Shown piece after piece: positions 1-64,000 of a stretch of 64,000 bases of DNA. Origin of the DNA: Geobacteraceae bacterium (lineage in GTDB: Bacteria; Desulfobacterota; Desulfuromonadia; Geobacterales; Pseudopelobacteraceae); assembly GCA_021286935.1 (NCBI GenBank), contig JAJTBI010000003.1:13857-77856 (forward strand), written 5' to 3'. Every line of letters starts with the position of its first letter. The stretch's first letter is position 1. The translations under genes and the position numbers were made by a program. The notes beneath the pieces were generated by a model. That model searched no databases, had not been told where the DNA came from, and saw only the letters and a list, made by a program, of their open reading frames with translations.

Positions 1-848
1 CAGGGCTGGATGCTGCTGGGTGTGATGCTGCTGCTCTTGGTCGAATCGTTCGGCGTCCTGCAATGGGCGGAGGTATCGGGTAATCCGCTGGTAGCCAAGC
101 TGGGCGTTCAGAGTGTCAACATGGAAGGGAAGGATGTCCGCTTTGGTATGGCTGCCAGCAACCTGTTTGCCGTGGCCACCACCGGTACCTCCTGCGGTGC
201 GGTCAATACCATGCACGACTGACCCCAATCGGCGGTATGATTCCGCTCTCCTTGATCCTGCTGGGAGAGATCATCTTCGGCGGGGTTGGCTCCGGGCTCT
301 ACACCATGCTGGCCTTTGCCATCATTGCGGTCTTTGTCTCCGGTTTGATGATCGGGCGTACCCCGGAGTACCTGGGTAAGAAGATCGAAGTGCGAGAGAT
401 GTGGATGTCGATTCTCGTCATTCTGACCGCTGGGGTTACGGTACTTATCCTGACCGGTATTGCCATGATCTCGAAGGATGCCGTTGCATCAATGTCCAAT
501 CCGGGCGCCCACGGCCTGTCAGAGGTGTTGTATGCCTTTGCCTCCATGGCCAACAATAACGGAAGTGCCTTTGCCGGTCTGAACGCCAACGTCAATTTCT
601 ACAACTTGTTCGGTTCCCTGGCCATGACCCTAGGTCGTTACGTACCGGCCATCGCGGTGCTGGCTATGGCGGGCTCCCTGGCGGAGAAGAAGTACGTCCC
701 GCCAAGCCTCGGCACCCTGCCTACCGATAAAGTCCCCTTTGCCCTCTGGCTGACACTGGTCATCCTGATCGTTGGAGCGCTGACCTTTTTCCCGGCTCTC
801 TCCATGGGGCCAATTGTTGAACATTTGACGATGCTGAGAGGTATCTAA
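1..848 (+). pseudogene. kdpA: K+-transporting ATPase subunit A, 3' part (5' end outside the window), interrupted by a frameshift near nt 219
   Basis: Frame 1 reads KdpA motifs ([24 protein letters not shown]) then TGA at 220-222. Frame 3 resumes with (L)TPIGGMIPL and continues through [20 protein letters not shown] and [11 protein letters not shown]. It lies directly upstream of kdpB. Confidence 0.85.
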
Positions 849-852
849 CGTC

Positions 853-2919
853 ATGTCGAAACATATTCAACAGCCAAAATCTGCTTTTGATGCAGAACTC
901 ATAAAGGGCGCCCTGCTCGACTCACTCAAGAAACTTGATCCACGCACCCTCTGGCGCAACCCGGTCATGTTATGCGTCGAGATCGCCAGCGTCATCACTC
1001 TGGTCACTTTTGCCATGTCTCTGACCGGTGCCAATACTGAACCGGCCTGGTTCACCGGTACAGTCTCCGCCTGGCTCTGGCTGACCGTGATCTTCTCCAC
1101 CTTTGCCGAGGCGCTGGCCGAGGGACGCGGCAAGGCCCGCGCCGCTTCGCTGCGCCAGAGCCGGACCGATGTAACCGCCAAGCTGCTCTCCAAACCCGAG
1201 TTTAAAAGTGCCTTCACAACTGTCGGTGCCAGTCAGCTGCGCAAGGGTGATCTGATCCTGGTAGAGGCAAATGAAATGATCGCAGGTGACGGCGATGTCG
1301 TGACCGGAGCGGCCCTGGTCAATGAGTCGGCGGTGACCGGCGAGTCAGCACCGGTAATCCGCGAATCAGGCGGCGACCGCAGCGCCGTAACCGGCGGCAC
1401 CACGGTTATTTCCAGTAGCATCATCGTCAGGATTACCGCCAATCCTGGTGAAACCTTTCTGGACAAAATGATCGGCCTGATCGAGGGGGCCAAGCGCCGC
1501 AAGACCCCCAACGAGGTGGCACTGGAGGTGTTGCTGATCGCCTTGACGGTAGTCTTCCTGCTGGTTTGCGCCAACATTAGTCCGCTCTCGATCTACAGTG
1601 TTACGGCGGCCGGTCATGGTACGCCAGTGTCGCTGACCATCCTGGTGGCGCTGTTCGTCTGCCTTGCGCCGACTACCATTGCCGCGCTGTTGCCTGCTAT
1701 CGGTATTGCCGGCATGGATCGCCTCTTTCAGAAGAATGTGATCGCCCTGTCCGGCCGGGCCATTGAGGCTGCCGGTGATGTCAACGTGCTGCTGCTGGAC
1801 AAGACCGGCACTATTACCCACGGTAATCGTCAGGCGGTGGCCTTTGTCCCAGTGGGTGGCCATACCGAACAAGAGCTGGCCGAAGCTGCCCTGATGGCGT
1901 CACTGGCTGATGAGACCCCGGAAGGACGCAGTGTGGTGATATTGGCGAAAGAGAAGCATGGCCTTGCCAGGGAGACACCGAAGAACGCCGAGGTTGTGGA
2001 TTTTAGCGCCGATACGCGTCTCTCGGGAATCAATCTGGATGGTGTGCAATTCCGTAAGGGTGCTTCGGACTCGACCATCGCGTTTGTCAGAAAACTGGGC
2101 TGCACGTCTATCGCCAGCGATCTGGATGAGGTGGTGGACAAGATCGCCCGCGGGGGCTCCACGCCGCTGGTGGTCTGCAAGGACGATCAGATCCTGGGGG
2201 TGATCAACCTGAAGGATATCGTCAAGGCCGGTATTCAGGAGCGTTTTCTGCAACTGCGCTCCATGGGGATCAAGACCGTGATGATCACCGGCGATAACCC
2301 GCTGACCGCAGCAGCCATAGCTGCCGAGGCCCAAGTGGATGACTTTCTGGCCCAGGCCAAGCCGGAGGATAAGCTGCGCCTGATCAAGGACAATCAGGAG
2401 GCCGGTTTCATGGTGGCGATGACGGGCGATGGTACCAATGATGCACCGGCCCTGGCCCAGGCAGATGTGGCGGTGGCCATGAATACCGGTACCCAGCCGG
2501 CCCGCGAGGCCGCCAATATCATTGATCTGGACTCCAACCCCACCAAGCTGCTTGATATTGTAGAGGTGGGCAAGCAGATCCTGATGACCCGTGGCAATCT
2601 GACCACCTTCAGTATCTCCAATGATATTGCCAAATATTTTGCCATCATTCCGGCGATGTTGCTTTCCATCTATCCGCAACTGGGAGTGCTGAATATCATG
2701 CACCTGGCTACTCCGATGAGTGCGATTCTCTCGGCGGTCATCTTCAATGCCATTATCATCCCGTTGCTGGTGCCGCTGGCCCTGAAGGGGACGAAATTCC
2801 GTCCGATGCCGGCTGAAAAACTGCTGATCCATAACCTGCTGATCTACGGCGTAGGCGGGATAATCGCCCCGTTTGTCGGGATCAAGATCATTGATATGGT
2901 TGTTGGGCTGATGGTTTAG
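853..2919 (+). CDS. kdpB: K+-transporting P-type ATPase subunit B
   Basis: TGES motif, DKTGTIT phosphorylation site, [16 protein letters not shown] hinge, typical KdpB length. Confidence 0.98.
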
Positions 2920-2940
2920 GTAACTAATAGGAGAAAAACA

Positions 2941-3507
2941 ATGAAAGATATAAGACCGGCAATCCTTATTTTTATCATTTTTACCGTCATCTGCGGCGGT
3001 ATCTATCCGGCAGTGGTCACCGGAGTGGCCTATGCCCTCTTCCCCAAACAGGCTGCAGGAAGTTTCATTACGGACAAGGGCGGCAAGGAGATCGGTTCCA
3101 ATCTGATCGGCCAGCCCTTTGCCGACGCGAAATATTTTTGGCCACGCCCATCCGCTACGTCAGACTTCGGCTTCAACGCCATGGCTTCTGGCGGCTCCAA
3201 TGCCGGGCCGACCAATCCTGCTTATCTGCAGACGGTAGGCGATCGGGTCAAGGCACTCCGCGATACCGGCGTGACCGGGAGGGTTCCGGCCGACCTGGTG
3301 CAGGCCTCGGCAAGTGGACTTGATCCTCACGTCACCCCCGAGTCGGCCCTGCTGCAGGTGCCACGCGTTGCCAAGGCGCGTGGCGTATCTGAAAAGACGA
3401 TAATAAAAGCCGTTGCAGAGGCTACCCAAGGTCGCCAGTTGGGCTTTTTTGGTGCCCCAAGGGTTAATGTGCTTGAATTGAACGTGAAACTGGATGCATT
3501 GAAATGA
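2941..3507 (+). CDS. kdpC: K+-transporting ATPase subunit C
   Basis: N-terminal TM helix, GSxLIGQ, YFWPRPSA, ASGGSN and SASGLDPH motifs; SD GGAGA upstream. Confidence 0.97.
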   Translation: MKDIRPAILIFIIFTVICGGIYPAVVTGVAYALFPKQAAGSFITDKGGKEIGSNLIGQPFADAKYFWPRPSATSDFGFNAMASGGSNAGPTNPAYLQTVGDRVKALRDTGVTGRVPADLVQASASGLDPHVTPESALLQVPRVAKARGVSEKTIIKAVAEATQGRQLGFFGAPRVNVLELNVKLDALK

Positions 3508-3531
3508 TCAGCGTCTGGAGGGAATTATCAT

Positions 3532-3810
3532 ATGAAACTCGTAGTGGGAATCATCTATACGAGAGATATGCTCAAACTCGGCGATGCCCTTGAGGCAATG
3601 GGGCTGATCGTCCATGAAACCGCTTATGAAGGTCACAGGGCTGTGCAGTACAGGGTATTTGAAGGTGTTGCATACATGTACCGTTTGCTCAACAGAGTTA
3701 AGATACGCACCGTCGTCAGCGATGAATTGGTCGGCACGTTGATGGATACTCTGCATAGCTTCGGTAACTGCAAATTTGTTATTACTCCTCAGCAGATTTG
3801 TCCTGCCTGA
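3532..3810 (+). CDS. PII-like (GlnB-fold) small protein
   Basis: Aligns by eye with GlnB: MKLVVGII, FEGVAYM (cf. YRGAEYM), RVKIRTVVSDE (cf. KVKIEIVVPDD), GNCKFVI (cf. GDGKIFV). SD GGAGG upstream. Confidence 0.65.
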   Translation: MKLVVGIIYTRDMLKLGDALEAMGLIVHETAYEGHRAVQYRVFEGVAYMYRLLNRVKIRTVVSDELVGTLMDTLHSFGNCKFVITPQQICPA

Positions 3811-3861
3811 GTAATGGTTGTAAGCACGCAAAGATCGTAAAACGAAAATTAAGGAGATGAT

Positions 3862-4656
3862 ATGAAACGAGTAAAAATAGTGGCAGCAGCAGCGGCAATA
3901 GTGGCAGTTGCATGCGGTGCGGCAATGGCAACCCCCACTGGCCAGATATGGATCCCGTCACCCGATGCCAAGGGATTCAAGGATGTTACGGTCAACTTGA
4001 CCTATAATGGACGCTTCTCGCAGAAGGCCGATGCAAACGCCAGCTATTTCGATGCAGGAGTGGTTGTCGGCGTACTCCCGTTTGAGAACCTGAAGCTTGA
4101 GATTGGCGTAGATTATCTGACTTCCAACCTACAGAATGACAACTTCGGTGATAGTCACCCAATCTATTTTAACGCCAAGTTGGCTACCTCTGAAGATGCC
4201 TTCGGCATCAAGGGGATGCCTGCTTTTGCCGTAGGTGCGTTCAATCTTGGCACCTACGACAAGCCGGAGCTCGCCCGCTCTACCCGCCAAAATATCATCT
4301 ACGGCCTGGCGGGCAAAACCTTTCCGGTAATCGGTCGCCTGTCGGCTGGCGGCTACTACGGTTCGGAGCGGGCACTTGCTAACGGTACCAATCTGAAAAA
4401 TATGAACAGCGGTGTGATGGCCTCTTGGGATCGGACTATCAGCGAGGTTTCGGATAAATTGTGGATGGGGGTTGACTACATGAGTGGTAACAACGCCAAC
4501 GGTGCCCTGTCGGTGGGCGGCTCTTGGGCTTTTACAAAAAATATTTCCCTGCTGATGGGAGTGATCACCTACAACCCGTTCTACAAACCATCACAGGGTG
4601 AGGCCATTCCGGGCGGCAAGCCGGCCTACACGACGCAACTGTATATCAATTTTTAG
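3862..4656 (+). CDS. Exported protein, probable outer-membrane beta-barrel/porin
   Basis: Ala-rich signal peptide, amphipathic beta-strand pattern, C-terminal TQLYINF (Bam-type terminal Phe); SD AAGGAG. Confidence 0.7.
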   Translation: MKRVKIVAAAAAIVAVACGAAMATPTGQIWIPSPDAKGFKDVTVNLTYNGRFSQKADANASYFDAGVVVGVLPFENLKLEIGVDYLTSNLQNDNFGDSHPIYFNAKLATSEDAFGIKGMPAFAVGAFNLGTYDKPELARSTRQNIIYGLAGKTFPVIGRLSAGGYYGSERALANGTNLKNMNSGVMASWDRTISEVSDKLWMGVDYMSGNNANGALSVGGSWAFTKNISLLMGVITYNPFYKPSQGEAIPGGKPAYTTQLYINF

Positions 4657-4677
4657 AATGCCGATTGCGCTTTTCAA

Positions 4678-4713
4678 TTCAATGTGGGGGCGGTTCGCCG
4701 CCCCCACATTGAA
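4678..4713 (+). terminator. Perfect 16-bp stem hairpin (terminator-like or mRNA-stabilising)
   Basis: TTCAATGTGGGGGCGG-TTCG-CCGCCCCCACATTGAA; no U-tract follows on the + strand. Confidence 0.55.
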
Positions 4714-4802
4714 GATATACGTGTAGGTAGAACTGATTGTGATATGAGAAGAAGTAACAAAGACGAGTAAGAGTCAGTATCAAGCAGACAGGAGAAATCT
4801 CT

Positions 4803-5135
4803 ATGCGACTCGCTTTCATTATTATAACGTCCCTGTTTATCGCCTCTGCCGCTTGGGCGGTATCCTACCCGCAACATGTTCCTCCGGCAGTGTTTGAAGA
4901 ATTCATCCCTATAGATGATATCAAGCTCTGTGATATTCACGGTACAAGCCCCGCACCATCCATCCCTAAAACGTGGAAACTGATCAGCGTATCTACTGGT
5001 GAAAAATCAAATGCCAGCAATTTGTGGTTCCAGGACACGGATGGTTCCATCTATCTGTTGCAAGGGTTTACGGCGCAAAATAAGTTTGTTATTCATAAGA
5101 ATGTGTATAAATTACCTACAAAATTAGCGTTTTAA
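4803..5135 (+). CDS. Small exported hypothetical protein
   Basis: Signal peptide ending ASAAWA; SD GGAGA; ends 9 nt before kdpD. Confidence 0.7.
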   Translation: MRLAFIIITSLFIASAAWAVSYPQHVPPAVFEEFIPIDDIKLCDIHGTSPAPSIPKTWKLISVSTGEKSNASNLWFQDTDGSIYLLQGFTAQNKFVIHKNVYKLPTKLAF

Positions 5136-5144
5136 GGAAAGCTA

Positions 5145-7853
5145 ATGACCAATCCCGACAACGACATACGCCCCACCCCGGAGGCGATGCTGAAGCTGGC
5201 CCAGGCGGAAGAAGCTCAATCTGAGCTTGGCAAGCTGAAGGTGTTTCTTGGCTATGCCGCTGGCGTTGGCAAGACCTATGCCATGCTTGAGGCGGCACGT
5301 AAACGGAAGGCTGATGGCCGTGACCTGGTGGTGGGCTATGTGGAGTCCCACGGTCGTAGTGAGACCGACGCCCTGCTGGAGGGACTTGAGCTGGTCCCCC
5401 GCATGCAGCTTTCCTATGCCGGTGTCACACTGCCCGAGATGGATCTGGATGCCATTCTGGCCCGCAAGCCACAGATTGTGCTGGTGGATGAACTGGCCCA
5501 CAGCAACGTGCCTGGTTCACGCCATGAAAAACGCTGGCAGGATGTTGAGGAGTTGCTGGCAGCCGGTACGGATGTCTATACCACGGTCAACATCCAGCAT
5601 TTTGAGAGTCTGAACGATGTAGTAGCCCAGATCACCGGTATCACTGTGCGGGAGACCGTGCCGGACCGGCTGCTGGATATCGCGTTTGAGATCAAGCTGA
5701 TCGATCTTCCGCCGGAAGACCTGCTGCAGCGGCTGCATGAAGGCAAGATCTACATCCCGGATCAGGCTGCCAAGGCGATTGAGAAGTTCTTCCGTCCCGG
5801 CAACCTGATGGCGCTACGGGAACTTTCCCTGCGCCGTACCGCTGCCCGGGTGGATGACCAGATGCGGGCCTATATGGAGACCCAATCCATTACCGGTCCC
5901 TGGCCTACGGCAGAACGGCTGTTGGTCTGCGTCAGCGGCAGTCCGTTCAGTGAACAGTTGATCCGGGCCACCCGCAGGCTGGCTGATGAGTTGAAGGCTC
6001 CCTGGCATACGGTCTATATCGAGACACCGGGCAGTGACCGCCATACCAGGGAAAACCGTGAGCGGGTCTGGCAGGATCTGCGTTTTGCCGAAGGGTTGGG
6101 GGCCCAGGTGGCCACCATTACCGCCACCTCGGTGCCGGAAGCGGTGGCTGAGTATGCGGCACGCCATAATGTGACCCGCATCGTGGTGGGTAAGCCAACC
6201 CATAGCCGTTGGTATGAACTGCTGCACCCCTCGATTGTTGATCAGATCATCCGCCGCAGTAGCAGCAGTGATGTCTTTGTGGTGCGTATCAATACCGGGG
6301 GGGCAACGCCGCAGCCACAGAAGGATGTTGTGCGCGGCCATCACCTGCATCCCTGGGGTTATTCACTGGCTGGCGGGCTGGTGGCCGTTGCAACTATCTG
6401 CTGCTGGCTGGTCAGCCGTTTTCTGGAACCAACCAACCTGGTGATGATCTATCTGCTGGCAGTGGTGGTGGCAGCGGTTCGGCTGGGACGCCGGCCAGCC
6501 ATGCTGACCGCCTTTCTGGGGGTATTGGCCTTTGACTTTTTCTTTGTACCGCCGCACCTGACCTTTGCCGTGGCAGACACCCAGTACCTGATCACCTTTG
6601 CGGGTCTGTTTATGGTGGGGATAGTAATCAGTAATCTGGTGGCCCGGTCGCGGGAACGGGCCGATGTGATCCGGGTCAGGGAGATCCAGACCGCCTCGCT
6701 GTATTATTTGAGTCGTGATCTGGCTGCGGCTGCTGATATTGCCAAGGTGCTGTCGTCGGTGGTCAGGAATGTGGAGGAGGCACTGAACGCCAAGGCAGTC
6801 ATGTTACTGCCGGAAGGTGAACGGCTTGAACTGCTGGCAACCAGTGATGGACTTGCTTTGGATAGCAAGGAACAGGCGGTGGCAGACTGGTGCTTCCGTA
6901 ATCGGCATCCGGCCGGACGTGGCACTGATACCCTGATTTCGGCGGAGCTGATTTATCTGCCGCTGCAGACACCTGCCAGCCAGCTGGGGGTGTTGGGGGT
7001 GCGGATGGACGATGAATATGACTACCGTTCCCAGGAGAGCCGCCGTCTGCTGGATGCCTTTGCCACCCAGGCAGCCATGGCCATTGAACGGGTCCAGTTT
7101 TCCCGTCAGGCTGAACAGGCCCAGATCCTTCAGGCGCGGGAGAATCTGGAACGTGCCCTGCTGAACTCCATCTCCCATGATCTGCGTACTCCGCTGGTCT
7201 CGGTAACCGGGGTACTCTCCAGCCTGCGTGATGAGGGGATGCATCTGAGCAATCAGGCCCGTCGTGAACTGCTGGATACTGCCTGTAGTGAGGCTGAACG
7301 CCTGAACCGCTTTGTGGGCAACCTGCTGGATATGACCCGGATTGAGGCCGGGGCCATCAGGCTGAACCTTGAGTTGTGCGACATTCAGGATCTGGTGGGC
7401 TGTGCCATGGCAGCCATCAAGCCGCGTGTCGGAAGTCATCTGATAACGATCAGCCTTCCCGATGACCTGCCCATGGTGCTTATGGATCTGGTACTGATGA
7501 CCCAGGTGCTGGTGAATCTGCTCGATAATTCGCTAAAATATTCCTTGCCTGAGCGCGCTATTGAAATCAGCTCCCATCAGGAACATGGCTGGTTGGTGCT
7601 AATGATCGCTGATCATGGTCCCGGTGTGCCGGAGCAGGATCTGAAACGGGTGTTTGACAAGTTTTACCGGATCCCTGTGCCGGAGGGGGTGGGTGGCACC
7701 GGTCTGGGGCTTTCGATCTGCAAAGGGATTGTTGAGGCCCACGGCGGAACCATCAGGGCTGAAAACCGTGCCGAGGGAGGGTTGGTGATAAAGATCCGTC
7801 TCTCGCTGGCCAAAACAGAACACCAGGAAAAGGAAGAGGGGCATGATCGCTGA
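5145..7853 (+). CDS. kdpD: K+-sensing histidine kinase
   Basis: GYAAGVGKTYAML N-domain, USP domain, four TM helices, GAF, SHDLRTPL H-box, GTGLGL G-box. Confidence 0.98.
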   Translation: MTNPDNDIRPTPEAMLKLAQAEEAQSELGKLKVFLGYAAGVGKTYAMLEAARKRKADGRDLVVGYVESHGRSETDALLEGLELVPRMQLSYAGVTLPEMDLDAILARKPQIVLVDELAHSNVPGSRHEKRWQDVEELLAAGTDVYTTVNIQHFESLNDVVAQITGITVRETVPDRLLDIAFEIKLIDLPPEDLLQRLHEGKIYIPDQAAKAIEKFFRPGNLMALRELSLRRTAARVDDQMRAYMETQSITGPWPTAERLLVCVSGSPFSEQLIRATRRLADELKAPWHTVYIETPGSDRHTRENRERVWQDLRFAEGLGAQVATITATSVPEAVAEYAARHNVTRIVVGKPTHSRWYELLHPSIVDQIIRRSSSSDVFVVRINTGGATPQPQKDVVRGHHLHPWGYSLAGGLVAVATICCWLVSRFLEPTNLVMIYLLAVVVAAVRLGRRPAMLTAFLGVLAFDFFFVPPHLTFAVADTQYLITFAGLFMVGIVISNLVARSRERADVIRVREIQTASLYYLSRDLAAAADIAKVLSSVVRNVEEALNAKAVMLLPEGERLELLATSDGLALDSKEQAVADWCFRNRHPAGRGTDTLISAELIYLPLQTPASQLGVLGVRMDDEYDYRSQESRRLLDAFATQAAMAIERVQFSRQAEQAQILQARENLERALLNSISHDLRTPLVSVTGVLSSLRDEGMHLSNQARRELLDTACSEAERLNRFVGNLLDMTRIEAGAIRLNLELCDIQDLVGCAMAAIKPRVGSHLITISLPDDLPMVLMDLVLMTQVLVNLLDNSLKYSLPERAIEISSHQEHGWLVLMIADHGPGVPEQDLKRVFDKFYRIPVPEGVGGTGLGLSICKGIVEAHGGTIRAENRAEGGLVIKIRLSLAKTEHQEKEEGHDR

Positions 7854-8541
7854 AAGTACGTCGGGTAATCTCCCGCGAGTCCTGATCATCGACGATGAAG
7901 TGGCCATCCGTAAGTTTCTGCGTACGGTTTTATCCAGTGAGGAATTTCTGCTATACGAGGCAGAAAATGCCCATACCGGTCTCTCGCTTACGGCTGCAGT
8001 CCGGCCGGATGTGATTTTGCTTGATCTAGGTTTGCCGGATCTGGACGGCATAGAGGTAATCAAGCGGGTCCGAGACTGGTCGCAGGCGCCGATTATCGTG
8101 CTGTCGGTGCGCGAACGGGAAGAAGACAAAATTGCTGCCCTGGATGCGGGGGCTGATGATTACCTGACCAAGCCGTTTGGTGTTGGCGAGCTGCTGGCCC
8201 GTATCAGGGCTGCCATGCGTCGTTTGCAGCAGGAATTGCCGGAACCGGTCTTTACCAGTGATGATCTTGAGGTGAATCTGGAGCTGCGCCGGGTAACGGT
8301 TAGGGGGAACGATATCCAGCTTACCCCCACTGAGTATGATCTGTTGAAACTGTTGGTCAGCCAGGCCGGCAAGGTCCTGACCCACCGTCATATTCTGAGC
8401 AAGATCTGGGGGCCATCCCATCTGGAACAGCCCCATGTGCTGCGGGTTAATATCAGTAACCTGCGCCGTAAAATTGAAGTTGATCCTGCGCAACCACGTC
8501 ATATTACAACAGAGCTTGGTGTAGGCTATCGTCTCGTCTGA
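7843..8541 (+). CDS. kdpE: OmpR-family response regulator
   Basis: REC domain (IDDE, LLDLGLPD, GADDYLTKPF) plus winged helix; overlaps the kdpD stop. Confidence 0.95.
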   Translation: MIAESTSGNLPRVLIIDDEVAIRKFLRTVLSSEEFLLYEAENAHTGLSLTAAVRPDVILLDLGLPDLDGIEVIKRVRDWSQAPIIVLSVREREEDKIAALDAGADDYLTKPFGVGELLARIRAAMRRLQQELPEPVFTSDDLEVNLELRRVTVRGNDIQLTPTEYDLLKLLVSQAGKVLTHRHILSKIWGPSHLEQPHVLRVNISNLRRKIEVDPAQPRHITTELGVGYRLV

Positions 8542-8555
8542 GTAACGCAGGTTGC

Positions 8556-8603
8556 CTTGACGCCTTCTTGATACCTCTTGATCTGATCTTGATGCCCTCT
8601 TGA
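8556..8603 (+). promoter_or_regulatory. Five phased CTTGA direct repeats, candidate response-regulator (KdpE) binding array
   Basis: CTTGA at 8556, 8567, 8577, 8588 and 8599 (periods 11, 10, 11, 11 bp), between kdpE and the next transporter gene. Confidence 0.6.
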
Positions 8604-8652
8604 TACGCAGCCTGCTACGGTGGTGAAAACTCACTGTGAGGGCGCGCCATTC

Positions 8653-10635
8653 ATGGAACCAGCGGAACAACATGCAGGACAGGGATTTTTTGCCAAGTGT
8701 ATCAGGGCTATCTTCGGTGCCCCCAAACATCTGAAAGATACCAACCTCTTTCACAAGATGGCGCTGATTCCGATTCTGGCCTGGGTCGGGCTGGGGGCTG
8801 ACGGCCTCTCGTCATCGGCCTATGGACCGGAAGAGGCATTCCGGGCACTGGGAAACCATACCTACCTGGCTGTTCTGCTGGGGCTTGCCACTGCCCTGAC
8901 GGTTTTTATCATCTCCTACGCCTATTCCCGCATCATTGAACATTTTCCCCACGGTGGCGGCGGCTACATTGTGGCTACCCATATGTTGGGCGAGAAGGCC
9001 GGGGTGGTCTCCGGCAGTGCCCTGCTGGTGGACTATGTGATGACCATCACCATCTCCATCGCCTCCTGTTGTGACGCGCTGTTCAGCTACGTTCCCCAGC
9101 AGTATCACCACTATAAGGTGCCGGTTGCCTGTGTCCTGACCCTGCTGCTGATCATCCTCAATGTCCGTGGGGTGAAGGAATCCATTACGGTTTTGGCTCC
9201 CATTTTTGCGATCTTTGTGGTCAGTCACCTGATCATGCTGCTGTATGGCGTCTTCACCCATACTGAGCGGTTTGCACCGCTGGCTGGTGAGTTCTCAACC
9301 GGCATCAGGCATGATCTCTCCAGTATAGGTCTGTTTGGTATCCTGCTGCTGTTTCTGCGGGCCTACTCCCTGGGGGGTGGTACCTACACCGGTATTGAGG
9401 CGGTTTCAAACGGTCTGCAGATCATGCGTGAGCCGCGAGTCCAGACCGGCAAGCGTACCATGCTCTATATGGCCTCCTCACTGGCCTTTACTGCCGGGGT
9501 ACTGTTCCTCTGCTATGCCCTGGTCGGCATTAAACCGGTGGAGGGCAAGACCCTTAATGCGGTGTTGGCTGATGGGCTGTTTGCCAATTGGCCCATGGGC
9601 AGCAGCATCGCCTTTATTACCATTTTTTCCGAAGGTGCCCTGCTGCTGGTGGCAGCCCAGGCCGGTTTTGTGGATGGACCGCGGGTGATGGCCAATATGG
9701 CGATTGATTCCTGGTTTCCTCACCGCTTTGCCGCCCTCTCGGTTCGCCTGACCATGCGCAATGGCATCCTGTTGATGGGGATTGCGGCTATTGCCCTGCT
9801 GTTTTACACCAGGGGATCGGTATCGGCTCTGGTGGTAATGTATTCCATCAATGTCTTTGTCACCTTCTCGCTGTCACAGTTGGGGATGTCAAAATTTTTC
9901 ATTGAGCGTAGAAAGGAAGACCCACAATGGATGCGGCATCTTTCTGTCCACCTGGTGGGGCTGGTGTTGTGTGTGACCATCCTGGCTATTACGGTCTTTG
10001 AAAAATTTACCGAAGGGGGCTGGATGACGCTTCTGATCACCTCGGTGGTAATCGGGCTCTGTTACCTGATCAAAGGGCACTACAAGCGGGTACGGCTCGG
10101 CATGGCCGATCTGGACCAAAGCCTGCTGGATGTACCGGTCAGTGCCCACGGCGAGCCGCCCGCCATCGATCATAACGCATCTACCGCAATCCAGCTGGTT
10201 TCCGGCTACACCGGGTTCGGTGTGCATACCCTTTTTTCCATCCTTTCCACCTTTCCCAAAACCTATAAAAACGTGATCTTCGTCTCAGTGGCCATGATTG
10301 ATTCCGGTAGTTTCAAAGGGGCTGAAGAGCTTGAGGCGTTGGAACAGTCCGTCCGGTTCGGACTAGAACAGTACGTGTCCCTGGCCCGTAAACTTGGTTT
10401 TGCCGCCGCTTACCGCATGGCAGTGGGGACCGATGTGGTTGAAAATGCAACCGAGTTGTGTCAACAGATTGCCGAAGAGTTTCCCCGCTCAACGGTCTTC
10501 ACCGGACAGCTCACCTTCCGTTTGGAAAAATTCTATCACCGTCTGCTACACAACGAGACCGCCTTTGCCATCCAGCGCCGCCTGCAGTGGGCTGGCCTGA
10601 CCACGGTGATCATGCCGATCAGGGTGCGTACCTAA
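8653..10635 (+). CDS. KimA/YdaO-like APC-superfamily K+ transporter
   Basis: GADGLSSSAYG (cf. KimA SDALSSVAYG), GGGGYIVA, TGIEAVSNG, about 12 TM helices and a soluble C-terminal domain. The ATG at 8653 is preferred over the GTG at 8620. Confidence 0.85.
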   Translation: MEPAEQHAGQGFFAKCIRAIFGAPKHLKDTNLFHKMALIPILAWVGLGADGLSSSAYGPEEAFRALGNHTYLAVLLGLATALTVFIISYAYSRIIEHFPHGGGGYIVATHMLGEKAGVVSGSALLVDYVMTITISIASCCDALFSYVPQQYHHYKVPVACVLTLLLIILNVRGVKESITVLAPIFAIFVVSHLIMLLYGVFTHTERFAPLAGEFSTGIRHDLSSIGLFGILLLFLRAYSLGGGTYTGIEAVSNGLQIMREPRVQTGKRTMLYMASSLAFTAGVLFLCYALVGIKPVEGKTLNAVLADGLFANWPMGSSIAFITIFSEGALLLVAAQAGFVDGPRVMANMAIDSWFPHRFAALSVRLTMRNGILLMGIAAIALLFYTRGSVSALVVMYSINVFVTFSLSQLGMSKFFIERRKEDPQWMRHLSVHLVGLVLCVTILAITVFEKFTEGGWMTLLITSVVIGLCYLIKGHYKRVRLGMADLDQSLLDVPVSAHGEPPAIDHNASTAIQLVSGYTGFGVHTLFSILSTFPKTYKNVIFVSVAMIDSGSFKGAEELEALEQSVRFGLEQYVSLARKLGFAAAYRMAVGTDVVENATELCQQIAEEFPRSTVFTGQLTFRLEKFYHRLLHNETAFAIQRRLQWAGLTTVIMPIRVRT

Positions 10636-10741
10636 CTGTTTGCCTAACAAACAGATCCCGCCAGCTTATATTCTCTAGCAACCTCTGGGCTGCACCAAAA
10701 ACAAGAGGTGTTGCCAAACGCCTTCCTGTGCTCAGGAACAC

Positions 10742-10769
10742 TTGACAGCTTTGAGAAAAAGAGTATCTT
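10742..10769 (+). promoter_or_regulatory. Sigma70-type promoter for the riboswitch-kup transcript
   Basis: TTGACA-N16-TATCTT just upstream of the aptamer. Confidence 0.45.
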
Positions 10770-10782
10770 CCGCCACATAAGA

Positions 10783-10920
10783 CAGCAGCCGAGATTCATC
10801 GCCACACTATGTGCGATGGATGCGGGGGACCCATTCAACTGGGGCGTATCGGGAGGTATCCCGAGGAGGACTTTCAACCTCTAGCCCGTCAGCTAACCTC
10901 GTAGGCATTTGGAAGGGCAT
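10783..10920 (+). ncRNA. c-di-AMP riboswitch (ydaO/yuaA class)
   Basis: Class signature segments GCGGGGGACCCA...GGGGCGTATC and CCCGTCAGCTAACCTCGTAGGC, in the leader of a K+ transporter gene. Confidence 0.9.
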
Positions 10921-10930
10921 CGGACAGGAC

Positions 10931-10966
10931 AAACGTCTTGCGGCCATTGCCGGGGGCGTTTTTTTC
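10931..10966 (+). terminator. Intrinsic terminator forming the riboswitch expression platform
   Basis: AAACGTCTTGCGGC/GCCGGGGGCGTTT stem followed by a T-tract, about 35 nt before the kup start. Confidence 0.65.
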
Positions 10967-11000
10967 TTCCGGCCCTGTGTGTTGGTGGAAAGGGGCAACT

Positions 11001-12821
11001 ATGCAACAGCATGACGCTGAAAGTTTCTGGGGTGGTGTCATAAAGTCGATGGGTCTGGTGTTTGGCGACATCGGTACCAGCCCGATTTATACCCTGACGG
11101 TTATCTTTGCCATTACTAAACCGACCCCGGACAACATCTTCGGAATCGTCTCCCTGGTTTTCTGGACCCTGGTAATTTTGGTTCATCTTGAATATTCCAT
11201 TCTGGCTATGTCTCTCTCCCGCAAGGGGGAGGGGGGCACTATCGTGCTGAAGGAAATTCTGACCAGAATGCTGCAGCCAGGTAAAGGGTTAGCTCTGATC
11301 GGTATTCTTTCATTTCTGGGGGTTGCCCTCTTGCTGGGAGACGGGGTGATTACACCGGCGATCTCAATCCTTTCAGCTGTTGAAGGGATGGTGCTGATTC
11401 CCGGTCTTGAATCTACCCGTCAAGGGGTGCTGATCCTGATTGCAGCTATCATCGCAATCGGCCTGTTTATCTTTCAGGACAAGGGTACTGACAAGGTGGC
11501 CAAGGCCTTTGGGCCGATCATGATCATCTGGTTTGGGGCACTGACGGTCTCCGGTCTGGTCGGCATCAGTTCCCATCCGGGTATCCTCAAGGCCTTAAGT
11601 CCCCACTATGCCATCAACTTTTTGCTGCACCACGGGATTGCAGGTTTTTTTGTACTGTCCGAGGTTATCCTCTGTGCCACCGGTGGCGAAGCATTGTATG
11701 CTGATATGGGACATCTGGGGCGTAGGCCGATCCGCCATGCCTGGTACTTCGTCTTTGTTGCCCTGGTGATCAACTATCTAGGCCAGGGCGCGTATCTGCT
11801 TAATAATCCTGATGCCAAGAACATCCTGTTCAGTATGGTAAAATGGCAGGCTCCCCTGTTGTATATCCCGTTTCTGATCCTGACCATTACTGCCACGGTG
11901 ATCGCCTCCCAGGCACTGATCAGTGGCGTTTTTTCCATTGTCTATCAAGGGATCACTACCCGTATTCTGCCGCTTCTGAAGGTTGACTATACCTCTACCC
12001 ACCTCAAGTCGCAGATCTACATCGGCTCGGTCAACTGGTTGCTGCTGGGGCTGGTGATCATGATCATGCTGATCTTCCAGAAGTCCGAAAATCTGGCTGC
12101 CGCCTACGGTCTGGCCGTAACCGGCACCATGACCATCACCGGTATCATGATGGTAACCATCTTCAGCAGGACCAAGAAGAAGTGGAAGGTGCCGGTAGCC
12201 CTGTTTGTTACGCTGATGGATGCTATTTTTCTGGTTTCAAACCTCTACAAACTGCCCCACGGTGGCTATTGGTCGCTGATCCTGGCTTCGGTGCCGCTGA
12301 TCACCATTCTGGTCTGGACCAAGGGACAGCGGGCTCTATACATGGCCTTGCGCCCCTTGGAGCTGGATACCTTTCAGCTGGCCTATGAACAGATCTACAA
12401 TAAAGGCAGAAATATTCCCGGCACCGGCCTGTTCTTTGTCAAAGAGTACAGTGTGGTGCCGCCGTATGTGGTGCACTGCATTATCCGTAGTAACATCATC
12501 TATGAGCGCAATGTCTTTATCTCCATCGTGCGGACAGATGAGCCCTATGGCCTGCAAAGCGAGTTGAAGACCGGCATTGCCAAAGGGCTGGATGCCTTTG
12601 AGGTTTATGCAGGTTATATGGAGCATATTGCCATTGAGGAGCTGTTGCACCAGAACGGGGTGCAGGAGAAGGTTATCTTCTACGGTATTGAGGATATTGC
12701 CACGACGAACCCGATCTGGAAGTTCTTCTCGGTTGTAAAGAAGCTGACCCCCAACTTTGTGCAGTTTAACAAGCTGCCGGCGGCGAAGCTGCAAGGGGTG
12801 GTGACCCGCGTCGAGATGTAG
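11001..12821 (+). CDS. kup: KUP/HAK/KT potassium transporter
   Basis: GDIGTSPIY, GEGGT, LLGDGVITPAISILSAVEG, GGEALYADMGH, AAAYGLAVTGTM. The ATG at 11001 has SD AAGGGG; the ORF-track start overlaps the terminator. Confidence 0.96.
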   Translation: MQQHDAESFWGGVIKSMGLVFGDIGTSPIYTLTVIFAITKPTPDNIFGIVSLVFWTLVILVHLEYSILAMSLSRKGEGGTIVLKEILTRMLQPGKGLALIGILSFLGVALLLGDGVITPAISILSAVEGMVLIPGLESTRQGVLILIAAIIAIGLFIFQDKGTDKVAKAFGPIMIIWFGALTVSGLVGISSHPGILKALSPHYAINFLLHHGIAGFFVLSEVILCATGGEALYADMGHLGRRPIRHAWYFVFVALVINYLGQGAYLLNNPDAKNILFSMVKWQAPLLYIPFLILTITATVIASQALISGVFSIVYQGITTRILPLLKVDYTSTHLKSQIYIGSVNWLLLGLVIMIMLIFQKSENLAAAYGLAVTGTMTITGIMMVTIFSRTKKKWKVPVALFVTLMDAIFLVSNLYKLPHGGYWSLILASVPLITILVWTKGQRALYMALRPLELDTFQLAYEQIYNKGRNIPGTGLFFVKEYSVVPPYVVHCIIRSNIIYERNVFISIVRTDEPYGLQSELKTGIAKGLDAFEVYAGYMEHIAIEELLHQNGVQEKVIFYGIEDIATTNPIWKFFSVVKKLTPNFVQFNKLPAAKLQGVVTRVEM

Positions 12822-12822
12822 G

Positions 12823-12944
12823 GCCGGGCGGCTGCGGAGGCGGTCTGCGTCGTTGCGCGGTGCTCGCTTCCTCGCCTACCAGTTGGTATGTCTCGGTCGC
12901 TGCGCTCCGTGCGTCTGGCATACCACCTTCCTCGCACGCCCGGC
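12823..12944. repeat. ~120 bp palindromic REP/MITE-like element (divergent family member)
   Basis: Ends GCCGGGCG...CGCCCGGC, central TACC-AGTT-GGTA, same layout as the copies at 16950 and 38736; starts 2 nt after the kup stop. Confidence 0.6.
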
Positions 12945-12998
12945 GTGAGAAACCGTCCGTGCTATCATCTTAGAACTGAAGCCGGAAATAAGATGTAG

Positions 12999-13034
12999 AA
13001 CGCCCCGCCGGAAACTCCGGCGGGGCGTTTTTTG
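12999..13034. terminator. Intrinsic terminator, probably bidirectional, between convergent kup and pilT
   Basis: AACGCCCCGCCGGA-AAC-TCCGGCGGGGCGTT followed by a T-tract. Confidence 0.8.
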
Positions 13035-13061
13035 TCTGTTTCCTCGTTATTTAGGGGAGGG

Positions 13062-14132
13062 TTATGCCGGTGGCGCCTGCGGCAGGTACTGCTCAAACAT
13101 CTTCTTGTCGATGGCGCATTTGTGCGCCTCTTCCGGGTTTACCTGTTTGGTCTTGAGCAGATCCAGCAGGTGCTGGTCCATCAGCTGCATGCCGTCTTTC
13201 TTGGCGGTCTGGATGATGGAGGGGATCTGAAAGGTCTTGCCTTCGCGGATCAGGTTGGCAATGGCCGGGGTGCCCAGCATGATCTCCAGGGCAGCCACCC
13301 GTCCGTGACCATCGGCAGTTTTGAGCAGTTGCTGGCAGACCACCCCTTTTAAGGATTCGGAGAGCATGGTGCGGACCTGATCCTGGGATTCCTTGGGAAA
13401 GACATCAATGATCCGGTCAATGGTCTTGGCAGCCGTATTGGTGTGCAGGGTGCCGAAGACCAGGTGGCCGGTCTCGGCGGCGCTCATGGCCAGTTGGATC
13501 GTCTCCAGATCCCGCATCTCTCCCACCAGGATGATGTCCGGGTCTTCCCGCAGGGCAGCCCGCAGGGCCGAGGCGAACGAGTTGGTGTGGGCTCCGATCT
13601 GGCGCTGGTTCAACAGCGACAGTTTGTTTTCATGGATGAACTCCAGCGGGTCTTCCAAGGTCAGGATATGTTCCTTGCGGGTGGCGTTGATCAGGTCGAT
13701 CAGGGCTGCCAGGGTGGTGGATTTGCCGGACCCGGTCGGGCCGGTCACCAGTACCAGCCCCTTTTTGAACTGGGTCATCCGGCGTACTCCATCCGGCAGG
13801 TTCAGCTGGTCCGCTGAAAGGATTATGGCCGGGATGATCCTGAAGACCGCTGCCACACCGCGGTGGGTCATCATGATGTTGCCACGGAAGCGGGCCAGGT
13901 CAGGCACCGCATAGGCAAAATCCAGGTCGTTGGTGGTCTCAAATTGGGCCTTCTGCTCCTCGTTCAGAATCTCATACAGGATCGGGAGCAGTTCTTCGTG
14001 GGAGAGCGGTTTGAACTGCAGGTGCACCATCTCGCCATGCTGCCTGAAAATGGGTGGGTTGCCGGATGAAAGGTGCAGGTCTGATGCCCCTTGCTCCTTC
14101 ATCATTTTGAATAAAGCATCTATTTTGGCCAT
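13062..14132 (-). CDS. pilT: Type IV pilus retraction ATPase PilT family
   Basis: GPTGSGKS Walker A, DPDIILVGEMRD Walker B, TLHT His-box, AIANLIREGK motif. Confidence 0.93.
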   Translation of the reverse strand: MAKIDALFKMMKEQGASDLHLSSGNPPIFRQHGEMVHLQFKPLSHEELLPILYEILNEEQKAQFETTNDLDFAYAVPDLARFRGNIMMTHRGVAAVFRIIPAIILSADQLNLPDGVRRMTQFKKGLVLVTGPTGSGKSTTLAALIDLINATRKEHILTLEDPLEFIHENKLSLLNQRQIGAHTNSFASALRAALREDPDIILVGEMRDLETIQLAMSAAETGHLVFGTLHTNTAAKTIDRIIDVFPKESQDQVRTMLSESLKGVVCQQLLKTADGHGRVAALEIMLGTPAIANLIREGKTFQIPSIIQTAKKDGMQLMDQHLLDLLKTKQVNPEEAHKCAIDKKMFEQYLPQAPPA

Positions 14133-14156
14133 GGTAGCTTGTCTCCATGTAATTGA

Positions 14157-15809
14157 TTATTGAATTACAGCAGCAATGAACTCTTCCGGTGATACCGCTC
14201 CCGCCTTTAGCAGAGCCTCACCCTCCGCCTTGATTCCGCGATACCCATCGGCATTCAGTCCGGCAATGAAGCTGCTTCCATCAGAAGCGGCATCAAAACG
14301 GGCGTGCAATTCACGGTCAAAGCAGATGCAGTTGGTTAGGAAAATCCGATCACTTACTCCGGTAAAATTGCAGTGCGGACAGCCTGTTGCATGATACAGT
14401 TCTGCAGGTGGTGGCTGCAGCTGAAGACCGAGTAGTTCCTGTTGCGGCAGGGTGGCCGTCTGTCTGCAGGAGGGGCAGAGGAGCTGGATACCTTTGAATG
14501 ATACAATGCCGGAAAGAAACGGGGTCAGAAAGGCGTTGCGTTGACGAAAGCGGATCAGGTGATCACACAGATTGCGGGTGCCGCGGATATCCATCCCCAC
14601 CAGCACCAGTTTGCCCCGCATGGCAGCCCGTGCCGCAGCGGTAAATGGCTCCAGAGCGGTGCCGTCTTCAATCACCAGAATATCCGGGCCATGCTCAAGG
14701 CTGTCCATAATCAGCCGTCCACGGCTCGCCTCTGATTCTGGTAGCGGGATACGGGGGAACTGTTTGAGCATTCTCCCTGGTTCATTGCCAAGAATCAGTA
14801 CAGACCTGCCGGTGGTGTCCAGCTCCTCCAGTAGCAGATCCATAAAACGACAACGTTCCTGCAACGAGCGGGATGCAAACAGTATCAGGCCGTGGCGTAC
14901 GGTTATGAGGCGGGTAAACTGTTCTCTCTGGAATGACGGCAGTTGTAACCGGGACAGAGTGTGCGGAATGTTGGCCGTTATATGCCGACGGATGGTGATG
15001 TAGTCTCCCTGTCTGCCAGGCATCAACAGAACCTGAAAACAAAGTTCCCGTTCATGATGGCGAAAGCTGATGCAACCGCTAAGTGAGGGTTCACTGGAGA
15101 ACGGTAGTGTAGCCGCTTTGCGGATCAGGCTGCAGACAGTGGTATAGTGATCAGCTGCAAGCATTCCCAACTCATGGTTGGTTGCGCCACTGCGGGCGGT
15201 GATGGCGATTACCGTATCCAAAGGCATAAAAGAACAGGAACTTAACTGGTGCTGAATGCTGTAGGTAAGCAGGTTGTTCAGCAGCTGTTGTCCGCTGAGA
15301 TCTGAGTTGATGGAGGAGAGCTGTTCGGCTGTAAATTGACCTGAACTAAAACCAAGTTGTTCTTCTTTACTCAGGCCGTAGCACTGGTCAAGCATTTCGT
15401 TTATTTCACGGGCCAGGGCAACCGAGAGGTTGATCCGGCAACCTGACGCCTCGGCCGCAGCGGCAACAGCTTCTTTGCTGAGTGGGTCCGCAATGGCAAT
15501 AGAGAGCTCATCTCCTGCTTTTATCAGTGGTATCAGTTGATGTGTTCTGCAGATATTTGCAGGAATAAGCGTCAGGGCATCCGGGTCAATCATCTCGCGT
15601 TTAAGACGGATGTAAGGAATATCCAACTGATTGGAGAGTGCCCAATCAATATCCTCCTGGGTGACGATGCCCAGAATAACCAGTGCTTCACCAAAGCGGC
15701 ATCCGCTACGTTGCTGTTCTTCAAGTGCGGCAGTGATGTCGGCATCACTGATGATACGTGAGTTATAGAGGATGGCACCCAGCGTGCCTTCCCTGACATT
15801 GATCGGCAT
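14157..15809 (-). CDS. PilB/GspE/MshE-like protein with an N-terminal MshEN-type domain and a degenerate ATPase
   Basis: RFGEALVILGIVTQEDIDWALSNQ motif and CPSC/CPHC zinc motif are present; the Walker A position reads FASRSLQERC. Confidence 0.8.
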   Translation of the reverse strand: MPINVREGTLGAILYNSRIISDADITAALEEQQRSGCRFGEALVILGIVTQEDIDWALSNQLDIPYIRLKREMIDPDALTLIPANICRTHQLIPLIKAGDELSIAIADPLSKEAVAAAAEASGCRINLSVALAREINEMLDQCYGLSKEEQLGFSSGQFTAEQLSSINSDLSGQQLLNNLLTYSIQHQLSSCSFMPLDTVIAITARSGATNHELGMLAADHYTTVCSLIRKAATLPFSSEPSLSGCISFRHHERELCFQVLLMPGRQGDYITIRRHITANIPHTLSRLQLPSFQREQFTRLITVRHGLILFASRSLQERCRFMDLLLEELDTTGRSVLILGNEPGRMLKQFPRIPLPESEASRGRLIMDSLEHGPDILVIEDGTALEPFTAAARAAMRGKLVLVGMDIRGTRNLCDHLIRFRQRNAFLTPFLSGIVSFKGIQLLCPSCRQTATLPQQELLGLQLQPPPAELYHATGCPHCNFTGVSDRIFLTNCICFDRELHARFDAASDGSSFIAGLNADGYRGIKAEGEALLKAGAVSPEEFIAAVIQ

Positions 15810-15947
15810 AGGGCTCCCTTCTGCTGCTGATGAATTGGTGTTATTGTAACCTGATATGGTGGTGAGTCAATCATTGCGGAAGATAGTGCGGTTATGGTAC
15901 AGATGCTGCCCCGCAACTGAGTAATCAAACCAAGGAGTTTTCCCCAG

Positions 15948-16949
15948 ATGCAGCGTCGAGCCCTCGCGTTATTTTCCGGTGGTCTGGATTCAATCCTGGC
16001 AGTGAAGGTGATCCAGCAGCAAGGGGTTGATGTCCTTGCCATCAACTTTACGTCGCCTTTTTTTGGCTGTTCGCCGATCCTTGATGGTGAGCCGGTGGCA
16101 GCCCAATATGCCCGGCGTTATGACATCCCGTTTCGTTCCATCCCGTTGGGGGCAGAGTTTATTGAGATGTTGCGCCATCCCCGCCACGGCTACGGCAGTG
16201 CGTTGAATCCCTGTATTGACTGCAAGACCTTTATGCTGCGCTGTGCTGGTGCCCTGCTGCAGGAGCTGCAGGCTGACTTTGTGATTACCGGTGAGGTGGT
16301 GGGACAGCGCCCCATGAGCCAGCGCCAGGATACGCTGCGTCTGATCGAGCGGGATTGCGGCATTGCCGGCCTGCTGCTGCGTCCGCTCTCGGCAAAGTAT
16401 ATGAAGGTGACCATCCCGGAGGCGGAGGGTTGGGTAAAGCGGGAGGAACTGCCTGCCATCAAGGGGCGGGGACGCAAGGATCAGATGCGACTGGCAGCCG
16501 AGCTGGGAGTTGATGACTATCCGGCACCGGGTGGCGGCTGCCTGCTGACCGAGGAAAGTTATATCCCCAAGGTCAAGGACCTGCTGGACCACCAGACCGT
16601 GCCGGTGATCAGGGATTTTGACCTGCTACGAACTGGCAGGCATTTCCGGCTGTCTGAGACCTGTAAGGCGGTGGTTGGCCGGGACAGTAGCGACAATGAA
16701 AAAATTCTGGCCTCAATTGGTGCCGGAGAAACCACCCTGCGTTGGATGGATGGTGCCAGTCCGCTGGTGCTGCTGGTGGGAGAACCCCAGCAGGCGGATT
16801 TGGTGCAGGCCGGGCGGATTCTGCTGCGCTACACCAAGGCAGCCAAAGGGGCGGCTGCCTGTATAAGTCTGCAGGTTGACGGGATCCGGTCTGAAATCAG
16901 CGTGGTGAATGACCTGCAGGAGGATGAGCTGGAACGGTTCAGAATTTAA
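15948..16949 (+). CDS. PP-loop (ThiI/MnmA-like) tRNA-modification-type enzyme with a C-terminal DUF814-like region
   Basis: SGGLDS PP-loop, NPCIDCK, TGEVVGQRPMSQ, GGGCLLT, GRHFRL. Confidence 0.75.
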   Translation: MQRRALALFSGGLDSILAVKVIQQQGVDVLAINFTSPFFGCSPILDGEPVAAQYARRYDIPFRSIPLGAEFIEMLRHPRHGYGSALNPCIDCKTFMLRCAGALLQELQADFVITGEVVGQRPMSQRQDTLRLIERDCGIAGLLLRPLSAKYMKVTIPEAEGWVKREELPAIKGRGRKDQMRLAAELGVDDYPAPGGGCLLTEESYIPKVKDLLDHQTVPVIRDFDLLRTGRHFRLSETCKAVVGRDSSDNEKILASIGAGETTLRWMDGASPLVLLVGEPQQADLVQAGRILLRYTKAAKGAAACISLQVDGIRSEISVVNDLQEDELERFRI

Positions 16950-17073
16950 TCCCAATCCCAACTCAAGGCGATATCTTCGTTGGCTCGTCTTCAGCTCCTC
17001 AGCGTACTGGCGTGTACGCCTGCGTCGCTGAATTCCTCGCCGCTTTGATCTCATCCTTGATTTGAAATTGGGA
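16950..17073. repeat. ~120 bp palindromic REP/MITE-like element, copy 1
   Basis: TCCCAATCCCAACTCAAGG...CCTTGATTTGAAATTGGGA inverted ends and a central CGTAC-N6-GTACG; highly similar to 38736-38852. Confidence 0.85.
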
Positions 17074-17152
17074 CAGCTTTCTGTTAATGGCTGGTTCTTC
17101 GGCGTGGCGCGGTTTACACCCTCCCTGATAAGGGAGGGCCGTGCTGGTGGGG

Positions 17153-17932
17153 CTATTGGGGTAAATCCAATACCTGCTGCAGGGCTGCATCAATGGCAGC
17201 CGTGTCCACGATGGTGTTGTAACAAGGGCCGTGGGGGCGCAGGTTCAGGACGCCGATGACCGGTAGCGGGTAGCAATCCTTGATGCCGGAGGTCAGGTCC
17301 CGCTCACAGGCCACAGCCAGCACCAGCTTGGGACGTTTCTCCACAATTACCTTGCGGGCCAGGGTGCCGCCGGTGGCCACCGAGATATCAATCCCGTATT
17401 TCCTGCCGATCTCCACCAGTCCCTTGATGTCACAGCGTCCGCACAGCACGCATTTATTCACGTCGCCGGTCACCTTTATCTCACAATCAAACAACTGAAT
17501 ACAGTGGGGCAGCAGGATCAGGATCCGGTCCGGCCGCACCTTGTATTTCTGGGAAATCACCAATGAGTTGTTCATGGCAATAAAGGATTGACGGATCCGG
17601 TCCTTGTCCAGCCCCAGTATCCTGCCTACAAATTCAATCATCGGCAGCAGGAACTTGATCACCACCAGACGCATGAAGCGGGTAAAGAAGATGTCTTTAC
17701 CCAAGGCTGTGGTCAGTACCAGCAGGCCGGTACCCAGAATGGCAACGCCGGACAGGACTAAGACCACCAGTCCGACCATCCGGGGTAGGTCAGGGTGGAT
17801 ATTGGCCAGGCCACGGCTGGGTACCCACCAGGCCAGAAAGATCACTACTACTAAAACTATGCAGGTCAGCCCCATCAGGGCGATAAAGAGCCGCTTGCGG
17901 GGGGCTGCGGTTTGCTCCTGAACATCACTCAT
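17153..17932 (-). CDS. DUF116-family membrane protein
   Basis: Two N-terminal TM helices; LPHCIQ, CVLCGRCDI, ATGGTLAR and AVACERDL motifs; downstream of fmt. Confidence 0.8.
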   Translation of the reverse strand: MSDVQEQTAAPRKRLFIALMGLTCIVLVVVIFLAWWVPSRGLANIHPDLPRMVGLVVLVLSGVAILGTGLLVLTTALGKDIFFTRFMRLVVIKFLLPMIEFVGRILGLDKDRIRQSFIAMNNSLVISQKYKVRPDRILILLPHCIQLFDCEIKVTGDVNKCVLCGRCDIKGLVEIGRKYGIDISVATGGTLARKVIVEKRPKLVLAVACERDLTSGIKDCYPLPVIGVLNLRPHGPCYNTIVDTAAIDAALQQVLDLPQ

Positions 17933-18879
17933 ACAGCTACCTCATGGGGCGTCAGCAGGGTGCCGAGTGCCAGGGGATGGCCTGCCAGAAAGCTGGCCGC
18001 CTCCATTTTTTTGCTGCCTGCTGCCTGCAGTTCGTGGATGATCAGGGAACCTTGACCGCAAGCCACCTCAATCCCGTTTTTACCGGTGGCAATGATGGTG
18101 CCGGGGAGACCGGAGCCTTGTCCGATACTGGTGCGGTACAGCTTTAGCGGGGCACCCTCAAGGAGGGTGACAGCCCCTGGCCAGATAGAAAGACCACGGA
18201 TCTGATTGTGCAGCTCAACTGCCGGACGCTGCCAGTCGATCAGGCCATGTTCCTTTTTCAGCAATGGGGCGTAGCAGCTCTGGCTGTCGTTCTGAGTTTC
18301 AGGAGTGATCTGTCCTGCCTTCAGGCCATCAAGGGTTTCGCCTAATAGCTCTGCTCCCAAGTGCGACATCCGGTCGTGTAATGATTGTATCCCCTCGTCC
18401 GGTCCAATCGGGGTTGCCTTTTTCAGCAGCATCGGGCCGGTGTCCAGCCCTACATCCATCAACATCGTGGTGACACCGGTTTCGTTCTCGCCGTGGACAA
18501 TGCACCAGTTGAGCGGCGCAGCACCACGATAGCGGGGCAGCAGCGAGGCATGGACATTGACGCAGCCTTGGGGCGGGATCTCCAGCAGTGCTTTGGGCAG
18601 GATCTGGCCAAAGGCCACCACCACGATCAGGTCGGGCTTCAGCCCGCGGATCTGTTCGATTACCTCCGGTGCTCGCACCTTGGGTGGTTGAAAGACCGCT
18701 ATATTGTGCTGCAGGGCCAGCTCTTTTACCGGGGGGGGCTGCAGTTTCTGGCCACGTCCTTTGGGCCGGTCAGGCTGGGTAAAGACCGCCACGATATTTT
18801 CATTGCGATCAAGCAGGGTCTGCAGGGTGGGGCAGGCAAACTCCGGTGTACCCATAAAGATAATCCGCCAACCGGTCAT
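17929..18879 (-). CDS. fmt: Methionyl-tRNA formyltransferase
   Basis: FMGTPEFA, TQPDRPKGRG, NVHASLLPRYRGAAP. Confidence 0.98.
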   Translation of the reverse strand: MTGWRIIFMGTPEFACPTLQTLLDRNENIVAVFTQPDRPKGRGQKLQPPPVKELALQHNIAVFQPPKVRAPEVIEQIRGLKPDLIVVVAFGQILPKALLEIPPQGCVNVHASLLPRYRGAAPLNWCIVHGENETGVTTMLMDVGLDTGPMLLKKATPIGPDEGIQSLHDRMSHLGAELLGETLDGLKAGQITPETQNDSQSCYAPLLKKEHGLIDWQRPAVELHNQIRGLSIWPGAVTLLEGAPLKLYRTSIGQGSGLPGTIIATGKNGIEVACGQGSLIIHELQAAGSKKMEAASFLAGHPLALGTLLTPHEVAV

Positions 18880-19376
18880 TGGGCGCTCCGCTTTTTGCTC
18901 TTTTTGACAAACAGGTCCCGCTTCAGCGGCGAAAGGCGATCCACAAACAGGATGCCATCCAGATGGTCAATCTCATGCTGGAAGGCAACGGCCAGCAGAT
19001 CCTCTGCGTGCCAGATCCGTTCCTGGCCCTCAAGGGACAGCCCTTTTACCACCACCCGTTCATAACGTTTAACGTTGGCGGAGAAATCAGGGACCGAGAG
19101 ACAACCTTCTTCTTCGTAGGTTTCGCCCTCGCCCTGGATAATCGCCGGGTTGATGACAGTGATCAGTTGCGGCGCTTCATTTTTTGCAGCCACATCAATC
19201 ACGATCACCCGCTGGAGAACTCCGATCTGTGGGGCTGCCAGGCCAACACCGGGGGCATCGTACATGGTTTCAGCCATGTCTTTGGCCAGCTGGATGATCT
19301 CATCGGTGATGATGGTGACCGGCGCTGATTTTTGCTTGAGAAGCGGGTCAGGAAAAGTGAGAATGGGACGAATCAT
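18876..19376 (-). CDS. def: Peptide deformylase
   Basis: GVGLAAPQIG, EGCLSVP, QHEIDHLDG. Confidence 0.98.
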   Translation of the reverse strand: MIRPILTFPDPLLKQKSAPVTIITDEIIQLAKDMAETMYDAPGVGLAAPQIGVLQRVIVIDVAAKNEAPQLITVINPAIIQGEGETYEEEGCLSVPDFSANVKRYERVVVKGLSLEGQERIWHAEDLLAVAFQHEIDHLDGILFVDRLSPLKRDLFVKKSKKRSAQ

Positions 19377-19467
19377 AGTCAGAATACTCGTTGTCTGGTA
19401 AGATGTTTAAAAATACTTTATATCAATTTCTGAGCAACAAAATCAACTATGTTGCACGGAGTAAGTC

Positions 19468-19683
19468 ATGACGGAGCCGATCCAGGGGGTTGTAAAGACA
19501 GATGGGGTTGAACGTCGTCGTAGTGCAACGCAGGAACGAATGCGGCGTCTGTATGGCGATATTGCACGGGATCATGACGACATTGAAGAGGATGATAGCG
19601 TGGAGATCTCTGAGGAGGCGCGTAAGCGATCTGACGGGACCTATCGCAAGTCTATCCTGGAGCATCTTGAAGATGATGAATAG
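19468..19683 (+). CDS. Small acidic hypothetical protein
   Basis: SD GGAG and ATG start; divergent from def; contains DSVEISEEAR. Confidence 0.6.
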   Translation: MTEPIQGVVKTDGVERRRSATQERMRRLYGDIARDHDDIEEDDSVEISEEARKRSDGTYRKSILEHLEDDE

Positions 19684-19687
19684 CCTG

Positions 19688-20536
19688 CTAGCTGAAGAAT
19701 GACTGATCCTTGGTGTAGGCTTCAATAAACCGTTCAAGCAGGGCGGTGGTCCGCTCTTCCCCCAGGCCAAGTTGCGTTGCCGGCAGGCTTCCCGCAACAT
19801 CCAGCTCTTCCTCTGCAGCCAGGGTGCCAACCCCGTAGCGGTGGCAGAACAGGTTTGAAAGGCTGACCACGTTGGTAAGATTGGAAAGATAGGGGTCTGC
19901 ATCTTCTCCCAGATCAAGGCTGTGGTGGGCCTGGACCGCCTTGATCAGGTGTTCGGGGAAGTTCCATTTTTTGATAACCAGGGCCCCGGCTTCTTCGTGG
20001 GTGTAGTGGAACAACAGCTGTTCTGCCTGAGCAAACGGGATGCCTTCGTTATAGCACATCTGCATTACTTCCTGAAACTTGTCCTTATCCAGAAAGTTCA
20101 TGATCTGCTTGCCAATATCGTGAAACAAGCCCCCTAAAAAGGCCTCATCAGGGTTGATCTGGCGCAGTTCCTGGGCAATCAGGCGGGCCGCAAGTCCAGC
20201 ACCAAAGGAGTGTTCCCAGAGCAGTTTCTCTGTCAGGCCATAGGGGTGATAGACCTGCTTGACCGATGCGGTTACCACCACACTTTTCAGGGTAACAAAG
20301 CCAAGCATCATGATGGCGTGGGGCAGCGTCTGGATCTGACGTTGGGCTCCGTAAAACGACGAGTTGGAGATTTTCAGTACCCTGGCTGCTACTGCCGGGT
20401 CTGAAGCCACCACTCTGGCCAGGTCATCAGCAGTGGAGTTTTCATCCTCCATCAGTTGCATCACTTTGGTGGCAACTACCGGGATGGTAGGCAGGTCGCC
20501 AGCCGTCATGATGATCTGTTCCAGGTCTTTACTCAT
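19688..20536 (-). CDS. HDOD-domain signalling protein
   Basis: LPTIP, DPAVAARVLKISNS, LWEHS, GLFHDIGK, WNFP. Start placed at MSKDLE. Confidence 0.88.
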   Translation of the reverse strand: MSKDLEQIIMTAGDLPTIPVVATKVMQLMEDENSTADDLARVVASDPAVAARVLKISNSSFYGAQRQIQTLPHAIMMLGFVTLKSVVVTASVKQVYHPYGLTEKLLWEHSFGAGLAARLIAQELRQINPDEAFLGGLFHDIGKQIMNFLDKDKFQEVMQMCYNEGIPFAQAEQLLFHYTHEEAGALVIKKWNFPEHLIKAVQAHHSLDLGEDADPYLSNLTNVVSLSNLFCHRYGVGTLAAEEELDVAGSLPATQLGLGEERTTALLERFIEAYTKDQSFFS

Positions 20537-20701
20537 GCTGTTTCCCCTGTCGTTCTGTGTACAACAGTTGCCTATCAGTTGCGACATACTATTCCATAAA
20601 ACTGTAAAGAATCAAGCAGTTCGGCAGAATTATTTGAATATTTGCAGTTTTGTCTGTATACTCCCCCCCAATCTTGCTGCTAAACAAAAGGAAAATTAAC
20701 C

Positions 20702-22612
20702 ATGTATAGAAAAAGGACGACAGTTTTGCCGCTCCTTGTCAGCGCTTTTTTTCTGCTGACCGGCTTTAGCTGGAACTTTGGCGGAGACAAGTGCAAGGAT
20801 GCCCTTGAACTGGCAAACAAGCTCCCTGCCATTAGTGATGATGCCACCAGAACCAGGGAGGAAGCCCAGATTCTGGCGAACTGTCCTGATGGCGCTGCTG
20901 CCCAATTTGTGCAGGGACTTCAGGCGGAGCGGGTCGGAAACATTGATGGCGCTATTGCCGCCTATCGGCGTAGCCTGCAAAAGGAACCTGGTTTTGCCGC
21001 TGCCTCAGGTAATCTGGGAATACTGTACCTGCAGAAGGGGTTACAGGATGATGCCGCCGTTGCGTTGACCAAAGGACTGTCCGTTCAGTCTGTGCCCGCT
21101 TATCACAAAGCCTTGGCCAGAATCATGACGGACAAGAAATTTTATGCCCTTGCCCTGTATCATTATGGTGAGGCCGGAAGCAAATTGCCATCTGATGCCG
21201 GCGTGCTGGCGGGACAGGCGGAAGTCTATGCTGCTCAGGGGCAGACCGACCGGGCGGTTGATGAGTTTCGGCGGGCGTTGCTGCTGGACCCTGCCCACGA
21301 ACAGGCCTCTCTCTCTTTGGCAGGTATTTATTTGCAGCAGAATCAGCAGGATGCTGCGTTGGAGCTGCTGAAAAAGGCCTCTACCGCTAATCCTCGCAGT
21401 AGTCGTCTGCATCTGATGCTTGCTGATATTTATGACAAGAAGGGTGATGCAAAACAGGCAGATTACGAACGTTTGCTGGGGGGTAAAAAGGGAACGACTG
21501 TCGTAGAAGAACAGCCCGCTAAGCCGGAGGGCTTTGTGTTGGGTGACCAGCTGGCTGCCAAGGGAGAGGTGGATAAGGCTGCTGATGCCTATCGTGCTGT
21601 GCTTCAGCAACAGCCTGATGCCGTTGAGCCCCATGAAAAACTGGGCAATCTGTATTTTCGTGCAGGACGCGAAGCGGATGCTGTCTTGGCCTACCGTGAG
21701 GCGGTTCATCTTGGCTCATCCAATGCAGAAGTGTATTACAATCTTGGCCAGCTGTACGAAAAACGTAATCAGTTGGATGAGGCGGTGGTTTCCTATAAAC
21801 GAGCCATTGAAAAGAAGCCGACTTTTGCAGAGGCACGTCTGAAACTGGCTGATATCCGCCTGGGACGGGGTAATACCCAGGAAGCGGTTGAACAGTATGT
21901 CGAGTTCCTGAAGCTGAAGCCGGAAAGTGCTGATATCCATCTGAAGCTTGCCAGGATTTTTGTGAAAAACAAGAACCTGAATCTTGCGGAAGAATCCTAT
22001 AAAGCGGTCTTGAAGCTTGCTCCTGATAATGTGGAGGCAAACCGGGAACTTGCTGCGGTGTATCGGGCCAAAGGTGCAACTGACAAGGCGGTTGAGCATT
22101 ACACCAAGGCGCTTGAGCTGCAGGAGGATGACAGTGAGAGCCGTAATGCCCTGGTGGCCATTTATGTCAAAGACAAGAAATACGATGAGTTGGTAGAGCT
22201 GTTGCAAGAGGCGGTGGAGCTGGCTCCTGACGATGCCAATAATCATTACAAGCTGGGCCTGATTTATGACTTTAAAAAAGAATACGATAATGCCATTGCC
22301 AGCTACAAAAAAGCGGCAGAGTTAAAGCCGGACCATGCCCGTGCCCTGCATGCACTTGGTCGGGTCTATATGAAGACCGGTCGCCTTTCAGAGGCCCGTG
22401 AAGCACTTGAAGCTGCCAAGAAGGCAGATCCAAATATGGAAGAGACCTCGGTGCTGCTGAACAATATCCGGGACGAATTCAATCCTGCTCCCCGTAAGGC
22501 TGGCAAATCAAAGAAAGCAAAAAAAGGGAAGAGCAAGAGTAAAAGTAAAAGCAAGAAAGGCAGTTCAAAGTCAAGCAAGGCAAAGACACCAGCCAAGAAA
22601 AAGTCTCACTGA
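20702..22612 (+). CDS. Exported tetratricopeptide-repeat protein with a Lys/Ser-rich C-tail
   Basis: N-terminal signal/TM segment, many TPR-like helix pairs, C-terminal KSKSKSKSKK tail. Confidence 0.85.
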   Translation: MYRKRTTVLPLLVSAFFLLTGFSWNFGGDKCKDALELANKLPAISDDATRTREEAQILANCPDGAAAQFVQGLQAERVGNIDGAIAAYRRSLQKEPGFAAASGNLGILYLQKGLQDDAAVALTKGLSVQSVPAYHKALARIMTDKKFYALALYHYGEAGSKLPSDAGVLAGQAEVYAAQGQTDRAVDEFRRALLLDPAHEQASLSLAGIYLQQNQQDAALELLKKASTANPRSSRLHLMLADIYDKKGDAKQADYERLLGGKKGTTVVEEQPAKPEGFVLGDQLAAKGEVDKAADAYRAVLQQQPDAVEPHEKLGNLYFRAGREADAVLAYREAVHLGSSNAEVYYNLGQLYEKRNQLDEAVVSYKRAIEKKPTFAEARLKLADIRLGRGNTQEAVEQYVEFLKLKPESADIHLKLARIFVKNKNLNLAEESYKAVLKLAPDNVEANRELAAVYRAKGATDKAVEHYTKALELQEDDSESRNALVAIYVKDKKYDELVELLQEAVELAPDDANNHYKLGLIYDFKKEYDNAIASYKKAAELKPDHARALHALGRVYMKTGRLSEAREALEAAKKADPNMEETSVLLNNIRDEFNPAPRKAGKSKKAKKGKSKSKSKSKKGSSKSSKAKTPAKKKSH

Positions 22613-22621
22613 CAGACCGTC

Positions 22622-22651
22622 GGCGGCCAGTACTCTCTGGCCGCCTTTTTT
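22622..22651 (+). terminator. Intrinsic terminator
   Basis: GGCGGCCAG-N6-CTGGCCGCC-TTTTTT. Confidence 0.8.
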
Positions 22652-22687
22652 AGCAGCTGGCAGCACCTACCCATACAGACTCGAGCC

Positions 22688-25600
22688 GTGACCATGCCTT
22701 CATCATCACTGCCGGAATATTTCCCTTTTACGATTCAACTGACTGCCCGTGCCCAGGAACAGTTTGGTGCAGATTCGCTGCTGTTCTGTCATGGTGTTGG
22801 CTATCCTCCCATTCTGTTCTACCGTCGCCTGGCTTCCAGTATGGCCAGGGCAGGTGGTGCTCCTGCCGTAATAACCGCCGCACAACTCAATCTGTATGCT
22901 TCACTTTTACGGATCTACCGCCATCTGGTGGATGAGGTGGGTAAGGGGGAGCAGCGGAGTCTGCTGGCTGATGCGCTGCAGCAGACCGGACTGGATTCTG
23001 TTGGGACGCTGGTCGGACAGACCTTTGCTGCCTTTGAGGTGCTGTTTCCACCAGGTTGTGATCTGGCTGCACTGGATGAAGAGCAGCATGAGTATCTGTT
23101 GTTGCGAGAGTTGCTACTGCTTAATCTGGCGGCCCATAACCGGGCCGTTGATCCCTTCCGTGTGTTGCTGGATGACCGGCAGCTGGCAGATGCTGCGCCG
23201 TATCGCAAGGTGGTTGCCGGGATTGAACAGGTACTTGCCAAAGGGCCGGTACTGCCTGGTATCGGGCTGACACTGGTTGAGGCGTTGCATGCCCCACTTG
23301 TAGCGGCCCCGGATTCACTGGCCGGACAGTTGGGCTATATCCGTGAGCAGTGGGCTGAAGCTTTGCCATCGGCACTGTTGGAAGAGCTGCTGACCGCCTT
23401 TGATATTCTGGATGAGGAACAGCGCCAATGGTCTGATGGCGGCGCCGGTCCTGCAGAAGTGCTGCAGTTTGGTTTGCCGGGGGGAGCAGGTGCAGGTAGT
23501 CACTTGGGGACAGCTACCGATAGCTTCTACCATGGTGCCGGACACCATGCAGGCTACGACCAGCCGGAGTATGAGGCTTTTTCGGCTGACGCCGATTGGA
23601 TGTCCAATGTGGTGATGATGGCCAAGATGACCCATGTCTGGCTGGATCAACTCTCAAAAAACTACGCCCACCCCATTGCCCGCCTTGATCAGGTGCCGGA
23701 TGCCGAACTGGATCGTCTGGCTGCCTGGGGCTTCACCGGCCTCTGGCTGATCGGTCTCTGGGAACGCTCGTCCGCCTCACAGCGGATCAAACAGTTATGC
23801 GGCAATCCAGAGGCCCATGCCTCTGCCTACTCGCTGTATGATTACACCATCGCAGCAGATCTGGGTGGTGAGACAGCCTTTCTGAATCTGAAACAGCGGG
23901 CCTGGCAACGTGGTATCCGTCTTGCCAGCGATATGGTCCCCAACCATACCGGCCTTTTTTCCCGCTGGGTGCTGGAACATCCTGACTGGTTCATTCAGAC
24001 TGACTATGCCCCGTTTCCTACCTACCAGTTTAACGGCGAAGACCTTTCCCCTGATCCGTCAGTCACACTTCAGATTGAAGATGGCTACTGGAACAAACAG
24101 GATGCGGCGGTGGTCTTCAGGATGATCGACCGCCGGGATGGTCGTACCCGCTACATCTACCACGGTAATGACGGCACCAGTATCCCCTGGAACGACACGG
24201 CTCAGCTGAACTACCTGATCCCACAGGTACGTGAGACGGTGATTCAGACTATCCTGCATGTGGCCCGGCTGACCCCGATCATCCGTTTTGATGCGGCCAT
24301 GACCCTGGCGAAGAAGCATTACCAGCGGCTCTGGTATCCGCAACGGGGGTTGGGTGGCGGTATCCCTTCCCGCGCTGAACATGCCATGGGGCGGGATGAG
24401 TTTGATGCGGTCTTCCCGGTGGAGTTCTGGCGTGAAGTGGTGGACCGGATGGCGCAGGAGGCACCGGATACCCTGCTGCTGGCCGAGGCGTTCTGGATGA
24501 TGGAAGGCTATTTCGTTCGTACGCTGGGGATGCATCGGGTCTACAACTCTGCCTTCATGAATATGCTCAAACAGGAGGAAAATGCCAAGTATCGCCAGAC
24601 AATCAAAAACGTACTTGAGTTTAATCCTGAGATCCTGAAGCGGTTTGTCAACTTCATGAACAACCCGGATGAAAAGACGGCAGTGGAACAGTTTGGCACC
24701 CAGGGCAAATACTTTGGGGCCTGCGTGCTGCTTTCAACCATGCCGGGTCTGCCGATGTTTGGACATGGCCAGATTGAGGGGTTCCATGAAAAGTACGGCA
24801 TGGAGTACCGTAAGGCCTATTGGAATGAGTCGGTTGACCAGGGCTTGGTACGCGGTCATGAACTCTGGATCTTCCCGCTTCTGAAGCGGCGCAAGCTCTT
24901 TTCCGGTTCAGAAAACTTTGCCCTGTATGATTTTTACTGCCATGACGGCAGTGTGGATGAAAACGTCTTTGCCTATAGTAACCGGTTGGGTGAACAGCGG
25001 GCGTTGGTACTGTACAACAACCGCTATGGTGCAACCTCCGGCTGGATCAGGATGGCCACGCCGGTTGCGCAGAAAGGGAGTGGTGAAACAACGGAATACT
25101 CCACCGGTTCCCTGGGGCAGGCCCTGGCAGTACCTGATGATCCCCGCTGTTTTCTGGCGTTTCGTGAAATTTCCACCCAGCATGAATATCTGCGTAACGC
25201 CGCTGAGATCTGCCAACGTGGGATGTATGCAGAACTTTCAGAGTATGAGTTTCATGTCTTTCTCGATTTCAGAATCCTTAAGGATACCCCGGAAACGCCT
25301 TGGGCGGAGCTGTGCGGGCATCTGGCAGGCAGGGGGGTCGCATCCCTTGAGGAGGAGCGGATTCAATTGCTCAATCAGCCGCTGATTGGGGCCTTTGCTG
25401 AATGCCTGCAACTGCTGCAGCAGCCAGTCCTGCTGGACAGTGCACTGCAAAGGTACTGTGCCGAGTTGCCGCCGGTTGCCGCCGCTGAAATAGATCGGTC
25501 GGGCCTGATGGTCAGCCTGGTCGCGGCGCACCAGCCTGATGTTGCAGCCAAGGCTTTGCGGCAGTTGCGCAGGAGCGGCGTGAACAGAAAAATGTTAGCG

Positions 25601-26086
25601 CTTGATCAGAAAAACCGCCGTCAGGTGCTGGCTATTCTGCTGACCCGTATGCTGGTTCTGCCATTACGTGATGACGCCTTACAGCTCTATGGACTGTGCC
25701 GACCTCTGGCTGACTTTGTCTTAGACGGAAGCAGCCAGGGGCGGCAGTCTGAGGTCTGGATAAGTCAACTGAGTAGTGCCGTTGGATTGGGTTGCGGGAT
25801 CTGGTTGACAGAGGCTGCTCCAGGCCGACTGGCTCAGTTGTTTGAAAAACAACTGATCAGTTCTTTCCTGTTGGTCCATGATGATGGTGGTACGCTCTGG
25901 TTTAACAAGGAACGGTTTGATGAGCTGCTTGTCTGGCTGGCGTTGCAGGTGTCGTTTGAATCTGTGCAGGATGAACAGGTACAATTGGTGCCAGTGAAAG
26001 AGTTGGAGGCACTGGCTGCAGCTGCAGGGTATCGTGTCAGGACATTTGTGAAGCTGGCAGCGGGGCTGCAGGAGGATGACGCGTGA
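22688..26086 (+). CDS. Large GH13 alpha-amylase-family protein
   Basis: DMVPNH (region I), RFDAAM (nucleophile Asp), LAEAFW (acid/base Glu), FMNNPDE (region IV). Confidence 0.85.
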   Translation: MTMPSSSLPEYFPFTIQLTARAQEQFGADSLLFCHGVGYPPILFYRRLASSMARAGGAPAVITAAQLNLYASLLRIYRHLVDEVGKGEQRSLLADALQQTGLDSVGTLVGQTFAAFEVLFPPGCDLAALDEEQHEYLLLRELLLLNLAAHNRAVDPFRVLLDDRQLADAAPYRKVVAGIEQVLAKGPVLPGIGLTLVEALHAPLVAAPDSLAGQLGYIREQWAEALPSALLEELLTAFDILDEEQRQWSDGGAGPAEVLQFGLPGGAGAGSHLGTATDSFYHGAGHHAGYDQPEYEAFSADADWMSNVVMMAKMTHVWLDQLSKNYAHPIARLDQVPDAELDRLAAWGFTGLWLIGLWERSSASQRIKQLCGNPEAHASAYSLYDYTIAADLGGETAFLNLKQRAWQRGIRLASDMVPNHTGLFSRWVLEHPDWFIQTDYAPFPTYQFNGEDLSPDPSVTLQIEDGYWNKQDAAVVFRMIDRRDGRTRYIYHGNDGTSIPWNDTAQLNYLIPQVRETVIQTILHVARLTPIIRFDAAMTLAKKHYQRLWYPQRGLGGGIPSRAEHAMGRDEFDAVFPVEFWREVVDRMAQEAPDTLLLAEAFWMMEGYFVRTLGMHRVYNSAFMNMLKQEENAKYRQTIKNVLEFNPEILKRFVNFMNNPDEKTAVEQFGTQGKYFGACVLLSTMPGLPMFGHGQIEGFHEKYGMEYRKAYWNESVDQGLVRGHELWIFPLLKRRKLFSGSENFALYDFYCHDGSVDENVFAYSNRLGEQRALVLYNNRYGATSGWIRMATPVAQKGSGETTEYSTGSLGQALAVPDDPRCFLAFREISTQHEYLRNAAEICQRGMYAELSEYEFHVFLDFRILKDTPETPWAELCGHLAGRGVASLEEERIQLLNQPLIGAFAECLQLLQQPVLLDSALQRYCAELPPVAAAEIDRSGLMVSLVAAHQPDVAAKALRQLRRSGVNRKMLALDQKNRRQVLAILLTRMLVLPLRDDALQLYGLCRPLADFVLDGSSQGRQSEVWISQLSSAVGLGCGIWLTEAAPGRLAQLFEKQLISSFLLVHDDGGTLWFNKERFDELLVWLALQVSFESVQDEQVQLVPVKELEALAAAAGYRVRTFVKLAAGLQEDDA

Positions 26087-27066
26087 TGCGACAACGGTTT
26101 TTGCTACTGTTTTGTATCCTGTTGATGGCGTACGTTGTTCCTGTCTATGCTGAAGAACCTGCCAAACCCCAACAGGCGCCGGCCTCTGGACGGACCCTCA
26201 AGGAGTACCTTTTTGGCAGCAAAGAGCTCGGTTGGGCAGACCTTGATTGGGAGACGGATCTTTACTATTCAAATGTTTCACTCAATATTCCGCTGGATGG
26301 TTCGCCGATTCCCCATGTTTCAGGACAGGATGAGTTCGAGATCTACAGCAGGTTGTGGCTGCACTCCCTGGTTCCGCGCTTTATGCTGGTTGAAGCATCG
26401 GTTATGCCGTTACCTCTGGCCGGGGTTGCCCTGAAGGAATATGCCAAAGACTTCTACGGTATTGCCGATATCGGCCGTAATCAAAACGTAATTCAGTGGT
26501 TGACTGCCGGTTTTGAAGAACCGTACGCATTTTCGGTATTTATGGGTGATATGGTGAAATTTGACAAGCCGGGGGAGGAACGGCTCTCCTCAAATAAGGG
26601 CTATATGGGCTATCTCCTCAGTTATTCAAATCAGCACATTAAGAATAACGTCCTGATACCAGATCATTCCCTTGAGGCGGAGTGGAAGATGAAGGGAGAG
26701 CGTAGTTTTAAGGATGAAAAACTCTCCTGGAGCTTCCGGCTTGGCGCCAAGGTGCATGAAAACCCTGATATTGCCAATACGTTCTATGTCGGATTCCGGC
26801 GTAGTAACCTGGATTTCAGGGTGAACCCGTTTGAGTTTCTGCGAAACAGTACCTTTGATGTTCGTTGGGACATCGGCGCCAAGCATGGTGACTTGTTACG
26901 TCAGGAGTATGTACTGGGTAAAAAATTTCCGATTAAATCCTGGGGGGTTGCGCTCAAGCTTGATGTCGGTATGATCTGGGAAGATCCGTCCCGTTACAGT
27001 GGCAGTCTGCATGATACCAATGCCTCCAACTTCACGCTTGTGCTGCGTCCCAATATCCAGTTTTAA
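26083..27066 (+). CDS. Exported hypothetical protein, possible outer-membrane barrel
   Basis: Signal peptide, C-terminal LRPNIQF, start overlaps the GH13 stop. Confidence 0.65.
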   Translation: MMRQRFLLLFCILLMAYVVPVYAEEPAKPQQAPASGRTLKEYLFGSKELGWADLDWETDLYYSNVSLNIPLDGSPIPHVSGQDEFEIYSRLWLHSLVPRFMLVEASVMPLPLAGVALKEYAKDFYGIADIGRNQNVIQWLTAGFEEPYAFSVFMGDMVKFDKPGEERLSSNKGYMGYLLSYSNQHIKNNVLIPDHSLEAEWKMKGERSFKDEKLSWSFRLGAKVHENPDIANTFYVGFRRSNLDFRVNPFEFLRNSTFDVRWDIGAKHGDLLRQEYVLGKKFPIKSWGVALKLDVGMIWEDPSRYSGSLHDTNASNFTLVLRPNIQF

Positions 27067-27069
27067 CCA

Positions 27070-28134
27070 ATGAACCTGCCTGATTCATCATCGTTGATTG
27101 CGGTTGCCCTTTCCGGCGGGGTTGATTCTGCTGTTACAGCGGCCTTGTTACAGCAGCAGGGCCATCGGCTGGTGGGCATTACCATGAATCTTTTGCCTGA
27201 TGCAGCAGCCACTCATGCTGCTGAAGAGGTGGCCGGGCATCTGGGAATTTCTCTGCATCGGATTAACCTGATTGATGCGTTTGAACAACAGGTAATTACC
27301 CCCTTTGTGACCTGCTATCTGAATGGCGAAACCCCCAACCCCTGTGTGCGTTGCAATCGTCTGGTCAAATTTGGGTTGCTGCTGGACCATGCCCACCAAC
27401 TGGGGGCCGCCAGGCTGGCAACCGGCCACTATGCCCGTGTGCTGCGGGATGCTGACGGCAGGGCCCACTTGTATGCTGCCTCTGATCGTCGCAAAGACCA
27501 GTCCTATTTTCTGGCCGCCATTGGTCAAGAGGCGCTGCAACAGACTCTGTTCCCTTTAGGAGACATGTCCGGCAAGGATCAGGTACGTCAGCTGGCCCGT
27601 GATTTTGGGTTGCCGGTGGCAGCGGCAAAGGACAGTCAGGATGTCTGTTTTCTGCCGGACAACGGCTATGCTGAATTTCTGGAGAAACGGTTAACCACTC
27701 CTCCCGCTCAAGGCCTGATCGTGCACCGTTCAGGGCAGCTACTTGGGCGCCACAACGGTTTCTGGCGCTATACGGTCGGGCAACGCAAGGGGTTGGGGAT
27801 CGCCTGGAGTGAGCCGCTGTACGTGCTTGAGATCAATGCGGCCCGCAACCGGGTGGTGGTCGGTGAACAGCAGTACCTTTATGCTCCGGGGCTGTTGGCA
27901 GACCAGGCGGTCTGGTTTGGTCAGGAGCCCCGTACGCCGTTTGAGTCGCACTGCAAGATCCGCTATCGCCATGCTCCGGTTCCCTGTCGGGTTGAGCCAC
28001 AGGATGGGGCCGGGATGCGGGTGCTGTTTCATGAACCGCAACGTGCTGTGACTCCGGGACAGACCGTGGTAATTTACCAAGGGGATGAGGTGCTTGGGGC
28101 AGGCAGGATAACCGGGGCAGAGCTGCCATGCTGA
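27070..28134 (+). CDS. mnmA: tRNA-specific 2-thiouridylase
   Basis: SGGVDS, TPNPCVRCN, ATGHYA, KDQSYFL, YTVGQRKGLG, AVTPGQ. Confidence 0.93.
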   Translation: MNLPDSSSLIAVALSGGVDSAVTAALLQQQGHRLVGITMNLLPDAAATHAAEEVAGHLGISLHRINLIDAFEQQVITPFVTCYLNGETPNPCVRCNRLVKFGLLLDHAHQLGAARLATGHYARVLRDADGRAHLYAASDRRKDQSYFLAAIGQEALQQTLFPLGDMSGKDQVRQLARDFGLPVAAAKDSQDVCFLPDNGYAEFLEKRLTTPPAQGLIVHRSGQLLGRHNGFWRYTVGQRKGLGIAWSEPLYVLEINAARNRVVVGEQQYLYAPGLLADQAVWFGQEPRTPFESHCKIRYRHAPVPCRVEPQDGAGMRVLFHEPQRAVTPGQTVVIYQGDEVLGAGRITGAELPC

Positions 28135-28877
28135 CTGCTGAAGAACAGGAACGGTATCGTCGTCATCTGATGTTGCCTGAGGTCGGCCCTGAGGGGCAGG
28201 AGCGACTGCGGGAGAGTCGGGTGCTGGTTATTGGTGCCGGAGGGCTGGGGTCACCGGCAGCCCTGTATCTGGCTGCCGCCGGCATTGGCACCATCGGGAT
28301 AGCTGATGGAGACCGGGTGGAGCTGTCAAACCTGCAGCGTCAGGTTATCCATGATAGTGCAAGTGTCGGGCAGTCTAAGACCGCTTCAGCTGCCAAACGG
28401 CTTCAGGCAATCAACCCGGCCTGCCGTGTTGAGCAGATCCCGGTGATGCTTGATCAGACGAATCTGCCCGGTTTGCTGAAACGGTATGATTTTGTACTGG
28501 ATGCCACCGATACCCTGGCTGCAAAATTCATGATTAACGATATCTGTGTCAGCCAGGGAGTCGCCTTTTCCCATGGCGGTATACTGCGGTTCCAGGGGCA
28601 GACCATGACCGTGCGACCTGGAATATCGCCCTGCTATCGTTGTCTGTTTGATGAGCTGCCTCCGGAAGAGGATCGTGAGGCCTGTGAACGCGACGGTGTT
28701 TTCGGACTGTTGCCGGGGGTGATAGGAACGCTGCAGGCTGCGGAGGCGGTGAAGTTTTTGCTGGGAATAGGATCGTTGCTAACCGGTCGTCTACTGACCT
28801 TTGACCTGCTTGGGATGCGCTTCAGGGAGGTGCCGGTTGCCGTAAATCCCCGTTGCAGCAGTTGCGGGGAGCGTTAA
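28128..28877 (+). CDS. moeB: ThiF/MoeB/HesA-family adenylyltransferase
   Basis: GAGGLGS, SNLQRQ, CYRC and CSSC zinc motifs. MoeB and ThiF cannot be told apart by eye. Confidence 0.8.
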   Translation: MLTAEEQERYRRHLMLPEVGPEGQERLRESRVLVIGAGGLGSPAALYLAAAGIGTIGIADGDRVELSNLQRQVIHDSASVGQSKTASAAKRLQAINPACRVEQIPVMLDQTNLPGLLKRYDFVLDATDTLAAKFMINDICVSQGVAFSHGGILRFQGQTMTVRPGISPCYRCLFDELPPEEDREACERDGVFGLLPGVIGTLQAAEAVKFLLGIGSLLTGRLLTFDLLGMRFREVPVAVNPRCSSCGER

Positions 28878-28925
28878 TCGGCTTGTGTCTTTTGCAGAAC
28901 TACAGCGGCGGCTATTGCAAGATGT

Positions 28926-30203
28926 TCAGTTTTTTGAGCTGTTTTGCACATGCTGACGTTTGCGTTCTGTTTTGTCTTTGTACATCAGTCGATCAGCCAT
29001 TTTCATCGTGTCCAGCAGCTCATCCGGATGCGTAGCCGTAGCTGCTCCCAGCGACAGTGAACGGGCAAAGTCTCCCAATTGATGATCTGATTCGCAGCTT
29101 TTTACCCGTTGAATAGCAGCCATAACAGCGTCATGGTCGGTGCGGGAGAGCAGCACTGCAAATTCGTCACCACCGATCCGGGCAACCACGTCACCGGAGC
29201 GGAAGGCGGACAGTAGTACCTCTGCCGCTCCCTTGATCAGGCGGTCTCCTTCATCATGTCCAAATGAATCATTAACCCCTTTTAGACCGTCAATGTCAGC
29301 CATCACAATACTGACTGGATATTCCCGCCCGGACTCAATCCGCTGCAGTTCTGCATCAAAGTAGGCACGGTTAAACAGACCGGTCAGGGGGTCATGGGTA
29401 CCCAGATACTGCAGACTCTCTTCGTACTGTTTCCGCTCGGTAATGTCCTGAGAAACTTTTAAGAAGCCGGTAACGGTGTTATCAACATCACGTAAAGGGC
29501 AGATATTGACCATTTCCCAGTAAATTGAACCATTTTTACGCTTGTTGGCCAGTTCGCCCTTCCATTCCTTGCCGCTTAAAATTGTTTCCCAAAGATCACG
29601 GTAAACTTCAGTTGGGTTCAGGTCAGATTTGAGCAGACGGGGATTGCGACCAAGGACTTCAGTGGCCTGATACCCGGTCAGACGGCTGAACATGGCATTA
29701 ACATACTCAATGGAGCCGTTCAGTGAGGTGATCAACACCGGAGCCGGCGCCTGTTCAACAGCCTGAGACAACATCTGGATTCTGCTCTCCTGCTGCAGTA
29801 GTTTGCGTTTCAGCAGGACGTAGTTACTGCAGGTTTCAATGGCGGTTGCCAGCTGAGAGAAATCTACCGGCTTCTGGACATACTGATTGATGCCAAGACT
29901 GATACATTCCAGCAAATATTCAGTATCGCTGTAGGCGGTCAGCATGATAATCTGGCTGTCGCGGTCCAACGCCCGGATTTCCCGAGCCATTTCGAGGCCG
30001 TTCATAACCGGCATCATGATGTCAGACATGATAATATCAGGACGTTTTTCCCGATAGAGCTCCAGGCCCTCCTGTCCGTTTTCTGCAACGTACAGTTCCG
30101 TGACGATTCGTTGCAGGATGCGGGAAATCTGCTCACGAGTGACACGCTCGTCCTCAACATAGAGCAGCGAAATATCATAATGTTCCATGGTGGCTGATTT
30201 CAT
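28926..30203 (-). CDS. REC-PAS-GGDEF diguanylate cyclase
   Basis: Intact REC (EDE, D, T, K), PAS (GRNPRLLKS), RIGGDEF active site with an RSGD I-site. Confidence 0.92.
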   Translation of the reverse strand: MKSATMEHYDISLLYVEDERVTREQISRILQRIVTELYVAENGQEGLELYREKRPDIIMSDIMMPVMNGLEMAREIRALDRDSQIIMLTAYSDTEYLLECISLGINQYVQKPVDFSQLATAIETCSNYVLLKRKLLQQESRIQMLSQAVEQAPAPVLITSLNGSIEYVNAMFSRLTGYQATEVLGRNPRLLKSDLNPTEVYRDLWETILSGKEWKGELANKRKNGSIYWEMVNICPLRDVDNTVTGFLKVSQDITERKQYEESLQYLGTHDPLTGLFNRAYFDAELQRIESGREYPVSIVMADIDGLKGVNDSFGHDEGDRLIKGAAEVLLSAFRSGDVVARIGGDEFAVLLSRTDHDAVMAAIQRVKSCESDHQLGDFARSLSLGAATATHPDELLDTMKMADRLMYKDKTERKRQHVQNSSKN

Positions 30204-30286
30204 GGGGACCCCGTGCCCGAAGCAAAGTGCCTGTGAACTGTTGCAGGTAGTGTAGCTGAACTGAAATAAAACGCAAGGGGACTGTT

Positions 30287-31414
30287 GTGGATTTAGTAAG
30301 TCTGCAAAGCTGTGACCACTATGATGAAGCTCTTTTGAAAGAACGACTTGTCGCGCTTTTGGAGCCTATGGGGGGGATCAGGCGGTTTGTCAGCCCTGGT
30401 CAACGGGTACTGCTGAAGCCGAATCTTCTGGCCGGTAAGCCACCGGAAGCCGCTGTTACCACCCATCCTGCTTTAGTCAAGGCCGTGATAGAGCTGGTGC
30501 AGCTGGCAGGTGCCCAGGTGCTGGTGGGGGACAGTCCGGGCTTGGGCAGTTTTGAGCGTGTTGCCGAAAAGACCGGCATCAGTCAGGCGGTAAAGGCAAC
30601 CGGAGGACAGTTGCTGCCGTTTGGTGAGACCCGGAGGGTGGGAACAGCGGGAACCTTTCGCCAGCTTGAGTTGGCAACCGCCTATCTTGATGCCGATGTT
30701 GTGATCAACCTGCCCAAGCTGAAGACCCATGAGATGATGACCCTGACCTGTGCCGTGAAAAACCTGTACGGAACGGTTGTTGGCGCAGCCAAGGCCGGTC
30801 TGCATTTGACAGCCGGTCACTCAAAGGAACTGTTTGCCGGGCTTTTGCTGGAGATCGCCTTTGCCAGGCCGGTGGCGTTGACCATTGTAGACGGAATTGT
30901 TGCCATGGAAGGTGATGGTCCCAACAGCGGTACACCGCGACAGTTGGGGGTGCTTCTTGCAGGAGAAAATCCGGTTGCCATCGATACGGTTGCGGCTTAT
31001 TTGGCCGGGATTCCGCCGTCGTTGCTGCCGGTGGAATTGGAGGCCCGTCGTCGGGGGCTTCCCGGAACAGAGCTGGATCAGATCAGTGTGGTGGGAAATA
31101 TGCTACTGGAGGCTGTAACCCCTCCCTTTGTCCTGCCGCAAGGGCTGGATGCCCAGTTCGGTCTGCCCGGTTTTTTGAAGGGCTTGTTGCGAAACCAGCT
31201 GTCACCCGTACCGGTTGCTGATAAAGAACGGTGCACCCTGTGTGGTGTCTGCCGGGATGCCTGTCCGCCTGAGGCGATCACCATAACAAAAAACGCCCTG
31301 AAGGTTGATTCAGGGCGTTGCATTCGTTGCTGGTGCTGTCGAGAGCTTTGTCCGCAGCATGCTATGGAAGTGCAGCGGGGATTGCTGCTGCGTATGCTTG
31401 ATCGCTTACGCTGA
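30287..31414 (+). CDS. DUF362 protein with a C-terminal 4Fe-4S ferredoxin domain
   Basis: LKPNL, TTHP, NLPKLKTH, AVKNLYG; CxxCxxCxxxCP twice. Confidence 0.88.
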   Translation: MDLVSLQSCDHYDEALLKERLVALLEPMGGIRRFVSPGQRVLLKPNLLAGKPPEAAVTTHPALVKAVIELVQLAGAQVLVGDSPGLGSFERVAEKTGISQAVKATGGQLLPFGETRRVGTAGTFRQLELATAYLDADVVINLPKLKTHEMMTLTCAVKNLYGTVVGAAKAGLHLTAGHSKELFAGLLLEIAFARPVALTIVDGIVAMEGDGPNSGTPRQLGVLLAGENPVAIDTVAAYLAGIPPSLLPVELEARRRGLPGTELDQISVVGNMLLEAVTPPFVLPQGLDAQFGLPGFLKGLLRNQLSPVPVADKERCTLCGVCRDACPPEAITITKNALKVDSGRCIRCWCCRELCPQHAMEVQRGLLLRMLDRLR

Positions 31415-31416
31415 GG

Positions 31417-32088
31417 CTAGCCCTCGTCGTCATCGCCAACCGGAATTTCCCGGTACGCACGGTCCTCTTCTATCCGGCGGGTCTGGGCCTGGAACTTTTC
31501 CAGGTCAGACTTGCACTTGACGCAATGGCGGGTAAAGGGAAGCACTTTCAGGCGACCCATCGGAATCTCTTCGTCGCACTCTTCACAGATGCCGTAGTCA
31601 CCTTCAGCAATCCGCAGTAACGCCTCGTCTATACTGTGCAGTTTTTCCCGTTCACGGTCATTTAAGAGCAACCCCAGTTCCCGGTCCCGCTCGGATGATG
31701 CCTGGTCGTAGATATCGCCAGTCGGCTCTTCGCCCACCGAGGTCTCGGAACCCTTCTTGATGGAACGTTTGATTTCAAGCAGGGTCTGCTCTTTCATATC
31801 CAGCAGAATCTGTTGAACTTCTTTCCATTTACCAGCGGGAGGCGCTGCTGAAACCGCTGCAGTGGCAGCTGGTGCGGCATTTTCACTGCTGGCAGCTGTT
31901 GCTTTTAACTTTGGTTCAATCACTTTTTTAGTGGCTGGTTGTGGAGCCGCAGCCTTGGCAGGCGTCTTGGTAGGCGCTGTCGTTTCTTTCTTGGAAGCGG
32001 TTGTTTTTACTGCAGTAGCTGTCTTTGGTGGAGAAGCGGGCGCAGTGGTTTCCTGCACGGTTTTCTTTGTTGTTTTGGTCGTTGCCAT
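31417..32088 (-). CDS. dksA: DksA/TraR-family zinc-finger protein with a long N-terminal low-complexity extension
   Basis: DIYDQA coiled-coil tip (DxxDxA) and CEEC...CVKC zinc finger. Confidence 0.85.
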   Translation of the reverse strand: MATTKTTKKTVQETTAPASPPKTATAVKTTASKKETTAPTKTPAKAAAPQPATKKVIEPKLKATAASSENAAPAATAAVSAAPPAGKWKEVQQILLDMKEQTLLEIKRSIKKGSETSVGEEPTGDIYDQASSERDRELGLLLNDREREKLHSIDEALLRIAEGDYGICEECDEEIPMGRLKVLPFTRHCVKCKSDLEKFQAQTRRIEEDRAYREIPVGDDDEG

Positions 32089-32291
32089 ACGTAACGTACT
32101 CCATCAAAAGAGAGTTTTAAGAGTATAGGCTGCTGCGAAAGGCGGCAATCACTAACAGAAACTCTTGCTGCTGTCAAGAGCAAAGCTGGCAGATCAGGAC
32201 TGGTCAGGGCTAACAAGATCTTGTCTGTTTGCGTTATAACTACTTTGTGATACAACGTTATCACTAACTTAATGAGTTTTTGGGGTCGTCT

Positions 32292-35054
32292 ATGCGGTCT
32301 ATTTTTCTGCTGCTAGTAGTGGTGGTGATGTTCTTTTCATCACTTGTTACGGAAGTAGGAGCTGTTTCAGCCGAGCCGTTCAGTGTGGCTTTTTATTATG
32401 CAGAAAAGCCGCCTCTGGACGAGCTGCAAGCCTTTGATATTGTGGTGGTTGATCCCGATGCTGCCGGTATTGCTCCTCAGGCCTACAAGAGCAGGCATAG
32501 TGAGCTGTTTGCCTATATCAGTGTCGGTGAGGCTGACCCTCAGCGTCGTTTTTATAAACAGATCAAGCCTGAATGGCTGATCGGAAATAATCCGGCCTGG
32601 AAGAGCAAGCTGGTGGATCTGGCCAATCCTGATTGGCGTCGGTTTTTTCTTGATCAGGTGGTTGAACCACTGTGGTCTGCCGGTTACCGCGGCTTTTTTC
32701 TCGATACCCTGGATTCCTTCCTGCTGGTGAAAGACAGTAAAAAACATCCGGCCTTGATGGCGGGTCTGGTGGATATTATCCGCAGCATCAAGCAGCGCCA
32801 TCCTGATGCGCGTCTGATTCTGAACCGTGGTTTTGAGGTGCTGGATCAGGTTAAAGATACTGCCTTTGCTGTTGCCGCCGAGTCGCTTTTTCAAAAGTTT
32901 GATCCGATAAACGGCACCTATGGTGACGTGCAAGAGCATGACCGCCAGTGGCTGCTTGGCAAGTTTGCGGAAGTGCGGAAGGCTGGTCTGCCGGTAATTG
33001 CCATTGATTATGTAGCCCCGAAGGATCGGGAGCTGGCCCGCAGGACGGCTGCCAGGATCAAGGAGCTTGGTTGTATCCCCTGGGTGACCGACAAGGATCT
33101 GGCGACACTCGGCATCGGCGCGGTGGAAGTGCTGCCGCGTAAAGTATTGGGGCTCTACGATGGTCAGAGTGTCAATGATCCCGCCAACTCTGACTTGCAC
33201 CACCATATTGCGACACCACTGAACTATATGGGCTACCAGCTTGAGATGCGGGATCTGCGCAAACCGCTGCCGACCGAGCAGCTTGCCGGTCGCTATGCAG
33301 GCATAGTGATCTGGCCCCACAACGAAAATGTTGACGGCAAGAACAGTCTGGCCGCATGGGTACGGCGTCAGATTGGCGATGGCGTCAAGGTTCTCTTCAT
33401 TGATGGATTCGGTATGCCGCCTGAACAGGTTGCAACTGTGCTGGGACTGGAATATCGGCGTACGGCGCGGCGCGGGCTCCCTTCACTCAAGGTAAGCCGT
33501 CGTACGGGAGATATCGGGTTTGAGGCGGAGCCGTCACTACAACCAGGTGCTTTTGCCCGGCTGAAGATTAAGCAAGGGGAGGCATGGCTGACCCTGACAG
33601 CGCAGAACGGGGAGGAATACGACGCGGCCGGGGTCACCTCCTGGGGTGGCTATGTACAGTATCCTTACGGCGTTGTGCAGATTATGCAGGATCAGGCCCG
33701 TTGGGTTGTCAATCCATTCAGTCTGCTCTCAAAATCACTCGGGCTTGAACAACCGGTTGCGCCGGATCCCACCACAGAGAACGGCGTGCGCCTGCTGTTG
33801 GCCCATATTGATGCAGATGGTTTTGAGAGCTATGCAGAGTGGCCGGGTGGTCGCTATGCCGGTGTTGAGATGCGGGAGAAGATCCTTAAACGGTACAAAA
33901 TTCCCACGGCGGTTTCGGTCATCACCGGGATAGTGGATGAGAAGGGGCTGTACCCGGCCCAGGCAGCAGAACTGCAGAAAGAGTTCCGGGAGACCCTGGC
34001 CCTGCCCTGGATTGAGGCGGCAACCCATACCTATTCCCATCCGTACTACTGGCAGGACAGTGCCGAAGGTCGCACGATGTATTCGGAACGGTACCTCAAG
34101 ATCCCCGGCTACACGCTTAATTATGAGACAGAGGTGGTCGGGTCGGTCAATTTTATCAACAGTCGCCTTCTGCCGCTTGGTAAAAAGGTGACTCTGCTGC
34201 AGTGGTCGGGAGACTGTACGCCACCTGCCGAGGCGATCAGATTGACCTATACCGCCGGCATCAGAAATATCAACAGCGGCGATACGGTCATGACCGTAAC
34301 AAACCCGAGTCTTACCGCTGTTGCGTCGCTGGGGGTGGCAAAAGAAGGATGGTTCCAGGTTTTTGCGCCCAATCAGAATGAAAATGTCTATACCAACGAT
34401 TGGAAAGGACCGTTTTACGGCTATCGACGGGTGATTGAAACCTTCAGGATGACGGATGCTCCCCGCAGACTCAAGCCGGTCAATATCTACTATCATTTCT
34501 ATTCTGCCAGCAAGCTTGCATCGCTGCAGGCCTTGCTGGATGTCTATAACTGGGCGATGCAGCAGGAGCTGTTCCCAATCTATACCTCTGCCTATGCCGA
34601 CAAGGTGCTTGATTTCAACCGTACGGTAGTGGCCGGTGCAGGCAGGGGTTGGCTGATCAGGAACAAAGGTGATCTGCGGCAACTGCGCCTGCCGGTCACC
34701 GCCGGATATCCTGATCTGGCGGCCAGCAGGGGGGTGATCGGGTTTAGCGACCATAACGACCAGCGCTATATACATCTAGCGCCGGGAGGTGAGGCACTAC
34801 TGGTAATGGCTTCTCAACCACCCGGACGGGCATGGTTGTCTGCTGTCTCCGCCGAGATCAAACATGCTGCCTGGACCTCCAAAGGCATGCGGTTGACGGC
34901 ACTCGCCCATGTTGATGGATTCATCCGTTTTGGGGGTGCTGCAGGCTGCAAATTGATGTCCGGTGGCAGGGTTATGGCGGCAAAGCAGGATTCGGGGCAG
35001 TTGAAGGCCGCTTTGGGAGCCGGACAACACGAGATGGAACTTGTCTGCAAATAA
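32292..35054 (+). CDS. pelA: Pel hydrolase/deacetylase
   Basis: N-terminal hydrolase (GFFLDTLDS, NRGFE, AAESLF) and deacetylase (HIDADG, HTYSHP); first gene of a pel-like operon. Confidence 0.92.
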   Translation: MRSIFLLLVVVVMFFSSLVTEVGAVSAEPFSVAFYYAEKPPLDELQAFDIVVVDPDAAGIAPQAYKSRHSELFAYISVGEADPQRRFYKQIKPEWLIGNNPAWKSKLVDLANPDWRRFFLDQVVEPLWSAGYRGFFLDTLDSFLLVKDSKKHPALMAGLVDIIRSIKQRHPDARLILNRGFEVLDQVKDTAFAVAAESLFQKFDPINGTYGDVQEHDRQWLLGKFAEVRKAGLPVIAIDYVAPKDRELARRTAARIKELGCIPWVTDKDLATLGIGAVEVLPRKVLGLYDGQSVNDPANSDLHHHIATPLNYMGYQLEMRDLRKPLPTEQLAGRYAGIVIWPHNENVDGKNSLAAWVRRQIGDGVKVLFIDGFGMPPEQVATVLGLEYRRTARRGLPSLKVSRRTGDIGFEAEPSLQPGAFARLKIKQGEAWLTLTAQNGEEYDAAGVTSWGGYVQYPYGVVQIMQDQARWVVNPFSLLSKSLGLEQPVAPDPTTENGVRLLLAHIDADGFESYAEWPGGRYAGVEMREKILKRYKIPTAVSVITGIVDEKGLYPAQAAELQKEFRETLALPWIEAATHTYSHPYYWQDSAEGRTMYSERYLKIPGYTLNYETEVVGSVNFINSRLLPLGKKVTLLQWSGDCTPPAEAIRLTYTAGIRNINSGDTVMTVTNPSLTAVASLGVAKEGWFQVFAPNQNENVYTNDWKGPFYGYRRVIETFRMTDAPRRLKPVNIYYHFYSASKLASLQALLDVYNWAMQQELFPIYTSAYADKVLDFNRTVVAGAGRGWLIRNKGDLRQLRLPVTAGYPDLAASRGVIGFSDHNDQRYIHLAPGGEALLVMASQPPGRAWLSAVSAEIKHAAWTSKGMRLTALAHVDGFIRFGGAAGCKLMSGGRVMAAKQDSGQLKAALGAGQHEMELVCK

Positions 35055-35919
35055 TCATACGCGCCAGCGCGAACGTTTTGCCGGGCCATTGGCCATTGCC
35101 GGGCTGATCGGCGCTGGTCTGCTGTTGCTGGTGGTGTTGTATCCGGAGAAAATGCTCTTGAGGCTGCTGGAAAACCCGGAGGTGAGCAGTCCGGCGCAGC
35201 AGCGCTATCTGGAGGCTTTGGTGCGGCTGCGTCACGGCGATGCCGAACTGGTGATTCCGTTGGTGCGGAGCTATCTGGCGGCTGGCTGTACTGAAAAGGC
35301 TGCTGCAGCATTACGCTATAGACAGGGGACGCTTTCGGGATCGCAACAGAACATCCTGATGGGGTTGCAGTATGAGCTGCGGCGTCAGCAGCTTGAATGG
35401 CTGATTGTCGGTGAGCCGGGTTGGGAGGCTGCCCGTCAGCAGTATGCTGAACAGATAGAGCTGTTACGCAAGGGAGGAGCAACAGCGCAGGAGCTAAGCC
35501 GTTATCTGGCTGATGCACGCAGGTTGGGGGACGACATTACGGTGCGGAAACTGGAGTCGTTTCTTGGCACGCATGCCGATGCGGAATCGGCAGAAGTCGC
35601 CGCAGGTATCGCCTTGGGCAAGGGGGACTACCGGGGAGCCGCTGCGCTTTATTTCAAGGCGCTGCGGACAGCTTCACGTGAGCATCGTCGGGATCTGTAT
35701 CTGGCCGGTGTCCGGACATTGCAATCGGGTAATCTGGTGCAGGAGGCTCTGGTTGCCGCTGAGCAGCATCTTACCGGCGAACTGCGGCAGGATCGTACCA
35801 TCCTGAAATACCTGGCAAAACTGTCGTTGGCAGCCAACCGTCCTGATCGTGCCCAGATCTATATCCGGCAGGCCTTGGGAATCTCCGGCGAAGCGGTACG
35901 ATCCGGGGTGAAGCCGTGA
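35041..35919 (+). CDS. PelB N-terminal-like TM/TPR protein (PelB part 1)
   Basis: N-terminal TM helix followed by helical repeats resembling the PelB N-terminus; TTG start overlaps the pelA end. Confidence 0.7.
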   Translation: MSANNHTRQRERFAGPLAIAGLIGAGLLLLVVLYPEKMLLRLLENPEVSSPAQQRYLEALVRLRHGDAELVIPLVRSYLAAGCTEKAAAALRYRQGTLSGSQQNILMGLQYELRRQQLEWLIVGEPGWEAARQQYAEQIELLRKGGATAQELSRYLADARRLGDDITVRKLESFLGTHADAESAEVAAGIALGKGDYRGAAALYFKALRTASREHRRDLYLAGVRTLQSGNLVQEALVAAEQHLTGELRQDRTILKYLAKLSLAANRPDRAQIYIRQALGISGEAVRSGVKP

Positions 35920-38738
35920 GACCAGCGGTATTACGAACAGCCGCTGTTGTGGCACTAGCAGTCCAGATGACGGCAGGGGCCAGCGCGGCATCTGCACAGT
36001 CACTCCCTGAAATCAGGGCGGTGTTTGAACAGGAACTGTTTGAACTGGCCCACACGGTCTTTCTGGCTAATGCCAATCTGAAGGAGGCGCTTGCCGTAGC
36101 CCAGCGGGCAGTCAAGGCCCGTCCGGCAGATAAAGTCTGGCGTAAAAAGGCTGCCCAGACTGCCGAGTGGGCGAGCCGCCCGGATATAGCCCTTGAAAAC
36201 TGGTTTTACCTTGCCGAACGTGGTGAGCAAGAGGGAGAACAGGCGGTCCTGCGCCTGTCCCGAGCGTTACAGGAGTTCCCGCTGCGGATGCAGTTGCTGG
36301 AACAGATGATGACCCGGCAGGCCGCGACACCTGAACTGCTGAAGGAGTACCTGTTTGTGGCTGAAGGTATGGGGATGCCGCAACGGGCCTATGACCTGTT
36401 TGCCTCAGGCCGGATTCAGGGAGGTGATTCAGTCTGGCTGTTGACCGAACAGGCCCGGCTTGCCGAACAGTTGGGACGGCCTGCTGATGCGATCAGTGCA
36501 TGGCAAAAACGTGCTGCTTTGAAGCCGCTTGAGGCAGTGGAATCGCTTCGGCTGGCATCACTCTGGTACGCACGGGGAGAGGTTCTTCAGGCGTGGCAGA
36601 CGTTGCAGGCAGGAGAACCTACGGCTGCTGCCGACGTCACTCCCTTCTGGCGTACCTATGCCGATCTGGCCTGGACGCTGCAAAAGACACGGGAATCGGT
36701 AAAAGCGTCCGATCTGATGATTAGAAACGGGACGGCCACAGAGGCTGATTACCAGCGGATGCTGGAGCTGTATAGTGAGTCTGACCCTCAGCGGGCGTAT
36801 GGCTATGCGCTGCGGGGGTGGAAACAGTTGCATAATCCCCTTTTCTGGTATGCCATGACTGATGCCGGGCTGCGCAGCGGTAAGGCGCGGGAGTTGGCTG
36901 AACTGCTAAAGATGATGGGTGCCGACGAACGTGCCGGCTTGGCCCATGATGCCCGGGCCTGGATGGCCATTGCCCAGGTCTACCGTGCGACCGGTAATCA
37001 GGGCGGCAGTCTGCTTGCCGCCAGGGTGGCAGCCCGGCTTGCGCCATCGGACCCGGAACTGATTTCAGCCTATCTCTGGTTGTTGGTGGATATGAAACAG
37101 GCTGCAGAGCTGCGTCCCCTGGTACGGGATTGGGAGCGCCGTATCACTGCAATGCCCGAGCTGCAGGAACCGCTGGCAGCGGCCATGATGTTGCTTGGGG
37201 ATACGCAACGGGCCCTGCGGCAGTACCGTGCCATGTTGCAGCAGCGTCAAGGGGATCCGGCCTGGCTTGCAACCTTTGCTGACGCACTGGAACAGGCAGG
37301 GGATATTGAGAGTGCCTGGAAGGTTCGTCGACGGACGCTGCTGCTGGTGCAGCAAGGGCTGAAAAAGAGGTCGTCCGGGGAGGAGTACCGGGCCGCCTTG
37401 TTGACCCAGTCGCAACTCCTGTTGCACCTTGCCCCGGGAGATGCCCTTTCGGCCCGTATCAGACAGGTGGCGGCTGGCAGTCAGGATGATTTTGGCAAAG
37501 AGTTGGTGCTGGGGTGGGCCATGACCACCGGCCAGACCGATCTGGCCCGGCTCTGGTACTGGCGGCATTTTGCCCGGGCAGTACAGCGTCCGGAATGGGC
37601 CCGGCTGGGGCTGGCCCTTGAAGAGAACGACCGCAGCCTGATGGCTGAGCTGCTTGACACCAAGCTGGAACAGTTGCCTTACCGTGATGCGGTTGAAGCG
37701 GCCCAGCGATCCGGGATGATTCCGCTGGCGCAGGAACATGCCTGGCAGCGTTTGCAACTGAATCGTGAGGACTACCTGCTGGATGCGCAGGTGCGTCAAC
37801 TGTTTACAGAACGTCCCGGTTTTGTTGCCAGCAGCGTGAAGCTGCAGGATCAGTCCGGCGTCGGTTCTGCGGAGTCGCGTGTATCGGTATCACAACCACT
37901 TACCGGTCGTTACAGTTTGATGGCGGAGATGACGGAACGACAGTTCAGCCTATTGAAGAGCGATGTCTTGAGGAACCTGCCGGATCATGATCTGGGCGGC
38001 GGCCTGACCGTAACCCGGCGACATGAAGGAGGGGAGCTGGCTTTTTCGCTGGGTGCGCGGGATGGCGGACTGGATCGCTTCTTCACGGCAACTCTGGAGG
38101 GCCGGTGGCAACTCCGATATGATCTGCAACTTGAGGCAGGTGTAGAGTTAAATGCCAGGGCTGATGAAACAGCGGCTCTTTCTGTCGGAGGGGTGCGTGA
38201 CCGCTTGAAGTTGCTGGCCGTTGCCACCCTGACCCAGCAAGACAGCGTAGCGCTTGAGCTCGCTGCAGCCCGCTACCATGACCAGTCACGCGGTTACCTG
38301 GGGCAGGGGCAGTCAGTGGGAATTGATCTGCGACACCAGTTTACCCGGGCCTGGCCAGACTACGGCGTGCGTCTGTATGGCGGCTACAGTTGGTACCGTT
38401 CTGACGGCTCGGTTGGGACAAAACTGGCGGCACTGGTGCCGGAAGATACGGATGTTGCTGCATCATTTTTTGTGCCGCAAAGTTTTGGGCATCTGGGACT
38501 GGGGCTGTTTCTTGGACAGACCTGGAAGAGCGGGTACACACGGGATTGGAAGCCGTTTGCCGAGGCGAATGTTGACTGGAACAGCAATTCAGATTTCGGC
38601 TTTAATTACAGTCTTGGACTGGTGGGGCCGCTCTTCGGTCTGGACCAGTTGATGCTGGAACTGACCCAGAGCAGCGGTGAGTTTGGCGTCAGCGATCTGA
38701 CGACCATTATCGGCGTCAATTATCGATATCTGTTCTGA
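35916..38738 (+). CDS. pelB: Pel export TPR plus beta-barrel protein (PelB part 2)
   Basis: Own signal peptide, TPR region, C-terminal beta-strands ending NYRYLF; lies between pelA and pelC. Confidence 0.85.
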   Translation: MRPAVLRTAAVVALAVQMTAGASAASAQSLPEIRAVFEQELFELAHTVFLANANLKEALAVAQRAVKARPADKVWRKKAAQTAEWASRPDIALENWFYLAERGEQEGEQAVLRLSRALQEFPLRMQLLEQMMTRQAATPELLKEYLFVAEGMGMPQRAYDLFASGRIQGGDSVWLLTEQARLAEQLGRPADAISAWQKRAALKPLEAVESLRLASLWYARGEVLQAWQTLQAGEPTAAADVTPFWRTYADLAWTLQKTRESVKASDLMIRNGTATEADYQRMLELYSESDPQRAYGYALRGWKQLHNPLFWYAMTDAGLRSGKARELAELLKMMGADERAGLAHDARAWMAIAQVYRATGNQGGSLLAARVAARLAPSDPELISAYLWLLVDMKQAAELRPLVRDWERRITAMPELQEPLAAAMMLLGDTQRALRQYRAMLQQRQGDPAWLATFADALEQAGDIESAWKVRRRTLLLVQQGLKKRSSGEEYRAALLTQSQLLLHLAPGDALSARIRQVAAGSQDDFGKELVLGWAMTTGQTDLARLWYWRHFARAVQRPEWARLGLALEENDRSLMAELLDTKLEQLPYRDAVEAAQRSGMIPLAQEHAWQRLQLNREDYLLDAQVRQLFTERPGFVASSVKLQDQSGVGSAESRVSVSQPLTGRYSLMAEMTERQFSLLKSDVLRNLPDHDLGGGLTVTRRHEGGELAFSLGARDGGLDRFFTATLEGRWQLRYDLQLEAGVELNARADETAALSVGGVRDRLKLLAVATLTQQDSVALELAAARYHDQSRGYLGQGQSVGIDLRHQFTRAWPDYGVRLYGGYSWYRSDGSVGTKLAALVPEDTDVAASFFVPQSFGHLGLGLFLGQTWKSGYTRDWKPFAEANVDWNSNSDFGFNYSLGLVGPLFGLDQLMLELTQSSGEFGVSDLTTIIGVNYRYLF

Positions 38739-38852
38739 TTCCAACTCAAGGCGGTATCTTCGTTGGCTCGTCATCGGCTCCTCAACGTACTGTGTGTACG
38801 CCTGCGTCGCCGAGTTCCTCGCCGCCTTGATCTCATCCTTGATTTGGAATCA
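38736..38852. repeat. ~120 bp palindromic REP/MITE-like element, copy 2 (inside the pel operon)
   Basis: TGATTCCAACTCAAGG...CCTTGATTTGGAATCA inverted ends; highly similar to 16950-17073. Confidence 0.85.
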
Positions 38853-38887
38853 AGAGTGCTCTAACAGCAATAACGAAGGAGGAATCC

Positions 38888-39409
38888 ATGAAACAACTAC
38901 TGCTACTGGTTGCCGGTCTGATATTGCTGGCCGGTTGTTCAACACTGCACCAGGGGATGCGTGAGGCGGTGCCGCAAGCTGAGACCTGGGCCGTGCTGCC
39001 GTTTGTAAACAATACCGAGACCCCCTTTGCCGCCGAGCGTGCAGAGGCGATCACCACGGCACTGTTGTATGCCCGGGGGATACAGCGGGTGGTGACGGCC
39101 CCCCTTGATGCTGCTGCAGATGCCGAAGCTCTGCCGGATCGCGGCTTGAAGAGACGCGAGGCAGGGATGGAGTGGGCAAAGAAACAGAATATCCGCTATG
39201 CCCTGGTTGGGACGGTGACGGAGTGGCGTTACAAGGTGGGGCTGGATGGAGAACCGGTGGCCGGTATGACGCTGCAGTTGCTTGATCTGCAGGATGGCAA
39301 GGTGCTCTGGTCCGGCAGTGCCGGAAAGAGCGGCTGGAGCCGTGAGGCGGTCAGCGCCGTGGCTCAGCAGGTGCTTGGGCAGTTGGTAAGCACCATCGTC
39401 CTGCGCTAG
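38888..39409 (+). CDS. pelC: Pel outer-membrane lipoprotein
   Basis: LAGC lipobox, WAVLPF, EWRYKVGLDGEP motif. Confidence 0.93.
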   Translation: MKQLLLLVAGLILLAGCSTLHQGMREAVPQAETWAVLPFVNNTETPFAAERAEAITTALLYARGIQRVVTAPLDAAADAEALPDRGLKRREAGMEWAKKQNIRYALVGTVTEWRYKVGLDGEPVAGMTLQLLDLQDGKVLWSGSAGKSGWSREAVSAVAQQVLGQLVSTIVLR

Positions 39410-39410
39410 C

Positions 39411-40733
39411 ATGAGCGGCTGGTCCGGCATACTGGTTCGCTTTCCCAGGCTGACGCTCTGGCTGGAAACGGCAGCCCTGACTCTGCTGCTACCGCTTGCC
39501 GGGTTCCTCTTGAACCGGGACGATCCGTTTTTTATCAAGGCGGAATTCCCCTGGCTCTGGTTCGGTCCGTTGCTGGTGGCGTTGCGTTACGGCATTGCAC
39601 CGGCCCTGACGTCGGTAGCCCTGGTTGCCCTGTTCTGGTTCGGAGCCGTAGCGTTGGGGCTGGTTGCCGGTGCGTTCCCATTGCACTTTATGCTGGGCGG
39701 TGCCTTGCTGGCCTTGCTGGCCGGGCAGTTCAGCTCTTCATGGGCAACACGACTCAGGCGTTCAGACCAGCTTTCACGCCATGCCTCGGAACGGTTTCAG
39801 CAGCTCTCTCGAGCCTACTTTATGGTCCGCCATTCCCATGACCGGCTTGAACAAAACCTGGTCAGCCGACCGGTTACATTACGGCAGGCCATGATGGAGC
39901 TACGCCGTATCCTGGTGGAACGTGGCGGCGAGGTTGGATCTGAGCTTGCCACAGAGCTGATGGTGATCCTGGCCCACTACTGCTCTCTCTCAAGTGCGGC
40001 GATCTACGCCGTTCAGCAGGGAAGGCCTGCAACGGTGCCGTTGGCGCAGTGCGGTCAGGGTGCGGTCTGCGATCCTGATGATCTGCTGGTCCGTTCCGCC
40101 CTCGAATCGGGCACCACCGCCTATCAGGCTGCCAATCGGCTTGGCCGCAGTCAGCAGAGTAGCTATCTGGTGGTTGCACCGCTCTGCACCAGCAGTGGAC
40201 GGGTACTTGGGCTGGTACTGGTCAGCGATATGCCTTTTATGGCGCTGCACCGAGAAACTTTGCAAATTCTGGGGGTCCTGCTGGCCTATGCTGCCGACCA
40301 TATCGAGGCAGTTGAGATAGCCGGAAACCTGATTACGATCTATCCAGACTGCCCCACTGTTTTTGGTGCAGAACTGGTCAAGATGACGCACCTGAAGCGG
40401 GATCTTGATGTCGTCAGTACCCTGGTGGTAATCAGCCTGCACCCTGGACCCCGCCTTGAGGAACTTTGCCTGATTCTGGAACGGCAGCAGCGTGGCCTGG
40501 ACCATGGCTGGCGGCGTGAGCTGGGCTGGGGGGTGCAGTTTGTGACTCTGATGCCGTTTTCGGGTCCTGCAGCCCTGGAGGGGTATCAGGCCCGTCTGAA
40601 TGAGGTGTTAAAGAGCCAATTGAAGATGACCCTGCAAAGCTCCGGTATCTCATTGCGGTATGCAATGATTTCCGGTGACGAGCCGGCGGTGCAGTTGGCA
40701 AACCTGTTGACGGAGGAGCCATGGGCAGCTTGA
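39411..40733 (+). CDS. pelD: Pel c-di-GMP receptor
   Basis: Four TM helices, GAF, degenerate GGDEF carrying RGLD (RxxD). Confidence 0.9.
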   Translation: MSGWSGILVRFPRLTLWLETAALTLLLPLAGFLLNRDDPFFIKAEFPWLWFGPLLVALRYGIAPALTSVALVALFWFGAVALGLVAGAFPLHFMLGGALLALLAGQFSSSWATRLRRSDQLSRHASERFQQLSRAYFMVRHSHDRLEQNLVSRPVTLRQAMMELRRILVERGGEVGSELATELMVILAHYCSLSSAAIYAVQQGRPATVPLAQCGQGAVCDPDDLLVRSALESGTTAYQAANRLGRSQQSSYLVVAPLCTSSGRVLGLVLVSDMPFMALHRETLQILGVLLAYAADHIEAVEIAGNLITIYPDCPTVFGAELVKMTHLKRDLDVVSTLVVISLHPGPRLEELCLILERQQRGLDHGWRRELGWGVQFVTLMPFSGPAALEGYQARLNEVLKSQLKMTLQSSGISLRYAMISGDEPAVQLANLLTEEPWAA

Positions 40734-41716
40734 AGCTACTCATCTACGCACTGTTGAGTGAACAGTCTGCGCTGCTGGCCATCTTCGGACCGCATCCGGT
40801 CTGGCAACGGGTGCTGCTGTTTTTGACCGGCCACCTGATCGCCTCGTCGCTTTTTGCATTGTTGTTGACCGTCAGTTTTCCCAAGCAGTTTGTTGGTCTG
40901 CGCCGTGGGGTGTTGGGACTTTTTTTCTGCCTTAATTTTTTTATACCGGCCTTTGGTGCCATCGGTACACTCTTGATCCTGCTCTATTTCAGGCGGTATC
41001 TGAACAGCAAGGAACGGGCCGAGTTTTCCAATGTACCGCTCCCCCCCTTTATGCCCGAATCTGCGGATCTGGGAGCCGGAATGGGAGAAGGGGGGGCCTG
41101 GTCCCGGTTGCGTACCATGAGCCTGCCCCGCGAACAGCGGCTCAAGGCGCTATTGTCAGTGGGAAGCAGTAGCGGCCATAACTTCAGCCGCCTGCTGCAG
41201 CATGCCACCGGTGACAGTGATGACGAGATCAGGTTGCTGGCCTTTAACCTCCATGAACGCCAGGAACAGAAGATTCAGCAGGCAATTACTGCGTCGCTCA
41301 GTCAGCTGGAAACGGCTGAAACACCGCAGCTCAAGGCATCGGTCTGTCGCAATCTGGCCTTTTCCTACTGGGAGATGGTCTACAGCGCACTGGCGCAGGA
41401 TGATCTGCGGGAGTTCTTTGTCGAACAGGCTGCCAAATACGCCGGGCAGGCGTTACAACTGGGGGGGCAGGATCCGGTACTGCTGATTTTGATGGCACGG
41501 ATTCAGTTGCAAAAGCGCAGGTACTACGAAGCCTCCAGAATCCTTGAAGAGGCCCAGGCTGCCGGTGCGGATTCGCTTAAACTGTTGCCCTACCAGGCAG
41601 AGCTGGCGTTTCATGCCCGTGATTTTACAACGGTACGTCGTCTGCTTCAGCAGGATCGTACCATCCGTTTCAGGCCTGGTATCGGTCCGGTGGCGCAGTT
41701 CTGGGGGGTGCGTTAA
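40721..41716 (+). CDS. pelE: Pel inner-membrane TPR protein
   Basis: Two TM helices, DDEIRLLAF motif, C-terminal TPR. Confidence 0.85.
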   Translation: MGSLKLLIYALLSEQSALLAIFGPHPVWQRVLLFLTGHLIASSLFALLLTVSFPKQFVGLRRGVLGLFFCLNFFIPAFGAIGTLLILLYFRRYLNSKERAEFSNVPLPPFMPESADLGAGMGEGGAWSRLRTMSLPREQRLKALLSVGSSSGHNFSRLLQHATGDSDDEIRLLAFNLHERQEQKIQQAITASLSQLETAETPQLKASVCRNLAFSYWEMVYSALAQDDLREFFVEQAAKYAGQALQLGGQDPVLLILMARIQLQKRRYYEASRILEEAQAAGADSLKLLPYQAELAFHARDFTTVRRLLQQDRTIRFRPGIGPVAQFWGVR

Positions 41717-43230
41717 TGGCTGACACACTGCCCAGAGCGGAGCGGGTTGATATCATGCTGCTACTGGAAGGGACCTTTCCCTATGTCAGCGGCGGGGTTT
41801 CCAGTTGGGTCAACCAGATCATCAAAGGCTTTCCGGAGCTGACCTTCGGAGCGGTGTTTATCGGCAGCAAGGCAGACGAATATGGCGAAATGAAGTATGA
41901 GTTGCCCTCCAACCTGAAGCATCTGCAAGTGCATTATCTGCACGATGAGCATACAACGCCGCCGGTGGCTCCCTGCGCCGGAGATCCCCAGGGGTTTGAA
42001 ATCCTGCGGCGATTGCACGGTTGGTTTAATGACCCTCATCCGGATGGTCTGCCTGCCGAACTGAAGCAGGCCTCCTTTTACCTGAAGGATAAGGGGGGGG
42101 TGGATTATGCCCAGTTCCTGTATGCCGACCGCTCCTGGGAGTATATCTGCGCCTTGTACAGCGAACGCTGCAGCGATCCTTCCTTTGTGGATTACTTCTG
42201 GACCGTGCGCAACATGCATGCCCCGATCTGGCAGCTGGCCGCCATAGCCGGTAGTCTGATTCCGGCCCGGGTCTACCATACCGTATCCACCGGTTATGCC
42301 GGTTTTCTTGGTGGTCTGCTGCATCATCACAGCGGTCGTCCGCTGATTCTGTCGGAACATGGCATCTACACCAAGGAACGACGGATCGATATCTTCAATA
42401 ATGAGTGGATTCAGGATAACCGGAATGCCCTGCAGCGGGATCCGACCGAGATCAGCTATTTCAGGGATCTCTGGATCCGCTTTTTTGAAACGCTGGGCCG
42501 TTTCTGCTACGACGCATCAGGCCGGATTGTCTCGCTGTTTGAAGGGGTGCGTCAACGCCAGATCAGTGACGGGGCCCAGCCGGAAAAGATCAGCGTTGTT
42601 CCCAATGGCATAGATGTGGCCCGCTTTGCGCCGTTGCGCAGCACCCGGCCCGCTGATCCCCCCATGATCATAGCGCTGTTGGGCAGGGTGGTACCGATTA
42701 AGGATGTCAAGACCTACATCCGGGCGATACGTGTACTGGTGAGTCATATCCCTGAGCTTGAGGGGTGGGTGGTGGGGCCGGACGGAGAAGATCCGGCATA
42801 CGCGGCAGAATGTCGTGCCCTGGCCCAGAGCCTTGAGATCGGTGACCGGGTGCGCTTTACCGGCTTTATGAATCCAGTGGATCTGTTTCCACAGATAGGC
42901 CTGTTGGTGCTTTCCTCCATCAGTGAGGGCCTTCCTTTGGTGGCGCTGGAAGGGTTTGCCGCCGGTGTTCCGCTGGTCTCCACTGATGTTGGCTCATGTC
43001 GTCAGCTTGTGGAAGGAGTAGGTGAAGAAGACCAGGCATTGGGGGTGGCGGGTGCCATTGTGCCGATTAATAATCCCCAGGCTTTGGCAATGGCCTGCCG
43101 CGGGCTACTGCAGGACCGGACGGCATGGGATCGGGCCAGCCAATCGGCGATTAACCGCGTTGAAACCTTGTACACCCAGCAGCAGATGTTTGCCCGGTAT
43201 CGGGAACTGTATCAGGAGGCGTTGGGCTAA
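41716..43230 (+). CDS. pelF: Pel GT4 glycosyltransferase
   Basis: LLEGTFPYVSGGVSSW, STGYAG, EHGIY and the EX7E motif EGLPLVALE. Confidence 0.95.
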   Translation: MADTLPRAERVDIMLLLEGTFPYVSGGVSSWVNQIIKGFPELTFGAVFIGSKADEYGEMKYELPSNLKHLQVHYLHDEHTTPPVAPCAGDPQGFEILRRLHGWFNDPHPDGLPAELKQASFYLKDKGGVDYAQFLYADRSWEYICALYSERCSDPSFVDYFWTVRNMHAPIWQLAAIAGSLIPARVYHTVSTGYAGFLGGLLHHHSGRPLILSEHGIYTKERRIDIFNNEWIQDNRNALQRDPTEISYFRDLWIRFFETLGRFCYDASGRIVSLFEGVRQRQISDGAQPEKISVVPNGIDVARFAPLRSTRPADPPMIIALLGRVVPIKDVKTYIRAIRVLVSHIPELEGWVVGPDGEDPAYAAECRALAQSLEIGDRVRFTGFMNPVDLFPQIGLLVLSSISEGLPLVALEGFAAGVPLVSTDVGSCRQLVEGVGEEDQALGVAGAIVPINNPQALAMACRGLLQDRTAWDRASQSAINRVETLYTQQQMFARYRELYQEALG

Positions 43231-44600
43231 TGGCCGGTATCGGATTTGAACTGCGTAAACTGATGAAGGGGGACAGCTACAGCTCGCTGCTGTTGGCCTA
43301 CGCCTATGCCGGTATCATCAGCTCCGGCCCCTGGATACTCTCAATTATCGCAGTCTTGCTGATCGGTGTTATCTCTTTGCCGGTGGTCATACCGGCAATG
43401 CTGGTTTCCAAGTTCCAGACCGTGGTTACCTATCTGATCGCCTTCAGTCTGATCCTGACCGGCCTGGTGCAGCTCTCCTTTACCCGCTACTCTGCAGACC
43501 GGATCTTTGAAAAGGAACACTTCCGCCTGCTGCCCAACCTGAACGGCCTGCTACTGGCGGTGATCGCGGTTAGCGGCGTTCTTTCCTATCCGATTGGCCT
43601 GCTGGCCTTTCCTCAGCAAAGCCTTTTTTTCAGACTGCTGTTTGCCGCGACCTTTGTGGTGCTCTGCTGTGTCTGGGTCACTGCCATCCTGTTGTCAGGC
43701 CTGAAGGCCTACAAGGCAATCCTGACTAACTTTGCTCTGGGCTACGGCTCTGCCCTGCTGTTCGCCTTTCTGATGCGGCACGGCAACCTGGAAGGATTAC
43801 TTTTGGCCTTTCTGGCCGGTCAGTTCATTCTGCTGCTGGGGATGTTCTGGGTTGTCTTTCGCGGCTATCCTTCACGGACGTTTATTGAGTTTGACTTTAT
43901 GGGACGGGGCAGAATGTACCGTTCCCTGATGCTGACCGGCCTGTTTTACAACCTGGGAATCTGGATGGATAAGCTGATTTTCTGGTTCCATCCGGTCACC
44001 GGCTCTGATGTCATCGGCCCCCTGCGGGCCTCGCTGGTCTACGACCTGCCGGTTTTTCTGGCCTATCTGGCGATCATACCCGGTATGGCGGTCTTTCTGG
44101 TGCGGATCGAAACTGACTTTGTAGAGTATTATGATCGTTTTTACGATGCGGTGCGTGAAGGTGGCTCCCTTGCCTATATCCAGGAGATGAAGGATGAGAT
44201 GGTACGGGTGGCTCGGGAAGGCCTGTACGACATTATCAAAATACAAGCTATTACCACCATTATCGTGATTGTGGCAGGACGACAACTGCTGCACTGGGCC
44301 CGTATCTCTGAAATCCACCTGCCGCTGCTCTCAATTCAGGTGGTGGCAACCGGTTTCCAGGTGGTGTTGCTGGGGCTGCTGAATATCTTTTTCTATCTGG
44401 ATAAGCGGAATCGGGTTTTACTGCTGACGGCACTGTTTACCGTGCTTAACCTTGCTCTGACTCTGCTTTCGATCTGGATGGGGCCGTACTATTATGGTTA
44501 CGGGTTTGCCCTGGCCCTGATGATTACCATTGCCATCGGTATGGCCCTGCTGGACTATGACCTGGGGAAACTGGAGTATGAGACCTTCATGCTGCAGTAG
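43230..44600 (+). CDS. pelG: Pel polysaccharide export membrane protein
   Basis: MAGIGFELRKL N-terminus, SSGPW, WMDKLIFW, about 12 TM helices. Confidence 0.95.
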   Translation: MAGIGFELRKLMKGDSYSSLLLAYAYAGIISSGPWILSIIAVLLIGVISLPVVIPAMLVSKFQTVVTYLIAFSLILTGLVQLSFTRYSADRIFEKEHFRLLPNLNGLLLAVIAVSGVLSYPIGLLAFPQQSLFFRLLFAATFVVLCCVWVTAILLSGLKAYKAILTNFALGYGSALLFAFLMRHGNLEGLLLAFLAGQFILLLGMFWVVFRGYPSRTFIEFDFMGRGRMYRSLMLTGLFYNLGIWMDKLIFWFHPVTGSDVIGPLRASLVYDLPVFLAYLAIIPGMAVFLVRIETDFVEYYDRFYDAVREGGSLAYIQEMKDEMVRVAREGLYDIIKIQAITTIIVIVAGRQLLHWARISEIHLPLLSIQVVATGFQVVLLGLLNIFFYLDKRNRVLLLTALFTVLNLALTLLSIWMGPYYYGYGFALALMITIAIGMALLDYDLGKLEYETFMLQ

Positions 44601-44710
44601 CTTTCATGTTTTTGGTGTAGAACGGATTTGTTGTATTTCGTCAGATTTGGTCGCTTGTCCGGTTACTGCAGTTGTTTGATAGTGTTACTAAAACTAAGGA
44701 CGTTATCCCT

Positions 44711-45619
44711 ATGCGTGATCATCTTCTCACAATCCTGCAACATCTTCCTTCAGCAGCACTTCTGGTTAATGGCAAGGGAATGATACTGCGGGTAAATCAG
44801 GCGGCAGAACAGCTCTTTGGCTACGGGCCGGGCTGTTTGGATAACCAGTCGCTTGATCTGTTGGTCCCTAAAGACCGACGGGAACTGCATGCTGAACTGC
44901 TCTATGATTTTTACAAAAATCCTTCTGTGTGTCCTAGAGGAACCGGTCTGCCACGTCATGGTTTGCGTCAGGATGGCAGTCTGGTTCCTGTAGATATTGC
45001 GCTTGCTCCGGTCCATTGGGGTGAAGAGGTTCTGTTTCTTGCCTCGCTCTATGACCTTACTCTCCATAAACAGACAGAGCTTGAGCTGCGTCAGGTTAAT
45101 CGCTCCTTGCGCTTCCAGAGCAAAGTTAATCGGGCTGTTGCCCATGTGCGTGATGAGCTGACCCTGCTTCAGGAGGTCTGTCAGGCTGCCGTGGAGGCGG
45201 GTAACTACCGTATGGCCTGGGTCGGCGTTGCAGAGCATGACAGTGACAAAAAGATTCGTCCGGTGGCATTCCATGGATTCAATAACGGTTTTATTGAAAA
45301 ATTGAATATTACTTGGGGTGAAACCGGGAATAACCTGACTGCTATGGGAGAGGCCATCAGGTCAGGCCAGCCGATCGTGCGCAATAATATTCTGGGTGAC
45401 CCCCAGATGTCTCCCTGTCGAGCTGATGCAAAACAGCGGGGGTACCAATCGGTTATTGCTCTGCCGTTGAAAGTTCAGGATACGGTTTGGGGAGCGATGG
45501 CACTGTTTGCGCCTGAGCATGCGGCATTTACTCCACAGGAATGCAAAGTGCTGACAGAGCTTGCAGAAGATCTGTGCTATGGCATACGGGCCTGCTCTCA
45601 GGTCAGCGTCCAGGAATAG
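44711..45619 (+). CDS. PAS-GAF protein with no output domain
   Basis: PAS (NQAAEQLFGY...GLRQDGSLVPVDI) and GAF (YRMAWVG...SVIALPL), then a stop. Confidence 0.75.
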   Translation: MRDHLLTILQHLPSAALLVNGKGMILRVNQAAEQLFGYGPGCLDNQSLDLLVPKDRRELHAELLYDFYKNPSVCPRGTGLPRHGLRQDGSLVPVDIALAPVHWGEEVLFLASLYDLTLHKQTELELRQVNRSLRFQSKVNRAVAHVRDELTLLQEVCQAAVEAGNYRMAWVGVAEHDSDKKIRPVAFHGFNNGFIEKLNITWGETGNNLTAMGEAIRSGQPIVRNNILGDPQMSPCRADAKQRGYQSVIALPLKVQDTVWGAMALFAPEHAAFTPQECKVLTELAEDLCYGIRACSQVSVQE

Positions 45620-45665
45620 GCTGATCTGCATATGAACACGATCTGTCGTCTGTTGAGGAGTAGCT

Positions 45666-47327
45666 ATGAATAGAACCATCTGCTGGCTTGTCCTGCTTTT
45701 CAGTCTGCTTTCGTTTCCTGTATATGCGGGTGGCCAGGATCGTGAGCGGACTGTCGAAATCCGTGTTGCCACCCAGGATACCCTGATCGGGCTGTGTCAA
45801 AAATATCTTACTCATCCTGAAAAGTGGCCGCAGGTTTCAAAGCTTAATCGTCTTCCTGATTCCAACCGTATATCCCCCGGACAGAAAATTATTGTACCGG
45901 TTGCCTTGCTGAAAGGGGCACCGATGGACGGCGTTGTTACCTCTCTGCAAGGGGAGGCTTTTTTTTGCCCAACCGGCAATTCTGAATGGAAACCTTTGCA
46001 GCTCCGGGATACGGTCAAGGAAGGTAGTTCGCTCAAGACTGCAGCGAACAGCAGTCTTGAGATCAGTTTTGAAGACGGCACCAGTTTCTTGTTGCGGGAA
46101 CAGTCGCTGTTGACGGTCAAGGCATCAAAGAAAGGAATGCTGCATCTCCTGCGGGTACTGCGGCTTGAGGGGGGCAAGATCATTTCCAGAGTAAAGTCTG
46201 CCACCGGCAAGGATTCCCGCTTTGAGATCGAGACCCCCTCTGCTCTTGCAGCGGCCAGGGGGACCCATTACCGGGTTGCGGTTGATGGACAGGGCACTGC
46301 CCGGGCGGAAATGCTGGAAAGCCGGATTGATCTTTCGGCAATGGGAACGACAGTTTCCCTTAATGAGGGTGAAGGATCGCTTGCCCGTCGCAACGAGCCG
46401 CCTTCTCCGCCGATCAGGCTGCTTCGTCCGCCAGAACCACTGAACGTTGCAGCGGTGTATGGCAATAGATCCAGTGAGATCAGATTTTCCCCTGTGCAGA
46501 ACGCAGCACAGTACCGGGTTCTGCTGGCACGTGACCAGGAAGGAAAACAGGCTGCCAGAATTGCAGTTATAAAGCCTGATGAGGGGTTTGTCTTTGAGGG
46601 GCTTGATGACGGGAGCTATTATCTGCTTACCTCCAGCATTGGAGCAGAAGGGTTGGAAGGTCCCTTGTCAAAGCCGTATGAGGTAAAAATCAGGCGGAAA
46701 CCGCTGCCACCGGATATTGTCGCGCCTCTGGACAAGGCGGCTCTGCCGGAAATGCCACTGAAGGCGCAATGGCACAATGTTATTGGCGTGTCGGCGTACC
46801 AGGTTCAGATTGCCAGCACCCCTGATTTTTCCGGGGCATTGATTGAATCGGGTGATCTCAAAAAGACCGTCTATAGCTCAAAGGAGCTGCATGAGGGGGC
46901 ATACTATCTGCGGGTGCGCTCGCTGGCTGAAGATGGCTATGCCGGAGATTGGTCAGCGGCCCATGCATTCAGCGTGGTCAAACTTATGCCGCCCTCACTG
47001 CATAAGCCGGATGGTAATGACAATAAACTCTATCTGGAGTGGGAGCCGATGAAAGGTGCCAGCGGCTATCATCTGCAAATTGCCCGTGATGAAGCCTTTG
47101 GCACAATCATCATTGATCAGATGCCGGCTGCATCAAAACTTGTGCTGGAAAATCCACCGGAGCCGGGGAGGTACTACATGCGTGTTGCCGCCCGGAATGC
47201 CGACCAGGAGACCAGCGCGTTTTCAAAGTCCGGCAGTTTTGAAATCGAGCAGTCAAAGCACTATTTTTACGAGACGCTTGGGTTTGTTGGCGGGGTAGGT
47301 CTGGCTCTGTTGCTGGTACTGCTGTAA
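45666..47327 (+). CDS. LysM-FecR-fibronectin type III protein with a C-terminal membrane anchor
   Basis: Signal peptide; LysM-like DTLIGLC...NRISPGQKIIVP; FecR-like FEIETPSALAAARGTHYRV; about three FN3-like repeats; hydrophobic C-terminus. Confidence 0.8.
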   Translation: MNRTICWLVLLFSLLSFPVYAGGQDRERTVEIRVATQDTLIGLCQKYLTHPEKWPQVSKLNRLPDSNRISPGQKIIVPVALLKGAPMDGVVTSLQGEAFFCPTGNSEWKPLQLRDTVKEGSSLKTAANSSLEISFEDGTSFLLREQSLLTVKASKKGMLHLLRVLRLEGGKIISRVKSATGKDSRFEIETPSALAAARGTHYRVAVDGQGTARAEMLESRIDLSAMGTTVSLNEGEGSLARRNEPPSPPIRLLRPPEPLNVAAVYGNRSSEIRFSPVQNAAQYRVLLARDQEGKQAARIAVIKPDEGFVFEGLDDGSYYLLTSSIGAEGLEGPLSKPYEVKIRRKPLPPDIVAPLDKAALPEMPLKAQWHNVIGVSAYQVQIASTPDFSGALIESGDLKKTVYSSKELHEGAYYLRVRSLAEDGYAGDWSAAHAFSVVKLMPPSLHKPDGNDNKLYLEWEPMKGASGYHLQIARDEAFGTIIIDQMPAASKLVLENPPEPGRYYMRVAARNADQETSAFSKSGSFEIEQSKHYFYETLGFVGGVGLALLLVLL

Positions 47328-47336
47328 GGATACCCC

Positions 47337-49322
47337 ATGCCAATGAATCCGATAACGCGTAACCTGCGCGTTCTACTGCTGCTGGCGGCAACGCTTGTCA
47401 TTCTTCTGTCGGTTGATTATCTGGGGGCATTTGCCGGAATTGACACCTATTTCTATGACACGTTTTTACGCCTGAGGGGAAACAGGCCGACATCAGACAG
47501 GATTGTAATTGTTACGGTTGATGCAAAGACGCTGGACCGGTTTGGACAATGGCCGATCAAGCGGCGTTACTATGCTGAAATGCTTGATCGGCTTGATCAG
47601 GCAACCGTTGTTGGCTTTGATCTGCTGTTGCGTGAACCGACCAGTGATGATGGCCTGTTGGAGGCAGCAATCAAACGGCATGGCAGGGTGGTGTTGCCAG
47701 TCTATGTCGGTGCCGCTGCTCAGCCGATCGGGCCGCTTGATCGTTTCTCATCCGCAGGAATCGGGCATATCCATATTGAACTGGGGGTTGATAATACCGC
47801 CAGAGAGCTGTTCCACAGTGTCTACTCTGTCCCCTCGAACAAACTACTGCCGTCACTGTCGTCCAAAATGTTTGAGGCCGTCTCAGGACAGCCTCTGCTG
47901 CGTCTGCCCCCCCCTGTTCCGACCACAGGCAGGTTGATTCAGCAGGATCACCACACAATCAACTACTATGGCACGCCAGGCACCTTTATACGGGTTTCGT
48001 TGGCTGATCTGCTTGATGGGACGGTCCAGCCGGCCTATTTTAAAGACAAGCTGGTGCTGGTTGGACTGACGGTGCCGGGTATTCTTGATGAAGTATCAAC
48101 TCCCCTCAGTCAAACCAGAAACCGGATGCCCGGTGTTGAGGTGCATGCAAATGCCCTGAACAATCTGCTGGACACGAGCAGCATACATGAGCTGCTGGGA
48201 GTTCTGCGCGCCTTTGCTGCACTGATTACTGCTTTGCTGCTGGCGGTTGTGCTGGCAAAACGTGATGAAAAACAGTCGGTTCTGATCTGGGCTTTGAGCC
48301 TGTTTCTGACGGTGCTGGCTGCCTTTGCCGTGCTTGCTGCTACCCATTGGTGGGTCCCTCCCGCCCTTTTTCTGGTCGCCTTCAGCGTCATATTTGCTGC
48401 GGTCTACCTCTATCGTCTGGACAGTGCCGCCCGAAAGCTTGACCATGAATATGAGATCATGACGGCCCTGCTGGGCTGGGATGCCGGTGAAAATTCAGAA
48501 CCGGCAGCAGGCAACGGCCTGTTCGGTTTTCTGTCTGAAGGTGGCATCAATGCCAGGATAGGACGCCAGGTCAGCATGACAAATAAGCTGTTAGGCCTGC
48601 ATAAACAACTGGAAAGTGCCCTGAAGACAGAGCGTGAGGCGCTCGATAGCCAGATCCGGTTTGTTGAGATGCTTTCCCACGAGTACCGCACCCCATTGGC
48701 GATTATTCGTGCCAATCTGGATATTCTTGAGATGAAGGATGAAGACTTGGGTGGTCAGCTGTCCGGGAACTTCTCCAAGATGAAGCGTGCGGTTTCCCGA
48801 TTGGTTGAGGTAATGGAAACCTCGCTGGGGCGGCAACGGCTTGAAGATGCCAGAGCAGTGCTGCCGACCAACGAAGAGATTGATCTTACGGATTTTCTGG
48901 ATGCGCTTCTTGCGGAGTCGGCGGAGCTCTGGGCTGAACGCAGCTTCAAGCGGCTTGGCAGCGGCTGTTCAGGCTGTTGTGTGCAGGGAGACCGCTTGAT
49001 GCTGAAGACCGCCGTGTTGAATCTGATTGACAATGCCGTTAAATATTCTGCGGTGCAGGAACCGGTACGGGTGTTTCTTGAAAGGCAGGATGGCCTGGCA
49101 GTTGTTTCGGTGATCAACCAGGGGACACCGGTAGCACCGGAAGAGCTTGAGCGGGTATTTGAAAAATTTTACCGTGGCGGCAGCAGTGCCAATACCAGGG
49201 GGGCCGGACTTGGCCTCTATCTGGTGCGTAAGATCATTGAACAGTTGGGGGGCCGTGTCACCTTGACAAGTGATGACAGCCACTACACCACAGCAACCAT
49301 CCATCTGCCGCTTTGCCAGTAG
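47337..49322 (+). CDS. CHASE2-domain sensor histidine kinase
   Basis: CHASE2 (IVIVTVD, GQWP, DKLVLVG, PGVEVHANALNNLL), three TM helices, SHEYRTPL H-box, NLIDNAVKYS, GAGLGL. Confidence 0.92.
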   Translation: MPMNPITRNLRVLLLLAATLVILLSVDYLGAFAGIDTYFYDTFLRLRGNRPTSDRIVIVTVDAKTLDRFGQWPIKRRYYAEMLDRLDQATVVGFDLLLREPTSDDGLLEAAIKRHGRVVLPVYVGAAAQPIGPLDRFSSAGIGHIHIELGVDNTARELFHSVYSVPSNKLLPSLSSKMFEAVSGQPLLRLPPPVPTTGRLIQQDHHTINYYGTPGTFIRVSLADLLDGTVQPAYFKDKLVLVGLTVPGILDEVSTPLSQTRNRMPGVEVHANALNNLLDTSSIHELLGVLRAFAALITALLLAVVLAKRDEKQSVLIWALSLFLTVLAAFAVLAATHWWVPPALFLVAFSVIFAAVYLYRLDSAARKLDHEYEIMTALLGWDAGENSEPAAGNGLFGFLSEGGINARIGRQVSMTNKLLGLHKQLESALKTEREALDSQIRFVEMLSHEYRTPLAIIRANLDILEMKDEDLGGQLSGNFSKMKRAVSRLVEVMETSLGRQRLEDARAVLPTNEEIDLTDFLDALLAESAELWAERSFKRLGSGCSGCCVQGDRLMLKTAVLNLIDNAVKYSAVQEPVRVFLERQDGLAVVSVINQGTPVAPEELERVFEKFYRGGSSANTRGAGLGLYLVRKIIEQLGGRVTLTSDDSHYTTATIHLPLCQ

Positions 49323-49498
49323 TTTCAGGCGGTAGCATCCTCTCGGTTTGTTCCCCTCTTTTATCCAATCAGATTTAGTCACAATTGGTTGTTTCTCATT
49401 GCTTGAAGCCGGTACAGTCGGCTTGCTATGGTACGGTAAACGGTAAGAATGGTTCGTAAATCAGGTTTTGCGTAATAGTTGCGGTGGATAGGTGTGGC

Positions 49499-49729
49499 AT
49501 GACAATACAATCCTATGACGCAGATGCTACCCGGAAAAGACCCTGCCCTGATATGCTTAAAGGGCTGTCGTTGCCAGCGCTTGTTGAGCTGTTTGACGTA
49601 CCCCTGAAATATCTGTCGGTTGCCGGTTTTGAGGTTGTCATGTTTGACTGTGGCGGGCAGTATCTGGTTTGTACCTGTTCCGACGGAGCCTGTGTTCAGG
49701 CCCGCTATTCAGATACCTGTGCACTGTAG
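49499..49729 (+). CDS. Small Cys-containing hypothetical protein
   Basis: ORF with a weak SD; function unknown. Confidence 0.4.
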   Translation: MTIQSYDADATRKRPCPDMLKGLSLPALVELFDVPLKYLSVAGFEVVMFDCGGQYLVCTCSDGACVQARYSDTCAL

Positions 49730-49759
49730 CCAACATACGATAGGGGGGAGGTTGGGGCA

Positions 49760-49969
49760 ATGACACTGCTGGAACAACAACGATTTCTTGAGGGCATTAC
49801 CCATATACGTGATGTCGATTTTCTGAGCTGGCAGGGCTGGGAGCAGCTCATGGCGTGGGTGCGGCGTCAGGCCTGGCGGGGTGACTTTTTCGGTGGTGAA
49901 AAAATACCGTCCCGGCTGCTTTACCCCAAGTCATTGACCCAGGAACTGATTAGCTATATGGCAGCATGA
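49760..49969 (+). CDS. Small hypothetical protein
   Basis: Strong SD GGGAGG, ATG start, Trp-rich 69 aa. Confidence 0.6.
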   Translation: MTLLEQQRFLEGITHIRDVDFLSWQGWEQLMAWVRRQAWRGDFFGGEKIPSRLLYPKSLTQELISYMAA

Positions 49970-50048
49970 TTGCTTTTGTCTTGTCAAAAGCTGTGCTACA
50001 AAAACAGCGTACACACGTGTCGGGGGATATTACAGAGGAGCGGAAGGT

Positions 50049-50768
50049 ATGGGCACAGGATTCAAGGTTCTCATTGTTGAAGATGATCAGGATCTGCGTG
50101 AGAGCGTTGTTGAATATCTGACCATGGCCGGTTTTGAGGCCAGTGGTGTCAGAAATGCTGCCGAGTTTTACCAGGCCGTGGCGCAGTGGGGCTGGAACGT
50201 TGTCGTGGTTGACATCGGTCTGCCCGATCAGTCCGGCTTTGTGCTGGTTGAATATGTTCGCTCCAATACGGATATGAAGGTCATTATCCTGACTGCCCGC
50301 GATGCGCTGGATGATCGGGTCAAGGGGTATGATGCCGGTGCTGACCTCTATCTGATCAAGCCGGTTGATTGTCGTGAACTGGCGGCAGCCATTACCAGCC
50401 AGGCGCAACGACATAGTGCCCGTGTCGCCCAGCAGATACCGGCCCAGAGTCTGACACCTTCAACTGATCTCTGGGGACTCGCCCAAAGTTCCTGGACTCT
50501 GGTCTCACCGGATGGAACCCAGATTCAACTGACCGGCAAGGAGTTGCAGTTTGTTGAGCTGCTGGCCGCGCATCCCGGCAAGACCGCATCCAGAGAAACG
50601 CTGCTGCTTAAGCTGTACCAGCGTCATGATGAGTATACCAGCAGGTCCCTTGACTCTCTGGTTCGCCGGATACGGGTTAAGATCATGTCTGTGACGGATG
50701 TCCCGGTCCCCATTAAAACCGTGCATGCTGTTGGATACTGTTTTTCCGCGACACTACGGTATATTTGA
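50049..50768 (+). CDS. OmpR-family response regulator
   Basis: VEDD, DIGLPD, LTAR, GADLYLIKP; winged helix ending VGYCF. Confidence 0.93.
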   Translation: MGTGFKVLIVEDDQDLRESVVEYLTMAGFEASGVRNAAEFYQAVAQWGWNVVVVDIGLPDQSGFVLVEYVRSNTDMKVIILTARDALDDRVKGYDAGADLYLIKPVDCRELAAAITSQAQRHSARVAQQIPAQSLTPSTDLWGLAQSSWTLVSPDGTQIQLTGKELQFVELLAAHPGKTASRETLLLKLYQRHDEYTSRSLDSLVRRIRVKIMSVTDVPVPIKTVHAVGYCFSATLRYI

Positions 50769-50997
50769 AACTGACGCCAACTGTAGCGCCTCCTGCCAAT
50801 CTTTTTCCTGCTGTCGTTTTTTCTGCTTGTCGCCTCCCTTGCAACGTCAGAAACAGTCAGATTTGCTTCGATTTGATCGGTTGTTTTTTGCCCTTGAAGT
50901 GACTGATAGTACCCGTAATCCGGCTTTCCCTGAATAAAGGGGGGACGGCGATTACCCAGGGTAATCACAATACAATCAGGCTAACGAGGAGTTACAA

Positions 50998-52254
50998 ATG
51001 AAAAAACAACTGAAACGGATCCTGCCGATAGGCTTGCTGCTGGTTGCATCCGCCGCATCTGCAGGAGTTCAGCAAGGGCAGTTTTCTCTGTCACCGGTGG
51101 TTGGCGGTTACACCTATGAGGGCCAGCAACATCTGGGCACCAATCTGGTCTTTGGTGGCAGGGCGGGCTACAACATCACCAAACAGCTGGGGATTGAAGG
51201 GCTGGTTGATTATGTTAATCCTGAACTGACCGGCGGCAAGAAAGATATCACCATGTACCGTTACGGCGGTGAGCTGCTGTATCATTTTATGCCGGACAAC
51301 AATTTTGTGCCTTATATCGCTGCCGGATTTGCCGGACTGAAGTTTGACGGCGCCAATGCCGCCTCAAAAAATACCTATGGCGCTGCTGATTATGGTGTCG
51401 GCGCCAAGTATTTCCTGCATGAAAACTTTGCTCTGCGGGCCGATGTGCGCCATATCATGTATAACCTGAGCGAGACAGTGACCCATAATGTTGAGTACAC
51501 CGTGGGCGCCCATATTCCGTTCGGCGGTGCTGCTCCGGCTGTCAAGCCGATAGAAGTGGCTCCTGCTCCAGAGCCAGTCAAGGTTGTGGCGCCTGCACCG
51601 GCTGCTCCCAAGGCCTTCTTGCATGCTACCCCGCAAAACATTACCCGCGGAGAACAGGCCACCCTGCAGTGGAGTTCAAGCAATGCAAAGAACTGCTCCA
51701 TTCAACCGGCTATCGGGTCTGTTTCCCTGTCAGGTTTTACCACCGTTACGCCAACAGCGGATGCGGAATACACCCTGACCTGCAAGGGTGAAGGCGGTGA
51801 GGCAACCAGCAAAACCGCTGTTGCGGTCAAGCCTGCTCCGGTCGTGCAGCCGGTACAGCCTGCTCCCGTGGTGGAACAGTCCGCTGCCAAGGCCTCTGCT
51901 GCCCAACTCTGCAGTCCCACCGTGCTGAACATCAAGTTTGACACCAACAAGTCGGCTATCAAGCCTGCCTATCAGGATGAACTGGCAAGGCTGGGTACCT
52001 TCCTGAAAGAGAACCCAAGCGCCAAAGGCAGCATTGAAGGACATACCGACAGCGTTGGCAATAAGAAGGCCAATATGAAGCTTTCCCAGCGACGTGCCGA
52101 AAGCGTTCGCAGCTACATCATCAAAAAATCCGGTATTGATGCCAGCCGGATCACCGCCAAAGGTTTTGGCCCCACCAAGCCGATTGCCGATAACAAAACC
52201 GCTGCAGGAAAAGCAAAGAACAGACGAATCGAAGCCAACTTTAGCTGTGAATAA
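50998..52254 (+). CDS. OmpA-family outer-membrane protein (barrel, Pro-rich linker, Ig/PKD-like insert, peptidoglycan-binding domain)
   Basis: Signal peptide, 8-strand barrel pattern, IEGHTDS, LSQRRAESV, NRRIE. Confidence 0.92.
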   Translation: MKKQLKRILPIGLLLVASAASAGVQQGQFSLSPVVGGYTYEGQQHLGTNLVFGGRAGYNITKQLGIEGLVDYVNPELTGGKKDITMYRYGGELLYHFMPDNNFVPYIAAGFAGLKFDGANAASKNTYGAADYGVGAKYFLHENFALRADVRHIMYNLSETVTHNVEYTVGAHIPFGGAAPAVKPIEVAPAPEPVKVVAPAPAAPKAFLHATPQNITRGEQATLQWSSSNAKNCSIQPAIGSVSLSGFTTVTPTADAEYTLTCKGEGGEATSKTAVAVKPAPVVQPVQPAPVVEQSAAKASAAQLCSPTVLNIKFDTNKSAIKPAYQDELARLGTFLKENPSAKGSIEGHTDSVGNKKANMKLSQRRAESVRSYIIKKSGIDASRITAKGFGPTKPIADNKTAAGKAKNRRIEANFSCE

Positions 52255-52271
52255 ACACAATTACAGTTTAA

Positions 52272-52322
52272 ACGGCACTGCCACCTCTCTTGATATGTAG
52301 AAGGGTGCAGTGCCTGTTTTTT
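52272..52322 (+). terminator. Probable intrinsic terminator after ompA
   Basis: GGCACTGC...GCAGTGCC stem followed by a T-tract. Confidence 0.55.
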
Positions 52323-52526
52323 AATCTTGCTGGCGAAATCTTACTTTTTATTATAAAGGCTAAAATCGGCTGTATTTGTCCGGTTTTTTGCGTATATTGA
52401 AAGGCTTTGAAAATACATCTAAAAAATTCTGTTGCGGATAAAATTAAAGTTTGTTGAGAGTTAAATGTAACGACTAATTACATGAACTGGGTGGGTAGCG
52501 TTATGGCTAATCGGAGAGTGGGTGGT

Positions 52527-55500
52527 ATGAGGCGCAAATTGCTGGCACATTTGAGCACATTGTTTACGATGCTTGTTCTGATTTTTACACTGTCTGGTGT
52601 GGCATGGTCAGCTATGGGCGCTTCGGTGACGTTGGTCGATGTTGTCAATCTCTCGAATATTTATCCGGGCCAGATCACTGAACTGAAAATCACCCTGTCC
52701 AACAACGCCACTTCGGCGATCACTGGTGTTGCCTTCAGCAACAGCCTGCCCGGCACCTTACCCAATGGGTTGAAGGTTGCCGGTGCCTACACCTATACCT
52801 GTTACGACCCCTCGGGTCCCTCCACCAACCCAGGTTCAGGCACCCTGACCGCCGCTGTGGGCACCCAGGCGATTTCCCTCTCCAATGGCGTTATCCCCGC
52901 ACACTCCGGTAGCAACGACGGTTATTGTACTATTGTCGTTCCTGTAACGGCCGGCACCTCCACGGGCAATGCCGTCACCTACACCTATACCATCGGCGAC
53001 GGCGCGGTGATCGGCAACGATGGCGTCGCCGTGGCCAATAGCGGTGCGGTGGAGCAGGGCATCAACGTGCTGGCGCTGTCCAAGCCGACCATCAGCAAGA
53101 GCTTCGGCAGTTCCACCCTGTACCTGGGCGGCACGGCCACTACCCTGACCATCACGCTGAACAACAGCAACAGTGTGCCAATCACCGGCGTCAGTCTTAA
53201 CGACCACAACTTCCCCACTGCTGGCGGCACTGCGATTATCGAGGTGGCGACCCCGCCTTCGGCCACCAATACCTGCGGCGGCACCTTCTCGCCGAGCAGC
53301 GGCGAAACGAGCCTCAGTCTCTCCGGGGCCACCATTCCCGCCAACAGCAGTTGCGCCATCAGCGTACAGGTGTCAGGCAAGCAGACCAACGGCAGTTACA
53401 GTGTGAGCGGCAACAACATCATTCTCGCCAGCGACCTTGATAACGACATCCATATTCCAGCGTTCGGTAACGTCTCGACTGGCATTACGGTAGTGTCGCC
53501 GCTGGGCGTGAGCAAGTCCTTTTCGCCCGGTTCCCCGGCGTCCTTGGCGGGTGGTCAATCCGGTTCGCTGACCATCACCCTGAGCAATTCCGGCACCTCG
53601 GCTCTGGCCATCACCTCCTTCACGGATTCGCCCATTGACGGCATCAGCGACGCCACCAGTTCCACTGGCTTGGTGGTGACCAGCACGGCCAATACTTGCA
53701 GCGGCACGGCGAGCGCTGTGCAGGTCAACGGAATTAACCAGGGGGTGACGCTTACGGGAGGCACGATCCCCGCAGGCGGTTCGTGTACGGTGACCGTCAA
53801 CTTTACCGCCAATACCCAGGCAGCGAACACGCCCTACACCTATACTAACCTCATCACGGCGGGTGCGGTGGACGTGGGCAACCCCGCTATCGTCAGCCAA
53901 AACACCAGCGCCACCATCCTGGTGTCCGACACCCTGCGCGTTACCAAGACCAACTATTCGAGCAGCCCGCGTCCGGGCAACCCGGTGCAATACAGCATCA
54001 CGGTGCAGAACTGGTCTTCGCTTGACATGAGCAACGTGCTGATTCAGGACACGCTGCCGGCCAACATCACCTATCTGACCGGAACCATCAACGGAACTAA
54101 CTATTCTCCGACACTGTCGGGAACAGGCTGTTCCGGCCTGACGACAAGCAATGTGTTGGGGAATAGCGCACTTGCCTTCACCGTTGGCACGGTGCCGCAC
54201 CGCACGGGGGATAGCACTCCCGGCGCCTGTACCGTCACCTTTTACGGCATGGTGAGCGCCACTGCTCCAAATGGTCTTTCCACGGTCAACAGTGTAAGCA
54301 GTGTCTGCACAAATAACGGCGGCGGCATCTGTTATGAGGGCGACCCGGCTGTGTCGGCAAACAGCGCGGTCAATACCACGATGATGTCGGCCAGCAAGAC
54401 CTTTGACGGGGTCACTTCCAAGACCAAGCCGGAAGGCGTTGTCTCTACTCTAAAGATCACGCTGTCCAACTATTCGGTCAACGCGCTGACCAACGCGTCT
54501 ATTTCCGACACGCTGCCCACCAGCGGCAGCGGCCAGTTGCGCATCGCCAATCCGGCCAATGCTGCTACCACCTGCGGCGGCAGCTACACCATCACGGCGG
54601 ACCCGGCCAGCACCTCGATTGCCATGAACGGCGCTACCGTTCCGGGCCGTAACAGCAGCGGTGGCGTGGTCGGCGCAGGCACCGCCGGTACCTGTTTCCT
54701 GCAAGTGGACGTGGTCGGCCCGGCAGGTGTCTATAACAATACCGCCACTACGGCAGGTACGGTCACCTATGCCGACAACAGCACCGGCACGGTTTCGGCT
54801 ACGAGTAACACTGCCACCCTGACTTACACCTCCGCGCTGTCGGCCACCAAGAGCTTCAACCCGGCGGCGGTGTCCTCTGGCGGCACCTCTACCGTGACGG
54901 TGCACCTCTCCAACACCAGCGCGGCGGCCCTTTCCGGCGTGAGCGTGATCGATCCCCTGCCCACGGGCATGGTGGTGGCCCCCACGCCTCACGCCTATAC
55001 CACCTGTGCTGGCAGCACCAGCGTCACGGCAGTGGCTGGGCAGGGTAATGGGACGGGCTCGGTCAGCATGACCGGGGCGGACATCGCCGGATTCGGCTCC
55101 TGCGACTTCGTGTTTGATGTGGTCGCCACCGGTTCCGCCAACTGGGTCAATACCATCCATGCGGGTGAAATCACAGCCAACGGTAATGTCAGCAACCAGA
55201 CCGCAGTGGTCGGAACCTTGAATTACAATGTTCCCAATAATCCTACGGTTGCAAAGGCTACCAACCCAAGTACCCTGACCTTTCCGGGGCAAGTCAGTCA
55301 GTTGACCATTACGATAACAAACGGCACTCAGGCCGTTACAAATCTACGCCTGACAGATTATTTTACATCAAATGGCACCTCTGGCGGAGCGGCAAACGGC
55401 ATGGTGATAGCCGCCACACCAGCGGCGTCAACCACCTGTGCAGGAGGCATTATTACGGCTGCCCCTGGCGGGGCGTCGGTGTCTCTTTCCGGTGTTGCCC

Positions 55501-58500
55501 TTTCGGCAGGGGCTGCTTGTACCGCTACGGTAAATGTAACTTCAACGGCAGTTGGAGGCATCACCAACTATATACCTATCGGCTCGATTCATACCGATCA
55601 AGGGCTTAGCAATATAGGACAGGCCAGCACCAGTTTGACCACTAATAGTAACATCGGGATCGGCAAGCAGTTTACGCCCAACGTGGTTAAGCCGGGCCAG
55701 CGTTCACGGTTGAAAATCACCTTCTATAATCCAACGGCCTTGCCTATGACCAGTCTTGCCGTGACTGATAACCTGCCGGCAGGTGTGACAGTTCCGAGTG
55801 GCGCAAATCCTCTGACAACTTGTGCAGGTGGGACGGTTAGCGCTCCGGTTGCAGATCAGGTGCAGCTCACCGGTGGAACTATCGGGGCAGCCTCCGGTGG
55901 TGTGGCCGCAACCTGTTACGCTGAAATTGATGTGGTGGTTGCGGCCCAGGGTGACTATACCAACACGATTGCTGCTGGCGCTGCAACCGCACTTTCAGGC
56001 GGCTCTCCGGTCAATAATTCGCAACCTGCAAGCGATATCCTGCGGGCAAAATCACCACTTGTGGTGCATAAGGCGATTGCCGGTCAGACCCTGGATGCTG
56101 GTAACCCTGCCCCCTTTACCACCGGAACAGCCACCCGCACGCCGGGAGCTGCGGCAACCATGACGATTCGCCTTGAAAACCCCAATGCTGTTAACCTGAC
56201 TGCTGCTGCTTTCACAGACACTCTACCAACAGGTCTGGTGGTGGCCACAGTCCCCAATGCCAGCACCACCTGTGCCGGTGGTACGGTGACTGCAGTTGCC
56301 TCAGGAACGTCTGTACGTCTTAGCGGGGCAACCATCCCGGCAACAGGCAATTGTACGGTTACGGTAGACCTGCTCTCCAATATCTCCGGCAGCTATACCA
56401 ATAGCATTGCATCAGGCGGTGTCACCACCTTTGAAGGGATCAGCAACGAAGAGCCCACCAGTGCGCAGATTATTGTCTCGAACCCGCCAACGGTCAGCAA
56501 ACAGTTCTCGCCTGCGGTAATACCGCCTAATGGCACATCCACACTGACAATTGTGTTTGGCAACAGCAATGCAAGCGCCATTACCTTGAGCTCGCTATTT
56601 ACTGATACCCTGCCCACCGCGCCGGGCGCCATAGTGGTCGCTGCAATTCCAGCCAAGGCAAATTCTTGCGGTGGTGGTATCGGCGCTGTTACAGCAGTGG
56701 CTGGCGCAGGTACCATTGCCCTGGACAACGGGACTAGCATCCCCGCAGGCGGCTGTACCATCAGTGTTAATGTGACTGGTGCCACGCCGGGTGTCCATAA
56801 CAACAATATTCCGGCCGGCGCTCTGCAAACCAATTCTGGTAACAACCAGCAGCCTGCCAATGCCACCCTGACGGTCAGTACGCTGGGTTATGTGTCCGGC
56901 AAGGTGTTCAAAGATAACAATGTCACCCCGAATGGCACTTTTGAATCCGGCACTGATACATCGATTCAGGGCGTCAGTATTGAACTGCATTCCGGTGCTA
57001 CCTGCGGTGGTGCGCTGGTAAGCTCTACAACAACCGATGTGCTGGGCAATTATCTGTTCTCAGATCTGGCGGCAGGAACTTATTCTATCTGTGAGTCCGT
57101 GCAGCCGAGCGGCACAACCAACGGCATAACCACTGCAGGCGGCATCATCGGCAGCGGTGGCGGCACGCCAGGCACAGCCTCCAACCCGACCAGCACCAGC
57201 AGTCAGATCACCAGTATTGTACTTGGTGCCAACGCAGGCCAGATTGATGGTTCAACCAACAACAATTTCGCTGAAGTGGTTCCTTCGACCATCTCCGGCG
57301 TGGTGTTTAAGGACGAAAACAATAATGGCGTCAAGGATGGCGTTGATACAGCCCTGGCCGCAGTGACCATTGAACTGCAGGATAACGGCGGCACGGTTAT
57401 AGCAACTACCACCACTGCTGCTGATGGCAGCTACAGTTTCAATAACCTTGCGCCAGGCACCTATTCGGTGCGTGAACCGACCCAGCCTGGCGGGACCAGT
57501 AACGGCAAGACGGTTGCCGGTACTGTTGCCAATGGCGGAACAAGTGGGACAGCTACAGGTGTTTTGGTCCTGCCAAGCAGTATCGCCACTATTATCCTGC
57601 CGCCCAATACCACCGCAAGCGGCAACAACTTTGCTGAAATTCCCAATGGCCGCAGGATTTCCGGCTGGCTGTTCCTTGATTACAATAACAACGGGCTGCT
57701 GAATAACCCGCCGGATCACGGGATTGGCGGACAGACGCTTAACCTGACCGGCGTGGATATCAACGGTAACCCCGTGACGGCGACAACTACCACTGCAACT
57801 GATGGCAGCTACAGCTTTACCGGTCTGCCGGAAGGCACCTATGCGGTGGCCCAGCCCAATCAACCAGCTGGAACCACCAATGGCACAACAACGGTCGGCA
57901 GTACCGGAGGAGCAGCGACTGCGGTGGGGGATGTACCGTCAGAGATATCAGGCATCAGCCTGGTTGGCGTTAATACCGTATCTGCAGAAAATAATTTTGC
58001 CGAACAACCCGGTGCAGCGCCTGACCTGACCATTACCAAGAGCCACAGTCCGGCAAACTTCGCCTCCAGTAGCAGCACCGGTTATTACACCATTACCCCT
58101 GGAAATATCGGTACGGTAGCCACCAGCGGTCTTGTTGCCGTTGTGGACACGCTGCCGGCAGGTATGACCGTGGCTGCTGTTGCAACCGGAACCGGTTGGA
58201 GTTGTTCCGGGGCTGTAGGGGCAACCGTGGTTACCTGTACCAGCAGTACATCTATAGGTGCCGGTGCTACTGGAAATCCAATTACCCTAAGGGTTACTGT
58301 AGGTGCTGGCTTTGACGGTCAGATATTAACCAATACAGCGGTTATTTCCGGTGGTGGAGAACCAGCAGGTTTTGATGGCAACAACACGGCCATTGATCCA
58401 ACCGCGATTGCCGGTGCTGCCAGCCTGAGCGGTACTGCCTGGTTGGATATTAATCATAACCGTGTGCTGGATGGTGGTGAACCACGCTTGCCCGGCTGGC

Positions 58501-60182
58501 GTGTGGATCTGCAGCTGAACGGTGTTCTGGTTGCTACTGCAACGACTGATGCAAACGGTGCCTATTCATTTACCGGTTTGGCGCCGGGAACAGGGTATCA
58601 GGTGCTGTTCCGTCACCCGACGACTGGTCTGGTGTATGGTCTGGCTGTTCCAAACGAAACGGCAACGGCATTCACCTCTGGTGTGGTGAGTGTAGCCAAC
58701 CCGGCAGGTGCAGTGACCACTGATGGTACACTGAATAGCCTGACGCTTAATCCTGGCGCGAATATAGTGCAACAGAGCCTGCCGGTTGATCCATCCGGCG
58801 TGGTGTATAACTCGATTACCCGTGCCCCTGTTGCAGGCGCTACAGTTGCTATCAGCGGCCCTGGTGGTTTTAATCCGGCGATCCATCTTGTGGGAGGTGC
58901 CGCCAACCAGAGCCAGACCACTGATGCTACCGGTTTCTACCAGTTCCTTTTGCTGGGCGGTGCTCCTGCTGGAACCTATACTCTTGCGGTAACTCCGCCA
59001 GCTTCATACATGCCTGGTCCCTCTACCATCATACCACCTACCGCTGGTCCTTTTAATCCAGGGGCAGGCCCAGGCAATGTGGCAATACAGGGGCAGGCCA
59101 CTGCGCCAAGTGGTGCTCAGACCACCACTTATTATCTGACATTCACCCTTTCCGGTGCTTCTGCCGGCGTGGTTAACAACCACCTGCCGATCGACCCGAT
59201 CCTGGGTGGGGCGATCTTTGTGACCAAGACCACCCCCAAGGTGAATGTGCCCCGTGGTGATCTGGTACCGTACACCATTCAGGCCCGTAACACCCTCTCT
59301 GCCAGTATTCCAAATATTGACCTGATCGATGAGCTGCCGCCAGGCTTCAAGTATCGCAGCGGCAGCGCACGCCTGAACGGCGTGGCAATTGAGCCGCAGG
59401 CCAGCGGCAGGGTGATGCGTTGGCCTAACCTGACCTTTGCCCCTAATGAGACCAAGACCCTGACCCTGGTGCTGGTGGTTGGTTCCGGTGTGGGTGACGG
59501 CGAGTATGTCAACCGGGCCTGGGCGCTGAACAATCTGGTGAACAGCGCGGTTTCCAACGTGGCCACGGCCACGGTCAAGGTGGTGCCTGATCCGACCTTT
59601 GACTGCACCGATATCATCGGCAAGGTCTTTGATGATCAGAATGCCAACGGGTACCAGGATGGCGGTGAGCCGGGCATTCCCAATATACGGGTCGCCACTG
59701 CCAAGGGCTGGCTGGTGACTACCGATGCAGAAGGACGGTTCCATGTGCCCTGTGCAATCGTCCCCCAGATGGATCGTGGTTCAAACTTCATCATGAAACT
59801 GGATGAGCGGACCCTGCCCAGCGGCTTCCGGGTCACCACCGAGAACCCCCGTGTTGTCCGGGCTACCCGCGGCAAGATGGTGAAGCTGAACTTTGGTGCA
59901 ACCATTCACCGGGTGGTGCGGGTTGAGGTGAGCGCCGAGGCGTTTGAAAAGGATTCTGTTGAACTGAAAGTGGAGTGGAAGAAACGCTTTGAAGCGTTGC
60001 CCGAACAGTTGCGGTCGCGGCCCAGCGTGGTCCGGCTGGTGTTCCGTCAGAGCGTGAAGGATGAGGCAAAGGCCAAAGAACGATTGAAGGAATTGACCAG
60101 TCTGCTGCGACGAAAATGGGAGGCGCTGGACGAAGAGTACCCACTCTCGATTGAAGATGAACTGCTGGAGGTGGCGAAATGA
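52527..60182 (+). CDS. Giant exported repeat protein (DUF11/isopeptide-type and SdrD-B-like domains), probable surface adhesin
   Basis: Signal peptide from the ATG at 52527; about 10 tandem domains opening with xxSKxF and containing DxLP, a Cys pair and xNxI; SGxVFxDxNxNG SdrD-B-like domains; C-terminal CTDIIGKVFDDQNANG module. Confidence 0.9.
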   Translation: MRRKLLAHLSTLFTMLVLIFTLSGVAWSAMGASVTLVDVVNLSNIYPGQITELKITLSNNATSAITGVAFSNSLPGTLPNGLKVAGAYTYTCYDPSGPSTNPGSGTLTAAVGTQAISLSNGVIPAHSGSNDGYCTIVVPVTAGTSTGNAVTYTYTIGDGAVIGNDGVAVANSGAVEQGINVLALSKPTISKSFGSSTLYLGGTATTLTITLNNSNSVPITGVSLNDHNFPTAGGTAIIEVATPPSATNTCGGTFSPSSGETSLSLSGATIPANSSCAISVQVSGKQTNGSYSVSGNNIILASDLDNDIHIPAFGNVSTGITVVSPLGVSKSFSPGSPASLAGGQSGSLTITLSNSGTSALAITSFTDSPIDGISDATSSTGLVVTSTANTCSGTASAVQVNGINQGVTLTGGTIPAGGSCTVTVNFTANTQAANTPYTYTNLITAGAVDVGNPAIVSQNTSATILVSDTLRVTKTNYSSSPRPGNPVQYSITVQNWSSLDMSNVLIQDTLPANITYLTGTINGTNYSPTLSGTGCSGLTTSNVLGNSALAFTVGTVPHRTGDSTPGACTVTFYGMVSATAPNGLSTVNSVSSVCTNNGGGICYEGDPAVSANSAVNTTMMSASKTFDGVTSKTKPEGVVSTLKITLSNYSVNALTNASISDTLPTSGSGQLRIANPANAATTCGGSYTITADPASTSIAMNGATVPGRNSSGGVVGAGTAGTCFLQVDVVGPAGVYNNTATTAGTVTYADNSTGTVSATSNTATLTYTSALSATKSFNPAAVSSGGTSTVTVHLSNTSAAALSGVSVIDPLPTGMVVAPTPHAYTTCAGSTSVTAVAGQGNGTGSVSMTGADIAGFGSCDFVFDVVATGSANWVNTIHAGEITANGNVSNQTAVVGTLNYNVPNNPTVAKATNPSTLTFPGQVSQLTITITNGTQAVTNLRLTDYFTSNGTSGGAANGMVIAATPAASTTCAGGIITAAPGGASVSLSGVALSAGAACTATVNVTSTAVGGITNYIPIGSIHTDQGLSNIGQASTSLTTNSNIGIGKQFTPNVVKPGQRSRLKITFYNPTALPMTSLAVTDNLPAGVTVPSGANPLTTCAGGTVSAPVADQVQLTGGTIGAASGGVAATCYAEIDVVVAAQGDYTNTIAAGAATALSGGSPVNNSQPASDILRAKSPLVVHKAIAGQTLDAGNPAPFTTGTATRTPGAAATMTIRLENPNAVNLTAAAFTDTLPTGLVVATVPNASTTCAGGTVTAVASGTSVRLSGATIPATGNCTVTVDLLSNISGSYTNSIASGGVTTFEGISNEEPTSAQIIVSNPPTVSKQFSPAVIPPNGTSTLTIVFGNSNASAITLSSLFTDTLPTAPGAIVVAAIPAKANSCGGGIGAVTAVAGAGTIALDNGTSIPAGGCTISVNVTGATPGVHNNNIPAGALQTNSGNNQQPANATLTVSTLGYVSGKVFKDNNVTPNGTFESGTDTSIQGVSIELHSGATCGGALVSSTTTDVLGNYLFSDLAAGTYSICESVQPSGTTNGITTAGGIIGSGGGTPGTASNPTSTSSQITSIVLGANAGQIDGSTNNNFAEVVPSTISGVVFKDENNNGVKDGVDTALAAVTIELQDNGGTVIATTTTAADGSYSFNNLAPGTYSVREPTQPGGTSNGKTVAGTVANGGTSGTATGVLVLPSSIATIILPPNTTASGNNFAEIPNGRRISGWLFLDYNNNGLLNNPPDHGIGGQTLNLTGVDINGNPVTATTTTATDGSYSFTGLPEGTYAVAQPNQPAGTTNGTTTVGSTGGAATAVGDVPSEISGISLVGVNTVSAENNFAEQPGAAPDLTITKSHSPANFASSSSTGYYTITPGNIGTVATSGLVAVVDTLPAGMTVAAVATGTGWSCSGAVGATVVTCTSSTSIGAGATGNPITLRVTVGAGFDGQILTNTAVISGGGEPAGFDGNNTAIDPTAIAGAASLSGTAWLDINHNRVLDGGEPRLPGWRVDLQLNGVLVATATTDANGAYSFTGLAPGTGYQVLFRHPTTGLVYGLAVPNETATAFTSGVVSVANPAGAVTTDGTLNSLTLNPGANIVQQSLPVDPSGVVYNSITRAPVAGATVAISGPGGFNPAIHLVGGAANQSQTTDATGFYQFLLLGGAPAGTYTLAVTPPASYMPGPSTIIPPTAGPFNPGAGPGNVAIQGQATAPSGAQTTTYYLTFTLSGASAGVVNNHLPIDPILGGAIFVTKTTPKVNVPRGDLVPYTIQARNTLSASIPNIDLIDELPPGFKYRSGSARLNGVAIEPQASGRVMRWPNLTFAPNETKTLTLVLVVGSGVGDGEYVNRAWALNNLVNSAVSNVATATVKVVPDPTFDCTDIIGKVFDDQNANGYQDGGEPGIPNIRVATAKGWLVTTDAEGRFHVPCAIVPQMDRGSNFIMKLDERTLPSGFRVTTENPRVVRATRGKMVKLNFGATIHRVVRVEVSAEAFEKDSVELKVEWKKRFEALPEQLRSRPSVVRLVFRQSVKDEAKAKERLKELTSLLRRKWEALDEEYPLSIEDELLEVAK

Positions 60183-63100
60183 AAACCATCTTCCACAGAA
60201 CACTGCTAACAATAACATTGGCCCTGTTGTGCAGCCTGTTCATGCTGACTGCTGCGTCAGCTGAACGGTACTTTATTCAGGTGGGCGCCTATGCCCAGCA
60301 ACAGTATGTAGATGAAGAGCTGGTCAAGCTGGAGAAGAAGGGGGTCAAGGCAGCATCGGGCAGGACGGTGCATGGTCTGACCAGTGTTTTCTTTGGTGAT
60401 TTTTCCAGTAGGTCTGCCGCCAGCAAAGAAGCGCTAGGCATGAAAAAGGCTGGCCAGCTTGAAGAGTACGTAATTATACCGGAAAGTGAACTTGTTAAGC
60501 CGCCAGCCACCTTTGATCAGAGCGGTAAGCGGGTGGATGACAGCAGAACCTACCTTGAGTTTCTGCCACCCAGCAGTGAACGGGCAACACCGTTTGGCGC
60601 ATCATTGCCCGGTTCGGTCTTTATGCCCCGCAGCCAGAAGACAACGGCTGTTGCCCCGGTGGCGTCCGCTGCCACCCCGGTGACGGTAGCAACATCCGCT
60701 GAAGCGGCGAAGCCGGCGACACCGCCTGTTGCAGCAGCAGCTTCGGCACAAAAGGCTGCTGCTGCACAAGCTACCCCGGTTATTCCGGCCCCCAAAGTGG
60801 TGGCCCGGATGGGTGATACCATGACCGGAGCCCTGTTTGAGTCCGGCAAGGATCGTCTGTTGCCCGCTGCGATCAAACACCTTGATCAGATTGTGGCCCG
60901 CTTGAAGGGCAAGCAGCAGATCCGGATTGAGGTAGTGGGGCATACCGATAACGTGCGGATCGCAGCAAAGACCAGAAAACTGTTTGCCAACAATCAGGTC
61001 CTGTCTGAGGCCCGCGCCGCTGCAGTGGCCCGTTATCTTCAGAAGGCACTGGGGGTGCCGGATACTGCGGTTGCCAGCAGTGGCAGAGGTGAGTCGGTGC
61101 CGATTGCCGATAACCGTTCCGAGGCGGGACGTGCCCGGAACCGCCGGACTGAGATAGCGATCTGGTATGAAGATGAACAGGAACCGACTGCACAGCAGCC
61201 GAAGCAGCAGGCAGCGGTTGCTGTGCCGGTGCCTCCGGCTCCGGCAGCAGCAAAACCGGCGACGTTGCCGGTTCCAGCGCCTGCGGTTGCCAAACCTGCG
61301 CCTCTGCAGCCTCCGGTCGGACCGCGCGTTGTGCCGCCAGCCCCTCCGCGGGGACCGTGCGGTGTAGCAGGTCCTTCAGATATCAACAATCTTCCGTTCC
61401 GTATTACCGTAGATGGCCAGCCGGTTGGTAAGGATAACCTGATGCCTGAGGCGGATCGTCAGCGTTGCGTTGACGTTGCCCTGGAAAAGAACGATATCCA
61501 GATCCGCTTTGATCCGCTGGAGGCAAAACCGGCTCTGAATACCTGGTCCTATCCCGATGGCGTGGTGCGTGGCGAAACAGTTGAATTTGGCGCCTATGCC
61601 AACTATCAGGCCTGGATCAAGAATGCAGAGATCAGGGTATTTGTCGGCAAACGCCCCACTGCCAAGCCGCTTGCGGTTATCCCGGCCAAGTGGGACGGCA
61701 TGGCACGCTGGACGCCGCCTATGGATGCCCCGGAAGAGATGGTCTTTCTGTTGCGGGTCTATGATCGTTCCGGACGTTTTGATGAAACAGCGGTCAAGCC
61801 GTTGCGCCTGCTGGACAAGGCTCGCCCCCATAAGGATATCGATACGCCGGAACGAGAGCGGTTGATTGGCTGGGGCCAGGATTCCCGCGCCCTGGCGACT
61901 ATACCGGTACATGGCGGCACCGTGACCGTCAACGGCAAGGAAATCCGCCCTGGTCAGCGGGTTGAAAGCCTTGGCACGGTGGTCCCGGTGGATAAGGACG
62001 GTAAGTTTGCCGTGCGCCAGATTCTGCCTGCCGGTCCCCATACGGTAACGGTGGCGGTCACTGATCCTGACGGCAGCAAGGCAACCTTCTCCCGTAATCT
62101 GACCATTGCGGATCAGGACTGGTTCTATGTGGCTATCGGTGATCTAACCGTGGGGCAGAACCACACTAGCGGTCCGGCCGCGTTGGTAAATGCTGATACC
62201 AAGCATTATGATGCCAAAACCTATGTGGATGGACGGGGAGCCTTTTATCTGAAAGGCCTGATCAAGGGTGAGTACCTGCTGACTGCTGCTGCCGATACCG
62301 GTGAGCAGCCGGTTGAAGACCTGTTCCGTAATTTTACCTCCAAAGATCCCCGCTATTTGCTGCGTCGTATTGATGCTGACCGCTACTATCCGGTCTATGG
62401 TGACGACAGTACCTTGGTTGAGGATGCCCCTACCTACGGCAAATTCTATGTCCGTTTGGAACGTGGTGACTCCCAGATCATGTGGGGTAATTTCCAGACC
62501 CAGTGGACCGGCACTGAGTTGACCCAGTTCAGCCGTGCGCTGTACGGTGCCCAATTGAAACTCAAGAGTACCGACATCACCTCATTCGGTGAGAAGAAGT
62601 TCGATCTGAGCGCCTTTGCTGCTGAACCGGGCACCCTGCAATCCCGTGATGAATTCCGTGGTACCGGTGGGTCGCTCTACTATCTGCGGCATCTTGATAT
62701 TACCCAGGGGTCTGAAAATATCTGGGTTGAGGTACGTGACAAGGATTCCGGTCTGGTGCTGGAGCGTAAACAGCTGGTGCCTGCCCAGGATTACGAGATG
62801 AACTATCTGCAGGGACGATTGCTGTTGAACAGCCCGCTTTCCAGTGTCAGTGGCAGTGGTTCCTGGATCTCTACGGCCAATCTGTCCGGCAATCCGATGT
62901 ATCTGGTGACCACCTACGAATATGTGCCGGGAGTCACCGCGGTTGATGGCTATTCCCTTGGTTTCCAGGGGCGTTGGTGGATGGGTGATTACCTGCGGTT
63001 GGGGGTGACCGGATTCCGGCAGGGGGAAAATGAGCAGCAGCAACGCCTTGGTGGTGTTGATGTGATGGCACGCTATACCCAGAACACCTACCTCAAGGCT

Positions 63101-64000
63101 GAGATAGCCCGTTCAGAAGGGCCGGGGGCAGGCCAGCAGAATTCAGTTGATGGTGGTTTTGCCTACAGCAGTTCTGCAACCGTTGGCGACAAGGCTAATG
63201 CCAAGCGGGTTGAGGCACAGGTGGATCTGAACGATCTGGCTGCAGGCGCCCAGGGTAAGGCCAGTGTGTACTGGCAGGATAAGGACAAAGGATTCTCCGG
63301 TCCCGGTCAGATCAGCGCCTCAAGTGAGGCGGAGCGCAAGCAGGGCGGACGTATCACTGCTCCTGTTGTCCCAGGTGTGGATGCTGACGTAAAGGTTGAT
63401 GATCGTCAGGCAGACTCTCAAACCGCTCGCAGTGTTGAAGGCACCATCAGCTGGCAGATGTTGCCGGAATGGCAGCTGGGGCTTGCTACTCGCCATGATG
63501 ACCGCTGGACCGCCGTTGCCAATGCCAGTTCAATTCTGTCGGAAAACGGCGAGCGGACCGATATCCAGGGCCGTGTACATTATAAGCCGCTGACTGTCGG
63601 GAAAGATGGTAAGCCGCAGCCCGGCAACTGGGACCTGTATGGCTTTCTGCAAGGTACAGCGGAGAAAACCGGAAACCGCAGCGATAATGACCGCGGTGGT
63701 CTGGGGGGCGGCTGGCAGGTGACTGACCGGTTCCGACTGAATGCCGAGGTCTCTGGTGGCGATGGTGGTATGGGCGGTCTGTTGGGCGGTGATTACCGGG
63801 TTAACGATCGTAGTAACGTCTACCTGACCTACAGTATGGAATCACAACGTCCTGATACCAATGCCCGTGGCCGTTACAGCACGGCGGTAACCGGTACCAA
63901 GTACCGGATTAGTGATGAGATGGCAATCTATGGCGAAACCAAGGCAACCAGTGGGGCCGGATCAGAAAGTCTGGTGAATGCCTTTGGTCTTGATCTGTCC
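60179..64000 (+). CDS. Large SPOR plus OmpA-like plus probable beta-barrel outer-membrane protein (3' end outside the window)
   Basis: Not in the ORF track because no stop falls in the window. ATGA overlap with the adhesin stop. Manual translation gives MKTIFHRTLL signal, YFIQVGAY (SPOR), VVGHTDN/LSEARA/RNRRTEI (OmpA), GAFYLKGLIKGEYLLT and RYYPVYGDDST. The frame was open wherever spot-checked, up to the window end. Confidence 0.88.
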   Translation, partial: MKTIFHRTLLTITLALLCSLFMLTAASAERYFIQVGAYAQQQYVDEELVKLEKKGVKAASGRTVHGLTSVFFGDFSSRSAASKEALGMKKAGQLEEYVIIPESELVKPPATFDQSGKRVDDSRTYLEFLPPSSERATPFGASLPGSVFMPRSQKTTAVAPVASAATPVTVATSAEAAKPATPPVAAAASAQKAAAAQATPVIPAPKVVARMGDTMTGALFESGKDRLLPAAIKHLDQIVARLKGKQQIRIEVVGHTDNVRIAAKTRKLFANNQVLSEARAAAVARYLQKALGVPDTAVASSGRGESVPIADNRSEAGRARNRRTEIAIWYEDEQEPTAQQPKQQAAVAVPVPPAPAAAKPATLPVPAPAVAKPAPLQPPVGPRVVPPAPPRGPCGVAGPSDINNLPFRITVDGQPVGKDNLMPEADRQRCVDVALEKNDIQIRFDPLEAKPALNTWSYPDGVVRGETVEFGAYANYQAWIKNAEIRVFVGKRPTAKPLAVIPAKWDGMARWTPPMDAPEEMVFLLRVYDRSGRFDETAVKPLRLLDKARPHKDIDTPERERLIGWGQDSRALATIPVHGGTVTVNGKEIRPGQRVESLGTVVPVDKDGKFAVRQILPAGPHTVTVAVTDPDGSKATFSRNLTIADQDWFYVAIGDLTVGQNHTSGPAALVNADTKHYDAKTYVDGRGAFYLKGLIKGEYLLTAAADTGEQPVEDLFRNFTSKDPRYLLRRIDADRYYPVYGDDSTLVEDAPTYGKFYVRLERGDSQIMWGNFQTQWTGTELTQFSRALYGAQLKLKSTDITSFGEKKFDLSAFAAEPGTLQSRDEFRGTGGSLYYLRHLDITQGSENIWVEVRDKDSGLVLERKQLVPAQDYEMNYLQGRLLLNSPLSSVSGSGSWISTANLSGNPMYLVTTYEYVPGVTAVDGYSLGFQGRWWMGDYLRLGVTGFRQGENEQQQRLGGVDVMARYTQNTYLKAEIARSEGPGAGQQNSVDGGFAYSSSATVGDKANAKRVEAQVDLNDLAAGAQGKASVYWQDKDKGFSGPGQISASSEAERKQGGRITAPVVPGVDADVKVDDRQADSQTARSVEGTISWQMLPEWQLGLATRHDDRWTAVANASSILSENGERTDIQGRVHYKPLTVGKDGKPQPGNWDLYGFLQGTAEKTGNRSDNDRGGLGGGWQVTDRFRLNAEVSGGDGGMGGLLGGDYRVNDRSNVYLTYSMESQRPDTNARGRYSTAVTGTKYRISDEMAIYGETKATSGAGSESLVNAFGLDLS

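Follow-up and report, generated by a model that had tools for sequence, protein, structure and literature searches.

The first 12,821 nucleotides of the 64-kb stretch of DNA analyzed here (the window) probably represent the main locus for K+ acquisition in a Trichlorobacter-like member of the Geobacteraceae, placed under two regulatory layers. All features lie on the + strand, in the order kdpA (3' part)-kdpB-kdpC, a PII-like gene, an outer-membrane β-barrel, a secreted protein, kdpD-kdpE, a KimA homologue, a riboswitch and kup. Wiring to c-di-AMP through a riboswitch is demonstrable for kup only, whereas the two other importers appear, from their upstream sequences, to be under KdpD/KdpE. This three-importer arrangement is a largely expected variant of a known scheme. 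A preliminary description had reported the clustering of Kdp, a KimA-like transporter and Kup with a ydaO riboswitch, a USP domain and a PII-like gene, all of which were found in place. It had also counted three K+ uptake families; three importers are indeed encoded, but KimA has been assigned to the KUP family (PMC6994465), and the set really comprises Kdp and two KUP-family branches. The host is a Trichlorobacter/Geobacteraceae diderm, in agreement with the Gram-negative genome first proposed, as indicated by the taxonomy of the best relatives, which include Trichlorobacter thiogenes (96% identity for KimA), by the predicted outer-membrane barrel at 3862..4656 and by PelB and OmpA barrels encoded elsewhere in the window.

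The 3' part of kdpA (1..848), encoding the K+-binding subunit of the Kdp ATPase, is followed by kdpB (853..2919), which encodes the P-type ATPase catalytic subunit (TIGR01497, 970 bits; E1-E2_ATPase and Hydrolase domains), and by kdpC (2941..3507; Pfam KdpC, 241 bits; NF001454, 233 bits). Three-frame translations of kdpA revealed a 4-nt deletion after position 218, which puts a TGA in frame at 219-221; the C-terminal 203 amino acids, matching Pfam KdpA with 280 bits, are read in another frame (237..848). At the break site three relatives carry GACTCCCTGACC, as compared with GACTGACC in the window. The frameshift was absent from related strains, CTCC was present at this site in contigs of runs X2, X3 and X4, and the contigs of run X1 break at 208-276. 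Because of this frameshift, Kdp may be non-functional in the window's sequence and, if the lesion is real, the Kdp arm would be non-functional in the host strain.

The gene at 3532..3810 (+) encodes a PII-like protein of 92 amino acids, which its sequence identifies as a truncated GlnB-type PII. A phmmer search of the PDB retrieved GlnB (E 6e-4) and the family profile matched the PDB PII proteins GlnB/GlnK (E 4e-8), the Pfam P-II score of 17 bits being under the gathering score of 25. Relative to GlnB, six B-loop residues and the C-terminal segment are missing, and within the family Cys80 is invariant and Cys90 near-invariant. The AF2 model (pLDDT 78) adopts a PII fold with a long T-loop and a short B-loop. 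Pfam gave no match to PF06153 (CdAMP_rec), and PstA/DarA were not among the PDB matches in either sequence or profile search. Given these results and the canonical PII loops, a relationship to DarA/PstA was rejected; the gene is PII-like, as first noted, but not the c-di-AMP hallmark that it had been taken for. Six family members were looked up, and in each of the nine places found for them the gene follows kdpC directly; it is a conserved resident in a subset of Geobacteraceae kdp operons. The next gene (3862..4656, +) encodes a predicted outer-membrane β-barrel of 264 amino acids, with a signal peptide, 12 predicted strands and a C-terminal Phe. Its model (12 strands, AF2 pLDDT 70) gave Foldseek matches to OmpF/OmpC, the COG4313 channel 4rl8 and FapF (probability 1.0, TM 0.4-0.47), and points to a putative small channel co-expressed with Kdp; more than 700 homologues were found in Geobacteraceae, none with a Pfam domain. 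Just upstream of kdpD, a secreted protein of 110 amino acids (4803..5135, +), with a signal peptide ending in AWA and no Pfam or NCBIfam match, co-occurs with the PII-like gene, since homologues with 60-100% identity were present in 8/8 PII-bearing kdp operons reaching that far.

The sensor kinase KdpD (5145..7853, +; NF007793, 865 bits) contains seven Pfam domains, of the KdpD-N, Usp, DUF4118, GAF, HisKA and HATPase types. The response regulator KdpE (7843..8541, +), of the OmpR/PhoB family, is a close orthologue of E. coli KdpE (4kny; E 1.5e-72), in which the recognition helix (LR...LR.K) is conserved, as is the wing Thr. Between kdpE and kimA, five TTGA(T/C) direct repeats (8557..8605, +) starting at 8557, 8568, 8578, 8589 and 8600, with a spacing of 10-11 bp, constitute a predicted KdpE-type operator and kimA promoter. 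Across Geobacteraceae, a four-box layout at 0/11/32/43 was found upstream of kimA and kdp operons. Scanning for TTGAY-N6-TTGAY-N16-TTGAY(-N6-TTKAY) gave 22 matches in 965 kb, all in gene orientation, against about 0.05 expected by chance and one match in total over 20 shuffles. These operators precede kimA in loci L001, L002, L003, L005, L008, L010, L012, L013, L014, L016, L030 and L055 and kdp in seven loci (L001, L010, L012, L030, L052, L055 and L057), and are kept in L002, L005 and L013, where kimA is far from kdp. As the operator is common to kdp and kimA, KdpE control of both is predicted; the assignment, made from adjacency and half-site resemblance in the sequence, points to such control.

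The KimA-like K+/H+ symporter (8653..10635, +; KUP family, APC fold; 660 amino acids from ATG) matches B. subtilis KimA (6s3k) with E 3e-61. When aligned to it, all the K+-site residues defined in PMC10284832 and bioRxiv 10.1101/2023.07.05.547876 (D36, Y43, D117, T121, S125, T230, E233 and Y377) are kept, and the C-terminal LHNQSAF of B. subtilis reads LHNETAF. No riboswitch precedes kimA here, TTGAT direct repeats being found instead. In many loci, Opitutaceae and Sulfuricellaceae included, kimA adjoins kdp or kdpDE genes.

The kup unit has its own leader. A sigma-70-like promoter (10742..10769, +; TTGACA-16-TATCTT, 10/12 matches in a scan), identical in T. thiogenes, is followed by a c-di-AMP riboswitch aptamer of the ydaO/yuaA class (10777..10922, +; RF00379, 76.3 bits, E 6e-16), which bears out the claim of such a riboswitch in the K+ importer cluster of a diderm. 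The match covers model positions 1-134 of 134, the gathering score being 38. In 19 homologous copies, paired cells made up 90.8% of the total, a value reached by 0/500 shuffles, and in one helix 7/10 pairs were changed on both sides. The predicted expression platform is an intrinsic terminator (10931..10965, +) with a 13-bp stem, one bulge and then U7; it is kept in T. thiogenes, while a different, non-homologous hairpin followed by U7 does the same job in L010. Strong terminators were likewise found downstream of the inspected kimA-type riboswitches of relatives. The minimum-free-energy fold of the leader accommodates both aptamer-like helices and the terminator. GCCG at 10788-10791, on the 5' side of the outer helix of the aptamer, is complementary to CGGC of the terminator left arm, a suggestion of antiterminator pairing on thermodynamic grounds only. 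Translation of kup (11001..12821, +; 606 amino acids of the KUP/HAK/KT family; K_trans, 522 bits; K_trans_C, 79 bits) starts at ATG 11001, with GGAAAGGGG upstream; TTG 10938, given in the ORF list, was rejected as the start since it overlies the terminator. A strong terminator hairpin (12997..13031, +; 16-bp stem, 11 GC pairs, T run) closes the unit, facing a convergent pilT-like gene.

With its own promoter and terminator, the riboswitch gates kup only. Of the compact c-di-AMP K+ regulon initially proposed, the kup riboswitch stands, as the only direct hallmark; kimA and kdp fall outside it, having the direct-repeat operator and no riboswitch. RF00379-type riboswitches were found directly upstream of KimA-like genes in 16 related loci from Geobacteraceae, Desulfobacteraceae, Ca. 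Electronema and Verrucomicrobiota, and none close to kdp operons in those relatives that were searched. Their presence at kup and at the KimA-like genes of relatives indicates that c-di-AMP control of K+ import is real in the lineage. This lineage had been called little studied, which holds for its physiology but not for its diadenylate cyclases: DAC genes have been reported in Geobacter sp. (PMC4686210) and are described as common in Deltaproteobacteria (PMC7288161). Desulfobulbus DAC genes are also found in the literature (PMC4686210, PMC7288161). No DAC-domain gene was found within the 64-kb window, and the absence of a cyclase as a test against c-di-AMP signalling is weakened, since c-di-AMP can also be produced in vitro by Hypr-GGDEF enzymes of Geobacter (PMC6456294).

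We propose an explanation which, taken as a whole, we hold to be likely. In the first layer, deduced from operator comparison, K+ limitation would be sensed by KdpD/KdpE, and phosphorylated KdpE would occupy TT-initiated 6-bp direct repeats with 11-bp spacing, which would take the place of the -35 region before the kdp operon and kimA. As the repeats precede both, the high-affinity Kdp pump, its passengers (PII-like protein, small outer-membrane channel and secreted protein) and the KimA symporter would be induced together. The architecture of the second layer can be read from the sequence; its mechanism is modelled on B. subtilis, where high c-di-AMP corresponds to K+ sufficiency (PMC5575661). 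Transcription of kup would run from its constitutive-looking promoter through the riboswitch. At high c-di-AMP, which a cyclase with its gene outside this stretch of the genome would supply, the ligand would lock the aptamer and the hairpin and U7 at 10931-10965 would terminate transcription before kup; at low c-di-AMP, GCCG 10788-10791 could pair with CGGC of the terminator left arm, allowing readthrough.

A regulon fully centred on c-di-AMP would add to the riboswitch direct binding to the C-domains of KimA and Kup, to the KdpD USP domain and to the PII-like protein as an analogue of DarA/PstA. We consider it unlikely; it would be compatible with, and additive to, the two-layer explanation. 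The KimA C-domain retains F568, H579, N580 and W592, with Glu for Q581 and Thr for S582, Thr being also found in S. aureus KimA and KUPs (PMC10284832). However, Arg337 aligns with His, and LHN(E/Q/D)T is equally kept in riboswitch-less β-, γ- and α-proteobacterial homologues. As c-di-AMP is not generally known from these lineages, the motif cannot be taken as diagnostic. Kup has a shorter C-terminus than its E. coli counterpart in the segment concerned, and no alignment to the KimA pocket could be made. The USP region of KdpD (CVSGSPFS...WHTVY) agrees with four of the five positions of the structure-derived motif (A/G/C)xSxSx2N...(Y/F), and C-x-S-x-S...Y is kept in all Geobacteraceae KdpD examined, as compared with 2/5 positions in E. 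coli (PMC8214093); Geobacter KdpD was also retrieved by Moscoso et al. with an S. aureus USP query. However, Asn249, which has been described as essential to the binding of c-di-AMP as opposed to AMP (PMC8214093), is Ser in the window and Ser or Gly among these proteins. The domain is present as described, but it is no c-di-AMP hallmark since it occurs in KdpD proteins generally, that of E. coli included. Finally, the model of the PII-like protein can be superposed on PstA of L. monocytogenes (4rwx; TMq 0.67, rmsd 1.5), but the protein has lost the B-loop nucleotide motif and has no sequence affinity with PstA/DarA. The two-layer explanation itself allows for direct c-di-AMP binding by any of these four proteins; the sequence gives no support for it.

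The TTGAT operator might also be bound by another OmpR/PhoB-family regulator, or be mere promoter UP/-35 architecture, with kimA independent of KdpDE. The TTGAT core indeed differs from the E. coli half-sites, loci L002, L005 and L013 have a kimA operator but lack kdpDE within 10 kb, L052 has a second HK/RR pair immediately after kdpDE, and in L057 one operator copy is found ahead of small ORFs and a Na_H_Exchanger gene. Yet seven loci have this four-box layout, unchanged, in front of the kdp operons themselves, whose canonical activator is KdpE; TTTAT, near the E. coli half-site, is frequent as the fourth box, and 6-bp boxes, 5-bp spacers and the leading TT fit the KdpE rule, which makes this reading quite improbable. 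Another OmpR-family regulator could bind such repeats, and TTGACA is also -35-like. That the riboswitch is a relic or an RNA for another ligand, in a transporter cluster without regulatory meaning, is hardly credible: the ydaO motif was once proposed to sense ATP (cited in PMC5575661), but the bit score over the full model is double the gathering threshold, covariation is seen across the 19 copies, promoter, aptamer and terminator are kept between species only 87.6% identical over 5145-12821, and K+ importers of several phyla are repeatedly accompanied by this RNA.

Several known systems resemble parts of this locus. The binding sites of E. coli KdpE, TTTATA and TTTACA, have 5 bp between them, the TT being invariant across genera (PMC3264566). 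The predicted operator shares with that of E. coli kdpFABC the TT-initiated 6-bp direct repeats, the 5-bp gaps and an OmpR/PhoB-type winged helix, but its core is TTGAT instead of TTTAT/TTTAC, it has four half-sites at 0/11/32/43 (five in the window) and it is also found before kimA. [quoted passage not shown] DarA/PstA (PF06153) share with the PII-like protein the ferredoxin-like PII fold and small size and no sequence relationship; a long T-loop with a very short B-loop is the opposite of PstA, and the family seen here, with its conserved pair of Cys residues, is always inside kdp operons. Lactococcus lactis KupA/KupB, inhibited by c-di-AMP (summarised in PMC10284832), are canonical KUPs from a lineage with reported DAC genes, as here, but in the window Kup the C-terminal segment that would hold the Gln/Thr pocket residues is shortened, and its control by c-di-AMP can be read from the sequence at the RNA level only. 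In Bacillus thuringiensis, a c-di-AMP riboswitch likewise operates within a Kdp-containing locus, but replaces a missing KdpDE before kdpFABC (PMC6488665), whereas KdpDE is present here. The leader resembles those of B. subtilis kimA (ydaO) and ktrAB, where an RF00379-class aptamer is followed by an intrinsic terminator; as there, an OFF switch on a K+ importer is predicted, and the locus also encodes a KimA homologue that keeps every K+-site residue. In contrast to B. subtilis, the host is a diderm member of the Desulfobacterota which also has Kdp and KdpDE, and the riboswitch is on kup and not on kimA, which has a response-regulator operator, while in the sister Geobacteraceae loci L003, L014 and L016 operator and riboswitch are both on kimA.

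The sequence points to a K+ acquisition cluster with divided regulation, in which KdpDE would act on kdp and kimA, and a c-di-AMP riboswitch on kup. All on the plus strand, the cluster comprises the 3' part of kdpA (1..848), kdpB (853..2919), kdpC (2941..3507), genes for a PII-like protein (3532..3810), a 264-aa barrel protein (3862..4656) and a 110-aa secreted protein (4803..5135), kdpD (5145..7853), kdpE (7843..8541), a gene for a KimA homologue with the APC permease fold (8653..10635), a structured RNA corresponding to a c-di-AMP riboswitch aptamer (10777..10922) and kup (11001..12821). kdpB, kdpC, kdpD and kdpE are intact and high-scoring; the three genes inserted between kdpC and kdpD have no Pfam family. 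The kdpF gene and the kdp promoter of the source organism lie outside the window. The grouping of three K+ importers with a riboswitch, a KdpD USP domain and a PII-like gene, on which the preliminary description was founded, was confirmed by the KimA match and the RF00379 score reported below, with the nuance that KimA itself has been placed in the KUP family (PMC6994465), which bears on the count of three separate families.

The closest relatives of the window KimA were found in Geobacteraceae and Pelobacteraceae. Among GTDB contigs, taken at one genome per species, the nearest was Trichlorobacter thiogenes ATCC BAA-34 (KimA 96%, KdpD 94% and KdpE 95% identical), and metagenomes from wastewater, sludge and biofilm contain near-identical sequence. 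An exact-sequence look-up of the window KimA (from its GTG start) and of KdpC returned no matching record. The locus is a mosaic. Its left part (1-7752) matches a MAG contig, L052, at 91-94% identity; this contig has the three inserted genes but lacks kimA and kup downstream. For positions 5145-12821, the identity to T. thiogenes is 87.6%, and there the order is kdpABC-kdpDE-kimA-riboswitch-kup, without the three inserted genes. Protein identity to T. thiogenes is only about 70% for KdpC and Kup, against 94-96% for KdpD, KdpE and KimA.

In kdpA, four nucleotides (CTCC) found in L052 and in two other related contigs, L001 and L057, are absent after position 218 (site 215-225), and this loss creates an in-frame premature TGA. 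The CTCC is present in contigs of three metagenome runs holding closely related sequence; in the best-matching run, the contigs break exactly at the deletion site and leave the deletion unconfirmed there. The deletion is either peculiar to this strain or an artefact of assembly, and a real one would mean that the Kdp arm is dead in the source strain.

The host is a diderm, as indicated by its taxonomy, by the predicted outer-membrane barrel at 3862..4656 and by PelB and OmpA barrels further along the window. The 264-aa protein was predicted to form a 12-strand barrel (AF2 pLDDT 70), with Foldseek matches to OmpF/OmpC, COG4313 and FapF. Beyond the cluster, the minus strand (13062-15809) carries genes for two T2SSE-family ATPases, which run convergently towards the kup terminator; one resembles PilT, and the other is PilB/MshE-like and has an MshEN domain. 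The Pel exopolysaccharide operon at 32280-44600 is complete and encodes a PelA-like GH114 protein, PelB (TPR and barrel), PelD (GAF and degenerate GGDEF), the glycosyltransferase PelF and PelG. The gene at 52482-60182, which comes after an OmpA-family gene and a CHASE2 kinase/response regulator pair, codes for a 2566-aa repeat protein, probably a giant surface adhesin, with eight DUF7933 domains together with SdrD_B, DUF11 and SpaA-like domains.

A phmmer search of the PDB matched the window permease to B. subtilis KimA (6s3k) with an E-value of 3e-61, residues 48-495 aligning with KimA 23-461, plus a short C-terminal match. The residues that coordinate or gate K+ in KimA (D36, Y43, D117, T121, S125, T230, E233 and Y377; PMC10284832; bioRxiv 10.1101/2023.07.05.547876) are all identical in this alignment, by which the permease is a true KimA homologue. 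Comparison was extended to the c-di-AMP pocket (R337, P479, V506, H579, N580, Q581 and S582). The window C-domain keeps F568, H579, N580 and W592, with Q581 replaced by E and S582 by T, while Arg337 aligns with a His followed by an Arg one residue later. The LHN(E/Q/D)T motif is not diagnostic for c-di-AMP, because it is equally conserved in beta-, gamma- and alpha-proteobacterial KimA homologues without riboswitch. Window Kup scored above the Pfam thresholds for K_trans (522.5 bits) and K_trans_C (79.2 bits) and matched solved plant HAK5-type transporters with an E-value of 2e-69. Its C-domain gave no convincing alignment to the KimA c-di-AMP pocket, E. coli Kup being longer in this segment.

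The aptamer at 10777..10922 matched RF00379 (ydaO/yuaA) with 76.3 bits against a gathering score of 38 (E 6e-16), over model positions 1-134 of 134, and was the sole Rfam match within the 64 kb. It lies in the 5' leader of the same-strand kup and is accompanied by an expression platform (10931-10965). A sigma-70-like promoter (TTGACA-16-TATCTT, 10742..10769) ends seven bases 5' of the aptamer, and a terminator hairpin (10931..10961), whose 13-bp stem contains one bulge, runs by its 3' arm into seven U (10959..10965). The kup start was assigned to ATG 11001, which is preceded by the Shine-Dalgarno sequence GGAAAGGGG; an alternative start, TTG 10938, was discarded for its overlap with the terminator. 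T. thiogenes has the promoter, aptamer and terminator in nearly identical form, and on the related contig L010 a different hairpin, again with U7, replaces the terminator upstream of another kup. Strong terminators were also present 3' of the kimA-type riboswitch copies whose downstream sequence was inspected. Across 19 aptamer copies, standard pairs occupied 90.8% of the base-pair cells, a value reached by none of 500 shuffles, and one helix showed changes on both sides at seven of its 10 pairs. When the leader was folded without the right arm of the terminator, the left-arm CGGC paired with GCCG (10788-10791), the 5' strand of the outer aptamer helix, which makes this pairing a plausible antiterminator. 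The leader was read as a transcriptional OFF switch on the strength of its analogy with the B. subtilis kimA leader, the model for such c-di-AMP switches (PMC5575661); high c-di-AMP would then cause termination before kup. Four metagenome runs labelled 'RNA-Seq' yielded only fragmented mixed-strain contigs and no usable transcript ends. Control of kup by a c-di-AMP riboswitch is solid at the sequence level, ligand binding and termination being predicted.

A custom covariance model was applied to 51 KimA-encoding loci. A riboswitch was found directly 5' of kimA in 16 of them, from Geobacteraceae, Desulfobacteraceae, Ca. Electronema, Opitutaceae and other Verrucomicrobiota, and 5' of kup in the window, T. 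thiogenes and L010; the remaining loci gave no riboswitch with this model, and the window kimA has none.

The 111-nt spacer between kdpE and kimA contains five TTGA(T/C) boxes, at 8557, 8568, 8578, 8589 and 8600. In related loci, the common layout consists of boxes at 0, 11, 32 and 43, the fourth often being TTTAT. This four-box layout was found 5' of kimA in twelve Geobacteraceae loci besides the window (in three of them kimA is not near kdp, and in three a riboswitch follows the operator) and 5' of the kdp operon in seven related loci. The strict three-box pattern gave 22 matches over 965 kb, all in the orientation of the genes, against one match in total over 20 shuffles. E. coli KdpE sites consist of TTTATA and TTTACA, 5 bp apart, with a leading TT that is invariant across genera (PMC3264566). 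The same rule, TT-initiated 6-bp direct repeats with 5-bp spacers (PMC3264566), holds 5' of both kdp and kimA, where KdpE binding is predicted. Window KdpE is an orthologue of E. coli KdpE (E 1.5e-72), with conserved recognition-helix arginines and wing threonine. From the operator shared with kdp, the half-site rule and KdpE orthology, we infer that Geobacteraceae kimA is part of the KdpE regulon. Gene neighbourhoods agree, kimA adjoining kdp or kdpDE genes in many loci, including those of Opitutaceae and Sulfuricellaceae. The kup promoter has no TTGAY box array.

Other arrangements were noted around these genes. On L057 (870-906), a four-box TTGAY operator precedes small ORFs and a Na_H_Exchanger (CPA-type) gene, a unit that may also belong to this regulon. 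In two Sulfuricellaceae-like MAG contigs (L036 and L046, 11987-14151), kimA precedes a short KdpD-like gene, which encodes the N-terminal part only, and kdpE, with no kdp pump within 10 kb; this extends the KimA-KdpDE link outside Desulfobacterota. In L052 (3173-3385), L057 (3187-3420) and another related contig, L055 (3300-3533), the predicted KdpE operator and kdpA are separated by a conserved ORF of 70-77 aa (MKAYLFD...). This ORF occupies the place where a kdpF of about 29 aa would be expected; the window begins 3' of that site.

KdpD proteins in general contain a USP domain, that of E. coli included, which rules the domain out as a hallmark of c-di-AMP, contrary to what had been proposed from its presence here. 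Moscoso et al. distinguished the S. aureus KdpD motif SXS-X20-FTAXY from the E. coli RXXXR-X8-WXAVY (PMC4686210), and a crystal structure defined the c-di-AMP motif (A/G/C)xSxSx2N...(Y/F), in which Asn249 is essential for c-di-AMP and not for AMP (PMC8214093). The window domain reads CVSGSPFS-...-RATRR-X8-WHTVY and has four of the five c-di-AMP motif positions. The window protein and every Geobacteraceae KdpD compared have (A/G/C)242-x-S244-x-S246 and Y/F271, but the Asn249 position is occupied by Ser in the window and by Ser or Gly in relatives. All of these Geobacteraceae proteins share a hybrid signature, a partial c-di-AMP motif joined to an E. coli-like beta2 stretch. Judging from this motif, c-di-AMP binding by the window KdpD is possible.

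The PII-like gene had been taken as a counterpart of DarA/PstA. Its family (45 clusters, about 93 aa) has an invariant Cys80 and a near-invariant Cys90. The protein scored 17 bits against Pfam P-II (PF00543; gathering score 25), and the family profile recovered canonical GlnB/GlnK from the PDB at E 4e-8. No match to the DarA/PstA family PF06153 (CdAMP_rec) was obtained even at E<=10; at the same threshold, a PDB sequence search returned no PstA/DarA chain, and the family profile no PstA/DarA or SbtB chain. In the profile alignment, a 6-residue deletion removes the B-loop nucleotide motif (TGxxGDGKIF), and the protein ends after beta4 without a C-terminal segment. By its profile, it is homologous to canonical PII but a divergent offshoot. 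The AF2 model (pLDDT 78) has a PII fold, and fold alone cannot separate PstA from GlnB because Foldseek ranked GlnB-type chains and L. monocytogenes PstA together. The loops differ: PstA proteins combine a short T-loop with a long B-loop, and the model has the opposite, a long 14-residue T-loop (32-45) and a 4-residue B-loop (76-79). Sequence and loop architecture thus rule out membership of the DarA family.

For six family members looked up, the PII-like gene stood immediately 3' of kdpC in all nine places returned, and a homologue of the 110-aa secreted protein preceded kdpD in each of the eight PII-like-bearing operons that reach that far. The barrel gene accompanies a subset of these operons, and two of them have additional canonical P-II genes. 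A signal-transduction role dedicated to Kdp is a natural guess for this uncharacterised family, a kdp-operon resident in every place looked up. A more specific proposal, which we consider rather unlikely, is that the PII-like protein and the secreted protein of about 107-110 aa, joined in some operons by the 12-strand channel, form an undescribed Geobacteraceae Kdp accessory module, whose PII-like subunit would report an intracellular signal (adenine nucleotide, redox via the Cys pair, or c-di-AMP) to KdpD or KdpB. If true, this module, the partial USP motif and the KimA C-domain would make up a multi-layer c-di-AMP/KdpDE network in a diderm, wired unlike the Firmicute one. Additional canonical P-II genes are present in other Geobacteraceae kdp operons, on L058 (1345-2389) and L059 (2763-3233), one of these operons having a Response_reg-ANTAR regulator, and PII proteins seem to have been recruited repeatedly to kdp in this family. 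On L021 (2106-3146, minus strand), a barrel homologue (47% identity) sits beside a distant PII-like ORF (30%) outside a kdp operon.

A source of c-di-AMP was sought by Pfam scans of 42 ORFs in the 64-kb window (plausible ORFs of at least 150 aa and some shorter). Of the plausible ORFs that reach 150 aa, none encodes a DisA_N protein, and the DGA...RHR motif pair did not occur in any of the six translated frames of the window or of 57 loci. A Rec-PAS-GGDEF protein (28926-30203, minus strand) was rejected as a Hypr enzyme because its GHDEGD is canonical. DAC proteins are encoded in Geobacter sp. and Desulfobulbus sp. (PMC4686210) and have been described as common among Deltaproteobacteria (PMC7288161). 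The absence of a DAC alone would not refute c-di-AMP signalling, because c-di-AMP can also come from Geobacter Hypr-GGDEF enzymes, as seen in vitro (PMC6456294).

Taken together, these data retain part of the c-di-AMP-centred regulon first proposed: the riboswitch on kup is genuine, but kimA has none and lies behind a predicted KdpE-type operator, the USP domain is generic and the PII-like protein is not DarA. Riboswitch control of K+ importers by c-di-AMP is an already known scheme, although c-di-AMP control of K+ uptake has been worked out almost wholly in Firmicutes. What goes beyond the literature found is the KdpE-type operator shared by kimA, the way operator and riboswitch are swapped or stacked among relatives, and the kdp-operon PII-like module. 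Diderm Desulfobacterota and Verrucomicrobiota use the same riboswitch class on importers of the KimA and Kup types, and in the window locus and its relatives this class appears interchangeable with, or stacked on, the KdpE-type operator. This gives a testable map in which external K+ limitation, via KdpDE, and internal K+ status, via c-di-AMP, would be divided among three importers, in hosts of environmental relevance, the metal-reducing and dechlorinating Geobacteraceae. With S. aureus KdpD, the window protein shares (A/G/C)xSxS and the Tyr, and differs by the Ser at Asn249 and the E. coli-like WHTVY. In B. subtilis, the switch is in the kimA leader, whereas the window kimA is without riboswitch and the riboswitch precedes kup.
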